DNA from: Planctomycetota bacterium
GTDB lineage: Bacteria; Planctomycetota; UBA1135
Assembly (NCBI GenBank): GCA_045047305.1
Contig: JASFYO010000005.1
Span: forward strand, 12,277 to 76,276
Direction: 5' to 3'
Length of the DNA: 64,000 nt
Shown here: piece after piece, positions 1 to 64,000 of the stretch
Layout of the letters: each line of letters begins with the position of its first letter
How positions within the stretch are numbered: the stretch's first letter is position 1
Position numbers and translations under genes: made by a program
Notes under the pieces: generated by a model
What the model was told of the DNA's origin: nothing
Database searches by the model: none
Seen by the model: only the letters and a program-made list of their open reading frames with translations

Positions 1-1
1 G

Positions 2-1312
2 CAACAAGCCAAGACCATGAACACTTTGGCACAAAAATCTGCTGCCAAAAACCCGAGAGCAGCACCAGGCAGCAACGAGGCCAAGGCAATCGTGAACGCT
101 TACAGCAAAGCGATTTTGGCCTTCAAAAAGGTGAAACCGGAAAGCGCAAACTACGAGAAGTCCCTGCTAAAAGCCGCAGTATGTGAATACGAAAGTATTC
201 GCTTCGAACCTTCCGCTGCCGGCCGCTCGCTTGCAGCCCTGAAGTTCTATCTTGAGGATTACATCGCCAATCCGGCAAATGCTCCGAAGGATGGGGCACA
301 GCGCGCCGCGCGCCGTTCTACCGCGCCCGAAGCCGTCTCGTACCTTGGACGCACCTACCGCGCCTTGGCAAAAGCTGGCGATGACTCGGCCTGGCAAAAG
401 GTAATCGACACCTACGCGGACATGCTCGATCGCTTTCCGGACCAGCCCGACTTGGGCTACCTCGGCATGGCCTACCGCACGGAAGCATTCGTACGGCAGG
501 GCAAAATCACCGAAGCAGAAGCGGAATACCAGTCCATGTTGGATATCTCTGCTTCGCCAAACCGACTATCAGTCGCCGCCTACTCTTTATTCCTTCACTT
601 CAAAGCAGAAGATGAAAATGCAGTCGATGCAACAGCTAGCGGCGAAAATCGTTCGAAGGAAGCAGAGTACCTTTCAGCTTACAACTCCTTCTCTACCACC
701 AAACGCTGGGCCAACCTTTTGGGTGAAGCTGATTTGTGGATGCAACTTGGCAATTACGAGAAGTCGGCTGCTTTGTTCCAGCTAGTGCTAGACAAGTACG
801 CTACCGGCAAATCCTTCACCGAGGCCTTCCGCTTTAAGACTCAGATTGGCTTGGTGGAATCCTTGCTCCAACTGCGTCGTACCGGAGAGGCGATTCCTTT
901 GGTCAATAAGCTCTACGAGCAAAGTCCAAAAAACTTGCGCGTACGCTCCGCTGTGGTCAAAGTGAAGGCTGGATTCTTGGTCTACAACGGCATCCAAGTC
1001 CTGGAGGTCCCAGGAGAAGGAACGCCAGAGGCTCTGGCACTAGCAGCAACCATGGCATCGGAACTGATTAAAGTTGCCAAGTTTGAAGCCGACCGCCAAC
1101 AACCATCGATCAACCCATACGCTTACGCCCCTTGGTGGGAAGCGAAACTCAATCAGGGTTATGTACTTTACCAACAAGGTAAATCAGATCCTGCGCAAGC
1201 TGGTAAACACACCAAGATGGTTTCCAGCCTTCAAAGACAAGCACCTGACCTCGGCGAGTCGATTGCCGGCAAACGCATGTCACAAAGTCTCCTCTGGCTC
1301 CTGAATCACTAG
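2..1312 (+). CDS. TPR-like helical repeat protein, probably 5'-truncated by the window edge
   Basis: The frame is open from position 2 through ATG 17 to TAG 1312. Ala/Leu/Tyr-rich helical repeats (e.g. LGEADLWMQLGNYEKSAALFQLV). Lies 4 nt upstream of a second TPR gene. Confidence 0.7.
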   Translation, partial: QQAKTMNTLAQKSAAKNPRAAPGSNEAKAIVNAYSKAILAFKKVKPESANYEKSLLKAAVCEYESIRFEPSAAGRSLAALKFYLEDYIANPANAPKDGAQRAARRSTAPEAVSYLGRTYRALAKAGDDSAWQKVIDTYADMLDRFPDQPDLGYLGMAYRTEAFVRQGKITEAEAEYQSMLDISASPNRLSVAAYSLFLHFKAEDENAVDATASGENRSKEAEYLSAYNSFSTTKRWANLLGEADLWMQLGNYEKSAALFQLVLDKYATGKSFTEAFRFKTQIGLVESLLQLRRTGEAIPLVNKLYEQSPKNLRVRSAVVKVKAGFLVYNGIQVLEVPGEGTPEALALAATMASELIKVAKFEADRQQPSINPYAYAPWWEAKLNQGYVLYQQGKSDPAQAGKHTKMVSSLQRQAPDLGESIAGKRMSQSLLWLLNH

Positions 1313-1316
1313 ACCG

Positions 1317-2387
1317 ATGCTCCTAACCTGCGCACTTCTGTTTCCGATGTTGATGCCTGCGGCTCTCCCGCAGAGTCGAATTGCACGCCTTGATGGCGGC
1401 TACACCACTGGCAAGCTCACCGCTGCTGGTTTGGAATCCGTAACTCTTGAAGTCGGCCAAGGCGCATCCCGCGACTTCCCGTCCAACCAAATTATTTCGC
1501 TTAAGCCTGGCCCCCTTCCGGAACTTGTTTCCAAAGGTGAAGTCTTCCTTAAGGATCTCGATTTCCAAAATGCCACCAACTCCTTCGATGCGGCAAGTAG
1601 TGAAGATGGAGACTTTTGGCTCGCACCCTATGCGAGCTTGCGCCACGCGGAAGCTCTCCTAGCTTGGGCACAACAAGACCCAGCCCGTGCAAGTGATGCT
1701 GCCCGCGCCTTCCGCAGCTGGTCCGACGCAAACCCGGATAGCTACTGGTTACCACGTGCTCAAATGGGAGCAGCCAAGGCCATGGCTATGGCTGGCGACG
1801 TGGATGGCGCAACCTCGTTGATGCAAAAGCTGTCCGATACTGCCTTCGAGAGAAATCTCGGCCGCCACGTCGAACTGCAAGTCAATTTAGTGCGCTGCGA
1901 GGCATTCCTGCTTGGCGGCCAAGCAGAAGTGGCAGAAGCACGTCTGCGCGATCTCGTGGTCAAACTCGACAGCGCTGTCACTGACCCCAAAGCTGCTGAC
2001 GGAGCCAAGGCTCTATATCTTGCGATGAGTTCACGCGCCAAGATTCGCCTCGGCGACGCCATCACACAGAAGGATGGAGCGCGCACCGCAAGTAGCTACT
2101 GGCAAGGCTTAGCTTCCGACCGTAACGCAACCGCCGATGTCCGCGCTGCAGCCTGGATTGGAATCGCCTCTGCAGCACGCGAAAGCGGCAACCTGCGTCA
2201 AGCCCAGCTGCAGCTCGCGAAGGTCATCGCCACCCTGCCAGCCTCAGATGAGGTTATGGCACATGCCCTTTACGACTTGGGTGAAGTCTCCAAAGCCTTA
2301 GACAATAACCCAATCCCTGGTGAAACCTATCATCAGCGTCTGCGTGAGCAGTACCCAAACACCAGCTGGGCCGCCAAAGTCCGCTGA
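1317..2387 (+). CDS. Exported TPR-like protein
   Basis: Hydrophobic N-terminal signal peptide; TPR-like helices; C-terminal 'ALYDLG...LREQYPNTSWA' resembles CpoB/BamD-like TPR ends. Confidence 0.7.
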   Translation: MLLTCALLFPMLMPAALPQSRIARLDGGYTTGKLTAAGLESVTLEVGQGASRDFPSNQIISLKPGPLPELVSKGEVFLKDLDFQNATNSFDAASSEDGDFWLAPYASLRHAEALLAWAQQDPARASDAARAFRSWSDANPDSYWLPRAQMGAAKAMAMAGDVDGATSLMQKLSDTAFERNLGRHVELQVNLVRCEAFLLGGQAEVAEARLRDLVVKLDSAVTDPKAADGAKALYLAMSSRAKIRLGDAITQKDGARTASSYWQGLASDRNATADVRAAAWIGIASAARESGNLRQAQLQLAKVIATLPASDEVMAHALYDLGEVSKALDNNPIPGETYHQRLREQYPNTSWAAKVR

Positions 2388-2456
2388 TCCCCGGAGGCCC
2401 AGTCTGGGCCCTTCCTGATGGCATCCGTCCTAAGGCCTTCCCCGACGGCGGTTTGC

Positions 2457-2465
2457 TGCTAGAAT
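2457..2465 (+). promoter_or_regulatory. Putative extended -10 promoter (TGcTAGAAT) for exbB-exbD-exbD
   Basis: TGn+TAGAAT in the intergenic region, about 50 nt upstream of ATG 2515. Confidence 0.5.
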
Positions 2466-2514
2466 CTTTCCCTTCCCGGTGGAATCAACACCGAAACCCA
2501 ACGCGTCCATAGCA

Positions 2515-3234
2515 ATGTCCCGACTACGTTACCTCATGCTGGCTTCGACCAGCACCCTTATTTTTGCTGGCACCATCTTCGCTCAAGACGGTGAAGAAAA
2601 TGTCAAAGAAGGAGGCGCCAACTTCATGGAAGCCATTCAGAATGCAGGTGCTATTGGTTACCTCATCATTCTGATGTCCGTGGTGGCCATGGCTCTCATC
2701 ATTGAGCACTTCATGACTCTCAAGCGCGAGAAACTCGCTCCACCCGAGGTCATCGACGAAATCGAAGAGCTCTTCCAGGATGGCAACTACCAGGAAGCCC
2801 TTGAAGCTTGTGAGGCAAACCCTTGCTTCTTCTCCAACGTAACGGCCGCAGGCATCCGCAAGCTTGGCAACCCATTCGGCGCCATCGAGAAGTCCATCGA
2901 AGAGATGGAAGACGAGGAAAGCGTAAAGCTTCAGCAGAAGATTGGCTGGCTCTCCTTGATCTCCGGTATCGGCCCCATGATGGGACTGTTCGGCACGGTA
3001 ACGGGAATGGTGGGCGCGTTCGCGACCATCGGTTCTTCCGGTGCTGGCGGCGTGAACCCAGCTGACTTCGCAGCTGACATCTCTTTGGCACTGATGACCA
3101 CCGTACTTGGTCTGACCGTGGCAATCCCGACCACCGCGTTCTACGCCTTCTTCCGTAACAAGGTCTCTTTGGTGACCATGGAGATTAGTGCTGTGGTTGA
3201 GGACATGTTCGAGCGTTTCCGCGCTACCGAGTAA
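2515..3234 (+). CDS. exbB: MotA/TolQ/ExbB proton-channel family protein
   Basis: GPMMGLFGTVTGM and ALMTTVLGLTVAIP transmembrane motifs; N-terminal signal-like segment. Start ATG 2515 preferred over GTG 2479. Confidence 0.9.
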   Translation: MSRLRYLMLASTSTLIFAGTIFAQDGEENVKEGGANFMEAIQNAGAIGYLIILMSVVAMALIIEHFMTLKREKLAPPEVIDEIEELFQDGNYQEALEACEANPCFFSNVTAAGIRKLGNPFGAIEKSIEEMEDEESVKLQQKIGWLSLISGIGPMMGLFGTVTGMVGAFATIGSSGAGGVNPADFAADISLALMTTVLGLTVAIPTTAFYAFFRNKVSLVTMEISAVVEDMFERFRATE

Positions 3235-3256
3235 AGCGCAATGGGCTCATTGCTAA

Positions 3257-3282
3257 GGAATGGGGTGTTACCACCCCATTCC
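3257..3282 (+). other. Intercistronic perfect 11-bp hairpin between exbB and exbD1
   Basis: GGAATGGGGTG-TTAC-CACCCCATTCC with no U-tract; a smaller GCAATG/CATTGC stem lies just upstream (3238-3253). Confidence 0.7.
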
Positions 3283-3315
3283 GAACCCACTAGTCTGAAC
3301 AAGTAAGCAAATAAC

Positions 3316-3939
3316 ATGGCAAGACGACGCACCGCAGAGACCGAGATCGAGATCGACATGACCCCCATGATCGATATGACTTTCCTCTTAATCATCTTCT
3401 TCATTATCGTGAACGATATGTCGCAGAAGGATTTGGAAGAGCTCAAACTCCCGATCGCAATGGAGGCTGGTCACGATGACCCGCCAGAACGCCGTCAGGT
3501 ACTCAACGTACGTTGGTTCCCGGCAGGTGGGGTGACGGATTACGTCAAGAAGCAGTATGCCGAAATGGGCATCGGCATCCCCGATGACATGGAGTGGTCG
3601 GACATCGTGTGGAAAGGAAATATCCTTTACTACCCAAACATGGACACTGGTGGTCGTACCGACCCCATCCGCAAAGGCCGTCCGGACTACTACTGGCAGC
3701 TAGCGCAGACGATGGAGTTGGAATGGGTCCCCTACTTTGAGAAGAAGATGGATGACAAACTCGGCAAATTACTGCCGGATGACCCGGTACTTCTTCGCGC
3801 TGACCGCAACACCCCATTCAAGTACCTGCAGAAGATTATGGAAGTCTGCACGCGGGAGAACATCTTGATTTGGAAAGTGCAGTTCGCTGCATCTGAGGAT
3901 CCAGACGTGGTTGCTGCTCGCGAAGCCGCTAAGAAATAA
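3316..3939 (+). CDS. exbD: ExbD/TolR family protein (copy 1)
   Basis: DMTPMIDMTFLLIIFF transmembrane segment with the conserved Asp; C-terminal VLLRAD...V.F motif. Confidence 0.9.
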   Translation: MARRRTAETEIEIDMTPMIDMTFLLIIFFIIVNDMSQKDLEELKLPIAMEAGHDDPPERRQVLNVRWFPAGGVTDYVKKQYAEMGIGIPDDMEWSDIVWKGNILYYPNMDTGGRTDPIRKGRPDYYWQLAQTMELEWVPYFEKKMDDKLGKLLPDDPVLLRADRNTPFKYLQKIMEVCTRENILIWKVQFAASEDPDVVAAREAAKK

Positions 3940-3953
3940 GCAAGGTAAAGAAC

Positions 3954-4469
3954 ATGAGTAAAAAGAAGAAGAAGTTTGAAGAGATTAAGCCAGACATGAC
4001 GCCAATGATTGACGTCACCTTCTTGCTGCTGATTTTCTTCATTGTGACTCTGAAGTTCAAGGTTCTCGAAGGCCGCCTAGACGCCGCTCTTCCTAAGGAT
4101 CGTGGTACCAGCACCTCGGAAGCGGAAGAAATCGAAAAGCTCGACATCATGCTTTTCGTGGCAAATCCTGGCGAATTGGTGCCAGACAAGGACAATGAAT
4201 ACCTGAAGGTTTTCTCGGGCCGAAAGATTCGCGTCGAGATTGGTTCGCAGAAGTGGTATTACGATCCCTTCAACATTGATGATCCGGAAAACCCTCTTCC
4301 AGACCTAACTCGGTTCTTGCAGAATCCTGAATGGGACAAAGAGGAAACTCCAGTTTCGCTCGATGCTCGCAAAGGAATTGTTTACGGAGATGTCGTCGTC
4401 ATGCTTGATGTGATTGTCCGTGAGAAATTCAAAAAGGTCTCCTTCGCCGGAACCTTCGAGCAAGACTGA
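3954..4469 (+). CDS. exbD: ExbD/TolR family protein (copy 2)
   Basis: DMTPMIDVTFLLLIFF; C-terminal YGDVVVMLD...KVSF. Confidence 0.9.
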   Translation: MSKKKKKFEEIKPDMTPMIDVTFLLLIFFIVTLKFKVLEGRLDAALPKDRGTSTSEAEEIEKLDIMLFVANPGELVPDKDNEYLKVFSGRKIRVEIGSQKWYYDPFNIDDPENPLPDLTRFLQNPEWDKEETPVSLDARKGIVYGDVVVMLDVIVREKFKKVSFAGTFEQD

Positions 4470-4497
4470 GTTTCAGAACTAGGTAAATCCGCACGGG

Positions 4498-6069
4498 ATG
4501 AATGATCTCCCCCCTGTGCTCCCGGACTCCTCCTCGCCTAGCGGGGAGGAGTCCTCTCATGCGGAGCCATTGCGTCAGATTCTGCATCAAGCTGCAGATC
4601 AAGTCGCCGACTATTTGAGCAGCCTTGAAAGCAGGCCCATCTTCCCGGCATCCCCTACTGCACCAACCGGCCCCTTGGTACCTGAAGAAGGTGAAAACCT
4701 AAGTGAAGTTTTCACTGATTCCGCACAGTGGGCGATTGAAAATGCTGTCCATGTAGGCCATCCTGGTTATGTCGGGCACATGGATTCCGGAGTTGCCGTG
4801 GCTGGCATCTTGGGTGATTTCCTGGCCTCGGCGTTAAACCAAAACCTATTGGCCTTTGAATTAGCTCCAGGAGCCACTTTGCTAGAAAAACGCTTGCTGC
4901 GTTTCTTCGCCGACGAAGCGGGATTACCAACCACCGCTGGCGGCATTTTTACCACTGGCGGAACCACGGCAAATCTCACCGGACTATTGCTCGCACGTGA
5001 TGCAGCAAATCAAAGCGTCACTTACACAGGGTTAACCTCGGCGCCGACGCTGTGCGTTTTGGCAAGCGCCGATGCGCATTACTCCATTGCCAAAGCCTGT
5101 GCTGTTTTAGGCCTAGGCAGTGATCAAGTTTGCCCGGTTGCAGTTGCAGGACCGCAACGTCGAATGGATACAAACGATTTGCTACGTGCTTTTCAACAAG
5201 CACAAAAAGATGGCAAGCAACCGATTGCTGTTGTGGCTACCGCAGGCACCACAAGCTGCGGTGCAGTGGATCCAATTCCGCAAATCGCAGACTTCTGTCA
5301 ACAACATGGTTTGTGGTTGCACGTCGATGCCGCTCATGGAGGCGCCTTGCTATTACATCGCAAGGCGAAAAAACGGCTCGCTGGAATCGAACGCGCAGAC
5401 TCCATAACGCTAGATCCACATAAGTGGCTGTACGCTCCGAAAAGTGCCGGCATTCTTTTGGTGCGTGATGAAGCGAACCTAGTCACCGCGAATTACGATG
5501 CCCCCTATCTAGACCGTTTTCAAGAACACGGAGAGGCCATCCCGCTTAGCCAAGGCCGTCGCGCTCTGGATGGCAGCCGACGCTTTGATGCACTCAAGGT
5601 TTGGATGACTCTGCGCCACTTCGGGCGCAACGGTTTGGAGAAAATTCTTGATGGCCGCTTGGCGCTCTCCAAAGAACTTCATCTACACCTCGAACAGCAC
5701 CCTTTCTTCGAGCCCATGCACCAGCCAGACCTTAATGTTGTGGTCTTCCGCCCGCGCGATGCCGCACATTGGCCTGCGATTGCAGACGCCCACCGCCAGT
5801 TAGAGGCTGAGGGGCGCTTCTGGACCTCGTACACCCGTCTTGACGGCCAACAGTGCCATCGGATGGTGTTGATTAACCCGGCTACCACCGCAGCCGATTT
5901 GAAGCAAATATTGGACCACCTAAGCGTCGCCCATCAAACACTTTGGGGCAATTCTAGTCATCCCCAACATCTGTCCCCAAAAGGGCGTAGCGAGGCTCCT
6001 CAGGCGCTGCTACATTCTTCCCCTGACTATCGTCCAAAAGACGGTAGCCATGTGGCTGTAGGTGACTAA
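4498..6069 (+). CDS. Group II PLP-dependent amino-acid decarboxylase (start uncertain, possibly TTG 4570)
   Basis: GGTTAN, AHYSIAK, ATAGTT..GAVD, HVDAAHGG and DSITLDPHKWLYAP (PLP lysine) motifs. Confidence 0.9.
   Translation: MNDLPPVLPDSSSPSGEESSHAEPLRQILHQAADQVADYLSSLESRPIFPASPTAPTGPLVPEEGENLSEVFTDSAQWAIENAVHVGHPGYVGHMDSGVAVAGILGDFLASALNQNLLAFELAPGATLLEKRLLRFFADEAGLPTTAGGIFTTGGTTANLTGLLLARDAANQSVTYTGLTSAPTLCVLASADAHYSIAKACAVLGLGSDQVCPVAVAGPQRRMDTNDLLRAFQQAQKDGKQPIAVVATAGTTSCGAVDPIPQIADFCQQHGLWLHVDAAHGGALLLHRKAKKRLAGIERADSITLDPHKWLYAPKSAGILLVRDEANLVTANYDAPYLDRFQEHGEAIPLSQGRRALDGSRRFDALKVWMTLRHFGRNGLEKILDGRLALSKELHLHLEQHPFFEPMHQPDLNVVVFRPRDAAHWPAIADAHRQLEAEGRFWTSYTRLDGQQCHRMVLINPATTAADLKQILDHLSVAHQTLWGNSSHPQHLSPKGRSEAPQALLHSSPDYRPKDGSHVAVGD
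4524..4554 (+). terminator. Strong GC-rich hairpin downstream of exbD2, possibly a terminator
   Basis: GGACTCCTCCTCGC-CTA-GCGGGGAGGAGTCC (14 bp including one G-U); weak U-tract. Confidence 0.5.
6008..6016 (+). promoter_or_regulatory. Putative extended -10 promoter (TGcTACATT) for the secretin gene, inside the 3' tail of the decarboxylase ORF
   Basis: TGn+TACATT about 90 nt upstream of ATG 6109. Confidence 0.4.
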
Positions 6070-6108
6070 CCATAGCCTCAGTCCCAGCTCGGATCCCAAG
6101 CTTTCCCC

Positions 6109-8775
6109 ATGAACAGAACCCTGAAATCGGCTTCTTGCCTTAGCCTGACCCTCGCATTGTTTGCGGTGGGCTGTGCTTCACCCGACTCCTCAACACCCGA
6201 GGAAATGGTCGCCTCCAACGCCACTGGCTCCAGCAATGAACCTTTGTTCATGGATGCCACAGGCGGCGTTCAAGAACCTGGTTCGCAAGAGCCGGGAACC
6301 CAAGGCGTCATGGAGCAAGGCATCCAAGACTACTCATTGCGCGGCCAAAAGATTGCTCTTCTGGTACGCGAGCACGTTATGTCGGCGCGGATGGCCTATG
6401 CCGACGCCCGCCTGTTAGAAGCCGAGAACGAGTTGCTTGCGGCACTCAAGCTCGACCCAACGGCAACCGAAGCCCGTGGTCTTCTTGAGCAAGTGCAAGT
6501 GGCGCTCGGCAAAGCGAACAGTGACATCACTGGTTCCTCCGCCGATGTCTACCAGCAGACCTTGGCCCGCGCTGAGCGTCTGAAGGCAGACGCCGAAGCA
6601 AACCTCCAAGCTGGTCGTACCTACCTTATGGAAGGTGACTACGACGTCGCAATCGGCAAGCTGCGTTTGTCCCGCAGCATCATCATGGGTTCTGACCTGC
6701 GCATCGATTGGGGTGGCATGGAAGCAGAGGTCAACGCTCTGCTCGAGCAGGCGGAAGCCAACCGTGATCTTGCGGTAGCCGCACAACGCGATGAAGCTTC
6801 ACGCACCACCTTTAACGCGCTGCAGCAGAAACGTCAGATGGAACTCGAGCGGCGCAACTTGCGCCTCGATGCCATGCTCACTGATGCGATTGCATCCTTC
6901 GATAACTACGAGTTCGATCGCGCAATTGGCTTGTGCGAGGACATCTTGCGCGAAGACCCACTCAACGGTCACGCACGCGAGTTGATTGACAGCTCGCAGA
7001 AGGCACGTCACAACAACTTGGAGGAGTCTTGGGTCCAGAAGCGTTCCGAGCGCTACAACAGCTGGCTTGCCGATATTGCAGAAGCTCGCGTGCTCAGCAC
7101 CGAGATCATGCAGATGCCAGACCCGGCACATTGGGCGCAGCTCTCCAAACTGCGGGAACGCTTCCGCGTCACCACCATTGATGATGCCGACTCCGAGCTC
7201 AACATGGGCCTGATGACCGACATCACCAACCAGCGCATCCCGAGCCTCATCTTCGAAGGTGAGACCTCGCTCGATACCGTGGTGGACCAACTGCGTACCT
7301 TTACCAGCATCCCGTTCGTAGTCACTCCAGATGCCATCGACGCCGTCGATAGCGAAGGTATTGAGTTCAACCTCAACATGACTCACGAACTGAGCGTCAT
7401 GAACGCCCTCAACATCATCACCGATGTTGCCGGTGAGGGTGTGACTTACACCTTCCGTCACGGGGTGGTTTACATCACCTCCACCGAGAAGGCGAACGCG
7501 AACATGATTCTGCGTCTGCACGATGTGCGTGACCTTACTGCCATGATCGTCGATCACGCTGGTCCAAAGATTCAGGAGATTCGCCTTCCAGATGGCGAGT
7601 ACGACGACGAAGACGGCCCACAGTTTGGTGGCGTTGTTGGAGAAGCCGTGCCGTTGATGGATCCAGATAACCTCGTCACCTTAGTGCAGCAAGGCGTCAG
7701 CCCTGCAAGCTGGGAAAACGATGGTGCTTCGATTCAAGCATTGAATGGTCAACTGGTGGTACGCACCACCCCTGAGATCCACCAAGAGATCCAGGACTTC
7801 CTTGGCGGCTTCCGTCGCTACACCTCTTCCATGGTGCACATTGAGGCTAAGTTCCTCACCATCACCAAGGATTACCTTCAGGAAATCGGTGTAGATTGGC
7901 GCGGTAATGGTGGCAACTCTTCCCCACTTGAGCTCACCAACCTCGACGACGTCACCTCTGGCTTCGATGACAATGCTTCCCTTGCATTAGACAACAATGG
8001 GCCTGGACTTCCTTCTGGTGCAGACTCCAACCCATCTGCGGGTGCCTACTTCAACGATTTCAGCGACGGCGACTTCCGTGCGCGTACCGAGAACATCCTC
8101 GGTTCTTACGGTTCACGCCTTGGAACTGCTGGTGGACTTGCCATGCAGCTCTCCTTCCTGGATGACCTGCAGTACAGCTTGATTCTCAACGCTGTTGAGA
8201 AGAACTCGCACGCACAGGAGCTCACCTCCACCATCCTTTCGGCGCAGAACACCCAGCGTGCCTACGCCACGATGCTAAACCAGATCACCTATGTGCAGGA
8301 CTTCGATGTGGAGGTCGCGCTTGCGTCCTTCATCGCAGACCCAATCATCGGCGTGATCTCCGATGGCATCGTTCTGGATGTGCGCCCAACCATCGCGCAA
8401 AACCGTAAGTACATTACTTTGGAACTGCGCCCAACGGTGGCCACCATTGTGCAGCCAATCCAGGAGTTCACCTCCTCCCTGGCAGCACTAACCACGCCGA
8501 TTACCATCCAACTCCCGGAGTTGCAGGTCTCTTCTGCGAACACCACTGTGGTGGTTCCAGACGGCGGCACCGTGGTGATTGGTGGACTCAAGAAGCTGTT
8601 CAACATTGATCAGCGCTCTGAGATTCCTTTCCTCTCCGATATCCCTGTCCTCAGTCTCCTGTTCAAGACTGAAGGTGAGGCGGAAGAGAATAAGGATGTC
8701 ATCCTGATGATCCGCGCGACCATCATCGATGCCAACGAAATGCAGGACGGCCTCGACGCCCAACTAGGCAACTAG
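6109..8775 (+). CDS. Lipoprotein secretin (GspD/PilQ-like) with TPR-like N-terminal region
   Basis: Lipobox LFAVG-C. N3-like domain (QLVVRTTPEIHQEI). Secretin core motifs VHIEAKF, GIVLDVRPTI and NTTVVVPDGGTVVIGGL...IPFLSDIPVLSLLF. Confidence 0.9.
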   Translation: MNRTLKSASCLSLTLALFAVGCASPDSSTPEEMVASNATGSSNEPLFMDATGGVQEPGSQEPGTQGVMEQGIQDYSLRGQKIALLVREHVMSARMAYADARLLEAENELLAALKLDPTATEARGLLEQVQVALGKANSDITGSSADVYQQTLARAERLKADAEANLQAGRTYLMEGDYDVAIGKLRLSRSIIMGSDLRIDWGGMEAEVNALLEQAEANRDLAVAAQRDEASRTTFNALQQKRQMELERRNLRLDAMLTDAIASFDNYEFDRAIGLCEDILREDPLNGHARELIDSSQKARHNNLEESWVQKRSERYNSWLADIAEARVLSTEIMQMPDPAHWAQLSKLRERFRVTTIDDADSELNMGLMTDITNQRIPSLIFEGETSLDTVVDQLRTFTSIPFVVTPDAIDAVDSEGIEFNLNMTHELSVMNALNIITDVAGEGVTYTFRHGVVYITSTEKANANMILRLHDVRDLTAMIVDHAGPKIQEIRLPDGEYDDEDGPQFGGVVGEAVPLMDPDNLVTLVQQGVSPASWENDGASIQALNGQLVVRTTPEIHQEIQDFLGGFRRYTSSMVHIEAKFLTITKDYLQEIGVDWRGNGGNSSPLELTNLDDVTSGFDDNASLALDNNGPGLPSGADSNPSAGAYFNDFSDGDFRARTENILGSYGSRLGTAGGLAMQLSFLDDLQYSLILNAVEKNSHAQELTSTILSAQNTQRAYATMLNQITYVQDFDVEVALASFIADPIIGVISDGIVLDVRPTIAQNRKYITLELRPTVATIVQPIQEFTSSLAALTTPITIQLPELQVSSANTTVVVPDGGTVVIGGLKKLFNIDQRSEIPFLSDIPVLSLLFKTEGEAEENKDVILMIRATIIDANEMQDGLDAQLGN

Positions 8776-8789
8776 GTCTCCCGTAAACG

Positions 8790-8832
8790 AAAAGAGCCGC
8801 TCTCCTATCAAGGAGGGCGGCTCTTCTTTTTT
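8790..8832. terminator. Bidirectional rho-independent terminator
   Basis: AAGAGCCGCTCTCCT-ATCA-AGGAGGGCGGCTCTT, followed by CTTTTTT and preceded by an A-tract, between convergent genes. Confidence 0.85.
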
Positions 8833-8846
8833 GGAGTCGTTAAGTG

Positions 8847-9599
8847 TTAGCTGCGGTTACGGCGCTCTAATGGAATACCATATTCCGTATCCAACAGCCC
8901 ACGCAAAGCCACAAAATCATCAAGGATATGATTCGGCTCGGTGAGTGGCGGAGTTTGGGAGCGCTTACCGTTACCGCGAATCCATACCGTGCGTAAACCA
9001 GCTGCATTGGCAGGATCGACATCATGGAATGGATGGTCCCCCACGTGCATCACTTGATCCGGGGCAACGCCTGCAACTTCTGCACACTGCGCATAAAGCC
9101 GTGGATTGGACTTGGCAATACCAACCGCATTGGTGATGAACAACAGTTTTTGATCAATGAAGCGGTCCACGCCCAAGCGCAGGAGCTTCTCCATTTGCTT
9201 GTGAACCAATCCCGCGCTGATCACACCCAAACGTAGGTCGGTGGTTGCAAGATCGCGCAACAGTGCTTCGGCCTCTGGACGGATTTTCAGCTTCTGCCAT
9301 TTGGCATTGTGATAGGCAATCACGCCAGCAACGACCAACAAATCTGGATTAGCACCCGCGGTGGCACTCTGCGGCAAACGCTTCAGCAAACGGTTGTAGT
9401 GGTGGTCATCGTTGGAACCGAATTCGGCAACCACTTGAGAAAGCTCATCGAGAACTGGCCCGACCTCAGCTTTGAGGCCACGCGCAATCATGGCTTCCAC
9501 CGCTTTGGTGCGGGCATCGACCACGAAATCGGAGGTCCCGAAAAGGGTGTCATCGATGTCTAGAAAGATGACCTTGAGCTTTGGAGAGGATGCACTCAC
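8847..9599 (-). CDS. HAD-superfamily IA hydrolase (TIGR02253-like)
   Basis: Motif I DIDDTL, motif II VIS, motif III K, motif IV HVGDHPFHDV. GTGA overlap with the upstream ABC ATPase. Confidence 0.85.
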   Translation of the reverse strand: MSASSPKLKVIFLDIDDTLFGTSDFVVDARTKAVEAMIARGLKAEVGPVLDELSQVVAEFGSNDDHHYNRLLKRLPQSATAGANPDLLVVAGVIAYHNAKWQKLKIRPEAEALLRDLATTDLRLGVISAGLVHKQMEKLLRLGVDRFIDQKLLFITNAVGIAKSNPRLYAQCAEVAGVAPDQVMHVGDHPFHDVDPANAAGLRTVWIRGNGKRSQTPPLTEPNHILDDFVALRGLLDTEYGIPLERRNRS

Positions 9600-11230
9600 T
9601 GCGTCGAGTGTACCGCCGCAGCCGCATCAAGGAGGCGTCGGGTGTAGGCGTGTTGCGGGTTACGGAGGACGTCGACCGTCATGCCTTGCTCTACGATTTG
9701 ACCGTCCTTCATCACCGCCACGCGATCGGAAAATCGCCGCACTGCATCCAAATCATGAGTAATGAATAAGTAAGCGATACCGCGTAAGGATTGCAGGTCT
9801 GCGAGCAGTTCAAGAATTTGCTCCTGAATGTTGGCATCGAGCGCGGAAATGGCTTCATCACAGACCACTAAACTTGGTTGCAGAGCGATCGCACGCGCAA
9901 TCGCCACGCGCTGACATTGGCCACCGCTGAGTTGGTCGGGGAAGGCGTCGGCATGATCGGGGCCTAGGCCAACATCGGCGAGCAGGCCTAAGGCACGCCT
10001 CCGCAACTCTCTGCCCTTGGCCACCCCATGTATAGCTAAAGGCTCCGAGACGCTCTGCCAGGCACGCATGCGAGGGTCTAGCGCTGAAACCGGGTCTTGG
10101 AACACCATCCCAACATGGCGCCTGAGAGGTCTTAGCTTGGCCTGACTGAGACCGGACCAATCCACTTGCTCGCCGTTGGGCAATCCCAGGGTGATTTTGC
10201 CTTGCTCCATCGGGATCAAACGCAAAAGCGCACGCCCAACACTGGTCTTGCCACTGCCGGATTCCCCGACCAAGGCCAGCGTCTCTCCCGGCGCGATCTC
10301 GAAGTCGACCGCTTGCACCGCAAGATGACCATTCTTCATCCCACCACTAGGACCGGGATAGCGCACCGTCATCGAGGAGACGTGGCACACCGGGGTATTA
10401 GCCCCAAGGCTGTCGGCCTCCGTTGGTTTTGCCTCAAGGCCTGCAAGCGCTGCCCGCACCAACTCCTGGGTGTAAGCGTGCTGGGGATGCGCAAACAGAT
10501 CCTTTGGCGCACCCCGCTCAACCACCTTGCCATTTTGCATCACCATGGCTTCTTGACAAAAAGTGCGCACCAACTGTAAATCGTGGCTAATCCACAGCAT
10601 GGCCAAGCCGCGTTGCAATCGCAGGCGGTCCAGCAAAGCGAGGATTTGCTCCTGCACAGTGACATCGAGGGCTGTGGTGGGCTCATCTGCAATCAAGATT
10701 TCGGGCTCACCGGCAAGTGCCACTGCGATCAAAATCCGTTGCCGCTGACCACCGCTTAACTGATGCGGATAACGACGCGCAAGTTTGGCTCCATCCGCAA
10801 GATCGACTTCTTTCAGCAGCTCCAACATGCGTGTCTTTCGCGCTGCACGCTTAAGTTGCGGGCAGTGGGTCGCGAGTACTTCTTCGACTTGATTCCCGAC
10901 CCGCAACACCGGATTCAGTGCCGAGGACGGATCCTGGAAAATGTAGGCCACCTTGGCGCCACGGTATTTGCGCAGCGCAGATTCTTTGAGCGTGGTGAGC
11001 TCGATGCCTTGAAAACGCACGCTCCCAGCACTGCGTTGCACGCCGAAAGGAAGCAATCCCATCAGGGATAAGGCGGTCAGGCTCTTTCCACTCCCCGATT
11101 CGCCGACCAGAGCCAAGGTCCTTCCAGCTTCCAGTTGGAAGTGCATGTCCTCCACCAAAGGCGGCTTAGAAGCAGCGCCAACGACCTCCAAGCGGAGACC
11201 TTTGACCTCGAGCAGCGGCGGAGATGTCAC
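9596..11230 (-). CDS. Peptide/nickel ABC transporter ATP-binding protein, fused double NBD (OppD/F-like)
   Basis: Two GESGSGK Walker A motifs, two LSGGQ signatures, ADEPTTALD and CDEAISALD. Start GTG 11230 lies 6 nt after TACAAT. Confidence 0.95.
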   Translation of the reverse strand: MTSPPLLEVKGLRLEVVGAASKPPLVEDMHFQLEAGRTLALVGESGSGKSLTALSLMGLLPFGVQRSAGSVRFQGIELTTLKESALRKYRGAKVAYIFQDPSSALNPVLRVGNQVEEVLATHCPQLKRAARKTRMLELLKEVDLADGAKLARRYPHQLSGGQRQRILIAVALAGEPEILIADEPTTALDVTVQEQILALLDRLRLQRGLAMLWISHDLQLVRTFCQEAMVMQNGKVVERGAPKDLFAHPQHAYTQELVRAALAGLEAKPTEADSLGANTPVCHVSSMTVRYPGPSGGMKNGHLAVQAVDFEIAPGETLALVGESGSGKTSVGRALLRLIPMEQGKITLGLPNGEQVDWSGLSQAKLRPLRRHVGMVFQDPVSALDPRMRAWQSVSEPLAIHGVAKGRELRRRALGLLADVGLGPDHADAFPDQLSGGQCQRVAIARAIALQPSLVVCDEAISALDANIQEQILELLADLQSLRGIAYLFITHDLDAVRRFSDRVAVMKDGQIVEQGMTVDVLRNPQHAYTRRLLDAAAAVHSTQ

Positions 11231-11291
11231 GCTTCGATTGTACGGCGCAGCAAGGACTGATTCCGCCCCGCTCAAGCGTTATCCTCTGGGC

Positions 11292-12833
11292 GTGACTTTG
11301 CCTCCACGATTCCTGCCGCGCTGGTTCATCGCCATGCTGATGATGATTGGGGGCTGCAATGCATGTATGCCACCTGCTGCAGCAGCCTTGACCGTGGCCA
11401 ACGGGCCCGATGTGGAGGTTTTAGACCCGCAAATTACTTCTACCACAGCTGGCAGTCGCATTTTCTCTGCGCTCTTTGCAGGCTTGACCCGCCTCGATCC
11501 AGCTACTTTAGAGGTCGTGCCAGGCTTGGCGGATAAATGGCAGAAGGAAGATCCGCGCGGGCAAGTTTGGACCTTCACCTTGCGCGAAGGCTTATTTTGG
11601 TCCGATGGAAGTGCACTCACAGTGGAAGATGTACGTGCTTCTTGGGAACGTTTAGCGGACCCTCAAACCGGGGCTGATTATGCCGCATGGATGCGCGGTG
11701 CCGAGGTACTTGTGAATGCAGAACTACGCTCCGTACAAGTGCATTTTCCCGCTCCGCAACCACTATTTGATCGCATGTGTGCATTCCATGCACTTGCCCC
11801 TATTCCCGCAGCTTTGCGCGACGCCGCTCCAGGCTCCACCCCGGAAATACTCCCATGCAGCGGCCCTTACCAGTTACTCGATCGCCGCATCCGCGACCGC
11901 ATTCGGGTGGTGCGCAATCCTTACTCTTGGCGTAAAGCGGAACTTGGGTTTAACAGTATTGATTTCCTAACGCTGGACTCGCAGTTCACTGCGCTCAATC
12001 TATTCCTCGCCGGAGATGTTTGGTTTACCCCCAACGTCCCAGACTTAGCAGTACCTGCACTGCAACGTGATTATCAAGAGGCTTTTCAACCTCAAGCTCA
12101 ATTCGCAACTTACTTTTTGCGTTTCCAAATCCATAGTGGTCCATTTCGAGACAAGGATTTACGTCTCGCATTGATCCATGCCGTTGATCGTGATGCCGTG
12201 GCAAAAAACCTGGGCGGAGGACGTCCGGCTGCTGAGAGTTTTGTGCCTCCATTGACTCCAGGATATCCGCGCGTGGAGGGTCCTAAATTTGATTTAAAGC
12301 TCGCACGTGCCGCTTTATCTCGTTATCAGAAATCCCATCCCGGGCCGCTTCCGCGCTTGGAATACCTCTATCCGAGCTCCGACTTCAACCGCAACCTTGC
12401 CGAAGTTTTGCAGCAGCAATGGGCACAAAATCTTGGTGTCCAAGTGGCGCTTTCTAATCAAGAGGCGAAGACCTTCTTTCCCGCGCAACGCAGTTTGCAA
12501 TATCAAGTGAGTCATTCCAGTTGGGTTGGGGATTACTTGGACCCACTCACTTTCTTGGAGAACTTTGTGGCGGACAGTGGCAACAACCGCACCGGCTTTG
12601 CCAGTAAGAAATATGCAGACTTACTGCAATGGGCAGCGGAATGTGGAGACCCCGCTTTACGCTTGGACTTACTCGCGCAGGCTGAAAGCTTGTTGTTAGA
12701 AGAAGCCGTGATCTTGCCTTTACTACTCGACGTTGGGCAAGAACTGGTGGCACCACAGCTTGGAGGATTCACCCGTAACGCCTCCGGTGTCATCGATTGG
12801 GCTGCACTTTATCCGCAAGCGGAAGTCCAATGA
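11292..12833 (+). CDS. oppA: Oligopeptide ABC transporter substrate-binding lipoprotein (family 5)
   Basis: LDPQ, WTFTLREGLFWSDG, GPYQL and W.GDYLDPLTFL motifs; lipobox-like MIGG-C. Start GTG 11292 lies 6 nt after TATCCT. Confidence 0.9.
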   Translation: MTLPPRFLPRWFIAMLMMIGGCNACMPPAAAALTVANGPDVEVLDPQITSTTAGSRIFSALFAGLTRLDPATLEVVPGLADKWQKEDPRGQVWTFTLREGLFWSDGSALTVEDVRASWERLADPQTGADYAAWMRGAEVLVNAELRSVQVHFPAPQPLFDRMCAFHALAPIPAALRDAAPGSTPEILPCSGPYQLLDRRIRDRIRVVRNPYSWRKAELGFNSIDFLTLDSQFTALNLFLAGDVWFTPNVPDLAVPALQRDYQEAFQPQAQFATYFLRFQIHSGPFRDKDLRLALIHAVDRDAVAKNLGGGRPAAESFVPPLTPGYPRVEGPKFDLKLARAALSRYQKSHPGPLPRLEYLYPSSDFNRNLAEVLQQQWAQNLGVQVALSNQEAKTFFPAQRSLQYQVSHSSWVGDYLDPLTFLENFVADSGNNRTGFASKKYADLLQWAAECGDPALRLDLLAQAESLLLEEAVILPLLLDVGQELVAPQLGGFTRNASGVIDWAALYPQAEVQ

Positions 12834-13750
12834 AAATGCGCATCGCCCGACGTTTAGGAGCATGGATTCTCGGCATCTTGCTGGTGCATGCACTCGCCTT
12901 CCTGATGATGCGCACCACCCGCGGTGGCCCCTTCGATGATGCACGTGCACTCGATCCCGTCGTCCGCCAAGCCCTCGAACAGCGCTACGGCCTAGACCAA
13001 CCACTTTTCATCCAGTACGGTCACGCCTTGCGCGGTCTATTGCAAGCCGATTTCGGTCCATCGTTGCGCTACCGAGACACGCAAGTCAGCACTTTACTTG
13101 CCGACGCCCTCCCCATTTCCCTCATCCTTGGCGGCGGCGCTCTGCTGATTGCTTTACTCATCGGCATCCCCGCAGGTCTTTACAGCGCGCGGCGTTCGCG
13201 ACATCTTTGTGGCAAGCTGGTCCACACCAGCGGCACTCTCTTACTTGCCTTGCCGAACTTTGTTCTAGCTGGGCTGCTGCTTGCCATTTTCAGTTTCCGC
13301 CTCGGTTGGCTGCCACCTGCTGGACTCGGCGGCATGCGCCATTTTCTTTTACCTTGGCTATGCCTCGCACTGCCACTCAGTGCTCAAATCCTACTTTTAG
13401 TGCGCAGCAAGGCGAAAGAAGCCTTGGCTAGTGACTGCGTACGGCATGCAACCGCCGCAGGATTACCGCCCCGCATGATTGCCCGGCGCTATGTTTTACG
13501 CCCAAGTCTCGGCCCCGTTCTCGCCTTCCTCGGCCCCGCCAGCGCCGCACTGCTTACCGGTTCGCTGGTAATTGAAAAAGTCTTCGCACTCCCAGGCTTA
13601 GGCACCTTTTTTGTGCAGGCGGCACTCTCGCGCGACTACACCTTGGCCCTTGGCGTTACCGTCGTTTACACCGCACTGCTCGGCCTGTGCACGCTTGCCG
13701 CCGACTTACTCATGGCACGTTTCGATCCGCGCATGGAGGCCGTTTCGTGA
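12830..13750 (+). CDS. oppB: Oligopeptide ABC permease
   Basis: GGPF, YGLDQPL, DFGPSLRY and TGSLVIEKVFALPGLG motifs; ATGA overlap with the oppA stop. Confidence 0.9.
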   Translation: MKMRIARRLGAWILGILLVHALAFLMMRTTRGGPFDDARALDPVVRQALEQRYGLDQPLFIQYGHALRGLLQADFGPSLRYRDTQVSTLLADALPISLILGGGALLIALLIGIPAGLYSARRSRHLCGKLVHTSGTLLLALPNFVLAGLLLAIFSFRLGWLPPAGLGGMRHFLLPWLCLALPLSAQILLLVRSKAKEALASDCVRHATAAGLPPRMIARRYVLRPSLGPVLAFLGPASAALLTGSLVIEKVFALPGLGTFFVQAALSRDYTLALGVTVVYTALLGLCTLAADLLMARFDPRMEAVS

Positions 13751-14580
13751 ATGCTTCGCGCAGCCAAAAACTAGCCTGGGGATTCCTCATCAGCCTTGCC
13801 GTGGCCGCCTTATTGGCGCCATGGCTTCCACTCGCCGATTTTCGCGCGATGGATCCCGACGCCAGGCTCATCCCACCGCAGTGGACCTCCGCGCCTTTCC
13901 TCGGCACCGATGCCCAAGGCCGCGATTTACTTTCTCGTGTGCTTTGGGGCGCACGCATTTCGCTCACGGTCGGATTCTTTGGCACTCTCGTCGCCATGCT
14001 CATCGGCATACCTTACGGCGCAATTGCCGGTTTCTGCGGTGGGCGCGTCGATCGCGTCCAAATGCGCTTTGCCGATGCACTAGAAAGCATTCCAATGGTG
14101 GTGTTCGTCCTGTTCTTGCTTTCCATTTTGCAGGAGTATCGAGCCGACCTTGCAGTCTTTGGTTTCGGTCGCCTGCAACTATTCTTTGTCGCAGTAGGCG
14201 TCTTGTTTTGGCTCCCGACGGCACGTGTAGCACGTGCCGAGGCCTTGCGTTTGCGCAAACAACCTTTTGTTCAAGCAGCCATGGCTGGAGGCATGCAACG
14301 ACACATGATTTTATGGCGCCACATTCTGCCCAACATGTTGCCTGCTTTACGCGTGATGCTTTTACTCACCGTCCCACGGGTGATTTTGATGGAAGCCTTT
14401 TTGAGCTTCCTTGGACTAGGCGTAGAACCACCAGCAGTTTCTTGGGGTGGGCTGGCCAGTGATGGATTAGCCGCCATGAATCCACTAGTGGATTCCATTT
14501 GGCTCATGCTGGTACCCAGTGTTGCCTTGGCGCTGACCTTGTTAGCCTTGCAACGCGTTGCGCATCAGGCGGAAGATTAA
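13747..14580 (+). CDS. oppC: Oligopeptide ABC permease
   Basis: LGTDAQGRDLLSRVLWGARISL, HILPN and EAFLSFLGLG motifs; GTGA overlap with the oppB stop. Confidence 0.9.
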   Translation: MNASRSQKLAWGFLISLAVAALLAPWLPLADFRAMDPDARLIPPQWTSAPFLGTDAQGRDLLSRVLWGARISLTVGFFGTLVAMLIGIPYGAIAGFCGGRVDRVQMRFADALESIPMVVFVLFLLSILQEYRADLAVFGFGRLQLFFVAVGVLFWLPTARVARAEALRLRKQPFVQAAMAGGMQRHMILWRHILPNMLPALRVMLLLTVPRVILMEAFLSFLGLGVEPPAVSWGGLASDGLAAMNPLVDSIWLMLVPSVALALTLLALQRVAHQAED

Positions 14581-15170
14581 GCCTTCGTCCACGCGTCGCG
14601 CGCAGCCCGCACCGCAACTTTCACTTCATCCCAGTTCTCGGCTCGAGGACCTGCAACATGGCGGTTGGTGGAGTTGGCGTAAACCAAAACATGGTTGCCG
14701 TCGGCGCGAAGTTGCTCGATATTGCTTGGAGCATCTTCAATATAGAAGTGAGCGCCCACAGCCTTCTTATCCCCCATAAAGCAAAGATCGTAGTACGGGA
14801 TGTCGTGGTGATCCAACCAACCGATAGTTTGCTGCACGGCGGTTTGGTGAAAACGACCGATGAACAAACGGTGGGTGATAATACGGATTTGAATGCCCTC
14901 GGCAGACAGCTCGCGCAGCACTTGAGGCGCACGAGACATCGGCTCTAAATTACGGAATAGATTCCTTTGGGTGACTGCAAACCGATGCAAGGCTTTATAG
15001 CCACCTGGCGCATCCGGCACTCCCCACTCGGGCAAGCCATAGGAAACCTCCACCTCTAAGCTATCCAGCGGTACCCCTAGCCACTCCGCAGCAATCGGGC
15101 GCAGACCTTGGTAGAAGTCCGCGGTACAGCCATCAAGGTCCAGGCCGAGGATGAAGGGTTGCTCGTTCAC
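14577..15170 (-). CDS. NT5C-type 5'(3')-deoxyribonucleotidase-like HAD protein
   Basis: LDLDGCTADF motif I; FRNLEPM; IITHR; YIED.P.N. Start GTG 15170 lies 6 nt after TATCAT. Confidence 0.8.
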   Translation of the reverse strand: MNEQPFILGLDLDGCTADFYQGLRPIAAEWLGVPLDSLEVEVSYGLPEWGVPDAPGGYKALHRFAVTQRNLFRNLEPMSRAPQVLRELSAEGIQIRIITHRLFIGRFHQTAVQQTIGWLDHHDIPYYDLCFMGDKKAVGAHFYIEDAPSNIEQLRADGNHVLVYANSTNRHVAGPRAENWDEVKVAVRAARDAWTKA

Positions 15171-15220
15171 GCACCCATGATAGATGCGCGATAGGGCCAC
15201 CAGACCGTTAACATAGAAGC

Positions 15221-15976
15221 GTGTCGACCTGCCGCTACTGCGCTATTCGAATCACCGCGAGTGCAACCTTCTGCCCCAATTGTGGACAGGAGGTTTTCGG
15301 CAAACGTAAGCGCTTGCAATTAGAGCCGCCGGTGAATCCAAACTTCACCGACCGCATGCACCTACAAGGCAGAAACGCCTCACGCCTGCTGGTGGCCTTA
15401 CTTGCGACTCTTTTCGGAAGCGCAGCCTTTATTGGTCTTTTCTTTGGGCAAGATGGCGACGGCATGCTGATCGGCGGTATCGCAATGGCCATGGTGACCA
15501 TGCTTTGCGCATTACCCGAACTCAGGGAATTGAGAGAGCTTTTCCGCGCTGTAAACCTCATGCGCCTAAAGCCATGGATGGTTGCCATCGTCGTCACCCC
15601 ATTCTTGCCTCTGCTTGCCGACCTTTGGCTAGACCTTATTGGGTTCGACCCCCAACCCGCAGAAGAAATGCTGCCCGAGTTCACTCCTGGAATGGCCTTA
15701 TTGACCATTTGCATCATGCCAGGCATCTTTGAAGAACTTGCCTTTCGCGGGGTTGTTTTTGGCAATCTACGCCACATGCTGTCGCCCAAGTGGGCCCAAA
15801 TTTTAACCGCAGCTCTTTTTGCTGGGATGCATTTCAACCCCATCATTTTCCCGTATCACCTTCTGATTGGCCTATACCTAGGACTCTTGCGAACCCGCAG
15901 CGGTACCCTACTTATCCCGATGTTTGCCCATGCCTTACATAACGGCGTCATCGTTTTCTTCTACGAAAGTACTTAG
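15221..15976 (+). CDS. CPBP (CAAX/Abi) intramembrane metalloprotease with N-terminal zinc ribbon
   Basis: CRYC...CPNC at the N-terminus; EELAFRG, FAGMH and HALHN catalytic motifs. Confidence 0.85.
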   Translation: MSTCRYCAIRITASATFCPNCGQEVFGKRKRLQLEPPVNPNFTDRMHLQGRNASRLLVALLATLFGSAAFIGLFFGQDGDGMLIGGIAMAMVTMLCALPELRELRELFRAVNLMRLKPWMVAIVVTPFLPLLADLWLDLIGFDPQPAEEMLPEFTPGMALLTICIMPGIFEELAFRGVVFGNLRHMLSPKWAQILTAALFAGMHFNPIIFPYHLLIGLYLGLLRTRSGTLLIPMFAHALHNGVIVFFYEST

Positions 15977-16354
15977 GTGTATTCCCAGGCATTCCCCACC
16001 CGAAAGCTTCTGCTGGCCCTACTCGCTGTAGCGACTGGGGTTGTCTTGGCTTCCTGGATGCAAGTCAGCCATACAGGGCTGGCTTTTGCGGGATACTCCC
16101 TTCCTTCGCTTTGCATTTATGAGTCTTTGGGCCACGCATGCCCTGGCTGCGGCACCACCCGCGCCGGCGTCTTGCTTTTGCAAGGCCAGCTTTTTGAGAG
16201 TCTTCGACTCCAACCTGCCTTACCTTTATTCCTCCTTGCCGGTCTCTTTAACCTGCGCCAGAAATCCTCCACGCAATTTTCTTGGGCGCGCAATTTTGCA
16301 CTCCTCGGCCTCGTGGTCGCCTCCTGGAATTTGATCCCCCACTTCGTTTCTTAG
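15977..16354 (+). CDS. DUF2752-like membrane protein
   Basis: C..E.LG..CPGCGTTRA motif between transmembrane segments. Confidence 0.75.
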   Translation: MYSQAFPTRKLLLALLAVATGVVLASWMQVSHTGLAFAGYSLPSLCIYESLGHACPGCGTTRAGVLLLQGQLFESLRLQPALPLFLLAGLFNLRQKSSTQFSWARNFALLGLVVASWNLIPHFVS

Positions 16355-16359
16355 CATTC

Positions 16360-16923
16360 ATGGACCATGCCACCCTCATTTTCTTCGGGCAGCTTGCCGC
16401 TTGGGCCATCCTGGGCGTTATCTGCGCCTTCATTGCCAAAAATCGCGGACGCAGTCCTCTTGGTTGGTTTTTCATTGGCCTAGTCGGTGGCTGCATTGGC
16501 CTTATCTTGGTTCTAGTATTGCCAGACCTAAAAAAGGAAGCTGAAACCAAAAATCGCGAAAAACGTCTGCGCAATAAACTACAAGAAGAACTCATGCAGG
16601 AGCGAATGAAGAACCAAGCGTTCCGCGGACACGCCACCAACCGGCTTGATGCGCATGATGAACACCTCGGGGTGGACACAAGAGCCGCTGCAGGTTCGGT
16701 GTTGCCACCACCACTGGTGCCTGAAGAGTTGGACGAAGGCGTCCCCAAATCCGGTTGGCACATTGCGCTACCCGGTCAAGATTCCGAAGGTCCATTTACC
16801 TTAGCAGAGATGAAGCATCGCCTCCAAAGTGGCGCGCTCTCGAACAAAACCCTGGTGTGGCACGAATCACTCGAGGACTGGTGTGTAGTTTCCGCTTCCC
16901 CACTGCACATCTTCCTCGCATGA
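16360..16923 (+). CDS. Membrane protein with C-terminal GYF_2 (DUF4339) domain
   Basis: Two transmembrane segments (IAKNRGRS..GWF), a coiled coil, then WHIA...EGPF...TLVWHESLEDW. Confidence 0.8.
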   Translation: MDHATLIFFGQLAAWAILGVICAFIAKNRGRSPLGWFFIGLVGGCIGLILVLVLPDLKKEAETKNREKRLRNKLQEELMQERMKNQAFRGHATNRLDAHDEHLGVDTRAAAGSVLPPPLVPEELDEGVPKSGWHIALPGQDSEGPFTLAEMKHRLQSGALSNKTLVWHESLEDWCVVSASPLHIFLA

Positions 16924-17816
16924 CACCGGAACCAGGATTGGTGCAAATACTAGGCCTTTACGAAGGGCCAACGGAAGCATGGAGTCCTCTTCAGGACCAG
17001 CTCGCGGACAGCTTACGCCGGGCCGGAGTACCCACCAATTTATTACGTGCAGTCATCTCTGGCGGACGCGCCTCATTGGAACCAGATCCTGGATTTTTCC
17101 CACGCGAGCAATTCGCAAGTAACCCTGGCGAGGCCGTTGCCTTGGCGCTGGACATGCTTTTGACCGAAACGGCCAACGGACAACCGGAAGACTGGTTTAG
17201 CACTTTACGTTTAATCGAATACCACGAAGACAAACGAGTGGAGACTTTCTTGCAAGTCCATCCCGACGGCGTTCGCGGCATTTCCCGTGAGCAACCTTGG
17301 AACCCTATCCCCAAGAAGAAACTCATCACCTTGCTGCGCGAACAGTGGTGGATGATTGTGCTTATCGTGGTGGGCGTCAGCGTGAGCGGTTGGCTCAAGC
17401 GCGATAGTATTCAGGAGCAGTGGGACCATTTACAAAGAGTCTTTTTCAGCGAAGACTTTGTGATTGGTGAATCCGTCGCCATCGAGCCCAATGGATTCGA
17501 CAGCTACCTCCAAGCGACCGTGCTTCCCATAAAGGAAGAGGGTCAACTGGTCATTGAATTTTCCAAGCGCGACAACTACCCGGACTCTCCTGCCGCCATT
17601 GATGCACTTCGCACCAATGCAAGCATGGCGGAGGCTGCAGCTCTATCCGCAATTGAATTGGGCTACGTCCAACTAGAGATCACTCTAGATAATGATTCCA
17701 CGCAACAGGTCCGGGTGTCCCTCAATCAATGGAACCAAGACGGAAAATATCTTCAGGTTTTTGATACCGACGCTTGGCAAGGTCGGGAGCTACGCCAAGT
17801 GCGGTTGTTCCCCTAA
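16920..17816 (+). CDS. Hypothetical single-pass membrane protein
   Basis: ATGA overlap with the upstream stop; central transmembrane segment WWMIVLIVVGVSVSGW. Confidence 0.7.
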   Translation: MTPEPGLVQILGLYEGPTEAWSPLQDQLADSLRRAGVPTNLLRAVISGGRASLEPDPGFFPREQFASNPGEAVALALDMLLTETANGQPEDWFSTLRLIEYHEDKRVETFLQVHPDGVRGISREQPWNPIPKKKLITLLREQWWMIVLIVVGVSVSGWLKRDSIQEQWDHLQRVFFSEDFVIGESVAIEPNGFDSYLQATVLPIKEEGQLVIEFSKRDNYPDSPAAIDALRTNASMAEAAALSAIELGYVQLEITLDNDSTQQVRVSLNQWNQDGKYLQVFDTDAWQGRELRQVRLFP

Positions 17817-18190
17817 GCTGGCTTCCGCGCAACCACGTCGATTTCTACGCGCAAGTCCATGGGCAAGCGCTGCACTTCCACGCACGAACGTGCCGGCTGG
17901 TGACCGGCCATGTATTCGGTGTAAATCTCGTTCATGGCAGCAAACTCGTTCATATCGGCCAAATAAACGGTTGCTTTCACCACGTCTTGCAGCGTGCATC
18001 CTGCAGCAGCCAGGATGGCTTGGAGGTTGGCAAAAGTTTGATGGGTTTGCGCCACCACATCTGCTCCGGCAGGACTGTTGTCGGCCTTAAGCCCAACGCA
18101 TCCGCTGGAGTAAACCCAACCATCCACTTCGATAGCTTGCGAATAAGGGCCAATGGCCTGCGAAGAATGGTCGGTGTGGATGATTTTCAT
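17813..18190 (-). CDS. ridA: RidA/YjgF family enamine-imine deaminase
   Basis: AIGPYSQA, VVKATVYL, PARSCV and VEIDVVA motifs. Confidence 0.92.
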   Translation of the reverse strand: MKIIHTDHSSQAIGPYSQAIEVDGWVYSSGCVGLKADNSPAGADVVAQTHQTFANLQAILAAAGCTLQDVVKATVYLADMNEFAAMNEIYTEYMAGHQPARSCVEVQRLPMDLRVEIDVVARKPA

Positions 18191-18192
18191 GC

Positions 18193-18687
18193 TTAAGACT
18201 TAGAACCTAGACGTTTCAGAAGGGCCAGGTGCACCGCTTCCGGCAGCAGTTTAGGCAAAACCCCGCCGGCAGCATAAACCTCTTTGATCAAGCTGCTGGA
18301 AAGGTAAGCGTAACGCTCATTCGGCATCACAAAAACGCTTTCGACTTCGGCAGCGAGCTGGCGGTTGGTCATCGCCATGGGATATTCGTATTCGAAATCA
18401 GTCACCGTGCGCACGCCACGCAACAAAACCTGAATGTCGTGCTGCTTCGCGAACTCCACCACTAAACCCTGCAGGCCGACGACTTCGACCGGCATACCTT
18501 GGACCTCTGCCTGCAGCATGGCAATGCGTTCTTCTACCGAGAAAGCCGGCTGTTTATTGCGATTACCCGCAACCGCAACCACAAGACCACCAAAGAGGTC
18601 TACACCGCGCTGAATCAGGTCCATGTGGCCCAAAGTGACGGGATCGAATGTGCCAGCGTAAAGGGCACGCTTGTGTGGCGAACTCAT
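18193..18687 (-). CDS. coaD: Phosphopantetheine adenylyltransferase
   Basis: YAGTFDPVTLGH, RGVRTVTDFEYE and SSSLIKE motifs. Confidence 0.97.
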   Translation of the reverse strand: MSSPHKRALYAGTFDPVTLGHMDLIQRGVDLFGGLVVAVAGNRNKQPAFSVEERIAMLQAEVQGMPVEVVGLQGLVVEFAKQHDIQVLLRGVRTVTDFEYEYPMAMTNRQLAAEVESVFVMPNERYAYLSSSLIKEVYAAGGVLPKLLPEAVHLALLKRLGSKS

Positions 18688-18752
18688 GACTGGATTGTAA
18701 GGTGCCGATGCCCTCGGTAATCCGTCTTCCGGCTAGAGCTTGCTCCGCTGTC

Positions 18753-20876
18753 ATGCCAGAGACGACCGCATCCACCCCTAATCCCAGTCGACGCCTGCAC
18801 CTGCCATCGGCGGTGTGGTGTGCAGCGGTACATGTACTCACCTCCGGAATGATGCTGCACAGCGGGCCACCCGCTTTATGGCTCGCCGACGTTGGCAGTT
18901 GGCTCGCAATTGGCTGTTGCGCTCTAGCATTGCTCCAGCGCATATTCCTCTATCCCGCATTGCCACTATTGCTGCTCGCAAGCATAGGGCTCGCCTTGCA
19001 ACGCGCACCCCGTCCGCAAACCCTAGTTGTGCTGGAACCACGGCCAGTAAGGCTTACAGCGCGCCTCCGCGAGTGGCATGTGCAAGAGGATCAATCGTGG
19101 GCCTTATTTGACCAGTTACAGGATGTCGCTGGGCTTAGCTTGGCTCCTGGAAATCAGGTTTTACTTGGCCTAGCTGCCACCACACCTTATCAACCAACCG
19201 CTGGACAACGCCTAAGTTTAGAGGGGCGGCTTGCCCACGATGGGCGCTCCTTCCGCCTGGAGGCCTTCCGTTGGCATGTACAACAAGATGGCCGCGCACC
19301 GCCACTCATGCGTTTACGCCAAGCCGTGCGTGCGCGCTTTCACCAGGCGCTTTCTCCCGCGGAAGCTGGCCTTGCCATCGCCCTATTACTCGGCGAGAGG
19401 CGCGAACTCACCCCCATGCTGCAAGAAACCTACCGACGATTCGGCTTGGTCCATCTACTTGCGGTGTCCGGCATGCACTTTTGGCTATGGGATCAATTAC
19501 TTCGACGACTCTTACGCGGCCCCTTCGCCTACGCTCGACTGCCCATCCTGTGCGGAGCCGCCATTCTCGCCGGAGCCTCTGCGCCAGTGATGCGCGCTTT
19601 ATGGGTGGTGGTCCTGCGCGACGTCGCCGCTAGGTTTACTCGCCCCGTTCGCGGACTTCATCTGTGGGCCGCTGCGTGGAGCTTGGAGTTATGTTTTCTA
19701 CCGCCGAGCACTTTGGGCTTAGGGTTCATCCTCTCCTATGCAGCCACTGGCTTTCTCATTCTTGGCGCAGCACCTGCGGGCAAACCCAAGTGGGTGAAAG
19801 CCTTGCAGGCCTCTTGGGTGGCCTTTCTTGGATCCATGCCGTTTCTACACATGGTGCAAGGCACACTCGAACCATGGAGCATTCCTCTGAGCCCGCTTAT
19901 GGGATTACTATTGCCGCTGCGCTTAAGTGGCGCTTTGCTAGCACTCATCCCAGGTTGTGGGAGCGTGGTCGATTGGTTTTTGCGCAGTGTCAGTTGGGTG
20001 GAATCTTGCGCCTTTAAGCTTTTGGAGCATGCACCTTGGAGTCCATGGCTAACCCCACAAGACTCTAGCTTTTGGTATCTGCTTGCGGCCGTGATTGGTT
20101 TGCTCGCAGTACACCCCAAGCTCCCATCCCGATTTCATCTACGCAAAATCCTGTGGTCGCTGCTTCTTCTCTGCCTGATTGCACCCACGCCTCACCGCGC
20201 CGGCATTTCAATTCTTCCCGTAGGCCATGGGCTCGGAGTTGTGATTGCTGGAACTTCACGCAGCCTGAGTTTCGATTTAGGTAGTGGTGAACGCGCGCCA
20301 AGAGATTTGGTGGAACGCATCTTGTTTCCAGAATTACTGCTGCGCCATTGGCCAGTCCCAGACCGCATGATTCAAAGTCACAGCGATCGCGACCACGTCA
20401 ATGGCTACCCCTATTTACAACAACGTTTGGACCTAGAAAACATAGTGGTCGAGGCGGGAAAGCAGCGCATCATCCCAGATCTTGAACCTTGGAGCGTGAC
20501 GGCCTACGCTTGCCAGGGAGCAAAACTCGGAGTTTCCAATGATGCCGGACATATTCTGGATTTGCGCCTCAACGATTTCCGCGCGGTCCTACTTGGCGAT
20601 CAATCCGGTGCCTCTTTGCACGACTTATGCCGACGCCTCCCACCCGGGCCCATCGACCTCCTGCTCATACCTCATCACGGCCTCACTACCGATGGCCTTG
20701 CACAACTGCTCTTACATTTACAACCGAAACGCGCATGGTCTAGCTCCGGAACCAAAAACTTCCCGCTGCCCGTGGCGCCCCTACTGCAGCATTTTGGAGT
20801 ACCGCTCGAAACCACACTGCATGGAGCCTTGCGTTGGCCTTTCGTCGCTGAGGAAGAAGGGAGTGTCGGTGGCTAA
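18753..20876 (+). CDS. comEC: ComEC/Rec2 DNA-uptake channel (start uncertain)
   Basis: ALLLGE...GLVHLLAVSGMH and GFILSY competence-domain motifs; metallo-beta-lactamase domain VGHG, SHSDRDH, PHHG. Confidence 0.85.
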   Translation: MPETTASTPNPSRRLHLPSAVWCAAVHVLTSGMMLHSGPPALWLADVGSWLAIGCCALALLQRIFLYPALPLLLLASIGLALQRAPRPQTLVVLEPRPVRLTARLREWHVQEDQSWALFDQLQDVAGLSLAPGNQVLLGLAATTPYQPTAGQRLSLEGRLAHDGRSFRLEAFRWHVQQDGRAPPLMRLRQAVRARFHQALSPAEAGLAIALLLGERRELTPMLQETYRRFGLVHLLAVSGMHFWLWDQLLRRLLRGPFAYARLPILCGAAILAGASAPVMRALWVVVLRDVAARFTRPVRGLHLWAAAWSLELCFLPPSTLGLGFILSYAATGFLILGAAPAGKPKWVKALQASWVAFLGSMPFLHMVQGTLEPWSIPLSPLMGLLLPLRLSGALLALIPGCGSVVDWFLRSVSWVESCAFKLLEHAPWSPWLTPQDSSFWYLLAAVIGLLAVHPKLPSRFHLRKILWSLLLLCLIAPTPHRAGISILPVGHGLGVVIAGTSRSLSFDLGSGERAPRDLVERILFPELLLRHWPVPDRMIQSHSDRDHVNGYPYLQQRLDLENIVVEAGKQRIIPDLEPWSVTAYACQGAKLGVSNDAGHILDLRLNDFRAVLLGDQSGASLHDLCRRLPPGPIDLLLIPHHGLTTDGLAQLLLHLQPKRAWSSSGTKNFPLPVAPLLQHFGVPLETTLHGALRWPFVAEEEGSVGG

Positions 20877-20896
20877 GGCACTCCGTCATCCAAACG

Positions 20897-22495
20897 ATGC
20901 AGCAACCCATTCTTGGCGCCACCCTGTTCGGCAGTCGCGCGCATTTGGTGCGCGTAGAAACCCAAACTGGACGCGGCCTTTCCCGAGTCATCCTAGTGGG
21001 CATGCCAGATGCTGTTGCTCGGGAAGCACGCGAACGTTTGCCCGCTGCACTACACCGCCATCAATTTGCATTCCCCAAAGGCAAGGTGTTGTTCAATCTG
21101 GTGCCAGCGCAACTACCCAAGTGCGGATTACCCTTCGACCTCGCCCTTGCGGTTTCCTTATTGGTCACTGAGAAACAAGTCCGTGCCCCAGAACGCGCGA
21201 CCCTCTTCCTCGCCGAACTAGATCTGCATGGTCGTCTTGGACCACCCGCGCGGGGAACCCTGCTTGCAGCCTTAGCGGCAGTACAAGAACAGTGCTTTGA
21301 TCTCATCACTGCGCCCGACGCCGTGGCCGAAGCCAATCTAGCTCCAGGCATGCGTGTATTTGGCATGCGCGATCTCAGTGAGGTCGCGGCATTCTTAAAT
21401 CATCCGCAAGACTTTCAGCCACATCCCCCTCAGCTCTCTTCCCCACTCCGTCAGCACCACACTCCTCCATCCAGGCTGGATGACCTCCGCGGTCAAGCGC
21501 ATGCTCGACGCGCAGCCGTCATTGCAGTTGCTGGACGTCACTCGATGTGGATGCAAGGCCCTCCTGGTACCGGCAAAAGCATGTTGGCGCGGCGCTTGTG
21601 TTCACTACTCCCTGACCTCAGTGATCAACGCGCCCTGGAAGTAGCCTGCGTTGAAGCCTTACTCCGTCCACTCGACCACCTCAGTCGCCGCCCGCCCTTT
21701 CGCGCACCGCATACCAGTGCATCGGCACAGGCACTCTTAGGCGGTGGCACTCCCCTACGCCCGGGCGAATTAGCGCGTGCGCACGGAGGCATACTTTTCC
21801 TCGATGAGCTTCCGGAGTTTGCGCGTCCGGTATTGGAGGGATTACGTCAACCCCTGGAGGAAGGCGAAGTCCGTTTGCAGCGTGCTCGGTCCTGGGCAAC
21901 CTACCCTGCCGACGTGCAACTCATCGCAACCAGTAACCCCTGCCCTTGCGGCTATGCGACACACCCCAAAATGCCATGCCGCTGCACTCCGCATCGGCTC
22001 AATGCTTATGCACAGCGGGTAAGCGGACCTCTACGCGACCGCTTCGACCTCTTCGTGGAAATGGGTCCAGTGAGCGCCGAGGACTTGGAAGGCCCGGCGT
22101 CGGCTCCATTAGATGAGGATGTACGCGCTAGGCTCCAACGCACACGCAAGTTTCAAGCACAGCAACAACAGCAGCGTGGATTCTTAACCAGTGTGGAAGC
22201 TAGCCTTGATGGTCTTCGCGCAACCGGCCTAGGAGATGACTCACGCAAACTGTTGCGCCAGGCCGTAGCTACGCTGCCACTCAGCGGACGGGGATTACTG
22301 CGTTGCCTGCGCGTGGCGCGCTCCGTTGCGGACCTGGCGCAACGCGCAGAAATTCAAGCCAGCGATGTACGTGAGGCGCTTAGTTTCCGGCCTTTGCCTC
22401 AAGCGGCGGAAGCAACCACAATGCTAAACCGTTTTCCTCCACGACCAAAGATGCGCCAGCCGCAGACAAAAGAGCAACCGCTGGATGGTCTTTAA
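20897..22495 (+). CDS. comM: ComM/YifB Mg-chelatase-like AAA+ ATPase
   Basis: VGMPD.V.EARER, GPPGTGKS, RPGELARAHGGILFLDELPEF, NPCPCG and SGPLRDRFD motifs. Confidence 0.93.
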   Translation: MQQPILGATLFGSRAHLVRVETQTGRGLSRVILVGMPDAVAREARERLPAALHRHQFAFPKGKVLFNLVPAQLPKCGLPFDLALAVSLLVTEKQVRAPERATLFLAELDLHGRLGPPARGTLLAALAAVQEQCFDLITAPDAVAEANLAPGMRVFGMRDLSEVAAFLNHPQDFQPHPPQLSSPLRQHHTPPSRLDDLRGQAHARRAAVIAVAGRHSMWMQGPPGTGKSMLARRLCSLLPDLSDQRALEVACVEALLRPLDHLSRRPPFRAPHTSASAQALLGGGTPLRPGELARAHGGILFLDELPEFARPVLEGLRQPLEEGEVRLQRARSWATYPADVQLIATSNPCPCGYATHPKMPCRCTPHRLNAYAQRVSGPLRDRFDLFVEMGPVSAEDLEGPASAPLDEDVRARLQRTRKFQAQQQQQRGFLTSVEASLDGLRATGLGDDSRKLLRQAVATLPLSGRGLLRCLRVARSVADLAQRAEIQASDVREALSFRPLPQAAEATTMLNRFPPRPKMRQPQTKEQPLDGL

Positions 22496-24080
22496 GGGTC
22501 ACCACGGCTAGGTGTCGCTCTGGAATACGATTGCGCATGGCAAGCAAAGCTGCAGATGGATCAAAATAATCACTCTCTGCTGATTGCTGCTTCACCCAAC
22601 GCCGGGCTTGCCACAGCGCAAAGCTTTCATCCAATCGTGCACGTAAATCAGGCAAAGTGGCGTTGTGGATTTGCGGTGAGTCCACGAACAAGGAGTGGTG
22701 TAAAGTTGGAACCAAAGGGTTTCCCTGCGCGCCAAGAGAACCACCACGAATACCGGGATGCCAGGGGTGGAAGACTAGAACCGTGTCATCGGGCAGGTCT
22801 TTCTCTGCGGCCGCAAGCTGCGCTGGCCAGGTGCTGATGAGGGCTTCCGGGCGTAAAGCCAAGCGTCCGTCCTCGACGTGATCCAGCATATTGGTGCCAC
22901 CGAGATCCCACTGGGAATAAGCTTGATAGGTAGACCAAAAGGTTGGAATGCACAGCGCAAGCAACAACGGGCTCAAAAACTTTCCGGGTAATGTCTTCCA
23001 CATACAGGCCAAGAAAGCCCCTGCTGGCAAAGCCAATAGAATGCCAGCCATACGCGGGAACTTGTACTCATTATTCCACGGCAGACTCAGGAAGGAAAAA
23101 AGAGCGGCTAAACCAAGAGCCAACAACAATGGAGTGCGCTGCTCTTTGGCGATCCGAAACACGCCTACCAATCCAAGTGGAAGCAACCAATGCAAAGGCC
23201 CCAAAAGATTGGCCCACGCACCGGAGCCAACAAAGGGGAATGCGCCAGCCATGCTTGCCTCTCCCTCGGGCGAGGGCGTAAACAGGGGCAGCAAAAAAGG
23301 AACTGCCAGGAGCAAAGCCACTAAGACAGCCGGTAACAGTTGCTTTATCCCCTCCACACCGGAAAGCAATAAAGGTAACTTCGCGGCTGCGATTAAAATG
23401 GCTACAAATCCGCCGACCAGTGGATTCAAGGCCATGGTGACGCCAAGCAGAACTCCCATGCGTAACAACTCTCGCTTGCTTTGACCAAAACTGTCGGCCA
23501 GGGCAAAGAATGCGAATGGCAAGGACAGAGCAAAGGAGGATACGTTTAGAAACTTAGGCAAGAAGGATTGCAGCCGCCCATCCCAGGAAAAAGAGGCCAT
23601 AGGCTGGGTTAAATCCAGCAAAACAATCAACGGAGAAGCACCCTCCACCATGGGGACATCGCTAGCAACCCACCATGCGGCCAAACCATTGAAGCCCAGC
23701 ACCATAGACAAAAAGGCGAAACGTCGGGCGGAGAAACTAAGACCGAGGCGTTTGCCGTAAGCGTCGAGGGCTGGGCCCATCAACATCGCGGCAAAAATAT
23801 TGAGTATCGCAAAACCCCAAAGCGGTCCTCCACCAAGTTTGCCGAGCAAAACGCCTAGTGTCGGGTACAGCGTGTAGTAATGCAGCGCAATACCAGCGTG
23901 GTATGGATTCTCCGGCATGAGGCCATCGCGGAGCACCGCCTCTCCAATCCCTGCATGCAAATAACCGTGGTAAGACGTGCGCACGGCATCACCGCCTAGC
24001 GAGACAATCACCATGACCAAAATGGCCAAAGTGCCGCCTTCGAGCCAAGGTGCAATGCGCTCGCGCAAGCTAGGTGGCAT
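22380..24080 (-). CDS. Polytopic membrane protein, possibly a GT-C-fold glycosyltransferase (DUF2298-like)
   Basis: About 12 hydrophobic segments; first loop P.NPY.AG..L.YY. Start ATG 24080 lies 2 nt after the upstream stop. Confidence 0.55.
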   Translation of the reverse strand: MPPSLRERIAPWLEGGTLAILVMVIVSLGGDAVRTSYHGYLHAGIGEAVLRDGLMPENPYHAGIALHYYTLYPTLGVLLGKLGGGPLWGFAILNIFAAMLMGPALDAYGKRLGLSFSARRFAFLSMVLGFNGLAAWWVASDVPMVEGASPLIVLLDLTQPMASFSWDGRLQSFLPKFLNVSSFALSLPFAFFALADSFGQSKRELLRMGVLLGVTMALNPLVGGFVAILIAAAKLPLLLSGVEGIKQLLPAVLVALLLAVPFLLPLFTPSPEGEASMAGAFPFVGSGAWANLLGPLHWLLPLGLVGVFRIAKEQRTPLLLALGLAALFSFLSLPWNNEYKFPRMAGILLALPAGAFLACMWKTLPGKFLSPLLLALCIPTFWSTYQAYSQWDLGGTNMLDHVEDGRLALRPEALISTWPAQLAAAEKDLPDDTVLVFHPWHPGIRGGSLGAQGNPLVPTLHHSLFVDSPQIHNATLPDLRARLDESFALWQARRWVKQQSAESDYFDPSAALLAMRNRIPERHLAVVTLKDHPAVALLSAAGASLVVEENGLALWLLPPLEAKAGN

Positions 24081-24082
24081 GC

Positions 24083-25540
24083 TTATGGATTCCATTGCGA
24101 ACCGGGCCATGGCGTGCGCGAGGATTCACCTTCATGGTCAGAGGCCGAGGCATAACCAAGCTCTTCTAGAGCCGCCATCTCTTCAGGCGAAACTTGCTCC
24201 TGCTCTTCTCCAGCGATATTCAGCCCCTGATGCCAAGCCCGCAAGGCATCGAGCATACGGCGTGTGACTTCTGGGTTTTTGGCAGACACATCATGAAGTT
24301 CTTTGGGGTCAACCGCGCGATCATAAAGTGCGACCACGGGGTAATGGTAAGTGGCATCCTTGGGCGGTTCTGGTGGGCCATGCAGATTCGCAGTCGGATT
24401 GTGCACCAAGGACCAACGGGCGTCGCGCACCATGTAATAAGTTTGACGATACGCAGAGAAGAAGTACTCCCTGCTCGACTCTTTACCGCGCAGAACCATA
24501 GGGAGGACATCGGCTAATGCGATACCTTCCCTCACGCGTTTACCAGCCATCCATTCCTTGCCGAGCACCATCAACGGAACATGGGTGGTCCCCGAGAAAA
24601 TGCTTTTCGCATGCATGGAGTAACCGTTGCGATCCAGCAATTCCTCACCGTGATCCGACATGAAGACCACGACTGCGTTATCTAACAATGCACCGCGTCC
24701 AGCATCTTGATACTGCCTCTCCAGGCCACGGAGAACTTCCATTACATAATCGTTCGCGGTGAGAATCTCTTCGTCGTAAAGCGCTTGCACGTTAGCAACC
24801 ACTTCCGCATTCACCTTCTCTGGGAAACGATGAAGGTCCATCAAAGTAGCCTTATCAGCTTGCACCCCTTCGCGGCTGGAAAAGGTTCCTAGATGCTTCG
24901 CGCTAGGTTCATAGGGCTGATGCGGAGCCATGTAATGGGCCCAAATGAAAACCCGCTGACCTTGGCTGATATCGTTTTTGGTGGTGACTAAAAGTTCCCG
25001 CGGAGCCGACGGCTCGGATTGTTTGGACCGAACCAAGGAGGTTGCAAACCCACGCTGTACCCCACAACCCTTACTTAACACCCGGTTAGCCACCACGGAA
25101 TGCCCCTTCCAGCCTCGACTAGCAAGCTCCATCGCAAAAGTAGGCTCTGCGGTTGCAGTGAAATTCCCAATCGATCCGTGCTCCAAGGGAGCCATTCCGG
25201 TCCAGAATGTAGTGAAGGATGGCAAGGTCATGCCTGCAGGTGACCAGGCATTTTCCCATAGGGTGCCATGGGCTGCGAGCCAAGCCATGGACCATTTCTG
25301 TTCTACATCTCCACCGGTGGCCCGCTCTGCGCCGTAGAAAGGCAAGCGGTCAGCACGCAAGGTATCGACCGCGACCACAATCAAATCGCGCGTATCGCCT
25401 GCGGCTAAAAGCCCTGAGGTCAGCACATTGGATGCCTGCGCTCCCTCCTGATCCAGCGCAGATGGCTCTGACTTGGTGCAAGCCAGCAACGCCGATGCGA
25501 GAAGCAAGCTTCCCCATAGAGGGATTTTCATTGAGTCCAT
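24083..25540 (-). CDS. Sulfatase-like (alkaline phosphatase superfamily) lipoprotein with Thr at the nucleophile position
   Basis: Lipobox LLA-C; VDTLRAD, TLPSFTT.WTG, HYMAPHQPY, SDHGE and HVPL motifs. Confidence 0.85.
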   Translation of the reverse strand: MDSMKIPLWGSLLLASALLACTKSEPSALDQEGAQASNVLTSGLLAAGDTRDLIVVAVDTLRADRLPFYGAERATGGDVEQKWSMAWLAAHGTLWENAWSPAGMTLPSFTTFWTGMAPLEHGSIGNFTATAEPTFAMELASRGWKGHSVVANRVLSKGCGVQRGFATSLVRSKQSEPSAPRELLVTTKNDISQGQRVFIWAHYMAPHQPYEPSAKHLGTFSSREGVQADKATLMDLHRFPEKVNAEVVANVQALYDEEILTANDYVMEVLRGLERQYQDAGRGALLDNAVVVFMSDHGEELLDRNGYSMHAKSIFSGTTHVPLMVLGKEWMAGKRVREGIALADVLPMVLRGKESSREYFFSAYRQTYYMVRDARWSLVHNPTANLHGPPEPPKDATYHYPVVALYDRAVDPKELHDVSAKNPEVTRRMLDALRAWHQGLNIAGEEQEQVSPEEMAALEELGYASASDHEGESSRTPWPGSQWNP

Positions 25541-25556
25541 CTTCATAGTATAGAAC

Positions 25557-27089
25557 TTAAGGCTGCTCAGGTTCGGCCCAGCTGGGGTTCTGACTTAAAT
25601 CGAAGCCCCATTGCGGAGCAACCCAGTAAAGGCAAAACAAAGTGACCAAGACAGCGGTGCAAAGGTTTAAGACCAAACCTGCCTTGGCCATTTCCCCCAT
25701 TTTAAGGCGTCCGCTGGAGAACAAAATGGCGTTCGGTGGGGTGGCTACCGGCAGCATAAAGGCGCAGGACACCGCAAAGGTTAATGGAATCGCAAGCGCC
25801 ATGGGGTGCAGGCCGGCAGCAACACTCGCACTGAACAACACTGGCAACAAGATATTGATAGTCGCGGTGTTGGAAGTGATTTCGGTGAGGAAGGTCACCG
25901 CAAGCACCACACAGAACACCGTCCCCCAAAGCGGCAAGACTTGCAGGGATGAGCCCAAGGCGTCGCCTACGGCAGCACTTAATCCACTCACTTCAAATCC
26001 ACTGGCTAAGGCAAAACCTCCACCAAGCAGGAGCAGGATGCCCCAGGGGATTCTCTTGCAGTCATCCCAATCCATCAAGGCGCCGGTTTGTTTGGCGCGA
26101 CCAGGAATGGAGAACAACAACAACACGCCAAATAAAGCCACCGTCGAATCTTTGAGGGTTGCCGCGACCTTCTCCGGCAAAAGGCCCGACCATCCCGGAA
26201 GACGGAATTCACCAAAGTCGATACCTTGGCGGGTCATCCACAGCAACGCCACTAAGCCGAACACAAACAACACTCGATTCTGTTCCGGAGTGCGCTTCAC
26301 CTGCCCTGCGCGCTCTTCCACAAAGCGGTCCAGGCTGGCAGTGCGTACGGAACTGAGCTTTCCGGTTACCCGACACAGACAAAACCAAGCCACCAGCAAA
26401 AACACAATCACAAACGGAAACGCGCCAAAAAACCAAGTGCCAAAACTTAACTCCGGCGCAGTCGGAAATCGCTCCGCATACATGCCAAGCAGCACACTAT
26501 TCGGCGCAGTGCCAATCGGGGTGGCCACGCCTCCAATCGAACAGGCATAAGCAATGCCCAAGAGCAAGGGTGCATTGAGCCGCTTCTGTTCTTCGGCGGT
26601 GCATTGCTGCAACAGCGAGACCGCCACCGGCAGCATCAGCAGAGCAGTGCTGGTATTACTGATAAACATGCTCATGAAGCCTCCGACGAACATGAATCCA
26701 AGCACGACACGCCTGGGCCGGGTGCCGAAAATACGCAAGGAGCGCAATGCAAAGCGATGATGCAAGCCGTAACGTTCCAATGCCAGCGCGAGAATGAATC
26801 CGCCGAGAAAAAGCAGCAGGATATCTTTGAAGTACCAGGGAGCGACTTCGCGGGCGTCGACCACGCCTAGGGCCGGAAAAAGCAACGCAGGCATCAAGGA
26901 GGCAATCGGCAGCGGCAGAGCCTCGCGGATCCAGCAGTAGGCGGTAAAAAAGGCTATTCCCGCAGTGGCACGTGCCGCATAAGGCAAATCTGATACCCAC
27001 GGCATAAAAGGAACCAGCAGCGCCAACACCACTCCAGGTAGCAGGCGAGATAAAGGACCACGGGTCGGGCTTTCCGGTGCGGATTCCAT
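25557..27089 (-). CDS. SLC13/DASS family anion:sodium symporter
   Basis: SMFISNT, GGVATPIGTAPN, TEITSNTAT and AFMLPVATPPNA motifs. Confidence 0.93.
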   Translation of the reverse strand: MESAPESPTRGPLSRLLPGVVLALLVPFMPWVSDLPYAARATAGIAFFTAYCWIREALPLPIASLMPALLFPALGVVDAREVAPWYFKDILLLFLGGFILALALERYGLHHRFALRSLRIFGTRPRRVVLGFMFVGGFMSMFISNTSTALLMLPVAVSLLQQCTAEEQKRLNAPLLLGIAYACSIGGVATPIGTAPNSVLLGMYAERFPTAPELSFGTWFFGAFPFVIVFLLVAWFCLCRVTGKLSSVRTASLDRFVEERAGQVKRTPEQNRVLFVFGLVALLWMTRQGIDFGEFRLPGWSGLLPEKVAATLKDSTVALFGVLLLFSIPGRAKQTGALMDWDDCKRIPWGILLLLGGGFALASGFEVSGLSAAVGDALGSSLQVLPLWGTVFCVVLAVTFLTEITSNTATINILLPVLFSASVAAGLHPMALAIPLTFAVSCAFMLPVATPPNAILFSSGRLKMGEMAKAGLVLNLCTAVLVTLFCLYWVAPQWGFDLSQNPSWAEPEQP

Positions 27090-27156
27090 CAATCAGACTC
27101 TGGCGCAAGTGGCCGAGGGACGCCATCCTATGCCTGCCGACGCGCGTCTGCAGCCC

Positions 27157-28077
27157 ATGACTTGGTTCGATTCCCTAGCCGCCTCCCTCATCCCCTTGGT
27201 CCCGAAAGCGATCATGCGGAAATTCAGCCTGCGTTATATCGCAGGTGAACTGCGTGAAGATGCGCTTCGTCGCGGTGCACAACTCGCTGCTGCGGGCTAT
27301 CGCGTGACTTATGATCAACTCGGTGAAGCGGTCAGCGATCAAAAGGAAGTGAATGCCGCGATGAAGGAAAACCTTGCTCTCCTGCAGGACCTTGCCGATG
27401 AACAGCAAGAATTGAACATTTCAGTCAAGCCCACACAGATGGGTTTGGACTTAAGCGAGCAAGTATGCATCGATTCTGTCTCCGCGATTTTGGAGAAGGC
27501 TCAAAGCTTGAACGCTTTCGTGCGCTTCGAGATGGAAGAATCGGATACCGTCGATGGCACCCTTCGAGTCTATGAGGTTTTGCGCCAGAAGTTTGGCGCC
27601 ACCGTTGGAATTGTGATTCAATCCATGCTTTTGCGCACCGAGGAAGATGCGCAACGCCTAGTCGCAAGCGATGCCCCCTTGAACGTGCGCTTAGTCAAAG
27701 GGATTTATGTCGAGCCGGAAGAGATTGCATATCAAGATGGAAATGAGGTCAATCAGGCCTATCTACGCACTCTGCGCATTCTCCTCGAAGGAGGTGCCTT
27801 TGTTGGGGTGGCCTCACACGACGAGGTTTTGATTGATGGCCTCAAGCAGTTACTCAAAGAAAACCCGGCGTGGCGTGAGCAATGCGAAGTGCAGATGCTC
27901 TTGGGCGTGCGCGAAGAATTGCGTCAAGCCGTACGCAAAGATGAATTGCCAGTTCGGGTATATGTCCCGTATGGCGAAGCCTGGTACCTGTATGTGGTGC
28001 GGCGCTTAAAGAAGAACCCAAAGTTGGCGCGTTACGCCATGCTGGGCATGCTCAAGAAGCAAGAAAAGTTGAACTAA
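27157..28077 (+). CDS. Monofunctional proline dehydrogenase
   Basis: RYIAGE, ISVKPTQMG, VRLVKGIY.EP, ASHD, QMLLGVR and RVYVPYG..WY.Y..RRL motifs. Confidence 0.92.
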   Translation: MTWFDSLAASLIPLVPKAIMRKFSLRYIAGELREDALRRGAQLAAAGYRVTYDQLGEAVSDQKEVNAAMKENLALLQDLADEQQELNISVKPTQMGLDLSEQVCIDSVSAILEKAQSLNAFVRFEMEESDTVDGTLRVYEVLRQKFGATVGIVIQSMLLRTEEDAQRLVASDAPLNVRLVKGIYVEPEEIAYQDGNEVNQAYLRTLRILLEGGAFVGVASHDEVLIDGLKQLLKENPAWREQCEVQMLLGVREELRQAVRKDELPVRVYVPYGEAWYLYVVRRLKKNPKLARYAMLGMLKKQEKLN

Positions 28078-29078
28078 GCTTTACTGTCGAGAGCCGCTGC
28101 CACGCCTTGCGCGGCATAGCCTTCGAGCAGTGCTGTTTTGACTTTCGCGACGGCCGTTGCCAAACTTTCTCCGTTTTGGAAGGAAGCACCCGCAGCGCGT
28201 GCATGCCCACCGCCGCCGATGCTGCGCGCGACCTGGTTGACATCTAGAAAACGCTTACTGCGAAAGCTGACTTTCACCATGCCGCCGGAGCGTTCTGTAA
28301 TAAGCCCAACCGCCTCCACCTGCGCAACGCCGCGAAGAATATCCAGAATGTCATCGGAATCCTCCAGGGCGCCATCGAGCTCCGCCAACCGCGACTGCTC
28401 AACAAAGGCAATCGCAATGCGACCGTCCAAGAAGTACTCCAGGTTTTCCAAAGCAGCACGAATACCAATCGGACGTCCGAGTTCGGCTTGTTGGTACACC
28501 AAGTCATATAAGCGCTCAGTGTCGACGCCCTTCTCCACCAGGCTTGCAGCAGCGGCCCATGCAGCGGCATCTGCGTTGGAATACTTTAACCATCCGGTGT
28601 CGGTCATCAGCGCGACGAAGGCGGCCTCATAAGCAGGCAGTGGCAAGGACTTGACTCCGAGCGCATCGGCAAGAGTCAAGGCCATGAGCCCACTGGCGGC
28701 GGCGGTTTCATCGTGCACCAAGGCGGTCCAACCATGATCCACAGCAATCGGGTGGTGATCCAAGGCAATCCGCGGCATCGGGCTGGCAGAAACGGCCTCC
28801 CCCATTGCACCTAAGCGATCAAGCTGATTGCAATCGCAGACTAAAAGCAAGTCAGCTTCCGGCAGCGTGCCGTCGAACAAAGTCCACGGGGTGTGCGCTT
28901 CAAGAAATCCGTAACGCCCATCCGGCGAGTTTGGCAGCATGACTTCCACCTGCTTGCCCAACTTGAGCAAAGCGTGATACATCACACTTTGTGCCCCCAA
29001 ACAATCGCCATCGGCGCGGAGGTGTCCGGAAAGTAAAATCCGCTCGCTGGATTCAATCAGTTGGATGGCTTCTTGCAT
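28074..29078 (-). CDS. nrnA: DHH/DHHA1 phosphoesterase (NrnA-like)
   Basis: H.RADGDC.G, DHH, TDTG, KVSFRS and GGGGHARAAG motifs. Confidence 0.9.
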   Translation of the reverse strand: MQEAIQLIESSERILLSGHLRADGDCLGAQSVMYHALLKLGKQVEVMLPNSPDGRYGFLEAHTPWTLFDGTLPEADLLLVCDCNQLDRLGAMGEAVSASPMPRIALDHHPIAVDHGWTALVHDETAAASGLMALTLADALGVKSLPLPAYEAAFVALMTDTGWLKYSNADAAAWAAAASLVEKGVDTERLYDLVYQQAELGRPIGIRAALENLEYFLDGRIAIAFVEQSRLAELDGALEDSDDILDILRGVAQVEAVGLITERSGGMVKVSFRSKRFLDVNQVARSIGGGGHARAAGASFQNGESLATAVAKVKTALLEGYAAQGVAAALDSKA

Positions 29079-29089
29079 GCGCGATGAGT

Positions 29090-30241
29090 TTAGCAGTCGG
29101 CGAAGGTGCTGACTTGGCGCTGGATGGAGTCGCCGCTACACAAGTAGTTGCACAGATCAAGCGCCCCTTTCAGAGCATCCTCCGGGCAGTCCATAAGCCG
29201 CAGCACTACGGCTTGATATGCGCTATCTAATCGTCCTAGATCATCGCGTTGCACCGCTTTAGCACCGTGCTCAGTCAAGGCTTGCCACCATGCCTGCGCT
29301 CCTGGCTGCGGCATCTGCTGATGAGCAAGAGCAACCTCACGTAATGGATCCAACGAGGCATTGGATGCGCGCGAATCGCACCCCAAGGCCGGCAAGGGAA
29401 TGCCTGCTTCCTGGTACTGAGTTGGAGGGCGCTGGAAATACGCGTGCGTGCCAGGGCAGAACACCAAAGTGACTCCAGCTTGATGCAGTTGCTGCAATTC
29501 TTCCGCAGAGAGGTTGCCACCGTGCACCGCGAGAACTCCTGAGCGCAGTCCTCCCATAGCGCGCAACCAGTCGACTGGCGAACTCCATTGCCCACCGACC
29601 AGCGGACGTTCCCGGCGTGCGAGTAAGTCCGCCATGGGGCCGGTGCCATCCACTAGGTAGGCACGCTCCTCTTCATGTTCCCCGAGGTGAATGGAGACCA
29701 AACCGTGACCATGCATGGCGGAAAAAACCTTGCGCGCGACTTCTGGAGTGACGGAATAGGGTGCGTGGAGTGCAACGCCACCCATCTGCTTTGCCTTTTC
29801 GATACTCTCGAACGCAAAGCTATCGACATCGGGAGCGAAGACTTCTGTGAATGGCATCACTAGCGGCAAGGCATCGTGTTGATGTCCATCGGCGCCGCGC
29901 TCTGCAACATGACTCAACACCAAGCCACATCCATTTTGCTCCAACTCCTTCAAGGAAAGCCGCGCACTGGTGGCAGAGTCGAGGCGTTCCGCGTGCATCC
30001 GCCAAGCGAGTAAATCTTCCACCCAGGAAGAGAACCCGTCGCGACGCCAGGTGGAACTTGGAGCATCAAAACTCTCAAGGTGGGCGTGGGCGAGGATTGG
30101 GGCGGCAGCCCACACTTCACCGCGGAAGTGCTCGATACGGACATCGGGCGGAAGAGAGTCCGGGGTGCAAAATCCGGAGATGACACCCGCTTCATTGACC
30201 AAAACAACAACGCGCTTCTGCAGGTTCCAAGGATCCCGCAA
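29090..30241 (-). CDS. Metal-dependent amidohydrolase (aminodeoxyfutalosine/SAH deaminase-like)
   Basis: AHAHLE, HAPYS, HLGE, VHG and GCDSRASN motifs. Confidence 0.8.
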   Translation of the reverse strand: MRDPWNLQKRVVVLVNEAGVISGFCTPDSLPPDVRIEHFRGEVWAAAPILAHAHLESFDAPSSTWRRDGFSSWVEDLLAWRMHAERLDSATSARLSLKELEQNGCGLVLSHVAERGADGHQHDALPLVMPFTEVFAPDVDSFAFESIEKAKQMGGVALHAPYSVTPEVARKVFSAMHGHGLVSIHLGEHEEERAYLVDGTGPMADLLARRERPLVGGQWSSPVDWLRAMGGLRSGVLAVHGGNLSAEELQQLHQAGVTLVFCPGTHAYFQRPPTQYQEAGIPLPALGCDSRASNASLDPLREVALAHQQMPQPGAQAWWQALTEHGAKAVQRDDLGRLDSAYQAVVLRLMDCPEDALKGALDLCNYLCSGDSIQRQVSTFADC

Positions 30242-30280
30242 AAGCGCGTCAGGTAGGAGGGCTTTGATGAGCCCGTGCGA

Positions 30281-33200
30281 TCAGTCGCCGAGGAAGTCTA
30301 CGTTCACGTCGGTGACGCGGAAGTAGCTACCAGCCGCGGTACCAATCAAGGTTCCGATTTGATCCTGATCGAAGACCAACATAAAACGCAGCGCACGGTT
30401 GATCGAAGCATTCAGCTCCATCAAACCATCAGTCGCACCATTTACACTTGGAATCGCCCAAGGAGTGGTGGTCACCAAGATGGGGTTTGCAGCACCTGCT
30501 TGACCAGGAGCCATCCAGGCACCCTGAAGTGCAATCCAGATGGGAGTAGCGTCTGGGTCAGTCAACGCAGTATCGCTAAAACTCAAGGTCGTGGTGGTGG
30601 TGCCGTCGAAGTACTCCACTTCCACTTGCCAACCAGTAATCACGATGTTCTGCACACTTGCGTTTGCTTCATACCAGCGTGAACGTACACCACTAGCATT
30701 GCCGCCGAATACGGTGCCGTCGCCAGCCGTGATATCGCCGACCGTGCCCGGGAATGCAACGGCAATGGTGCCAATGTTGGCTTGACCAGGCAGGCCGATT
30801 GGAGTCAGCTCTACCGCTTCGTTTGGCGTTACGAATCCTTCCAGGATGGAGAGGGTTTCCAAACCAGTTGCGGTTTCAACCCGAACCAGGCCACTGCCTC
30901 CAGCTCCACCGTGGTTACCTGCAGCGCCAATGCCGCCTGCTCCGCCGTTGACGCTAATCGCGTCAAAAGCCGTCTGCACTAGGCTTCCACCTTGCAGTAA
31001 AACTGCGCCGCCAGAACCACCGCCGCCACCGGCATCTCCTGGAGGGCCAAAATCGATTGCGTCGGTATCAGCAAACGGAATCGATGCCATAAAGGTGCTA
31101 GAAGCTCCTTCGCCGCCGTCTGCGCTTACCGTTCCGTTCACGCTCAGACGCGAGCCTGCGTGCAACTGCACAGAGCCACCACCGGCACCACCGCCACCAC
31201 CAGGGTTGTTGCGGTAAGTTCCGACATCGCCGTTGGCAAAGGCGCCAAAGCGGTCTTCAATGGAACCATGCTCACTCATGCCAGCACCACCACCGCCCGC
31301 TCCACCAAGCAAGAAGCCGGCATCGGGGTCAAGGGTTTCGCTTCCAAGCGGAATGATGTAACGACCGCCATCGGCATCAGGTAGCGAAGCTCCTGCACCA
31401 AGGCGCACATCCCACAACAAGCGATCACCGCCAAGGCCATCACCGTTGAACTCAAAGATGTTGTCATTGGCGTCAATTAACGGGGTGAGGAGAGCAAGAC
31501 CAAGTGGGTCGGTGCTAGTCGCATCGAAGTGGACACCCCGAGCGCCGTCGGTCCAGTAGCCACCACCACCACCACCGCGCGAACGGTGAATGGAGAAGTT
31601 ACCGAAATCAGTGGGCGACCCGCCAGCGAATGCGGTTGGGTGGGTGGTAATCGTGACGCCGTTATTAAAAGTGGCATCGGTGACTTCGTTGGCCGAAGGA
31701 GGCCAGCACCAAGAGCCCATACCAGATCCATTGTCCTGGTCGGTGTGCTGCAAAGCACCAGCGCCTGTCGAAGGCTTACCAACCGAAGCAGTTCCGCCAA
31801 CACCACCAGCATTGCTGCCACAGTAAAGGTCAACGTTTTCACCAGCACCAGCGCCGAGTCCACCTGGGAAGCGGGCAGGACTTGGGTTACCCCCACCAGT
31901 GACCCCTGTCCGCCAGTTAGTCAATAGGGCGTTGTAGTACAGCGAGTTATCGAAGGCGACTCCTAAGTGATACCAAGCTTTTCCGCCGGTGCCACCAGAA
32001 CCCGCTCCAAGGTCACCGCTACCGCCAACCCCACCGAGGGCAAAGGCATCGTCGAACTGTGCGGCGGTCATGCGGCCGAGAGGGGATTCATTAAAAACGC
32101 CTACCCCATCATCGTTGTCATATTCACTCACCATAAAAACCTTGCCCGAGTGGACCAAGGCCGACTGCCCAGAAAAGTCCATCACGCCGTCCACCTGTAG
32201 GCTGCCTTGACTAAACAGACGCAGCGGATTCGCACCAGTTGCTTCCAAGCGAGCACCACCAGGAATCAAGACTTCTGAGAATGGGTATACCCCACCTAAC
32301 ACGCCAACATCTTCGCCGAGTAATTCGGAACGGAATGCGGGGTCGCCATCGGTATCCAAAACCGAAAGGCCTTGCGTAGCAACGTAAACACCGAGCACAC
32401 CAGACCCACCGCCTTTATGCAAACCAGTCGTTGGGTCTAAGCCACTATCGATGGTGCCTGCAACACCAGACCACAGACCAGCAACACTGCCGTTCTCATC
32501 CTCTTGGGCGGTGTCAGTAAAGGCTTCGGTGAAGGCACCAGTGACCTGACCAATCGTTGGCAACAGTAAGTTGGTGTTGCCTGGGTTATCCAAGAGATTG
32601 CCACCCATGTCTGCAATCTGTTGCGAAGTACTTAAACGCAAAGAACGCGCACCGCCATGATTGCCTGGATAAGGCACCGAAGGGGTGAAAGTAATCGTGG
32701 TGAGCAACGTCGTGCGATTCAACACCGCGGTAAACACGCCCGGCATGGGAATCTCGGTACCCGTGGTTGCATCTACGATGGTCACCGAAATCTGAGTACT
32801 GCTTCCATCATCTGGATTTGCCATCGGCAAGGAATCCATCAAATCGTTAAACACCATCACGATAGGAAAATCGCGGGTCGTCGGAGTCACGGTTGTATCT
32901 GGAGTCAGAGTAATCAAGGAAGGATTACCCGGAACCAAATCTATAGGTGCAACAATCGTGATATCGCCGGTGATAAAGGTTTGATTTAAACGTCCTGCTC
33001 TGGAGGCAACAGCATTCGAGCTGGCATCGTCCAGAATCTGAATGCGATAAGTCGAGCCAGTCAAGAAGCCAAACAAAGTACCTGAGGTAGATTGGATGAG
33101 CGACGGCTGAAAAACCACCACCTTTCCGTTCACGATGAAGCTACCTGTTGGGGTCACTCCAGTTGCCTTATCGACAATCGAGATGGAGGAAAAGTTCACC

Positions 33201-33418
33201 GTGGACGGATCCACTACATCGTTGAATGTAAAGGTGATATCCTGGTTTGCCGCATGGGTGCTGGTGGAAAACGAGCTTCCATTGCAACCGAGCGAACAAA
33301 CGGACATGCCGAATTCCGCTACTGCTGCAGCGTCGTTAGAAGAGCTACCGCACGCCGCGAAAGTGGCGAGCAGGCAGGATGTGGCAAGAATTTTGCTTAG
33401 GGAAGGGAGTATCTTCAC
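30281..33418 (-). CDS. Large Gly-rich surface lipoprotein with Ig-like (Big_5-like) domains (protein D)
   Basis: Lipobox FAA-C; F.FND.VDP.TV and IADMGGNLL Ig-like motifs; GGxGGGG tracts; C-terminal module shared with the 40.5-50.5 kb genes. Start GTG 33418. Confidence 0.8.
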   Translation of the reverse strand: MKILPSLSKILATSCLLATFAACGSSSNDAAAVAEFGMSVCSLGCNGSSFSTSTHAANQDITFTFNDVVDPSTVNFSSISIVDKATGVTPTGSFIVNGKVVVFQPSLIQSTSGTLFGFLTGSTYRIQILDDASSNAVASRAGRLNQTFITGDITIVAPIDLVPGNPSLITLTPDTTVTPTTRDFPIVMVFNDLMDSLPMANPDDGSSTQISVTIVDATTGTEIPMPGVFTAVLNRTTLLTTITFTPSVPYPGNHGGARSLRLSTSQQIADMGGNLLDNPGNTNLLLPTIGQVTGAFTEAFTDTAQEDENGSVAGLWSGVAGTIDSGLDPTTGLHKGGGSGVLGVYVATQGLSVLDTDGDPAFRSELLGEDVGVLGGVYPFSEVLIPGGARLEATGANPLRLFSQGSLQVDGVMDFSGQSALVHSGKVFMVSEYDNDDGVGVFNESPLGRMTAAQFDDAFALGGVGGSGDLGAGSGGTGGKAWYHLGVAFDNSLYYNALLTNWRTGVTGGGNPSPARFPGGLGAGAGENVDLYCGSNAGGVGGTASVGKPSTGAGALQHTDQDNGSGMGSWCWPPSANEVTDATFNNGVTITTHPTAFAGGSPTDFGNFSIHRSRGGGGGGYWTDGARGVHFDATSTDPLGLALLTPLIDANDNIFEFNGDGLGGDRLLWDVRLGAGASLPDADGGRYIIPLGSETLDPDAGFLLGGAGGGGAGMSEHGSIEDRFGAFANGDVGTYRNNPGGGGGAGGGSVQLHAGSRLSVNGTVSADGGEGASSTFMASIPFADTDAIDFGPPGDAGGGGGSGGAVLLQGGSLVQTAFDAISVNGGAGGIGAAGNHGGAGGSGLVRVETATGLETLSILEGFVTPNEAVELTPIGLPGQANIGTIAVAFPGTVGDITAGDGTVFGGNASGVRSRWYEANASVQNIVITGWQVEVEYFDGTTTTTLSFSDTALTDPDATPIWIALQGAWMAPGQAGAANPILVTTTPWAIPSVNGATDGLMELNASINRALRFMLVFDQDQIGTLIGTAAGSYFRVTDVNVDFLGD

Positions 33419-33480
33419 AATGACCAAGTCGGGGCGACCTAGATGTCCTCGGGTTGGCACTCGAGGATTTCTGTCGGCAA

Positions 33481-33489
33481 AGTTTAGCA
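33481..33489 (-). promoter_or_regulatory. Putative extended -10 promoter (TGcTAAACT) for protein D
   Basis: Reverse complement of AGTTTAGCA, about 60 nt upstream of GTG 33418. Confidence 0.45.
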
Positions 33490-33500
33490 GACTAAACACC

Positions 33501-34469
33501 ATGCACACACAGACTTACAACGAACAGAGAAAAGGCAGAATGCTGCCCACCCCTTTCCTGCACATGGCATGCCAAATGATGCCATTACTCCTTCTAGGGG
33601 CTATCGGGCTCTCAGCAACCAGCTGTTCACAGGGAAATGCCGGAAGTCCCTTAATTTCAGAGACTTCGCGTGCTTTAGCGAACAGTTTTGAGAGCTCCGA
33701 AGATGCGATTTCGGCCCTCCGAGTGCGAGCTCGCACGGCTGCCGAGCGACTCCACACGGATGCATTGGTCGAAGAATTGCCCGCTCTGCGCGAGGAATTG
33801 CAGCTTACGGTCATGGCTTTGGCAGCCTTAGACGACGCCGAGACCTTCCCGTGGAAGGATTGGATCGAAGAAAGCCGCTTCCTTATTCCCGAAATGACCG
33901 AGCAAGAGCTGCTTGCCGCCACCCAAGTTTTGGGGCCAGAAGCCTCCCTCATCCTCTGTCGCAGCTGTGATTTCCGCGAAATGCCAGAGCGTCCGCGCTT
34001 GGTGGCACACCGCACTTTTTGGCGCCTAGATGTGAACGAAGCATTCGCGCGCGGCAACAAGCTTCTATTCCTCGACCACCCACGGGCGCGGGACCGCATC
34101 CGCCAGATGTATGTAGAAGATGTTTTGCTCCAGGTGGAAGGAGAAGAAGCGCAGCAATGGGTAACCGAATTGCTCCTCGATATTGCCACCGAAGAATCGA
34201 TGGAGCCACGTGCACGTTCTTTGGCGGTGCGCGCCTTACGCGAACGTCGCAACCAAGAAGCGCCTGCGATTTTGGAAAGCCTCTTCGACACCGAGTCCAC
34301 CAATTTTCTGCTCCGCAAGGAAGCTCTCATGGCCATCCTGGATTTAGATAACGTACGCGGGCAGCGCATCTTGCTCGAAAAAATGCCCTCACGTTCGATT
34401 GACCCCGGCACCTGGGAATTCATGCGCTTGCTACGTGCTCAAGAAGGCCTTCCGGTTCCACCACAATAA
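33501..34469 (+). CDS. Hypothetical lipoprotein with HEAT/alpha-solenoid-like C-terminus (start uncertain: 33501, 33540 or later)
   Basis: LLLLGAIGLSATS-C lipobox; helical repeats (RARSLAVRAL, LRKEALMAI); stop lies 3 nt before tatD. Confidence 0.65.
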   Translation: MHTQTYNEQRKGRMLPTPFLHMACQMMPLLLLGAIGLSATSCSQGNAGSPLISETSRALANSFESSEDAISALRVRARTAAERLHTDALVEELPALREELQLTVMALAALDDAETFPWKDWIEESRFLIPEMTEQELLAATQVLGPEASLILCRSCDFREMPERPRLVAHRTFWRLDVNEAFARGNKLLFLDHPRARDRIRQMYVEDVLLQVEGEEAQQWVTELLLDIATEESMEPRARSLAVRALRERRNQEAPAILESLFDTESTNFLLRKEALMAILDLDNVRGQRILLEKMPSRSIDPGTWEFMRLLRAQEGLPVPPQ

Positions 34470-34472
34470 AAC

Positions 34473-35249
34473 ATGCGATTATTCGACACCCATTGCCACC
34501 TCACTTGGAAAGAGGAGGAAAACCCCGCGCTCCCTCGTTTGGAGCGCGCACGTACTGCAGGCGTTGATCGTTTTGTTTGCGTAGCCATCGACTTAGACAA
34601 TGCAAAACGTTGTCGCGCCTTGGCCGCGGAGCATGACGACGTCTTCCCTACCGTCGGCATTCACCCGAACGATGTCGGCGCCTTCGCAGATTTAAATTCC
34701 AAACTGGATGCGCTGAAAGACCTCGCCGACGACGACAGTTTTGTCGCGATTGGCGAAACCGGTTTGGATTTCTTTCGCGATTGGGCACAACCCGATGCAC
34801 AGCGTAAAGCTCTGGAAGCGCATCTAGATATAGCGCGCGACCGCAACTTGCCGGTCATTCTGCACTGTCGTAGCGCTATTGAGGAACTGCTGCCCATCTT
34901 GCGTGCACGCGGCGAGCAAACAAAGGGCATTATGCATTGCTATTCCGAAGGGCCTGAGGCGATTGAAGAATTACTCAGCTTTGGGCTCCACATTAGTTTT
35001 GCCGGGAATGTGACTTATCCCAAGTCCACCCCCCTACGCGAGGCTGCACGCATAGTGCCCGACGACCGCCTTCTGCTAGAAACCGATGCGCCATTCTTGG
35101 CGCCGCAGCCGAAGCGTGGCAAACCGAATGAACCTGCTTTTGTGCAGTACACCTTAGAGGCGCTGGCAACAGAGCTGCAAAAGGATCCAGCGCAGTTGGC
35201 CGCAAACACGCATGCCAATGCATGCGCATTGTTCCAAGTTTCCGCCTAA
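34473..35249 (+). CDS. tatD: TatD family DNase
   Basis: DTHCH, GIHP, AIGETGLD, ILHCR, MHCY and LETDAPFLAP motifs. Confidence 0.95.
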   Translation: MRLFDTHCHLTWKEEENPALPRLERARTAGVDRFVCVAIDLDNAKRCRALAAEHDDVFPTVGIHPNDVGAFADLNSKLDALKDLADDDSFVAIGETGLDFFRDWAQPDAQRKALEAHLDIARDRNLPVILHCRSAIEELLPILRARGEQTKGIMHCYSEGPEAIEELLSFGLHISFAGNVTYPKSTPLREAARIVPDDRLLLETDAPFLAPQPKRGKPNEPAFVQYTLEALATELQKDPAQLAANTHANACALFQVSA

Positions 35250-35271
35250 GCTGGTAACAGCCAGCCCAGAA

Positions 35272-35796
35272 TTAGCGACCGACCGGCGTCAGGCCGATGG
35301 CATCGGGCGCCAAGGAACCTGGGGTATCGTTCCACGATGCTGCAATCGGCGCACGGTAGACCTGAGAGTCGGTGAAGTCGACCCAGAAGGTATCCAGTCC
35401 AGAATACTCGCGAAGGTTTGGCCACGCCCATGCCCCCACGATGCGCCCGTTGGCATCGTGGCCGCTGCGATAACGGTAGCCGCCACGGTGTCCCACTCCA
35501 AAGCCGTCGAAAATCATCGGAGGCTGAAAGTTGAAGGAGGGAGTGCGCAAGTGAGCTGCACGATTGGGAAGGTTAGGTACGGATTCTGCCACCTGGCGAA
35601 TCTCTACGAAACTGCCGACCTCGCGCATCCATAAGGCCTCAGCCGAAGAAAGCATCTGCAGGTACTCCACCGCGTGGCTTTGATTTTCATCTTTGCGTGC
35701 CTTCAGCGCCAAAGGCAACAAGGCCACCGACAAGGCGGTTAAGAGCATGATGAATATGAGAAGCTCAAGCAATGCGAACCCTTTGAGGGGTTGCAC
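35272..35796 (-). CDS. Type IV pilin/pseudopilin-like protein (start GTG 35796 or 35823)
   Basis: Class III signal peptide KG|FALLELLIFIMLLTALSVALLP with Glu at +5. Confidence 0.8.
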   Translation of the reverse strand: MQPLKGFALLELLIFIMLLTALSVALLPLALKARKDENQSHAVEYLQMLSSAEALWMREVGSFVEIRQVAESVPNLPNRAAHLRTPSFNFQPPMIFDGFGVGHRGGYRYRSGHDANGRIVGAWAWPNLREYSGLDTFWVDFTDSQVYRAPIAASWNDTPGSLAPDAIGLTPVGR

Positions 35797-35830
35797 AATC
35801 GAATCGTCTGGAAGGTCTTGCACGGAATCT

Positions 35831-37813
35831 CTAGCTATGGACGACCGCCTCACCCTGTGCCGCAACAATGTCGGCCTGCAGGTGAGACGGTACTTGCGCG
35901 TAACGCGCGAGCTCCATACTAAAGTGCCCCTCGCCGTGAGTCATGGCTCGAAGCTGGGTGGAATAAGATTGCAGTTCCGCAAGCGGCGCTTCTGCTTCCA
36001 TGGTTTGGAAATCGCCGGCCGACTGCATGCCTTGAATATGCCCGCGGCGGGAGTTCAGGTCGCCCGAGACCTCACCAAAATAGCGCGAAGGAACAGTAAT
36101 CGAAATCCGCATAATGGGCTCCAGCAAAATGGGACTTGCCTTGGTAAAACCATCGATTAAAGCACGAGCACCTGCAACGCGGAAGGAATGTTCATCGGAA
36201 TCCACTGCATGGAATTTGCCATCGTAAAGCTCAACGGTGACATCGACCACTTGGCTACCAGCAATCACGCCCTGCACCATTTGCTCACCGACGCCCTTCT
36301 CCACTGCCGGGATGAACTGACGCGGCACCGAGCCTCCGACCACTTTGTCGACAAATTCATAACCAGCGCCACGTTCTCTGGGAATCAAGCGAATATTGCA
36401 TGCGGCAAACTGGCCCTTGCCTCCCGACTGCTTTTTGTGCTTATGCGATCCCTCCGCGGGAATGGTAATGGTTTCGCGGTAAGCAATGCGCGGAAGGTGT
36501 GACTCAACTGCAACCCCGCGTACTGCTAGGCGGTGCAGCATGGCATTGAGGTGTAGCTCACTTAAGCCCTCTACGATAGTTTCGTGAGTGACCGAGTCAT
36601 AATGCACTTGAAAGCACGGGTCTTCCCGTTCCATTTTGTGCAGCTCTTGACCAATCTTCTGTTCCGCGCTGCGGTCCAACGGCACAATGGCCCGCGAGGT
36701 GTAGGGCGTCGGCAAGGGAAACTTATGAAAGTGTCCCTCCCCTTCGCTGACCAAGACATCGCCGATACGTAAATCATCGATGCGGGTGACGGCAACGATG
36801 TCGCCTGGTCCGGCAACGGAAATGCCATCGAGCCGCTCTCCGAACAAGGTAGACAAACCATTCATTTTCACGGCCTTGCCTTCATGCGGATCAATTAAAG
36901 CATCACCGGCATTCAACCTTCCTTGCAAAATACGCAGATAGGAAATCTGGCCGAGGTGTTGATCACTCAAGACTTTCCAAACTCGAGCGACAGTACGCTC
37001 CGACTCTCCGCCACTTTCAATGTTGTCACTGTGCATGGCTGCAAGCTGCATCGCTGCATCTGGAAAATCGCGCACCATGAAGTCAGCGAATTCAGCTACG
37101 CCAATCCCATTGGTTGGGTTCAAGCAGAACAAAGGCGCGAACGTTCCTTTGGCCATCGCCAAGGGGAAAGCAGCCTCCAGGGATCCATGGGAGATATCCC
37201 CCTCCTCTAAATACTTCTCCATTAACTCATCGTTAGCTTCGACCACAGCATCCACAAGATGTTCGCGATGTTCTCCCGCTTGCTGCTCCACCACCGATAC
37301 AGAATTAAACCCGGGGCCAGTTTCATTCGCAAGGGTGAACGGGACTACGCGTTGCCCAAAAACTTCACGTATATTTTCAATCACTTTATCCATATGCAGG
37401 TTGTCGCCATCAAGGCGGGTCACCACAACCGCACGAGCAAGGCCAAGCGCTCCAGCCTTCTCCCACAACTGAAGGGAATGAAAAGGGACGCCGGTCTCCC
37501 GTGCTGGAACCACGATGACGGCAGTGCCGGCCGCGCCCATGGAGGTAATCGCATCCGCAACAAAATCGGGATATCCCGGAGTATCAATCAGGTTCAACTT
37601 GCCATGCGGTGCTTCCAAATGCACCACGCCCGCAGAAAGGCTATGCCGTTTTTCTTTTTCATCCGGCAAAAAATCGCACAAGGTGTTTCCGTCTTCCACT
37701 GTCCCCACGCGGTCGATGGCACCAAACAGGTGCGCGACCTTTTCTATCAACGTGGTTTTTCCTGCGTCGGAGGAGCCAAGAAACGTGATGTTATGGATGT
37801 CGGTTGTGGACAT
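35831..37813 (-). CDS. fusA2: Elongation factor G paralog (EF-G2/EFG II type)
   Basis: G1 GSSDAGKTT, G3 DTPGYPDF, degenerate G4 TRLD; domain IV KKQSGGKGQFA and HAVDSDE; domain V ILLEPIM. Confidence 0.9.
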   Translation of the reverse strand: MSTTDIHNITFLGSSDAGKTTLIEKVAHLFGAIDRVGTVEDGNTLCDFLPDEKEKRHSLSAGVVHLEAPHGKLNLIDTPGYPDFVADAITSMGAAGTAVIVVPARETGVPFHSLQLWEKAGALGLARAVVVTRLDGDNLHMDKVIENIREVFGQRVVPFTLANETGPGFNSVSVVEQQAGEHREHLVDAVVEANDELMEKYLEEGDISHGSLEAAFPLAMAKGTFAPLFCLNPTNGIGVAEFADFMVRDFPDAAMQLAAMHSDNIESGGESERTVARVWKVLSDQHLGQISYLRILQGRLNAGDALIDPHEGKAVKMNGLSTLFGERLDGISVAGPGDIVAVTRIDDLRIGDVLVSEGEGHFHKFPLPTPYTSRAIVPLDRSAEQKIGQELHKMEREDPCFQVHYDSVTHETIVEGLSELHLNAMLHRLAVRGVAVESHLPRIAYRETITIPAEGSHKHKKQSGGKGQFAACNIRLIPRERGAGYEFVDKVVGGSVPRQFIPAVEKGVGEQMVQGVIAGSQVVDVTVELYDGKFHAVDSDEHSFRVAGARALIDGFTKASPILLEPIMRISITVPSRYFGEVSGDLNSRRGHIQGMQSAGDFQTMEAEAPLAELQSYSTQLRAMTHGEGHFSMELARYAQVPSHLQADIVAAQGEAVVHS

Positions 37814-37830
37814 GGGAGAGTATTCGGGTT

Positions 37831-37886
37831 GAGAAAGAAAAAAGAAAAAAGAAAAGGCATCGAGTGATGAATCACTCGATGCCTTT
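37831..37886 (-). terminator. Rho-independent terminator after the OmpA/MotB gene
   Basis: AAAGGCATCGAGTGAT-GA-ATCACTCGATGCCTTT perfect inverted repeat followed by a U-rich tail of about 20 nt on the minus strand. Confidence 0.9.
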
Positions 37887-37903
37887 AGGTTAGCAGAAAC
37901 CGG

Positions 37904-38593
37904 TTAAGGCAGAACTAGGATTTCTACCCGACGGTTCTTTGCCTTACCTTCTTTGGTAGAGTTATCTTCTTTCGGATCCCATTCGCCGTGACCAGCAATG
38001 CGAACGTACTGCGACTCAATCTCTTTCTCAAATACGAGATAATCTGCTACCGAAAGCGCACGGTTCACCGACAAAGCAAGATTGCTCTTCCAACCAGATT
38101 TCTTGGGTTGATCCGAATCTGTGTGGCCTTCCACCCAAAAAGTTTTTCCGGTGTAAGACTCCTTCAGCACGTCGGCGACGCGAGACATGGTTTCCTTACC
38201 CTTCTTGTTTAACTCGGCTTTGCCGGAGCCAAAAGTTAGGTTGGAATCAACCCCAAGAACAATGAAGCCTCCACGGGATTCTACTTCCACGCCAGTACCT
38301 GCGAGGCGTGCTTGCAAGTCGGCGACTTCGGAATCCTGCTGCTGGAATGCTGCCTCACGCGCAGCCAATCGGTCCTGGATTTCAGCGGCGCGTTGCTGCT
38401 CGAAACTCAGTTGATCGGATAGCGCAGCGTTCTCAGCACGCACGCGCTGGGTCTCAAGGCGGAGATTGTCCGACTCGGTTTTGTATGCAGCGAGCTGCTG
38501 ATCTTGGTCGTCAAGCATCTGGCGATGCATTTGGCTCTGACACGATGGAGCGGCCAGTGCGAGAAGTAGGATGAGAAGTGTGGATTTCTTCAT
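37904..38593 (-). CDS. OmpA/MotB-family peptidoglycan-binding lipoprotein with coiled coil
   Basis: Lipobox AAPS-C; coiled coil; VEGHTD...SNLALSVNRA...NRRVEI. Confidence 0.88.
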   Translation of the reverse strand: MKKSTLLILLLALAAPSCQSQMHRQMLDDQDQQLAAYKTESDNLRLETQRVRAENAALSDQLSFEQQRAAEIQDRLAAREAAFQQQDSEVADLQARLAGTGVEVESRGGFIVLGVDSNLTFGSGKAELNKKGKETMSRVADVLKESYTGKTFWVEGHTDSDQPKKSGWKSNLALSVNRALSVADYLVFEKEIESQYVRIAGHGEWDPKEDNSTKEGKAKNRRVEILVLP

Positions 38594-38613
38594 GGAGATG
38601 GGATTATGGAATC

Positions 38614-39609
38614 CTAACCGTTAAGGAATTGGGGCCAGGTCTCGAGGAAGAACTGGTGGACGGATGCGGGAGCCATCAAAACGAGGACGGTCCCCAAAAT
38701 CAGTGGCGGACCGAACGGAATGGTCCGCCCGGCAAGCCAGCCAACATGCGCGAACGAATGTACATAGGTGTGGGTCTTGCCCTGCGTCCGACGTCGGTGG
38801 CGAACCACCAAAATCATGCGCACGACGTTGACCACGCCCAGCACTGCGCCCGCGAAGACGCCGACAGCGAGAGTCCAAACGGAGCCCTCGAGGCCGAGGA
38901 AGGCACCGACAGCGGCGATGTACTTGACGTCGCCAAAGCCCAGTGCTTCCTGCTTAAGAAGATAAGAAAACAGGCGACCAATTCCAAACAAGAACCCGAA
39001 AGAAATAAGGGAACTAAGGAATCCTGAAATCAAAGCGAGTTGATTTAGCGGCAAATCCAGAGGAATTCCGAACCAATCGAGGCCCAATGGCATGGTGTCC
39101 AATCCAGGCCAAAAATGAAATTCTGGGACCAGATAGGCCGCAGCTAATCCGAAGGGAATTCCGCCCAAGGTGATGCCATCGGGCAGGATGAAATGACGAA
39201 AATCGACAGCCATCGCAATCCACAGGCCTGTTAAGGCAACGAAGGATAGCCCAAGTGCCACTGGGCCACCGCCTAGAGCAGAATCTGCCAACCAACTGTG
39301 CCCAGCAAGGTAAAACAAACCCGCTAAGCCGATCTCGTGGACCAGATAGCCTGGCCCAAAGCCAGATTTGCAGTCGCGGCAGCGGCCACGGAGAATCAAA
39401 TACCCAAGGACCGGAATATTATCATGCCAGCGGATGGTCGCGTTGCAGCAGGGGCAATGTGAGCGTGCAGGGCTCGCGATCGACATCCCCTCTTTAGGAA
39501 TGCGAAAGATGGCCGCCGAGGCGAAGGAGCCAGCCATCGCGCCGCACACCACCAAAAAGGTGATGTAGAGGCCAGGACTCTCCACTTGCAGGACTTGCAA
39601 CCAGTTCAT
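38614..39609 (-). CDS. pilD: Prepilin peptidase (A24A)
   Basis: GSF...RIP, RSHCPCC, DNIPV.GYL.LRGRCRDC, D...FILPD, GFGDVK and IPFGP motifs. Confidence 0.93.
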   Translation of the reverse strand: MNWLQVLQVESPGLYITFLVVCGAMAGSFASAAIFRIPKEGMSIASPARSHCPCCNATIRWHDNIPVLGYLILRGRCRDCKSGFGPGYLVHEIGLAGLFYLAGHSWLADSALGGGPVALGLSFVALTGLWIAMAVDFRHFILPDGITLGGIPFGLAAAYLVPEFHFWPGLDTMPLGLDWFGIPLDLPLNQLALISGFLSSLISFGFLFGIGRLFSYLLKQEALGFGDVKYIAAVGAFLGLEGSVWTLAVGVFAGAVLGVVNVVRMILVVRHRRRTQGKTHTYVHSFAHVGWLAGRTIPFGPPLILGTVLVLMAPASVHQFFLETWPQFLNG

Positions 39610-39651
39610 TCCCTGATTGTGTCGCGGCCAAGGACCGATTCCAAGCCCAGA

Positions 39652-40479
39652 CTAGTGATGTGTGCGTCGAACCATACGAATCACTCGGTCGGACTCGGGT
39701 AAAGGCCAGCCACCAAGCCCTTCTACACCAGCCGGAAGCTCCAATGCGCCTCCACCAACCCAGGCAGGAATGTTCACCTCAACCACGGCGCCGGAGAAGG
39801 TGTTTTCGATTAAACGGAGCGTTACGAAATCTGGCTCCATTTGGCCTTGCGCTTGCCAGCGTGCCTTTCCCCTCAAGGTCCGGGGATCAATACCACGTGA
39901 GAAGTGCAGCAGGACCGGTTGGTCGCGCAGGAAGACATGCGGTTCATGCTCTGAAGGGCCCAGTAGGCCCAGCTGTGAGGATTCCACGCCGCGGCCGGCA
40001 AGAGCGCCGGCTGAAGCCGCATCGGCCGTGTGGAAGCGCAGGATGAGGTCTTTCGGCAAGAGAGATCCGTCCCTTGCAGCTAGGGCACGCAACCAAGGCA
40101 ATCCATGCAAGCGAATTCCATAACTTTGATTCGGGTGCAAACTGCCATCGCTAAGATCGGCGCGTAACGGTAAGCGGGGTTCTATGTGAATCCAGCGACC
40201 CACAACGGAGACTGACGCGGTGTCTACCACATGGCCCCCCTCATCCACCAGCTCAACCGAACTAGCACGCATCGGCTTCGCAAGTGGGAAATTGAACTCT
40301 ACTTTCAAGACTTGATCCAAGGCAACAGGCTGCTGGTCATCACCCGTCCAAGAAACTACCTGTAGGCGTGTGGGTATTCCCTCCACCCCACAGCTAGCCA
40401 GGGAGCCTAATAGGAACATAATCGCACTCAAGGTGCGTGTGCGCTGCCAGTTAGATTGCGGAAACAAGGATTGGCTCAT
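39652..40479 (-). CDS. Small Ig-like (Big_5-like) lipoprotein (protein E)
   Basis: Lipobox LAS-C; V.FNFPL, F.RGIDP.TL and G.L.P..SY motifs resemble the N-termini of proteins C and D. ATG 40479 lies 7 nt after TATGCT. Confidence 0.65.
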   Translation of the reverse strand: MSQSLFPQSNWQRTRTLSAIMFLLGSLASCGVEGIPTRLQVVSWTGDDQQPVALDQVLKVEFNFPLAKPMRASSVELVDEGGHVVDTASVSVVGRWIHIEPRLPLRADLSDGSLHPNQSYGIRLHGLPWLRALAARDGSLLPKDLILRFHTADAASAGALAGRGVESSQLGLLGPSEHEPHVFLRDQPVLLHFSRGIDPRTLRGKARWQAQGQMEPDFVTLRLIENTFSGAVVEVNIPAWVGGGALELPAGVEGLGGWPLPESDRVIRMVRRTHH

Positions 40480-40500
40480 AGATTGCAGCATAGCGTGCCA

Positions 40501-40541
40501 AAAAGAAAACCCCTCGTCATCGAAGGCTGACGAGGGGTTTT
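40501..40541 (-). terminator. Rho-independent terminator of the large-lipoprotein operon
   Basis: AAAACCCCTCGTCA-TCGAAGGC-TGACGAGGGGTTTT with a U-tract on the minus strand. Confidence 0.88.
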
Positions 40542-40555
40542 GTAACTTCAGAGCT

Positions 40556-43500
40556 TTACCAGCCCCAAGGAATCTTCAGGTATTCCAAAGAAGGCTTCTC
40601 CTTGTCCACCGTTGGACCGGAATTCAAGGCATCGATGTCGAAGGTGATGCGATAGCGGACGAAGCGCTTGCCCTGGAGATCGGACATGCTGGTGACTCCA
40701 TCGCCAGTCCATGGAGTGGCTGCTGCAATATCCGGCGTGTTCGAGCCAGGAGCCGTCTCCTCTGTGCCTTGGAACTGAATGCGTACGCTTGCAGAAGCCG
40801 GCAGACGATCCTTGGTTGCCGTGGTGGTCACGCGGAAGAACTTCGAGCGTACAGCCCAATTGGCCGAAGCCACTAAAGACATAGGCCCATCCGAAACACG
40901 AGTGGTCAAGACCAAGGTCTCCGGACTAGCAGTGTAAACAGCATCCATTATTTCAAAGGTGGATGGAGTCACCATGCTGGTGTCTGGAACCATGTCGTAG
41001 CCGACCATCAGGTTCGGGTTGCGCAACAAGTCTGCACCGAAGGACGATGATGGGTTGGCAATGGTCACGGTGTAGTTGGAGAAGCTAGCGGTTCCTGTTC
41101 CACCATCAACACCGACCACAGAGCCTGGAGTGACCAAGTTGGAACCACTAAGCACCAAGCCCGTTGCTTGATCAATACCTTCGAAACCGAGAGTGGTGTC
41201 AAGGTAGTCCGGGAAAGGACCGGTTCCGTTTGCTGGGTTGCGTAGTTCTGCAAGACCAGTATCGACCCACACGCTTTGCACCTGAGATTCTGGAGAGAAC
41301 ATCGGGACCAAGGTGAATGGCACTGGAATGGCATAAATCCCAAGCACTTCATCCTGGCGATCAGAGATGGCTGGATTACTGGGATCCAAAGCCGTGATGT
41401 ACTGCTTGAACGCCGCGTCTACCGAAGGGTGGTAGGTGATGTCTTGCAATGGATTCGGCACGTGGATTTGGATCAAGCCACTAGCACCTGCTCCACCGCG
41501 GCCAATCATGTAAGTGCTGTTGCCATCGTTTTCGCCATCGCCACTGAATCCAGTGTCGTCATCAGTCTCATTGAAACCGTTAGTAGGAGAAACGAAACGA
41601 CTACCAGCCCAGCCCCGACGTCCACCAATCGCTTGGATTAGGTGTGAGTTGGTGATGTTGGCAAAGAAGGTTGCAGGCACCGCTGGGTTACCCGCCGTTC
41701 CCACTGGAATCTGGCTGAGGTTTAATCCCGATGCCGAGTGCAGAATGAGGTGTCCACCAGAACCACCACCAGATCCCGATACTTGGGAGGTCGTTGCGAG
41801 ATCACCGCCGTCTCTGGAGGATTGTCCGCCCTGACCGGAGCCGCCATTCACTTTCAGAATCGCTGCCGGACCAAGAGTAATCGGACCAAGACATAACAGT
41901 TGCACCTGTCCACCACCACCACCACCGGGTGCGCCACGGAAGTAGCGCGCGGTGTAACCCACACCCGCGAAGTTAGGGTCAGGGAACAACATGTTCAGGG
42001 TGTCTGGGTATAAATCCCCATCCAAGTCAAAGCGGAACATGGTTTGAATATCACCACTTGCACCACCACCAGAGCCTGCGTACGGCGCACTCAGCTCCCC
42101 CGTGACCAGGGTTGGTGCAACGCCAGCGGTGCCATCCCAGAAGTAGCGGTGGCCCCAAAAGTTATTGCTCGTTTGCCCATCAGTAAAAACCGAGCGGCCA
42201 GCAATGCCGCCATCGGGCCCAGTATTTGGGTTGCCGAATGGAAAGGCGATGGCGGCGCCGGTCTCAGAACGATCAAAGAGGATTTCCCAATCGACATCAT
42301 TCAAGGTGTCTTGGGAACGGTCCTCAAAACCTTGCACGCCGTGCGGTCCAGTGATGGTTTGGCTATCCGGATTCCGCGTATGAGATCGACTGGAACCACG
42401 CAACCCATCTTCAGCACCTAAGAATGCCAAATCAGGATCAATCGTCGCGTTGTAAATCGTGTGCCGATCAGCGCGTAAGTCAGGGCCGGAGTTATCAAAA
42501 CTGGAAGGATTCTCAAGCAAACTCCAACGATCCCAGAAAATGGAATCGGTACGGCCTTCACTAAAGCCGCCACCGGCACCACCACCGGCAATGAGGTATT
42601 CGGAAGCTATTAGGGTTGGACCTACGGCAGCAGCGCGGTCTTGTTGATAGCCACCCTCACCGCCAATGCCTCCACCGCCAACCACGCCAAAAGGCCCGTT
42701 GCCCGTTTCGCCACGTGGGGTGTAATCATTCAGCACAAGAGATGCAGAGCCCCCCTTGCCGCCACCGCAGGCTCCAAGTGCGCCCGGGACAGCCAAAAAC
42801 CAACTGTTAATGGCTCCATCTGGGGCCGTAGCATTAAAGCCACTGGCATCTAAGGTGCCAAGCAGGATTGCCTCACCGGAAACGTAAACCACCAATGGGT
42901 TATCGCCAATCGCGCGCAAGGTGGCTCCGGCCTCAATGGTGAAATCGTGAACATTCATCACACCATTCGTCACGGTAAAGACTTTGCCATTACCATCGGT
43001 AACTTGAGTCGTGGATGAAGTATCAATCTGAAGCAGACCTTGCCCAGTGGTAATCACAAAGTTACGATCCACGCCAACGGGAGTGCCGGGGAACGGGAAG
43101 TCTGCAGCAATCACGCCAGGCGTGATGGATGCTGGAGGCTGCGGCAAATCGGCCTCCAAGTCCAAACGGTTCGGGTTTCCAAAGCCATCCGTATATTCAT
43201 CAAAAGTTACATCTTGCTCATCAATCGCTGGGCCGTTCGCATAAAATTCCGCGATGGTCGGCACTGCAATCGGACTGGTCACCACCGTGGTGGTGTTGGT
43301 GTTACCGCCTAGATCCTCGAAATTGGAAGTCAGGACCACACGAATATCGCGGCCCGGAATCAAAACACCACTAACCTGGAAATGGATTAAAGCACCATCG
43401 CCACAGTTGCTCACCACTTGCATGGCACCCGGGATCACGTTTCCACTGCTTGGGAAGATTCCGCTAGCATTCGAAAACTGCACGTAAATCCTTGCCGTAG

Positions 43501-44149
43501 AAAAATTAATCGGCTCCGGATTCACCGATTGGTTAAAACTCAAGACAATGGTGGAATCATTTTGAGAAACCAGACCAATGGAGTTTGGGACGGTGACATT
43601 ATCCAACAACGGAGGCCCCACAGTGGTGTCGGCAAACAATGTTTCGCCAGCTGTTGGGGTACGGAAGATACGAGTTAAACCAATTGCTAACTGATGCCCT
43701 GAGATGTCGCGAAGGACGGCTGCGCCTCCAGCACCCTCTGTGGGAAGGATTAGCTCATAACCAAAGTTGCCGGGAACAAAGCCACCGTTGCTGTTGTCCA
43801 CGTTATCCGGACAAGCAGGATTGAACTGAATGCCGAAGTTCCTGTTTCCCTCAGCATCGGTGATCAACTCGAAGGATCCGGTAACTGGATTGCCTGTGTT
43901 ACTTAAATCTGTCGGGCGCAAAATCACCGAAGCAAAATTAACCGAATTCGCGTCAATTTCGTTATTGAAAAAGAGCTGAATTGGGCGGTTAAGCAACCAA
44001 CTATCCCCATTGCTAACGTTGGAAGTTAAAACTTCAAAACGGCCAATGGATGACACCGATTTTTTACAACCGACAACGAAAAGGGGAAGCAATGCAACGC
44101 CCATGATGAAGGCGCTGCGCAGCAGGGATGTTTTGATGTTAGGCATCAT
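40556..44149 (-). CDS. Large Gly-rich surface lipoprotein with Ig-like domains (protein C, paralog of D)
   Basis: Lipobox VVG-C; FNNEID..SVNF and FEDLGGN motifs; GGGAGGG and GSGGGSGG tracts; ATGA overlap with the upstream gene. Confidence 0.85.
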   Translation of the reverse strand: MMPNIKTSLLRSAFIMGVALLPLFVVGCKKSVSSIGRFEVLTSNVSNGDSWLLNRPIQLFFNNEIDANSVNFASVILRPTDLSNTGNPVTGSFELITDAEGNRNFGIQFNPACPDNVDNSNGGFVPGNFGYELILPTEGAGGAAVLRDISGHQLAIGLTRIFRTPTAGETLFADTTVGPPLLDNVTVPNSIGLVSQNDSTIVLSFNQSVNPEPINFSTARIYVQFSNASGIFPSSGNVIPGAMQVVSNCGDGALIHFQVSGVLIPGRDIRVVLTSNFEDLGGNTNTTTVVTSPIAVPTIAEFYANGPAIDEQDVTFDEYTDGFGNPNRLDLEADLPQPPASITPGVIAADFPFPGTPVGVDRNFVITTGQGLLQIDTSSTTQVTDGNGKVFTVTNGVMNVHDFTIEAGATLRAIGDNPLVVYVSGEAILLGTLDASGFNATAPDGAINSWFLAVPGALGACGGGKGGSASLVLNDYTPRGETGNGPFGVVGGGGIGGEGGYQQDRAAAVGPTLIASEYLIAGGGAGGGFSEGRTDSIFWDRWSLLENPSSFDNSGPDLRADRHTIYNATIDPDLAFLGAEDGLRGSSRSHTRNPDSQTITGPHGVQGFEDRSQDTLNDVDWEILFDRSETGAAIAFPFGNPNTGPDGGIAGRSVFTDGQTSNNFWGHRYFWDGTAGVAPTLVTGELSAPYAGSGGGASGDIQTMFRFDLDGDLYPDTLNMLFPDPNFAGVGYTARYFRGAPGGGGGGQVQLLCLGPITLGPAAILKVNGGSGQGGQSSRDGGDLATTSQVSGSGGGSGGHLILHSASGLNLSQIPVGTAGNPAVPATFFANITNSHLIQAIGGRRGWAGSRFVSPTNGFNETDDDTGFSGDGENDGNSTYMIGRGGAGASGLIQIHVPNPLQDITYHPSVDAAFKQYITALDPSNPAISDRQDEVLGIYAIPVPFTLVPMFSPESQVQSVWVDTGLAELRNPANGTGPFPDYLDTTLGFEGIDQATGLVLSGSNLVTPGSVVGVDGGTGTASFSNYTVTIANPSSSFGADLLRNPNLMVGYDMVPDTSMVTPSTFEIMDAVYTASPETLVLTTRVSDGPMSLVASANWAVRSKFFRVTTTATKDRLPASASVRIQFQGTEETAPGSNTPDIAAATPWTGDGVTSMSDLQGKRFVRYRITFDIDALNSGPTVDKEKPSLEYLKIPWGW

Positions 44150-47100
44150 TGGGTGGTGTAAGCGAAGCCAAAGGCGTCAAGTTCAGCGAGCAGGTCTTGC
44201 TCAATGTTCGACACGAAAGTGAACCGAAGTTGGAAGAAACGGCGGCCATCGGCAATGAGGTCAGCTGGGTCAGAATACCAGTCCGAAGGCAATGACATTG
44301 TTGCACAAGTACCTTGGTATTCTCCATAGGAGTCGAAGCTGGTGCTTGCGTCGTTCAACGGCGACGGGCTGTCGGTTGCAATGCAGGTGGCATCATTGAT
44401 GGTGATGGTGGAGCGGAACTGCACCTCAACGGAAGTGCCTGGATTAGCTTGTGCCGCAGTAGGTTCGATGGTCAGGGCAGACATGGCATCGAGGTTGCCA
44501 CCAAAGTCAAACCAGTGGGTGTAAACCTTACTCACCTTAGTAACGAAATCGACCTGTCCCCAGTAGAGCTCTGGGCCAAAGCCCTTAGTGCCGACACCAG
44601 TCACGGTGTTATAGCCGCCGTTTGGAGCGGTACCTTCAGGCGGAAGGTCTGGGCGCACCAAGTTCCATACCGAGTTGCCGTCGCGACCGCCGGAGGAGAA
44701 CACGCGGAAAGCCGGGATGTTGGAAGAACCAACCATGATTTGAACCTGGAATCCGTTGAAACCAAATTCCTGGCCGCGCGGATAACAGCGGAAGCGCATC
44801 AGCAAAGGCAACGCAATGCTTGGGAACTCCCCTGCAAGCCAAACTGGAACACCACCGATGACGGACGGAGGAACCCCATAACCAGCATCATTGGTCGGAG
44901 TACCGCCAGAAGGATTACCGCCGACTAAGGCACCACCATCCGGGATTGGGAAGTGAGTGTCACGCCAAGTGTAAGTGGTCGCAAAGTCTGGCCATGGGTA
45001 CATGGACACTCCGCCTGAGGTCTGGAATCGGTTCACGCTTGATATTTCATAATTGGTATCAAACACAATGACCTCGTCTAGATCTGCATAAGCTACAGGA
45101 TCTTGGCCAAAGCCATAGATATTCGAATCGAAGTTATTTCCAGTCAAACGCTTCAATCCAGAGTTCTTGTGCTCTGGATAACCAGAGCCTGCATTGATGA
45201 AATCATCTGGGAAACGCACCGAGTGGGCCAAAGCAAGCGAGTAACGATCAAAAGTATCGTCGAAAACCACGCCTTCAAAGGGTGACCAATTCAGACCTTC
45301 CACATCGAGATTGAACTCACTCACGCTAGACAGGCCGAAACCAAGCTGATGATATGCGTAACAAGTCATCAATACGGCTCCCGCTGGAGTTAGTGGAGTC
45401 ATCAGGCCTTGAGTGAACTTCAGACGCTGACCCACGAACTGGTTGGTTTGGTCCGCCTGGCGTGAAAAACGAACAATGCCGCGTCCGCGAAGCACACCAT
45501 CACCCACAATCGGGCCAAGTTGGCCAGCGTATTCCGGAGTTTGATCCCCATCCTCATCGATACCGTTGCCGCGCAGTGCAAAGTACTTGTCAACGGGAAC
45601 AGCGGTTCCGCCTAAAGTCCATTTCAATCCGGACAGTTGGAATTGCGAAGAGTGTCCAGCAACAAAACTGGAGAAGTCGACGACATTTCCAGCAAGGTCG
45701 AGGATGCCAGTATTGCCATTGCGTAGCGCAAGAGACAGTTGCAGGCTAGTGCTTTCGCCAAAAGCATCGGTAATACCGGCTAAGGGTGCGAGGGTAAAGG
45801 ATTGAGCATCACCGGAGGCCTGGATTGGGCCAAACATAATGCGGCCTGGGCCACCACCACTACCAAATCCTGGCAAGCGATCGAGGAAGTTGGGAACTGT
45901 TTCACCACCAACCAAATCCCATTCTCTGTCGTTTCCGTCGACGCCGGCACTGAGGTTAGCCGAGGAAAGCACCATGGAATCCAGCGAGCGTACTGTAGTG
46001 ACGTTGATTGGCTCACTGAAACGGACCGTAATCGTTGAGAATGGGTCCACGCCGTTTGCCGGAAAGTTAATCGTTGGAGCGGGCGTTATGGTTAAGAAAC
46101 ACAACTGCAAAGCAGAATCGGCCACCGTGTAGCGGGTCGTTAGGTTTCCGGAGCGTGGGTTGAAGCCTCCGGGCAAAGTCCCTGCCAAAAGAGCACCCTG
46201 CACCTCAAGGGCAGCGTTGTTGGAAGTGTCGATGACGCTAGTAACTTGTAGTAATGCACCATTGACCTCAATCACGTCCCCTACCTTTGGACTCAAAGAA
46301 CGACAACCCAAGACATCTAAGGCGTAAATAATGTTACGTTGGTTACCGATTTCAATCACCGAGGCAATGGTGATTTCTTGAGTCACAATCAGGGACGGCT
46401 TGGAAGTGTCGGTCAAAAACCCGTTAAAAGCATCCAAATGGTTTCCAGTACGCACTGCGCGCACGGCAACAGGATCAAGCCCCGCAAACTCATGCGGTTC
46501 TATAATTGAATCTCCAGCTGCATTCCGGTTTACGTCGAAAGTTTGCGTGTTCGCTTTGTTGCTCAGCAGAAGCGTTTGGTTGATAAAAGGATTTAGCTTA
46601 GTTGGGATCCGCAACTTGATGTTCGGAGTTTGCTGATTCTCCGATTCTGGAAATCCAATTCCGTTCTCTGGAATGCCCAACTGTTGCGCATCGATTTTGG
46701 AGATAGTTGGATCTAAAATAACGATACCAACGGGCTCTCCATCTTGCCCTACTCCTTCTTTCACGACATAGCGAACTTCAAGGGAGGAAAGGCTATCTTG
46801 GGAGGTTCCGACCAAAACCTGGATGGTTTGGCGATCCACCGTATTCGGATTCAGGAACTCAGAAAACACCAAACGAATCGCGCCGTTACGTGCAAGCTTG
46901 GTAAATGGGCCCGGTGAATCAAAACTCTTGGCCTGAAGCGAAGTCAATCCGACACGGGCGTCCGCTAAAGCCTCATCAAACGCCACCGTGCCGCTGGTTT
47001 CAAGGATGGTCAAGACCTCAACCTGAGTGATCGGGTTTTGACTCAACACATAACGAATGCCGTCGCTCTGCAAGCTCTCTCGAATCACGACATCGGTTTC

Positions 47101-47310
47101 CACCAAATCGCCTGCAAGGTCAAAAAGATTGATGAGGCGCCCCCACTGCATGTCCTCAAGAACGAGAGAAGCTTTTCCAGATCCAGCTCCAGTGCCGATT
47201 CCGGCACCGATTCCATCACCAGTAGCACCACACCCGACTAAGGAGAGAGCCGGTAAGGCAACAACGGTTGCAACGACGAAGCGTGCAAAAGAGTTTTTGA
47301 ATTGAATCAT
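44146..47310 (-). CDS. Large surface lipoprotein with Ig-like domains (protein B, paralog of A)
   Basis: Lipobox LVG-C; WGRL, RNGAIRLVFSE, ILDLAGN, DEDGD and VEGLNWSP motifs; ATGA overlaps at both ends. Confidence 0.85.
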   Translation of the reverse strand: MIQFKNSFARFVVATVVALPALSLVGCGATGDGIGAGIGTGAGSGKASLVLEDMQWGRLINLFDLAGDLVETDVVIRESLQSDGIRYVLSQNPITQVEVLTILETSGTVAFDEALADARVGLTSLQAKSFDSPGPFTKLARNGAIRLVFSEFLNPNTVDRQTIQVLVGTSQDSLSSLEVRYVVKEGVGQDGEPVGIVILDPTISKIDAQQLGIPENGIGFPESENQQTPNIKLRIPTKLNPFINQTLLLSNKANTQTFDVNRNAAGDSIIEPHEFAGLDPVAVRAVRTGNHLDAFNGFLTDTSKPSLIVTQEITIASVIEIGNQRNIIYALDVLGCRSLSPKVGDVIEVNGALLQVTSVIDTSNNAALEVQGALLAGTLPGGFNPRSGNLTTRYTVADSALQLCFLTITPAPTINFPANGVDPFSTITVRFSEPINVTTVRSLDSMVLSSANLSAGVDGNDREWDLVGGETVPNFLDRLPGFGSGGGPGRIMFGPIQASGDAQSFTLAPLAGITDAFGESTSLQLSLALRNGNTGILDLAGNVVDFSSFVAGHSSQFQLSGLKWTLGGTAVPVDKYFALRGNGIDEDGDQTPEYAGQLGPIVGDGVLRGRGIVRFSRQADQTNQFVGQRLKFTQGLMTPLTPAGAVLMTCYAYHQLGFGLSSVSEFNLDVEGLNWSPFEGVVFDDTFDRYSLALAHSVRFPDDFINAGSGYPEHKNSGLKRLTGNNFDSNIYGFGQDPVAYADLDEVIVFDTNYEISSVNRFQTSGGVSMYPWPDFATTYTWRDTHFPIPDGGALVGGNPSGGTPTNDAGYGVPPSVIGGVPVWLAGEFPSIALPLLMRFRCYPRGQEFGFNGFQVQIMVGSSNIPAFRVFSSGGRDGNSVWNLVRPDLPPEGTAPNGGYNTVTGVGTKGFGPELYWGQVDFVTKVSKVYTHWFDFGGNLDAMSALTIEPTAAQANPGTSVEVQFRSTITINDATCIATDSPSPLNDASTSFDSYGEYQGTCATMSLPSDWYSDPADLIADGRRFFQLRFTFVSNIEQDLLAELDAFGFAYTTQ

Positions 47311-50300
47311 GGCTGTTTGTTATTCCAGACAATACCCAAACTATCTAGTTCAGGGCGCAGACCTAGGTCTGCATTTGATTTAAAGGTCACGCGTACCTGT
47401 AGGAAGCGGAATGCCCGCCCCTCCAGATCGCTCATATTGGTAGTCCAATCACTTGGAGTGCTTACCGTTCCCAAAGCACCTGGAAAAAAATCACCGTGGT
47501 CATCAAAGGGCGTATCAGCATTGGTCAGTGGGGATGGATTCTGGCCTGGGTCCACCACGTGGGTCACCGATTCTGCTCCACGGAATTCCACCGTAATGGA
47601 AGTTCCCACGGGTTGATTCTCATTTGCAGGCTCAAGAATCACGTCGGTCACTTGGCCAAGAAGAAGGTTCGATCCCATATCCAGCCAGTGCGTGTAAATA
47701 CGGGAAGTATCTACTACAAAATCTGCCTGGGTCCAATAGATGTGGTCATCCCCCACGAAAGTGGTTGGGTTACCCGTTCCAGGCACAAAACCACCAATTG
47801 GGATAGTTCCACCTAAAGCCGAATTATCCGGCTGCACTTGGTGCCAGTTGCTGGAACCATCCTGACCACCTGAAGACCAAATGCGGAAGTTCACCATAGG
47901 GTTGCGTAGCGGCAACATTTGGGTGACCGAGAAGGAATTCAGGCCGAGACGGTTGTTTTGCGGGTAAACGCGGAAGCGTGCGAGCAAAGGCAAGGATACC
48001 GAAGGCACAGCTTCTGGACCCCATCCGAAAATGGTGCCATTGTCGGCAGCATACTGCTGGTTTGGTGCACCAAAGGAATTCTGGGCTCCACCGAGGTAGG
48101 TTTGCGAGATGGTGGTGTCGCGCCAAACATAGTTCGCGGTGAACTCTGGCCAAGGCATGTAAGGCGTTCCATTGTTGGAGAAGCGCTCGATGCTGTTCGC
48201 TACGTAGCTACTGCGGAAGACTTCCACTTCATCGATCCCAGATGATCCGTCGGCGGTAAAGCCGAGGATGTTGTCATCGAATGCGCTAATCAGCAATCCG
48301 GACTCACGCCAGATTGGCTGTTGGGTTAATGGATTCAAAAGTTCATCGGGGAGGAACTTGGAAGTGGAAAGCGAAAGCGAAACGTCTTCGAAAGTTTCAT
48401 CGAAAACAACACCAGCATTCGGAGACCAGTTAAAGCCTTCCACCGTCATGTTGTATTCCGTAGCGTCGCCGTATGCGAAACCAAATTCTTGTGGACGATA
48501 AGCACTCATGACCACGGCGCCAGCTGGGTTGAGTGGCTCGGTAACCGGAACCCCAAGCAGGCGATTTGACATGGCAGGACTGGAAGAGTCCGCAGCGCGG
48601 GAGAAGCGTGCTGGAAAGCGGCCAGACAGACTGTGGCCAAGAACGCTGGAGTTGCCGGCCCACTCGGACTGGCCATCGCCATTTTCATCGAGGGAAGAAC
48701 CGTTGAACATGAAGTAGCTTGCACCGTCTGCCAAGGCAGTGTGCTGCACCGTGATGGCAATGGATTGCGCTCCTGGCTCTCCAGGTTGTCCGTTGCCTGC
48801 AACAAAACCTTCCACATCCAGTGGGTTTCCAGACAAATCGAGGATGCCTTCCAAACCGCCACGCAAAGCGACGACATAGGCTTCACCGTTGACTGCGGTT
48901 TGAGGATCAAACCAACCATAAGAAGGGGTCAAGGTGTAGCGGCGGTTGCCGTCGGTTGCCTCGACTGGGCCAAACAAAATACGTCCACCAAACTCCGATG
49001 CCGCATCAGCGCCGGTGATGACAGGACGATAATCATAGCCGCGTTGGCGATCAATAAAGTCGCCGGTGCTTTCTGCTGCATTGACCTGACGATACCAAGC
49101 CGTTTCGATTTCAAACTCCGTGTTAATACTACCCACGGGAAGAACGTCTGGAGATGCAATCACGAAGGTGCTCATCGAGCGCATCGTGGTGGCGCTAATA
49201 GACTCATCGAAACGCACGGAAACGGAAGCATTGTCCGCGATGAGAATCAAACCACCGGGGATACTCGAAGTCAGGATTGGCGGTTGAAAGTCCAAGTAGC
49301 ACACTTGAACCAAAGCATCTTGCGGGGTGTAAGTCGTGGTGTAACGAGTAGGCAGTGCCGTTGCGCCGACCACGATAGATGCATCTGTAGCCTCAAGAGC
49401 AGCGCGCACAGAATAGTTATTTGGGTCCGCGCTGTTTAGTACATCGGTGACCAAAAGCAGGCCATTGCCAATCTCAAAGACATCGCCGACTTTCGGCGCC
49501 ATTGGCTTACACACGTCCAAATTTACGCTATATAGGAATTCAACCACGCTGCCGGAAATCGAAGTCACGCTGTTCACGGTTGCATCTTGCACCCCGAGCA
49601 AACTTGGCGCCGTGTTATCGAGGAGGAATCCGTTGAAGTCATCCAGGTTGTTGCCGGTACGTGCTGCACGCACCAAAACATCAGAAACTCCAGTGGATTC
49701 AAAAGGCTCCGTAGTCCGGTCTTGAACCGAAGGAGTGTGTTTGCCGTCGAGGCTGCGCAGCACCTTGGGCTGACCGATGAGCGGATCGGGCTGGGTTGGA
49801 ATTCGAATCGCCAAGTTGGCGCTTACCGAATCTGCCGACGGTGGAAAGCCCACCGAGTTCTGCGGAATCGCCTCATTGGCGGCCTCGGCTGCAGACACCG
49901 TGGTATCGAAGTAAACATAACCTTTGTCCAGGGCGCTGTCGTTCTTCACGATGTAACGTCCAGTGAAGGACAGCAGAGGCGGATTACCCGTAAACATCTG
50001 AATCGTGGTGAAGTCCACCGAAGATGGGTCAATCTGCTCCGAGAATTGCAAGCGAACCGTTGCGTTACGCGCAATCTCTGTGAACGGCGGAGCAGCATCC
50101 GCGGCCTTATCCACCACCCCTTGCAGGTTGGATTTTGCTGCGTTTAAAAGTCCGGTGAAGGTCGCAGAACCAGCATCACGCAGGATGGTCAGAGTCTCCT
50201 TTTGGCTGACTGGGTTGTTGCTGACTTCATAGTTCACGCCATCGGATTCGATGAGGTGGTTGACCAGGACGTCGGCCTCAATTAGAACGCCATTGGAGTC

Positions 50301-50468
50301 ACGCACATCGACTAATCGACCCCAGGTCAAGTTCTCAAGGAAAAGGCCAAGTGAGCTTTGCGTATCACCGCCAAGGCCGCCTGCGGAGCCTGAGGCAGAG
50401 ATGCAGCTACCACCGACCACGGTGGCGGCCGCTAAGCCAAATGCTGAGATTCGAGTGAGGAGATGCAT
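47307..50468 (-). CDS. Large surface lipoprotein with Ig-like domains (protein A)
   Basis: Signal peptide ending VVGGS-C; WGRL, RNATVRLQFSE, ILDLSGN, DENGDG and VEGFNWSP motifs. Start ATG 50468. Confidence 0.85.
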   Translation of the reverse strand: MHLLTRISAFGLAAATVVGGSCISASGSAGGLGGDTQSSLGLFLENLTWGRLVDVRDSNGVLIEADVLVNHLIESDGVNYEVSNNPVSQKETLTILRDAGSATFTGLLNAAKSNLQGVVDKAADAAPPFTEIARNATVRLQFSEQIDPSSVDFTTIQMFTGNPPLLSFTGRYIVKNDSALDKGYVYFDTTVSAAEAANEAIPQNSVGFPPSADSVSANLAIRIPTQPDPLIGQPKVLRSLDGKHTPSVQDRTTEPFESTGVSDVLVRAARTGNNLDDFNGFLLDNTAPSLLGVQDATVNSVTSISGSVVEFLYSVNLDVCKPMAPKVGDVFEIGNGLLLVTDVLNSADPNNYSVRAALEATDASIVVGATALPTRYTTTYTPQDALVQVCYLDFQPPILTSSIPGGLILIADNASVSVRFDESISATTMRSMSTFVIASPDVLPVGSINTEFEIETAWYRQVNAAESTGDFIDRQRGYDYRPVITGADAASEFGGRILFGPVEATDGNRRYTLTPSYGWFDPQTAVNGEAYVVALRGGLEGILDLSGNPLDVEGFVAGNGQPGEPGAQSIAITVQHTALADGASYFMFNGSSLDENGDGQSEWAGNSSVLGHSLSGRFPARFSRAADSSSPAMSNRLLGVPVTEPLNPAGAVVMSAYRPQEFGFAYGDATEYNMTVEGFNWSPNAGVVFDETFEDVSLSLSTSKFLPDELLNPLTQQPIWRESGLLISAFDDNILGFTADGSSGIDEVEVFRSSYVANSIERFSNNGTPYMPWPEFTANYVWRDTTISQTYLGGAQNSFGAPNQQYAADNGTIFGWGPEAVPSVSLPLLARFRVYPQNNRLGLNSFSVTQMLPLRNPMVNFRIWSSGGQDGSSNWHQVQPDNSALGGTIPIGGFVPGTGNPTTFVGDDHIYWTQADFVVDTSRIYTHWLDMGSNLLLGQVTDVILEPANENQPVGTSITVEFRGAESVTHVVDPGQNPSPLTNADTPFDDHGDFFPGALGTVSTPSDWTTNMSDLEGRAFRFLQVRVTFKSNADLGLRPELDSLGIVWNNKQP

Positions 50469-50693
50469 CCTTTTGGGTTGATTCACGGATTCTATTTTTG
50501 TTAGCGCTAGGTGGGACAACACCTAGACCGACTATCCTAAAGCGGCGAGTCAGACTTAGCTGTTCCTTATTGGCAAATCCCGTACCAACGCCGGGAAGTG
50601 CCTGTATGGGGCTATTTTAGGGCAGGAACGCCCGCAGGGTGCGGTTTCGCACCAAGGCTTCCTGCTGCTAAGTTTAGCTCCTGAAAGCGGAGA

Positions 50694-52064
50694 TTATCCA
50701 CCCCATTGATAGCCTGCTCGCTCCGCGGCGTCACGGTCCAAAAAAGGTTGCAGGTTTTCTGACCGAATGCGAAGAGCTGCGCCAGAAAACAATGCATGAA
50801 CCTTGTTGGTTGAACGGCAGCCAGCATATTCCACCGCAAGCTGAGTATCACAATAGGTACACAAAAAGCTCCGGCGTGCCGCTCCGATCACCCGCCAAGA
50901 TGCCGAGAGCCCTTCAGCACGGGAAACGCAGGCTGGATTAGGGCAGGGACCCAGCTGCTCGTCGGGGCTGCCGGCCGGTAAGGGCGACAAATACGGCAGC
51001 GGCCAGCGGTCTTGACGCAACATAGCGAGATAAATCGCTTGGCGTACCACCGGGCCCAGCTTGGCTTGCTCAAAGTAAAGCGCGCGTGGGTCTTCATCGA
51101 TTTCCGCCGGGAGCTCTCCAAGTCGTGGCAGGGGATGCAAAATCTTACATTCAGCGAGCAAAGGGTTTTGCATTTGAGCCGGCGTCAATCCGGGATAGGA
51201 GCCGTGCCCCGCTTCGGCCCCCCGCTCAGCCTGAAGACGCGTGAGATAGAGCGCATCGAGGGCGTCAATCGCTGGCACCTCTTCACGAAACAGAGATTTC
51301 TGCACCAACCCTTTCGGCTCCAGCACGCGAGCCTCTGCATTACCTGTCCAATCACCAAACAATGGGTGCTTAACCCACCGTAAACGATAGTCGAAGCGAT
51401 CCAAGATACGACGCTCAAAGCCGGCTTCCCAATCCAGGCCTACTCCGGGCAACAACACAATGCGTACTCCCAAAACTGCAAGTGCCCAAACCAAGGAACG
51501 TGCGGTGCGGCCATTGCGCAAGTCCCCCATCACTGCAACTGTGCGACCAGCAAAATCACCCCATTCACGGTATAGCGTGTATAGATCCACCAAGGTTTGC
51601 GTTGGATGGCCGAGGCGGCCGTCACCGCCATTCACCACTGGCACCTGGGTTACTTGGCTGGCGAGTCGAGACGCTCCATCGAGCGGATGGCGCAACACTA
51701 AGAGATCCACATAACTGCCAATCACCCGCGCCATATCAACCAAGCTTTCTCCCTTACTTTCACTCGAAGTTTTAGGGTCGGCCATAGAGATAACCGAGGC
51801 GCCAAGCCGGTGCGCGGCGGCTTCGAAGGAGAGGCGCGTGCGCGTGGATGGCTCCGCAAATACGGTAGCGATCACCGAACCGCGCAAAGCATCTTCAAAA
51901 TCACTTGGTCGTGCCTCCAGTTCCTCCACTCGCTGAAAGAAAGCTTGCAGGAAAGGCGTGTTTAGGGCTTCCGAAGAATGGAGACCCTCCATGACCGGCA
52001 AGAGATGCATCGGGCGATTAGGAGACGGGACAGGAAAGCTGGCCGAAGTGGCGAGTGATTCCAC
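50694..52064 (-). CDS. pyrB: Aspartate carbamoyltransferase catalytic chain fused to a PyrI-type Zn domain and an Ada-like domain
   Basis: FAEPSTRTRLSFE, KGESL.D, HPTQTL.D, TRLQ.ER and HPLPR motifs; C-terminal CPNPAC...CTYC. Confidence 0.92.
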   Translation of the reverse strand: MESLATSASFPVPSPNRPMHLLPVMEGLHSSEALNTPFLQAFFQRVEELEARPSDFEDALRGSVIATVFAEPSTRTRLSFEAAAHRLGASVISMADPKTSSESKGESLVDMARVIGSYVDLLVLRHPLDGASRLASQVTQVPVVNGGDGRLGHPTQTLVDLYTLYREWGDFAGRTVAVMGDLRNGRTARSLVWALAVLGVRIVLLPGVGLDWEAGFERRILDRFDYRLRWVKHPLFGDWTGNAEARVLEPKGLVQKSLFREEVPAIDALDALYLTRLQAERGAEAGHGSYPGLTPAQMQNPLLAECKILHPLPRLGELPAEIDEDPRALYFEQAKLGPVVRQAIYLAMLRQDRWPLPYLSPLPAGSPDEQLGPCPNPACVSRAEGLSASWRVIGAARRSFLCTYCDTQLAVEYAGCRSTNKVHALFSGAALRIRSENLQPFLDRDAAERAGYQWGG

Positions 52065-52077
52065 CTATAGGATAACG

Positions 52078-53121
52078 TCAACTGCTCGCAAGCAGCAGGG
52101 CTTCCAGCTCTTCCCGCTGAGATTTCTTCACTGCCACGAGACTCCCCGGAGGCGGAACATGCCCAAGACGGCTAAGAACGCAGGCCTCCAGTTGGGCGAT
52201 CCAAGACTCTCCAAGTGCCAAACAGCCACTCAAATCAGCCACTAGCCCCATGGCATCCGGCCGCCAGGTAGATTCCAAGTCACAACGATTGAGTACAACC
52301 AGGTCACGATTTTTACGCTGGGACATAACTTGGCGGAGGACAGGATTAGGAGCAACATGCTGATCCAGCACCCAAATGACCATCCAGGCGGAAGCCACTT
52401 CCTCTAAAGCCAGCACCATCGCTTGTTGATCAAGCACACTTAAGCCTTCGCCAATACCTGCAGTATCACTGAGCAAAAACAGGGTTTGCTCCATCTCCTT
52501 TCCAAGCAGGATGGGCGCTTCCACCGAGTCCCTGGTGGTGCCGCTTCCATCCTGGATTGTTGCCAAGGCCGCCCGGTTCCACAGGTTAAACAAACTCGAT
52601 TTGCCAACATTCGGCGGTCCTGCCAACACGATTTTCGGCGGAGACTCTAAAACTTCGGCCCAAGAGTTCCACTGCTGGATTTCCTGAATGCGAGCACGTC
52701 GTTGAAGTGGAGACAAAGAATCCAAACGTTGCATTTCAAGCGCAAAAGCTTGCTTTCGGTGGGCGCCAAATACGCGTGCAGCCAATGGAGAATTTGCGTG
52801 TAAAAAGACATCCTCCAACGAGGAATTGGTCCCATTCGCTTCCTCCTTCCAACCGCGCTGTTGCATCCATGCACGAAACGCTGCTGCTACCCCATAACCA
52901 CCATGAAGATGACACTCCAACGTAAGCTTTTTTCCATTCTGCGCGCGCCGCCAGAGTAAAGCCTCATCAAAAGGAAACGTGTGCCGATCCAAGCGAAAAC
53001 TTTCATCGGATATCGGAAGATGCTGGTCGAACAAGTTGGCGCAATCATCGGCCTCTCCTTCTACCAGCCAAATCGAGAGAGCACTGCTACCAGGCGCCGA
53101 CAAACGACAGAACGTTTTCAT
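52078..53121 (-). CDS. Short MnmE/TrmE-like GTPase
   Basis: N-terminal SAPG..ALS and E.HLHGG; G1 GPPNVGKSS, GTTRD, DTAG, NRCD. ATGA overlap with the coaX stop. Confidence 0.8.
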   Translation of the reverse strand: MKTFCRLSAPGSSALSIWLVEGEADDCANLFDQHLPISDESFRLDRHTFPFDEALLWRRAQNGKKLTLECHLHGGYGVAAAFRAWMQQRGWKEEANGTNSSLEDVFLHANSPLAARVFGAHRKQAFALEMQRLDSLSPLQRRARIQEIQQWNSWAEVLESPPKIVLAGPPNVGKSSLFNLWNRAALATIQDGSGTTRDSVEAPILLGKEMEQTLFLLSDTAGIGEGLSVLDQQAMVLALEEVASAWMVIWVLDQHVAPNPVLRQVMSQRKNRDLVVLNRCDLESTWRPDAMGLVADLSGCLALGESWIAQLEACVLSRLGHVPPPGSLVAVKKSQREELEALLLASS

Positions 53122-53819
53122 CGATGTAAAGCCGCTAAGGCTTGCAACACCAGATTCTCTTCCAGCTTCCAGCCCGGCATGAGAGCAAGCAAACGTTTGG
53201 CATCGCCACCGGTCAGGAAGCACTGCGCCTCGGTTTGCTGGTGTAAGAACTCCGTAGCCAAAGCAGTGATGCCATGGGCGAAAGCACGGCGGGTTCCCGC
53301 GGCAACGGCCGAAGCCGTATCCGCTGGGATCCCAGTCCTTTGTTCATTGGGGGCATCCAGGTGTGGACACGCTTGCGCCAGAGCCCGCTCTTGCAAGCCC
53401 AAACCGGCACCGATAGCGCCGCCTAAGAAGCACCCCTCTGCATTTACCACGTCTAGGGTCAATGCGGTACCGCAATCCGCGACCACCACCGCTGATTGAG
53501 TTCTGTGGTGCACCAACCAGGAGGCTAATAAGCGGTCAATACCAGTGCCGATGGACTTAATTTGCAGAGGAACCTGCTCCGGCTGCACCATAGAAACCTC
53601 CACCGCGTGCAAGCCAAAGTCCAGTAAGCGTTCGCATCCCTGGACAGAGCTGCTAGCAAGAGTCACCCCTCGAACGGACTCCGAAATTAAATAATTGGCA
53701 AGCCTCTGACACTCGGACGCCTCCCGCCACGCAAAACTGTGTACTACGGAAAGGCTGGCATCTGCAATCTTCAAACGCTGATTGCCAAGATCTGCGAGCA
53801 GGTGTTGCTCTCCGACCAC
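53118..53819 (-). CDS. coaX: Type III pantothenate kinase
   Basis: DLGNQRLK, GIDR, DCGTA.T.D, GGAI..G and TGGDA motifs. Confidence 0.9.
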   Translation of the reverse strand: MVGEQHLLADLGNQRLKIADASLSVVHSFAWREASECQRLANYLISESVRGVTLASSSVQGCERLLDFGLHAVEVSMVQPEQVPLQIKSIGTGIDRLLASWLVHHRTQSAVVVADCGTALTLDVVNAEGCFLGGAIGAGLGLQERALAQACPHLDAPNEQRTGIPADTASAVAAGTRRAFAHGITALATEFLHQQTEAQCFLTGGDAKRLLALMPGWKLEENLVLQALAALHR

Positions 53820-53824
53820 GGCCC

Positions 53825-54811
53825 TTAGCGAGGAAGGCGGAAAGTCAACGTACGTACGCCACCGAGGCGCTCCACTTTCACTTCGATGACATCCGTGTCC
53901 ATTTCGCGCACCGAACGAAACAGCTGGTCGCGGTCGACGGCTGGTTGACCATTCACTTCCAGCAAAATGTCATCGGCCTTGATGCCAAGACGCGAGAACA
54001 CCGACCCCGCAGGCACGCTGCGAATGCGCAAACCACGCACCTTGTTTGAAAGTGGGTCGCGCGCAACACGGACCGGAACCGAGGCAAGGATTTCCTCCTG
54101 CGACATCTTCTCTAACTCGCGTAAATCATTGGACCCGATTTCATAAGCGCCAGCTTCCACTTGTTCGGTTCGCTCGGGTGCGACATAAACCACTGCTACG
54201 CCATCTACCTCTGCAGAGCCTCCCCTACTTGTATCGTTACCGCGAACGAAAACCCGGCCATGATCGACTTCGTAGGCGCCTGGCAGAACCACCATCATTG
54301 TGCCGGTATCCACCACTTGAATTTCAACTTCGCCGGGGCGCACAGCCACCAGTTTTAACTCTAATCCCTTTTTATCATCCAATTCAAACGTTGATCCGAC
54401 ACCGATCAAGTCTCCAGGAATATACTCATCCTTGGGACGCTCAGTACGGCCCTGAATCCACGCCGCAGAGGGTGCCTGAATCCATGGCACCAAAATATCA
54501 TTTGGAGAAATACGCGGCTTGACCTTCACCTCTTCCTCTTCTTTGAGGACAGGCGGCGGCGCAACGTACCCAGTGATGTTCAAGGCTTGAAGCACCTTGT
54601 AATTTTCATACGGCTTCAGGTGGCCACCATTCCGGCCAGCTGCACTGCCATCAGCGCCAAAGGTACCTTCCAGTTTCGCCATCGAGATCTGGCGCACGAT
54701 GACGTCTTTGTTCTGGATGTAGTCAAACATCTTCCAGCCAAATCCACCAAGGGTGCCAAGTCCAACTAGGACTAACACTAAGCGCAGCAGTTTCTCGTTC
54801 ACGTATGGCAT
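53825..54811 (-). CDS. GspC-like inner-membrane protein with C-terminal PDZ domain
   Basis: N-terminal transmembrane segment; C-terminal GLRIRSV..GSVF..LGIK.DDILLEVNG...V.VER.G, typical of the GspC PDZ domain. Confidence 0.7.
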   Translation of the reverse strand: MPYVNEKLLRLVLVLVGLGTLGGFGWKMFDYIQNKDVIVRQISMAKLEGTFGADGSAAGRNGGHLKPYENYKVLQALNITGYVAPPPVLKEEEEVKVKPRISPNDILVPWIQAPSAAWIQGRTERPKDEYIPGDLIGVGSTFELDDKKGLELKLVAVRPGEVEIQVVDTGTMMVVLPGAYEVDHGRVFVRGNDTSRGGSAEVDGVAVVYVAPERTEQVEAGAYEIGSNDLRELEKMSQEEILASVPVRVARDPLSNKVRGLRIRSVPAGSVFSRLGIKADDILLEVNGQPAVDRDQLFRSVREMDTDVIEVKVERLGGVRTLTFRLPR

Positions 54812-54861
54812 CTTATCCCGTATTCCAGCTGATTGCGACGCCTACACCCCGCAGCTTCTTC

Positions 54862-55884
54862 CTACTCTTCGTTGCCAAAGTCAACTAAACGTACTAATTC
54901 TTGGGTCAGCCGGTCCAATCCAAATCCAGTGGCCGCCGAAATCGCAAACACCGGCTGGCCCAGCTCCGCGAATAACTCCTTTGCGCGCTGCTGGCCTTCC
55001 TCATCCTCCACCTTCGTGGCCACCACAAGGCTCGGGCGGGAGCCGAGATTAGCCCCATAGGCTTCGATTTCCCCACGAATCACCCGATACGCCTCCATAG
55101 GGGCGGTGTCTGCCATGACCGAGCAATCCACCAAGTGCAAGAGAACGTTGGTGCGCTCAATGTGGCGCAGAAACTGATCGCCCAAACCTTTGCCATCTGA
55201 GGCGCCTTCAATCAGGCCAGGAATGTCTGCCAAGACTAGGTTGCGATCTCCTTGCCCCAAATCCAGGATGCCGAGAGAGGGGTCTAACGTGGTGAATGGA
55301 TAGTCTGCAACTCGTGGACGCGCTGCCGTCATACGACTTAATAAGGTTGATTTGCCTGCATTCGGCAATCCGAGCAGGCCGACGTCGGCCACAAGCTTCA
55401 ACTCCAATCGCAGTTTGCGCGATTCACCTGGGATACCACGCTCAAAGTGAGTGGGCGACTGCACCGTCGCAGATGCAAAACGGGCATTTCCACGGCCGCC
55501 CTTGCCACCGGCCGCAACGACCAAAGTCATGCCATCTTGATCCAGATCTGCAAGCAAGTTGCCGCGATCCAAATCATAGATTTGGGTACCGACAGGCACC
55601 TTGATGCGCAAATCTTCTCCACCCCGGCCACTGCGGTTATTGCCTCCACCAGGCTGACCGTCGGTGGCGCGCGCATGATGGTTCCGCGTGATACGGAAAA
55701 GGGAATTTTCCTGGCGATCAGCGATCATGACCACATCGCCGCCCTTGCCCCCGTCGCCGCCATCGGGACCACCCATGTTGACGTATTTCTCCCGGTGCAT
55801 GGAGGAACATCCAGCTCCACCATGACCGGCAGACGCAATCATGACCGCTTCATCGCGGAACATGTTTTCGATTTTCTGAGCCAT
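54862..55884 (-). CDS. obgE: GTPase ObgE
   Basis: GGPDGGDGGKGG, ADVGLLGLPNAGKST, YPFTTL and DIPGLIEGA motifs. Confidence 0.97.
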   Translation of the reverse strand: MAQKIENMFRDEAVMIASAGHGGAGCSSMHREKYVNMGGPDGGDGGKGGDVVMIADRQENSLFRITRNHHARATDGQPGGGNNRSGRGGEDLRIKVPVGTQIYDLDRGNLLADLDQDGMTLVVAAGGKGGRGNARFASATVQSPTHFERGIPGESRKLRLELKLVADVGLLGLPNAGKSTLLSRMTAARPRVADYPFTTLDPSLGILDLGQGDRNLVLADIPGLIEGASDGKGLGDQFLRHIERTNVLLHLVDCSVMADTAPMEAYRVIRGEIEAYGANLGSRPSLVVATKVEDEEGQQRAKELFAELGQPVFAISAATGFGLDRLTQELVRLVDFGNEE

Positions 55885-55919
55885 CGGTTTGTTGTCTGGG
55901 TTTTGGGTGCTTCAGCAAG

Positions 55920-55952
55920 GAAGCCCGGCGGTCCTAAGGACTACCGGGCTTC
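55920..55952 (-). other. Hairpin between rpmA and obgE (attenuator or stability element)
   Basis: GAAGCCCGG..GTCC-TAA-GGAC..CCGGGCTTC imperfect inverted repeat. Confidence 0.55.
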
Positions 55953-55992
55953 AAGTTTTCCGGGAAGTGCTGCTGGAGCACTCCGGCAGGGA

Positions 55993-56241
55993 TTAACCCT
56001 CGATGGGGACAATCGTAACGCGTTGACGAGACTGGTACTCGACGGTGCCATCCCACAATGCGAACAAAGTGTAGTCCTTACCCATGCCGACGCCGCGGCC
56101 AGGATGATGCTTGGTTCCGCACTGACGGATCAAGATTGCACCTGCACGTACGGTTTCACCACCATACTTCTTGATACCACGCATTTGCGGGTTTGAATCC
56201 CGACCGTTCTTGGTCGAGCCACCACCTTTCTTATGTGCCAT
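55993..56241 (-). CDS. rpmA: 50S ribosomal protein L27
   Basis: [16 protein letters not shown]...RQCGT...GKDYTLFA. Confidence 0.98.
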
Positions 56242-56268
56242 AATTTTTCTCCTGGTCCTTAGACCAGA

Positions 56269-56586
56269 TTAACCGCGAATCTCCTTCACGCGGATGTGGG
56301 TGTAAGTCTGACGATGGCCGACGCTAGAGCGTGAACTCTTACGGCGACGGAAAGTAGCTACCCGGATTTTCTCGTCTTTTACTTCCCCGATGACCTCAGC
56401 CACCACGGAAGCACCAGAAACATGCGGGGTGCCGACTTCAACGCTGCCATCTTCCTTCTTCAGGAGCTGGACAGAATCAAAGACAAGTTCGCTGCCCGCC
56501 TCTGCGGTGGGCATACGGTCAATCCACAAATCCTGACCCTGCTTTAGGGTTAGGCATCGGGAACGGTCGCGGACAATTGCGTACAA
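56269..56586 (-). CDS. rplU: 50S ribosomal protein L21 (TTG start)
   Basis: (M)YAIV, VGTPHV.GA.V and RRK...GHRQ.YT motifs; SD-like GAGAGG upstream of TTG 56586. Confidence 0.93.
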   Translation of the reverse strand: MYAIVRDRSRCLTLKQGQDLWIDRMPTAEAGSELVFDSVQLLKKEDGSVEVGTPHVSGASVVAEVIGEVKDEKIRVATFRRRKSSRSSVGHRQTYTHIRVKEIRG

Positions 56587-56614
56587 GGTATTTTTCCTCT
56601 CGAAAGGGCCGAAT

Positions 56615-56643
56615 AGTTTAGCGGCCCCCGTCAACATCGGCAA
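56615..56643 (-). promoter_or_regulatory. sigma70-type promoter for rplU-rpmA (TTGCCG-17-TAAACT)
   Basis: -35 at 56643-56638 and -10 at 56620-56615 with a 17-nt spacer. Confidence 0.6.
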
Positions 56644-58201
56644 GGGCTCCGAGGTGCTCAATCACAGAATCCCCGGAAGAAACCTGAGCATCCTCCACCA
56701 TCTCTACACTGTGGTGCAATCCTTGCAACGGCTGGTGCAGACGTTTCCACTGCTGGACGACCCCTGGCTGGGCACGTACGCGCAGTTGAGAAGGCGATTG
56801 CATGGCCCTGAGCTTCCTCAGGATGCGTAGAGCCCCGGCTTTGTGGTGAGCGACATTGCCGCTGCCGCCACATCCGCGGCACATGGACTCGGTGCCTTTC
56901 GCTGGGCCAGTCCCAAGGCGTCGGCGAGTGAAAGTCATCAAGCCGAAGCTACCTAGACGCCCGGTCTTCATCCGCGCGCGGTCCTCCACAAGACAGGAAC
57001 GCAGCGTTTGCTCGACCTTATGGCGATGGACAGACTCCGCCATATCAATGAAATCCACAACCAAAATGCCGCCTAAATCCCGCAAGCGTACTTGACGCGC
57101 AACCTCTTTCGCCGCCATCAAGTTGGTCGCCAATGCGGTTTCCTCCAGGCTGCCAGTTCCAGAGCGACCACTGTTGACATCAATCGCAACCAGGGCTTCG
57201 GTTTCATGAATCACAATGGATGCACCACTGCCAATCGGCACGCGACTACGGAAGAGACTTTGAAAACGTGATTCAATGCTTTGCGCTTCAAACAAGGGAC
57301 TGCTCCCTTGATGCGCTTTCAACACAACCCGCTCCGCCGCACCCTTTTCCTCAAGGAAAATGGCCAAGGCCTTAGCGGTTGCAGGGTCATCACAAAGGAC
57401 CTCTTCCACCCCGCCATGAAAGAGCTCGCGGCAGGCGCGCACCGCAGTGGTTTCTTCAGGGAGAGCCAAACAGGGCGGCTTGGCCTTGGCAAAATCACGC
57501 ACCACGGTATTCCAACGCTCTTGCAGGCGCCGCAGATCGTGGCCGAGGATCTTTTTACTTTGCCCCATGGCTGCCGTGCGCGCGATGACCGGGAGCTCCA
57601 CGCCATCGCCCAATTCGAGCAAGGTGTTACGCAAGCGGTCGCGTTCTTCGGTTTCTTCAATCCGACGGCTAACACCAATACGCCCCATGGTCGGCATCCA
57701 AACCAAACAAAATCCAGCAAGGGACAAATGCATGGTGAGGGTAGCACCTTTTCCGCGTACCGGGTCGCGTAAGACTTGAACCAAAACCGCACGACCAGGC
57801 TGCAACAATTGTGCAATGCTTAGTTGCGAGGAAGAAGGAGATTCGCTTTCCTCCTCATCTTCGCCCTCGACGACTCCCTTTGCATCGGCATCCGTGTCGG
57901 CGTAATGCTTGCGGATAGGAGTGGTCGCCACTTCCACCGCCGTGAGAGAACTATCGGCGCAGGCCGGGTGCACATTCCCCACATGCAGGAAGCCATCTCG
58001 CTTGTCGCCAAAATCGAGGAAGGCAGCATCTAGTCCGTCCTGAACTTTACGCACCACCGCCAAGTAAACATTACCGACCACGGATTCCCTTTCCGTTTGT
58101 GCGCAACGCAAATCAATGATTTCCTTATCCTCGACTAAGGCAATCCGAATCTCTTCTGGATCCGAGGCATTGACTACAAGGGTCCGCCCGGGGCGTGTCA
58201 T
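56618..58201 (-). CDS. rng: Ribonuclease E/G family
   Basis: S1 domain (GNVY...AAFLDFG), KGATLT, IDVNSG, LRDLGGILVVDFIDM and C..C.GSG motifs. Confidence 0.92.
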   Translation of the reverse strand: MTRPGRTLVVNASDPEEIRIALVEDKEIIDLRCAQTERESVVGNVYLAVVRKVQDGLDAAFLDFGDKRDGFLHVGNVHPACADSSLTAVEVATTPIRKHYADTDADAKGVVEGEDEEESESPSSSQLSIAQLLQPGRAVLVQVLRDPVRGKGATLTMHLSLAGFCLVWMPTMGRIGVSRRIEETEERDRLRNTLLELGDGVELPVIARTAAMGQSKKILGHDLRRLQERWNTVVRDFAKAKPPCLALPEETTAVRACRELFHGGVEEVLCDDPATAKALAIFLEEKGAAERVVLKAHQGSSPLFEAQSIESRFQSLFRSRVPIGSGASIVIHETEALVAIDVNSGRSGTGSLEETALATNLMAAKEVARQVRLRDLGGILVVDFIDMAESVHRHKVEQTLRSCLVEDRARMKTGRLGSFGLMTFTRRRLGTGPAKGTESMCRGCGGSGNVAHHKAGALRILRKLRAMQSPSQLRVRAQPGVVQQWKRLHQPLQGLHHSVEMVEDAQVSSGDSVIEHLGALADVDGGR

Positions 58202-58479
58202 GCTTGCGCTTCGCCGTCGGCAGCCAGCAAAATCTCCACCATGCGCTCAGCTGCGGCTTCTGCTTGAGGCCCCGACGCATGCACTTCGATTTCAGCACCC
58301 TTAGTCGCACCGAGTGTCATCACCGAAAGGATGCTACGCGCATCAGCAACACGGCCATCGAAGTGCAATTCGATGGATGCTTCGAATTCGACGGCAGCCG
58401 AAACGATGACATGACTTGGGCGGGCGTGAATGCCATTCGCATTCACTACCTTCGCCTTGCGGACGACGGTTTCTTCCAT
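58198..58479 (-). CDS. ptsH: Phosphocarrier protein HPr
   Basis: NANGIHARP (His15) and DARSILSVMTLG (Ser46). Confidence 0.95.
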   Translation of the reverse strand: MEETVVRKAKVVNANGIHARPSHVIVSAAVEFEASIELHFDGRVADARSILSVMTLGATKGAEIEVHASGPQAEAAAERMVEILLAADGEAQA

Positions 58480-58490
58480 GACCTGGCTCC

Positions 58491-58952
58491 CTAGGCTGGA
58501 GCGAGCTCCGAAAGGAGATCGACAACCTGACGGCCACTAGCGGCCTGGCATGCAAAGGAAACGAAGTCTTCGTGCTTGGCGATGCTTGCAATCCAACGCA
58601 ATAGCCCGATGTGGGCGTCAGCATCGACTTCCGGGCGAATCACAGCGAAGAAAACGTTGACGTTTTCACCATCCAAAGCATTGAAATCAACGCCATCTTG
58701 ATGCACGCCCAAAACCACGGTCACTTTATCAGTGTGTGGAGACTTCACGTGCGGGATGCCAACGCCGGAACTGCCGGTCGACCCTTCTGATTCACGCAGG
58801 ATCAAAGCAGCCTTCAAGGCGTCTTTGTGCGGAGCGAGATCCGCGTTACTGGCGACTAGGCCGTTGACGAGAGCTTCAAGGACACCGTCCGAATCGGAGG
58901 CTTGGATGTCGAGCAGGACTGCCTGCTCATGAAAGAGTTCCACGTAGGTCAT
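58491..58952 (-). CDS. PTS EIIA (Ntr/fructose-mannitol type)
   Basis: RE..GSTG..GVGIPH and GVDFNALDG motifs. Start ATG 58952. Confidence 0.9.
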   Translation of the reverse strand: MTYVELFHEQAVLLDIQASDSDGVLEALVNGLVASNADLAPHKDALKAALILRESEGSTGSSGVGIPHVKSPHTDKVTVVLGVHQDGVDFNALDGENVNVFFAVIRPEVDADAHIGLLRWIASIAKHEDFVSFACQAASGRQVVDLLSELAPA

Positions 58953-58959
58953 GGATGGT

Positions 58960-59274
58960 TTATTCCGCGGCACGACCACGTCGTGCTTTTGCGGAGTGTT
59001 TTTCTTTGAATTTAAGGATTTGGCGTTCGAGCTTATCGACCACACTGTCGACTCCCGAACGCCCTTCTGGTGCACGATCATGCGCAACAAAGGGTTCACC
59101 TTTATGGCGGTGAAGGATGGCTTCGCAAGCGATCTCGCCTGCTTCCTGGACAAACACGAATTCGCCTTTCTCAAAATCCTCCCCGAATCGCTCAAGCTTC
59201 TCAAGCTTTTTCGCTGCGTATTCGCGCAATGGTTTAGGGAAGTCGTCGTGGCGGAAAGTGATTTCGATGTTCAT
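58960..59274 (-). CDS. hpf: Ribosome hibernation factor (short HPF/RaiA)
   Basis: MNIEITFRH...LREYA.KKL.KL...D...DKLERQI.KFKEK. Confidence 0.9.
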   Translation of the reverse strand: MNIEITFRHDDFPKPLREYAAKKLEKLERFGEDFEKGEFVFVQEAGEIACEAILHRHKGEPFVAHDRAPEGRSGVDSVVDKLERQILKFKEKHSAKARRGRAAE

Positions 59275-59307
59275 GGGCAGGTAACGGGGCTTGGGGTATC
59301 CCGACGC

Positions 59308-60123
59308 TTACAGGATACGGTTTTTCGCGCTCTGGCGATAGTCCGCAAATGGGTCGCAGGGGTAAAAAACGCGCCAGAGGTATAGGCCCTCTGGGGGCGC
59401 GGTAGGGCCCGCTTTCTTGCGCTCCCCGGACTGGAGTACGTTAGCAACCCAGATAGGCGCATGCTTATGCATTCCAACGTCCCACAGAGTGCCCACCATA
59501 TTGCGCACTTGACGGTACAGGAACCCCCCACCGCGAAAGTGGAAAGCGGTGCCGCCACGCATGGGCTGAATGTGAATGGAATGGATGCTACGGACCGTTG
59601 TTTTGGAGCTACGCTTGGCCGCAGCAAATGCCTTAAAGTCATGGCGTCCAATAAGGTGCTGGGATGCTTCCCGCATTGCGGTGATATCCAACTCCTTGCG
59701 CTGCCAAGCCATGCTGCCTTTGCGCAACACTGGCCGTGTGTCACCGTGCGCGCAAAGATAGACATAATGTTTTCCCGTAGCACTTGCGTTAGCGTGGAAA
59801 TCGACATCGCAGCTCGCGGCATAACGAACCGCGAGGTCTTCATCGAGAAAGGCATTGATGGCACGGCGGATTTGGTGGGCCGGTAAATCGCTCCAGGTAG
59901 AAAAATGCACCACCTGTCCCCAGGCATGAACCCCGCTGTCGGTGCGACCGCTCGGTTGCATGACCACCTTTTCGCCCGAAACGGCAGCCCACGCAAGCTC
60001 TAAATCTTCTTGAACTGTGCGCAAACCCGGCTGGCGCTGGTATCCGCAAAACCCAGCACCTGCATATTTCACGCAAAGCGCAATGCGCCGTGGAGCACGG
60101 TGTTCGACAGAGAGATCAGTCAT
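59308..60123 (-). CDS. truA: tRNA pseudouridine(38-40) synthase
   Basis: GYQRQ...TVQ, GRTDSGVHA.GQ, G.HDF.AF, GFLY.QVR and TAPPEGLYL motifs. Confidence 0.95.
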   Translation of the reverse strand: MTDLSVEHRAPRRIALCVKYAGAGFCGYQRQPGLRTVQEDLELAWAAVSGEKVVMQPSGRTDSGVHAWGQVVHFSTWSDLPAHQIRRAINAFLDEDLAVRYAASCDVDFHANASATGKHYVYLCAHGDTRPVLRKGSMAWQRKELDITAMREASQHLIGRHDFKAFAAAKRSSKTTVRSIHSIHIQPMRGGTAFHFRGGGFLYRQVRNMVGTLWDVGMHKHAPIWVANVLQSGERKKAGPTAPPEGLYLWRVFYPCDPFADYRQSAKNRIL

Positions 60124-60718
60124 CCAAGGGGCGACGGCCACGATAAGCGTCGGCCAGAATCTCGCCATGCAAGTATTCCAGACGCGCTCCAACCGGCAAG
60201 CCACGTGCTAAACGTGTGATACGTACCGAGCTGCCCTGCAAAACCTCCATGACCTTGAGAGCAGCACCTTCTCCTTCTCGATCTGGCGCCGTGGCAAGAA
60301 CGATTTCTTCAACACCCTGGGTATCCACCCGACGACGCAAAGCCTTCAGTGCACCAAGGTCGGGTTCAGCGCCTTCGCGTGGAGCAAAACCTTCCAACAG
60401 CACATGATAAAGGCCTGCATGGATTCCAGCACTTTCGAGCTTCTCCACTTCCCGCGGCCCTTCCACGACGCAGACGATAGTTTTATCGCGCGCTTCATCA
60501 GAGCAAATCGCGCACGGAGTTCGCAAGGTAATGTTGCCGCACACTTCACAGCGGCGGGTATCCATGCGCGCATCACGCAAAGCTACCGCTAGCTCCGCAA
60601 CCTCTTCCGTCGAGGAACGTAGCACGTGCAAAGCCATGCGTTCAGCACTGCGGGCACCCACCCCAGGAAACTTTTCCAAGGCGCGAATGAGCCGCTCGAG
60701 AGGTTCTGGAAACGCCAC
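60116..60718 (-). CDS. recR: Recombination mediator RecR
   Basis: PGVG.RSAER, C4 zinc finger, ICVVE-like and toprim motifs, TRLARGLPVG. Confidence 0.95.
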   Translation of the reverse strand: MAFPEPLERLIRALEKFPGVGARSAERMALHVLRSSTEEVAELAVALRDARMDTRRCEVCGNITLRTPCAICSDEARDKTIVCVVEGPREVEKLESAGIHAGLYHVLLEGFAPREGAEPDLGALKALRRRVDTQGVEEIVLATAPDREGEGAALKVMEVLQGSSVRITRLARGLPVGARLEYLHGEILADAYRGRRPLDD

Positions 60719-60721
60719 TCT

Positions 60722-61045
60722 TTATGACATACCCGGTAGGCCCATACCCCCGGTAACACCCTTCATGGCTGCGGAATTGGCTTCTTCCGCTTTTTTCAAA
60801 GCTTCCTTTAAAGCGGCACCAACCAGGTCTTCCAGCATCTCCACCTCCTCTGGGTCGACTACTTCCGGCTTGATGTCAATGCCAAGGAACATGCGCGCGC
60901 CATTGATGCGCACCTTCACCGCACCGCCACCTGCACTGCCTTCAAACTCGGCCTTGGCCATTTCCTCTTGCACTTCCGTGACTTGGCGTTGCATTTTTTT
61001 TGCTTGGCGCAACAAACCACCAAGATCTCCGAGACTTCCAGCCAT
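60722..61045 (-). CDS. ybaB: YbaB/EbfC nucleoid-associated protein
   Basis: QAKKMQ, AGGGAVKV and EMLEDLV motifs; conserved dnaX-ybaB-recR order. Confidence 0.95.
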   Translation of the reverse strand: MAGSLGDLGGLLRQAKKMQRQVTEVQEEMAKAEFEGSAGGGAVKVRINGARMFLGIDIKPEVVDPEEVEMLEDLVGAALKEALKKAEEANSAAMKGVTGGMGLPGMS

Positions 61046-61062
61046 AATTAAACTTCCAGTGT

Positions 61063-62769
61063 TTACGGGGTTTCTTCTTGGCCGTCAAAAGACGACAAGA
61101 GGTTTTCGACGATGGGATCGTCGACTGCTTTTTCACCTTCTTCAAAAGTGATGCGCCAAGCGCCGGGACTCCAAGGGAGTCGCGCTAAAGCTTTGAGCTC
61201 AATCGGGTCTTCGAGCAAATCCCTATCCCGTTCGACTACGAGAAAGAGGACGACGTGCACCTCGCCGTTTACGATTTTCCCCTCCACCAAATTGGTCCGC
61301 ACGATGTTTCCGAAAGTCGGGCGTTCCCGCTCCAAGCGCTGCAGCAAGGACTCAAAATCTTGGATCGCGCCGACTTGGGGTGGAGCGATGGCTTGGGGTG
61401 CTGCAACGGCCTGGGTCGAGGCCACGGATGCTGGCTCAGGTGTTGCGGGTGCGGGTGCAGGCGCGGATTTGGGTGCCGGAGCGGTTGGCGCTACGACTGC
61501 AGGGGGCCGTTCTGGGGAAGAGGGCGCAGAGGCCGGGGCTGAGCTTGGCGCAGGCGCCGATTGCCGCGATGCAGTGGGTGCCGGTGGTGATGCAGTTTGC
61601 GCAACTGCAGGAGCCGTAGCTGCAACTTCTTCTCCATTCAGCAAGCGCGCTATCTCAAAGAAGGATCCAATCCTGGCCGCACGCAACAAGGTCCACTCAA
61701 GCAGAGCGCGCGCACCCAGTGGCGCTTTTTGCATGCGACTCTCGAGATGAAACATCATGCCCATGATGCCTTCCAAACGATCGCGCCCAAAGTTGCGCGC
61801 TAAATCCATGGTGCGTTCACGACGGTCATCCGCAGGAATCACCCCAACCGCATCTTCACCGAGCAGGGCGATATGCAGGAGATCGCGCAATGCATCCACC
61901 GATTGTTCTACAAAATCACGTTCCGTACCACCACGTTGCAAAAAGGCATCGATGGAACTGAGGATGGTGCCAGGATGATCCGCGAGTACCGCCTCAAACA
62001 AGTCCAACCAACGCTCAGGCCGGGCCAATCCTGCCACGCTCTCCAAGTCATCTAAAGTGACGCGCTCCCCCGCCGTGGCGAGCACTTGGTCAAGCATGGA
62101 CTCGGCATCGCGCATACCGCCACGACATCCGTGCGCGATGGCTTTGAGTACCTCGATATCGACCTCCATGCCTTCTGATTGGCACACGAAGCTAAGCTTG
62201 GTTTGGATATCGACTTCACGGATGCGGCGGAACTCGAAGATCTGACAGCGCGACACGATGGTGTCGGGAATCTTGTGCGGATCGGTGGTCGCGAAGAGGA
62301 ACATCGCATGCGCGGGCGGCTCCTCTAGGGTTTTGAGCAGTGCATCGAAAGCCTGACCAGAGAGGCGCTGCACCTCGTCGATGATGTAGATCTTGCGCCG
62401 ATCGCGAATCGGATTGGTCTGCACCGCATCGCGAATGGCGCGGACATCATCCACACCGTTGTTGGAGGCACCGTCGATTTCGATGACATCGATATCGTTG
62501 CCACGCTCGATTTCCACGCAGGGACCACATTCTAGGCAGGGCTCTACCGTCGGCCCCTTCTCGCAGTTCATCGACTTAGCAATGATCCGCGCGGTGGTGG
62601 TTTTGCCGACGCCCCGAGGCCCCACCAACAAATAGGCCTGACCGACGCGACCACGCTCAATGGCATGGCTTAAGGCGCGAACAATATGGTCCTGGCCAAT
62701 GACTTGGGCAAAACTCCGCGGGCGGTACTTGCGCGCAAATACGCGGTAGGTCGGGGCTGCTTCGCTCAC
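61063..62769 (-). CDS. dnaX: DNA polymerase III subunit gamma/tau
   Basis: ARKYRP, GPRGVGKTT, EIDGASN, IIDEV, LLKTLEEPP and SRCQ motifs; Pro/Ala-rich linker. Confidence 0.97.
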   Translation of the reverse strand: MSEAAPTYRVFARKYRPRSFAQVIGQDHIVRALSHAIERGRVGQAYLLVGPRGVGKTTTARIIAKSMNCEKGPTVEPCLECGPCVEIERGNDIDVIEIDGASNNGVDDVRAIRDAVQTNPIRDRRKIYIIDEVQRLSGQAFDALLKTLEEPPAHAMFLFATTDPHKIPDTIVSRCQIFEFRRIREVDIQTKLSFVCQSEGMEVDIEVLKAIAHGCRGGMRDAESMLDQVLATAGERVTLDDLESVAGLARPERWLDLFEAVLADHPGTILSSIDAFLQRGGTERDFVEQSVDALRDLLHIALLGEDAVGVIPADDRRERTMDLARNFGRDRLEGIMGMMFHLESRMQKAPLGARALLEWTLLRAARIGSFFEIARLLNGEEVAATAPAVAQTASPPAPTASRQSAPAPSSAPASAPSSPERPPAVVAPTAPAPKSAPAPAPATPEPASVASTQAVAAPQAIAPPQVGAIQDFESLLQRLERERPTFGNIVRTNLVEGKIVNGEVHVVLFLVVERDRDLLEDPIELKALARLPWSPGAWRITFEEGEKAVDDPIVENLLSSFDGQEETP

Positions 62770-62868
62770 CTTCTCATCCTATCAGGAACGCATACCGAAT
62801 TCGGAGGTCCTGCCACACCCTAAATCCCTCTCTGAAAACCGTGGAGCCCTTGGGTGGAACAAAGCAAA

Positions 62869-62983
62869 GGAACTGGAGGCCCGGACCATCACGGCACCCG
62901 AAAGCCGCAGCTTAGAGCTGCTCCATTCCTGGTCTGACCCGGTTCACCGCAGTTTCGCTGCGTGAGGCCGGACCCCCAGTTCC
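62869..62983 (-). ncRNA. ffs: Small bacterial SRP RNA (4.5S)
   Basis: Long terminal stem GGAACTGG...CCAGTTCC; helix 8 GGTCAGACCA-GGAA-TGGAGCAGC; located upstream of dnaX. Confidence 0.9.
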
Positions 62984-62998
62984 TTCACTGAGTTCGAA

Positions 62999-63086
62999 TG
63001 GCGGAGAGAGAGGGATTTGAACCCTCGGTACCGTGAGGTACACACGCTTTCCAAGCGTGCTCATTCGGCCACTCTGACATCTCTCC
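62999..63086 (-). tRNA. tRNA-Ser(GGA)
   Basis: GGAGAGA acceptor stem, CACGC-TTGGAAA-GCGTG anticodon arm, long variable arm, GTTCAAATC, encoded CCA. Confidence 0.97.
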
Positions 63087-63123
63087 ACTGATTCGACAAA
63101 AAACGTATTCCCCGGCCTGGGAA

Positions 63124-63213
63124 TGGCGGAGAGGGAGAGATTTGAACTCTCGGAGGCCTTACGACCTCACTGGTTTTCGAAACCAGCCCATTCGGCCACT
63201 CTGGCACCTCTCC
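63124..63213 (-). tRNA. tRNA-Ser(CGA)
   Basis: CTGGT-TTCGAAA-ACCAG anticodon arm, long variable arm, encoded CCA; TATGAT -10 box 13 nt upstream. Confidence 0.97.
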
Positions 63214-63261
63214 TATGGGGCGGGGAATCATACCCGCCGCGGACGGGCGGCGGAAGCCCTC

Positions 63262-63777
63262 TTATCGGCCTTTGTCCGCCTTCTTCTGCTCCCGTTTCTG
63301 GCGAAAGAACTCCTGCAGCAACGCAGCGCTCTCCTCGGCTAAAACTCCACCCTGAGCCTCAATTTGGTGATTCAACCCTGGAAGTTCCAAGAGACGGGCC
63401 AAAGACTCGATACCGCCAAACTTTGGGTCGGCTGCGCCATAGACGATACGCGCGACACGGCTGTGCAATAAAGCGCCTGTGCACTGAATGCAGGGTTCTA
63501 AAGTGCAGAAAAGCTCAGCATCTGGAAGGCGCTTTTCCCCCGCTGCGGCAAAGGCCTGCGTTAGCGCCAGCATTTCGGCGTGCGCGGTGGCGTCCTTCAG
63601 CGCTTCGACGCTATTGTGACCGCGGCCAAGAATCTGGTTTCCGCGCACAATCACAGCCCCTACTGGAACTTCATCAGCGGCCCATGCCGCACGTGCTTCG
63701 CGGAGGGCGAATTCCATAATCGCCAGATCCCTTTCCTCTTGAGACCCTGGCTGACGCAGCGGGAAGAGAAGTGCCAT
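63262..63777 (-). CDS. tadA: tRNA adenosine(34) deaminase
   Basis: EVPVGAVIV, DATAHAE, TLEPCIQC, YGA.DPK.G and LNH motifs. Confidence 0.93.
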   Translation of the reverse strand: MALLFPLRQPGSQEERDLAIMEFALREARAAWAADEVPVGAVIVRGNQILGRGHNSVEALKDATAHAEMLALTQAFAAAGEKRLPDAELFCTLEPCIQCTGALLHSRVARIVYGAADPKFGGIESLARLLELPGLNHQIEAQGGVLAEESAALLQEFFRQKREQKKADKGR

Positions 63778-63788
63778 GTGAAGAAAAA

Positions 63789-63810
63789 TGGCGCGCCCGG
63801 GAGGATTCGA
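63789..63810 (-). repeat. 22-bp direct repeat of the tRNA-Arg 3' end (att-like)
   Basis: TGGCGCGCCCGGGAGGATTCGA at 63789-63810 is identical to 63913-63934. Confidence 0.95.
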
Positions 63811-63912
63811 GGCGTAGGCGGCGTTGCGAAGCGACGTCAACCCTGCTCAAAGAATCCGCGGGGGACCGCGAAAGAGTCGATCTCGCGCTAGCGCGGGAAA
63901 TCGGCGTGGGAG

Positions 63913-63989
63913 TGGCGCGCCCGGGAGGATTCGAACCCCCAACCTCCTGATCCGTAGTCAGGTGCTCTATCCAGTTGAGCTACGGGCGC
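63913..63989 (-). tRNA. tRNA-Arg(ACG)
   Basis: GCGCCCG acceptor stem, CCTGA-CTACGGA-TCAGG anticodon arm, GTTCGAATC, encoded CCA. Confidence 0.98.
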
Positions 63990-64000
63990 GTTTTGGAGGG

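Follow-up and report, generated by a model that had tools for sequence, protein, structure and literature searches.

Three giant lipoproteins are encoded back to back in a planctomycete of GTDB UBA1135, probably the OM190 or 'Saltatorellus' group, which raises the question of what such proteins form at the cell envelope. To our knowledge, this poorly explored class of aquatic bacteria displays odd cell biology and has almost no assigned proteins. The three genes lie on the minus strand of the window, the whole 64,000-nucleotide stretch of DNA that was analysed: A (47307-50468; 1053 amino acids counted from the ATG), B (44146-47310; 1054 amino acids) and C (40556-44149; 1197 amino acids). Two further lipoproteins are encoded on the same strand, namely D (30281-33418; 1045 amino acids) and the much smaller E (39652-40491; 279 amino acids). 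The positions given for A-D in the original prediction could be confirmed, as could the ATGA overlaps at the A/B and B/C junctions. The terminator placed after C is also real: a terminator-like hairpin of the intrinsic type (minus strand, 40541-40506) with a 14-bp stem and a T tail closes A-B-C, and similar hairpins are found 3' of C in close relatives. The same applies to the lipoprotein-type signals. By pattern, each protein has a hydrophobic leader ending in a lipobox-like Cys (A22, B27, C28, D23 and E34) that is conserved at 90% or more in the alignments, and the genome contains two Lgt genes. The lipobox of A (GGSC) is non-canonical.

No characterised full-length homolog had been recognised from the sequence, and none emerged from searches of Pfam, NCBIfam, PHROGs, PDB sequences, Foldseek and the ESM Atlas. 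Pfam returned weak Big_5 matches only, and neither Pfam nor NCBIfam revealed a catalytic family. NCBIfam gave no match for A-E or for C' (a paralog of C), and PHROGs gave none for the window proteins. PDB sequences yielded nothing at E<=1 for the AB type (A and B) and one chance match for C; the ESM Atlas held no match at >=0.9, and whole-chain Foldseek searches of the predicted models returned low-TM matches only. An alpha-2-macroglobulin identity was considered and rejected, since the match is limited to the MG0-like Ig and Pfam detects no A2M domain. A literature search, which covered bioRxiv preprints by their main text, found nothing on the family.

All five proteins are members of one unnamed superfamily. 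As predicted, A and B can be aligned over their full length (1038 columns, 36.5% identity) and share a Cys pair, which is invariant in 65 of 65 alignment rows. They are the product of a family-specific duplication, and a tree of 54 sequences displays several independent duplications of AB-type genes. The proposed pairing of C with D stands as homology (HHalign, 99.9%) but is a distant one (23% over ~410 columns, E 5e-4); the closest paralog of C is C', located on another contig (38-40%). E had been said to repeat the N-terminal module of the larger proteins. It consists of an Ig-Ig pair only and matches that of C/D, but not that of A/B. Its counterparts in other families count 590-700 amino acids, and E is a truncated form of this C/D-type protein; C, D and the long E are homologous (HHalign, 99.0-99.9%). 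The AB type and C have a C-terminal jelly-roll segment in common by profile (77%, E 2e-5). A further protein, F, was tried as a member of the same family and rejected: HHalign detected no similarity between its profile and those of AB or C, and only its lipobox, size and promoter tie it to the others. Both C' and F are unlinked to A-B-C.

The AlphaFold models of B (pLDDT 93.0, pTM 0.84) and C (pLDDT 92.7, pTM 0.83) are confident and, together with fold searches, predict one chassis in which a lipid anchor is followed by two Big_5 Ig domains and then by a split jelly roll. In B (numbering from Cys27) the Ig domains span residues 22-263 and 276-544, the second with an inserted barrel (283-367). 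The jelly roll is assembled from residues 547-587 and 898-1028, and a second jelly roll is inserted as a head (588-897). In C (numbering from Cys28) the Ig domains span residues 10-139 and 151-270 and are followed by a split jelly roll (289-1170), into which a beta-helix plus glycine-rich head (~311-924) is inserted; a small barrel occupies residues 982-1075. By homology to B, protein A would have the same Ig-Ig-split jelly roll layout with a lectin-like head, while D carries a glycine-rich head. The description as giant Ig-like proteins thus holds in part: Big_5-type Ig domains are present, but the proteins are not Ig arrays, as Ig domains make up the N-terminal quarter to half only. A passes the cut-off of Pfam PF13205 (23.8 against 23.6 bits), B (23.5), C (22.0) and D (22.3) score just under it, and many homologs carry the domain. 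In fold searches the Ig domains match CopC/MG0/SbsC-type Ig at Z 8-12. Among the best matches are proteins of the periplasm or cell wall (alpha-2-macroglobulin MG0, Ldt and CopC), and those to SbsC/SbsB S-layer domains reach Z 8-9.8.

The heads differ between the two types. That of B matches the lectin-like domain of Cwp84 and lectin-type domains of carbohydrate esterases (Z 6.6-8.1 over 142-155 residues); head matches at Z 6-8 are in the range of common arrangements. It is the best conserved part of the protein (65% versus 54% for the Ig parts), and the AB head holds a cluster of polar residues that never vary. The glycine motifs of C hardly vary, while residues 501-600 and 801-850 are variable and rich in indels. 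The combination of a high-confidence coil with glycine runs makes a polyglycine-II bundle probable in this head; no gp38 or ALK-type glycine bundle is among the matches listed for the whole-chain fold searches, which were filled by Ig domains. The conserved Cys pairs and the Dx[DN]xDG loops, putative Ca2+ sites, would fit an extracellular location.

The overlapping genes had been taken as a sign of translational coupling and hence of a stoichiometric hetero-oligomer. This argument was rejected. By rough ORF calling, about 280 of 1136 same-strand neighbours in the genome (25%) have 4-nt overlaps, so that the overlaps at this locus are at chance level. The A/B overlap is not conserved either (3 of 37 AB-AB junctions; 18 of 41 for B/C), the AB genes were duplicated independently, and the cassette varies in copy number (one to three AB, zero to two C). 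On the other hand, a synteny survey bore out the predicted co-occurrence: AB- and C-type genes occur together and are conserved as neighbours. All 151 genomes sampled from the class carry AB-type genes, C-type genes are present in 41 of 41, and the position of the cassette is fixed, with the order pyrB-[AB, C, E]-pilD-ompA.

A signal that was not part of the original prediction is found upstream of these genes. From their sequences, A-B-C, D and the unlinked C' and F appear to share a sigma-54 promoter and a single upstream palindrome. The sigma-54 consensus is a -24 GG and a -12 GC, and a motif of this type (TGGTACGGGATTTGC, minus strand, 50573-50587) precedes A-B-C. The palindrome GTGCG-N4-CGCAC (minus strand, 50639-50652), a candidate enhancer-binding-protein site, lies 65 nt before it and is kept in all 9 orthologous leaders that were aligned, with identical spacing before the orthologs of A, C' and F. 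D is preceded by a second sigma-54-type motif (TGGCATGCCATGTGC, minus strand, 33560-33574) and, 162 nt before that, by a perfect copy of the palindrome (minus strand, 33723-33736) inside a divergent HEAT-like ORF. In the host's family the motif was found before 30 of 34 cassette-leading AB genes (0.4 expected), and among the leaders of D it occurs in 13 of 25 (0.26 expected). An unbiased genome-wide search recovered the combined signature in 20 of 21 genomes of this family and none in the control; of its 41 sites, 36 lie in front of an AB, C-type or F gene (29 of 34 assigned by profile and seven more by coordinates). Outside the family, 3 of 80 other class genomes contain it, none before such genes by profile. 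The genome encodes rpoN and six strong activator domains. Neither a convincing sigma-70 promoter for the operon nor an RNA family in or near it was found, and no T2SS or pilin cluster in the host genome has the signature. The shared signal marks the AB- and C-type genes as a functional set, and sigma-54 has been linked to the cell exterior (PMC3162934).

We infer, with middling confidence, that A-E and C' (with F) form a co-regulated surface adhesion/recognition coat, whose proteins likely reach the cell surface through a type II secretion system. After Sec export, the proteins would be lipidated at the conserved Cys, and the two Big_5 Ig domains are predicted from the two models to raise the split jelly-roll platform off the membrane. 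Glycans of particles, of algae or of biofilm may then be the ligands of the lectin-like jelly roll in the AB head. The beta-helix and probable polyglycine-II bundle of C, C' and D, with their variable loops, may serve to read surfaces that vary, for instance those of prey or kin, like phage gp38. Tandem duplication, as displayed by the tree, would provide a repertoire rather than a fixed stoichiometry, and one sigma-54 activator likely switches on A-E, C' and F together. Delivery to the surface by a T2SS, as with SslE, is suggested by the neighbouring genes. The host genome contains six secretins, four platform genes and 20 pilin-type N-termini, and no match to LolA was found in it (88% complete).

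That the proteins are retained universally and have rigid folds (pTM 0.83-0.84) would suit a structural role equally well. An ordered or semi-ordered surface lattice, i.e. an S-layer-like heteropolymer in which the split jelly rolls polymerise on lipid-anchored legs formed by the Ig pairs, in the manner of Deinococcus HPI, is partly compatible with the coat and is possible, if doubtful. It would fit the single regulon, the presence of both types in every genome surveyed and the Ig matches to S-layer domains. The split jelly roll resembles phage tail and baseplate platform domains (Z 7-8.3), HPI places a lipid-anchored two-Ig stalk beneath a canopy (PMC10120038), and codon usage, a proxy for abundance based on 11 reference genes, falls in the 85th-95th percentile. 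However, that codon bias is below that of the most highly expressed genes, each chain has just two Ig domains, copy number varies, the duplications are independent, and the coupling is not conserved. Cultured members of the clade have moreover been described as fragile, shape-shifting cells, and the term 'S-layer' does not occur in the main text of the preprint (10.1101/817700).

The neighbours of the cassette could also point to another role. A prepilin peptidase gene (PilD/GspO; minus strand, 38614-39609), of which no second copy was found in the genome, comes directly after the cassette in 35 of 36 informative loci. Next come conserved genes for a coiled-coil, OmpA-C-like lipoprotein of the peptidoglycan-binding type (minus strand, 37904-38593) and for a pilin-like protein (minus strand, 35272-35868; assigned by synteny and weak ComGE/GspG matches). 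Upstream, a conserved gene encodes a GspC-like protein with an N-terminal TM and a PDZ domain (minus strand, 53825-54811), assigned by Pfam PDZ and synteny, as the GspC models score below cut-off. The slot among pilT, gspC-like, pilD, ompA-like, pilB and pilin-like genes is kept even outside the class (families L116-L119), and E and pilD adjoin or overlap in distant families. Together with the Ig matches to periplasmic MG0/CopC domains, this would agree with periplasmic, membrane-anchored parts of a type IV pilus- or T2SS-related machine or scaffold (for motility, membrane shaping or tethering with the OmpA-like lipoprotein). We consider this improbable: glycine-rich heads, variable and putatively Ca2+-binding loops and an expanded set of paralogs would typify outward-facing proteins, a terminator separates A-B-C from E-pilD, and 11 of 24 distant AB loci lack an adjoining C, with stand-alone paralogs away from any pilus gene. 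Against T2SS export of the coat, the link to pilD and GspC may be gene-order inertia, since the neighbourhood conserves housekeeping genes as well (rne, obg, coaX, mnmE, pyrB, EF-G and tatD). A mobile origin of the cassette was rejected, given this fixed slot, a GC content matching the flanks and the lack of relatives of C on viral contigs or plasmids. A role in polysaccharide use, as surface-tethered enzymes or substrate-capture proteins, is very improbable: the polar cluster in the AB head and the jelly-roll and beta-helix folds known from carbohydrate-active proteins would suit it, but there is no catalytic family match, the conserved neighbours include no transporter or glycosidase, and the fold matches span non-catalytic domains.

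The adhesion/recognition coat could be extended to a class-defining surface system of OM190/'Saltatorellus'. In this rather unlikely scenario, one lipid-anchored chassis with exchangeable heads would form a flexible heteropolymeric coat. Recognition of prey or kin by its gp38-like variable heads would then be the basis of the aggregation, cell fusion and shape-shifting that cultured members are reported to show. The family is a prime candidate for the clade's main surface structure, as none of the class genomes sampled lacks it, and it takes up ~5,700 codons of a 2.8-Mb genome and combines a defined chassis with exchangeable heads and its own regulon. It is directly testable in cultured relatives, and a gp38-like recognition head of cellular origin, if true, would be unusual.

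Several known systems resemble the family in part. The Big_5/SbsA-type Ig (PF13205) and the CopC/MG0/Ldt folds provide a domain label only, as the two such domains per chain are a minority of each protein. In E. coli, where SslE (YghJ) is paired with PppA and T2SS-beta, the gene order is sslE-pppA-gspC; A-C are giant lipoproteins like SslE with a linked prepilin peptidase and GspC-like gene, from which export by a T2SS is predicted. SslE is a surface lipoprotein that requires a T2SS and PppA (PMC3707838); its M60-like protease domain was not detected in A-E by Pfam or NCBIfam. Phage tail nozzle and baseplate platforms (phi812, HFTV1, Pa223, SU10) also build a jelly roll out of strands from both termini, with a large insertion between them (Z 6.3-8.3), but identity is 5-12%, Z is near background and there is no phage context here. 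Deinococcus radiodurans HPI is likewise a large lipoprotein with a two-Ig stalk adjoining its lipid anchor (PMC10120038). HPI, however, consists of seven Ig domains from one gene, whereas here two Ig domains bear jelly-roll platforms and heads, and five to six paralogs are co-regulated; the models display two Ig domains per chain and no array of about seven, and PDB sequences gave no match to HPI or other solved S-layer proteins. The T-even phage adhesin gp38 has a beta-helix, glycine-rich and hypervariable layout (PMC12032242). The C type has no sequence similarity to it, and no homology to a phage tail-fibre gene was found in PHROGs, PDB sequences or viral contigs. C, C' and D are likewise predicted to present a beta-helix, then conserved glycine motifs and hypervariable loops in what may be polyglycine-II geometry, but in proteins that are cellular, chromosomal, about four times larger and lipid-anchored.

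Comparative sequence analysis shows that the lipoproteins A to E, together with the unlinked C', belong to a conserved, vertically inherited family with a common promoter signature. The open reading frames of A (47307-50468), B (44146-47310) and C (40556-44149, all on the minus strand), the two ATGA overlaps, the terminator-like hairpin and the lipobox cysteines were all confirmed in the sequence, as were the full-length similarity of A and B (36.5%) and the Cys pair common to both. The predicted pairing of C with D (30281-33418) holds insofar as the two are related, but only distantly. The closer paralog of C is the stand-alone C' (38-40% identity; positions 5482-9051 of contig C46), which carries the same promoter signature as A; relatives have one C' gene or a tandem array of several. 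Its gene is divergent from that of a 1100-aa secreted repeat protein. E (39652-40491), originally taken for a small N-terminal-module protein, is reduced here to an Ig-Ig fragment, whereas in other families it is a C/D-type protein of 590-700 aa. The signature of A also precedes F (contig C83, 13439-16588), a lipoprotein of 1049 aa that weakly matches YVTN-type propellers, found in 40/41 genomes and conserved across the order at 38-41%, above AB (the type common to A and B) or C. Codon usage places A, B, C, D, C' and F at the 85th-95th percentile and E at the 23rd.

In the models of B (116-row alignment; pLDDT 93.0, pTM 0.84) and C (120-row alignment; pLDDT 92.7, pTM 0.83), two CopC/MG0/SbsC-type Ig domains come first (Z 8.3-12.1), and the chain closes with a galactose-binding-type jelly roll, the strands of which flank a large insertion. 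This terminal jelly roll matches phage tail/baseplate platform, Eph and CBM domains (Z 6-8.3), where whole chains were searched and matches with Z <8 may, by the search tool's own warning, reflect a common arrangement. The insertion of B is a second jelly roll, its best conserved part, with lectin-type matches (Z up to 8.1). That of C combines glycine-rich stretches with a beta-helix (Z up to 7.6, likewise below 8; HxuA, TMEM2, ice-binding proteins). The stretches are modelled at high confidence yet carry no helix or strand assignment, and are read as polyglycine-II. Variable, indel-rich segments lie between these stretches and the beta-helix. A common stalk with exchangeable heads is predicted across A-E and C'. 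The proteins would be lipidated and displayed at the surface via one of the T2SS-like systems of the genome; AB heads may bind glycans, while C, C' and D heads may provide variable recognition. Such an adhesion/recognition coat is given an even chance. Searches of the 2.8-Mb genome recovered one prepilin peptidase alongside six secretins, four platform genes of T2SS/T4P type and 20 pilin-type N-termini; no LolA match was obtained in the genome (88% complete). Window positions 17-8775 encode a TPR protein, ExbB, two ExbD, a decarboxylase and an 888-aa lipoprotein secretin. The strongest Big_5 match of the genome is a 971-aa probable lipoprotein (contig C2, 88012-90927), encoded within a few kb of a secretin, for which no similarity to A-F was found.

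The promoter signature is the new element of this work. The leader of A contains a sigma-54-type motif, TGGTACGGGATTTGC, with a palindrome (GTGCG-N4-CGCAC) 65 nt upstream. In the family, sigma-54 motifs precede 30/34 cassette-leading AB, 13/25 D, 19/21 F and 2/2 stand-alone C-type genes, against shuffle expectations of 0.04-0.4; a perfect motif is found in only 11 of the 716 gene leaders of the genome. The palindrome lies upstream of 7 of 357 looser sites, where chance would give about 4.6; A, D, C' and F account for four of the seven, and in three of these four the spacing is again 65-66 nt. Since the palindrome had been derived from these loci, a blind whole-genome pattern test was run. Palindrome plus motif was recovered in 20/21 family genomes and 3/80 others, with 0 for the reversed control. 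Reading 34 of the 41 sites in the family placed 29 of them before an AB, C-type or F gene and one before an FG-GAP-type repeat protein, leaving four without an assigned downstream gene. The remaining seven, placed by coordinates, lie directly 5' of AB, C-type or F matches. In distant families, the motif precedes only 3/41 AB genes. The genome has rpoN and six strong activator domains. Several genes for FG-GAP-type secreted proteins, as well as clpB, dnaK and groEL-like genes, also have sigma-54-type motifs in front of them (contigs C19, C21, C66, C20, C55, C74), which hints at a sigma-54 chaperone response.

The named relatives are Planctomycetota MAGs, including 'Planctomycetes bacterium UBA1135' (48% identity, same gene order). 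Because a preprint assigns GTDB UBA1135, along with strains Poly30, Pla133 and Pla163, to the OM190/'Saltatorellota' clade (10.1101/817700), we infer that the window belongs there. A-type, C-type and E/C-type matches were each found in 41/41 related genomes and D-type matches in 40/41, the latter weak outside the family. The AB profile matched 151/151 class genomes (weaker and partially in one family, f9) and 34/301 of a phylum sample, namely 16/16 of the same order and, weakly, 18/285 others. In the same sample, the C profile matched 74/301 genomes, outside the order mostly by single domains.

The expected co-occurrence of AB- and C-type genes is thus borne out in all 41 related genomes. Gene order was compared in 72 loci kept from the best 80 of 179 matches, a sample skewed to close relatives, in which AB is followed by C in 33/36 informative family-level loci and in 13/24 distant ones, the remainder being stand-alone paralogs or reversed. 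The ATGA coupling itself had been taken as a sign of a stoichiometric hetero-oligomer, and this reading did not survive. Four-nt overlaps join about 25% (280/1136) of same-strand neighbours in this genome and, with heuristic start positions, are retained at 3/37 AB-AB and 18/41 AB-C junctions, with tens to hundreds of bases between cassette genes in distant families. In a midpoint-rooted tree of 54 AB sequences (fragments <850 aa and many close relatives excluded), the A and B clades join within the window's family and tandem pairs of other families cluster by lineage, indicating at least five separate duplications. Because overlaps are poorly kept and common genome-wide and AB duplications are independent, a fixed A:B:C stoichiometry is, judged by sequence, not ancestral. 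An ordered lattice of these proteins is possible, if fairly improbable.

Among the same best 80 of 179 matches, pyrB lies 5' (34/35) and pilD 3' (35/36) of the AB-C cassettes. The kept order is rne-obg-(pilT)-gspC-like-coaX-mnmE-pyrB-[AB, C, E]-pilD-ompA-like-EF-G-(pilT, pilB)-pilin-like-tatD, which extends, with losses, to families outside the order. There, two loci (L117, L118) have one AB-like gene of 870-880 aa in the pyrB-pilD slot, without C or E, and a third (L119) has a 1710-aa C-like gene. Here, pyrB (50694-52064) carries a fused PyrI metal-binding domain; three tRNA genes and an SRP RNA lie at 62875-63989. Because the housekeeping genes are equally conserved, a functional reading of the neighbourhood is weakened. 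A periplasmic scaffold linked to the pilus is considered unlikely, and tethered enzymes very unlikely.

The absence of a characterised homolog stands, as neither family models, solved homologs nor literature on the A-E family were found. HPI has a lipid-anchored two-Ig stalk (PMC10120038) and SslE is a giant lipoprotein linked to a prepilin peptidase and T2SS (PMC3707838), both similar to what is proposed for the A-E family. The glycine-rich variable head of phage gp38 resembles the C type, with beta-helix, glycine-rich motifs and variable segments laid out as in the C insertion (PMC12032242); gp38 was not among the structural matches listed by whole-chain fold searches, and no sequence match to it was obtained. 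These three are closest in their way of working, and the family departs from each in at least one tested feature. The A-E family would be a variant of surface lipoprotein coats or adhesins, a kind already known.
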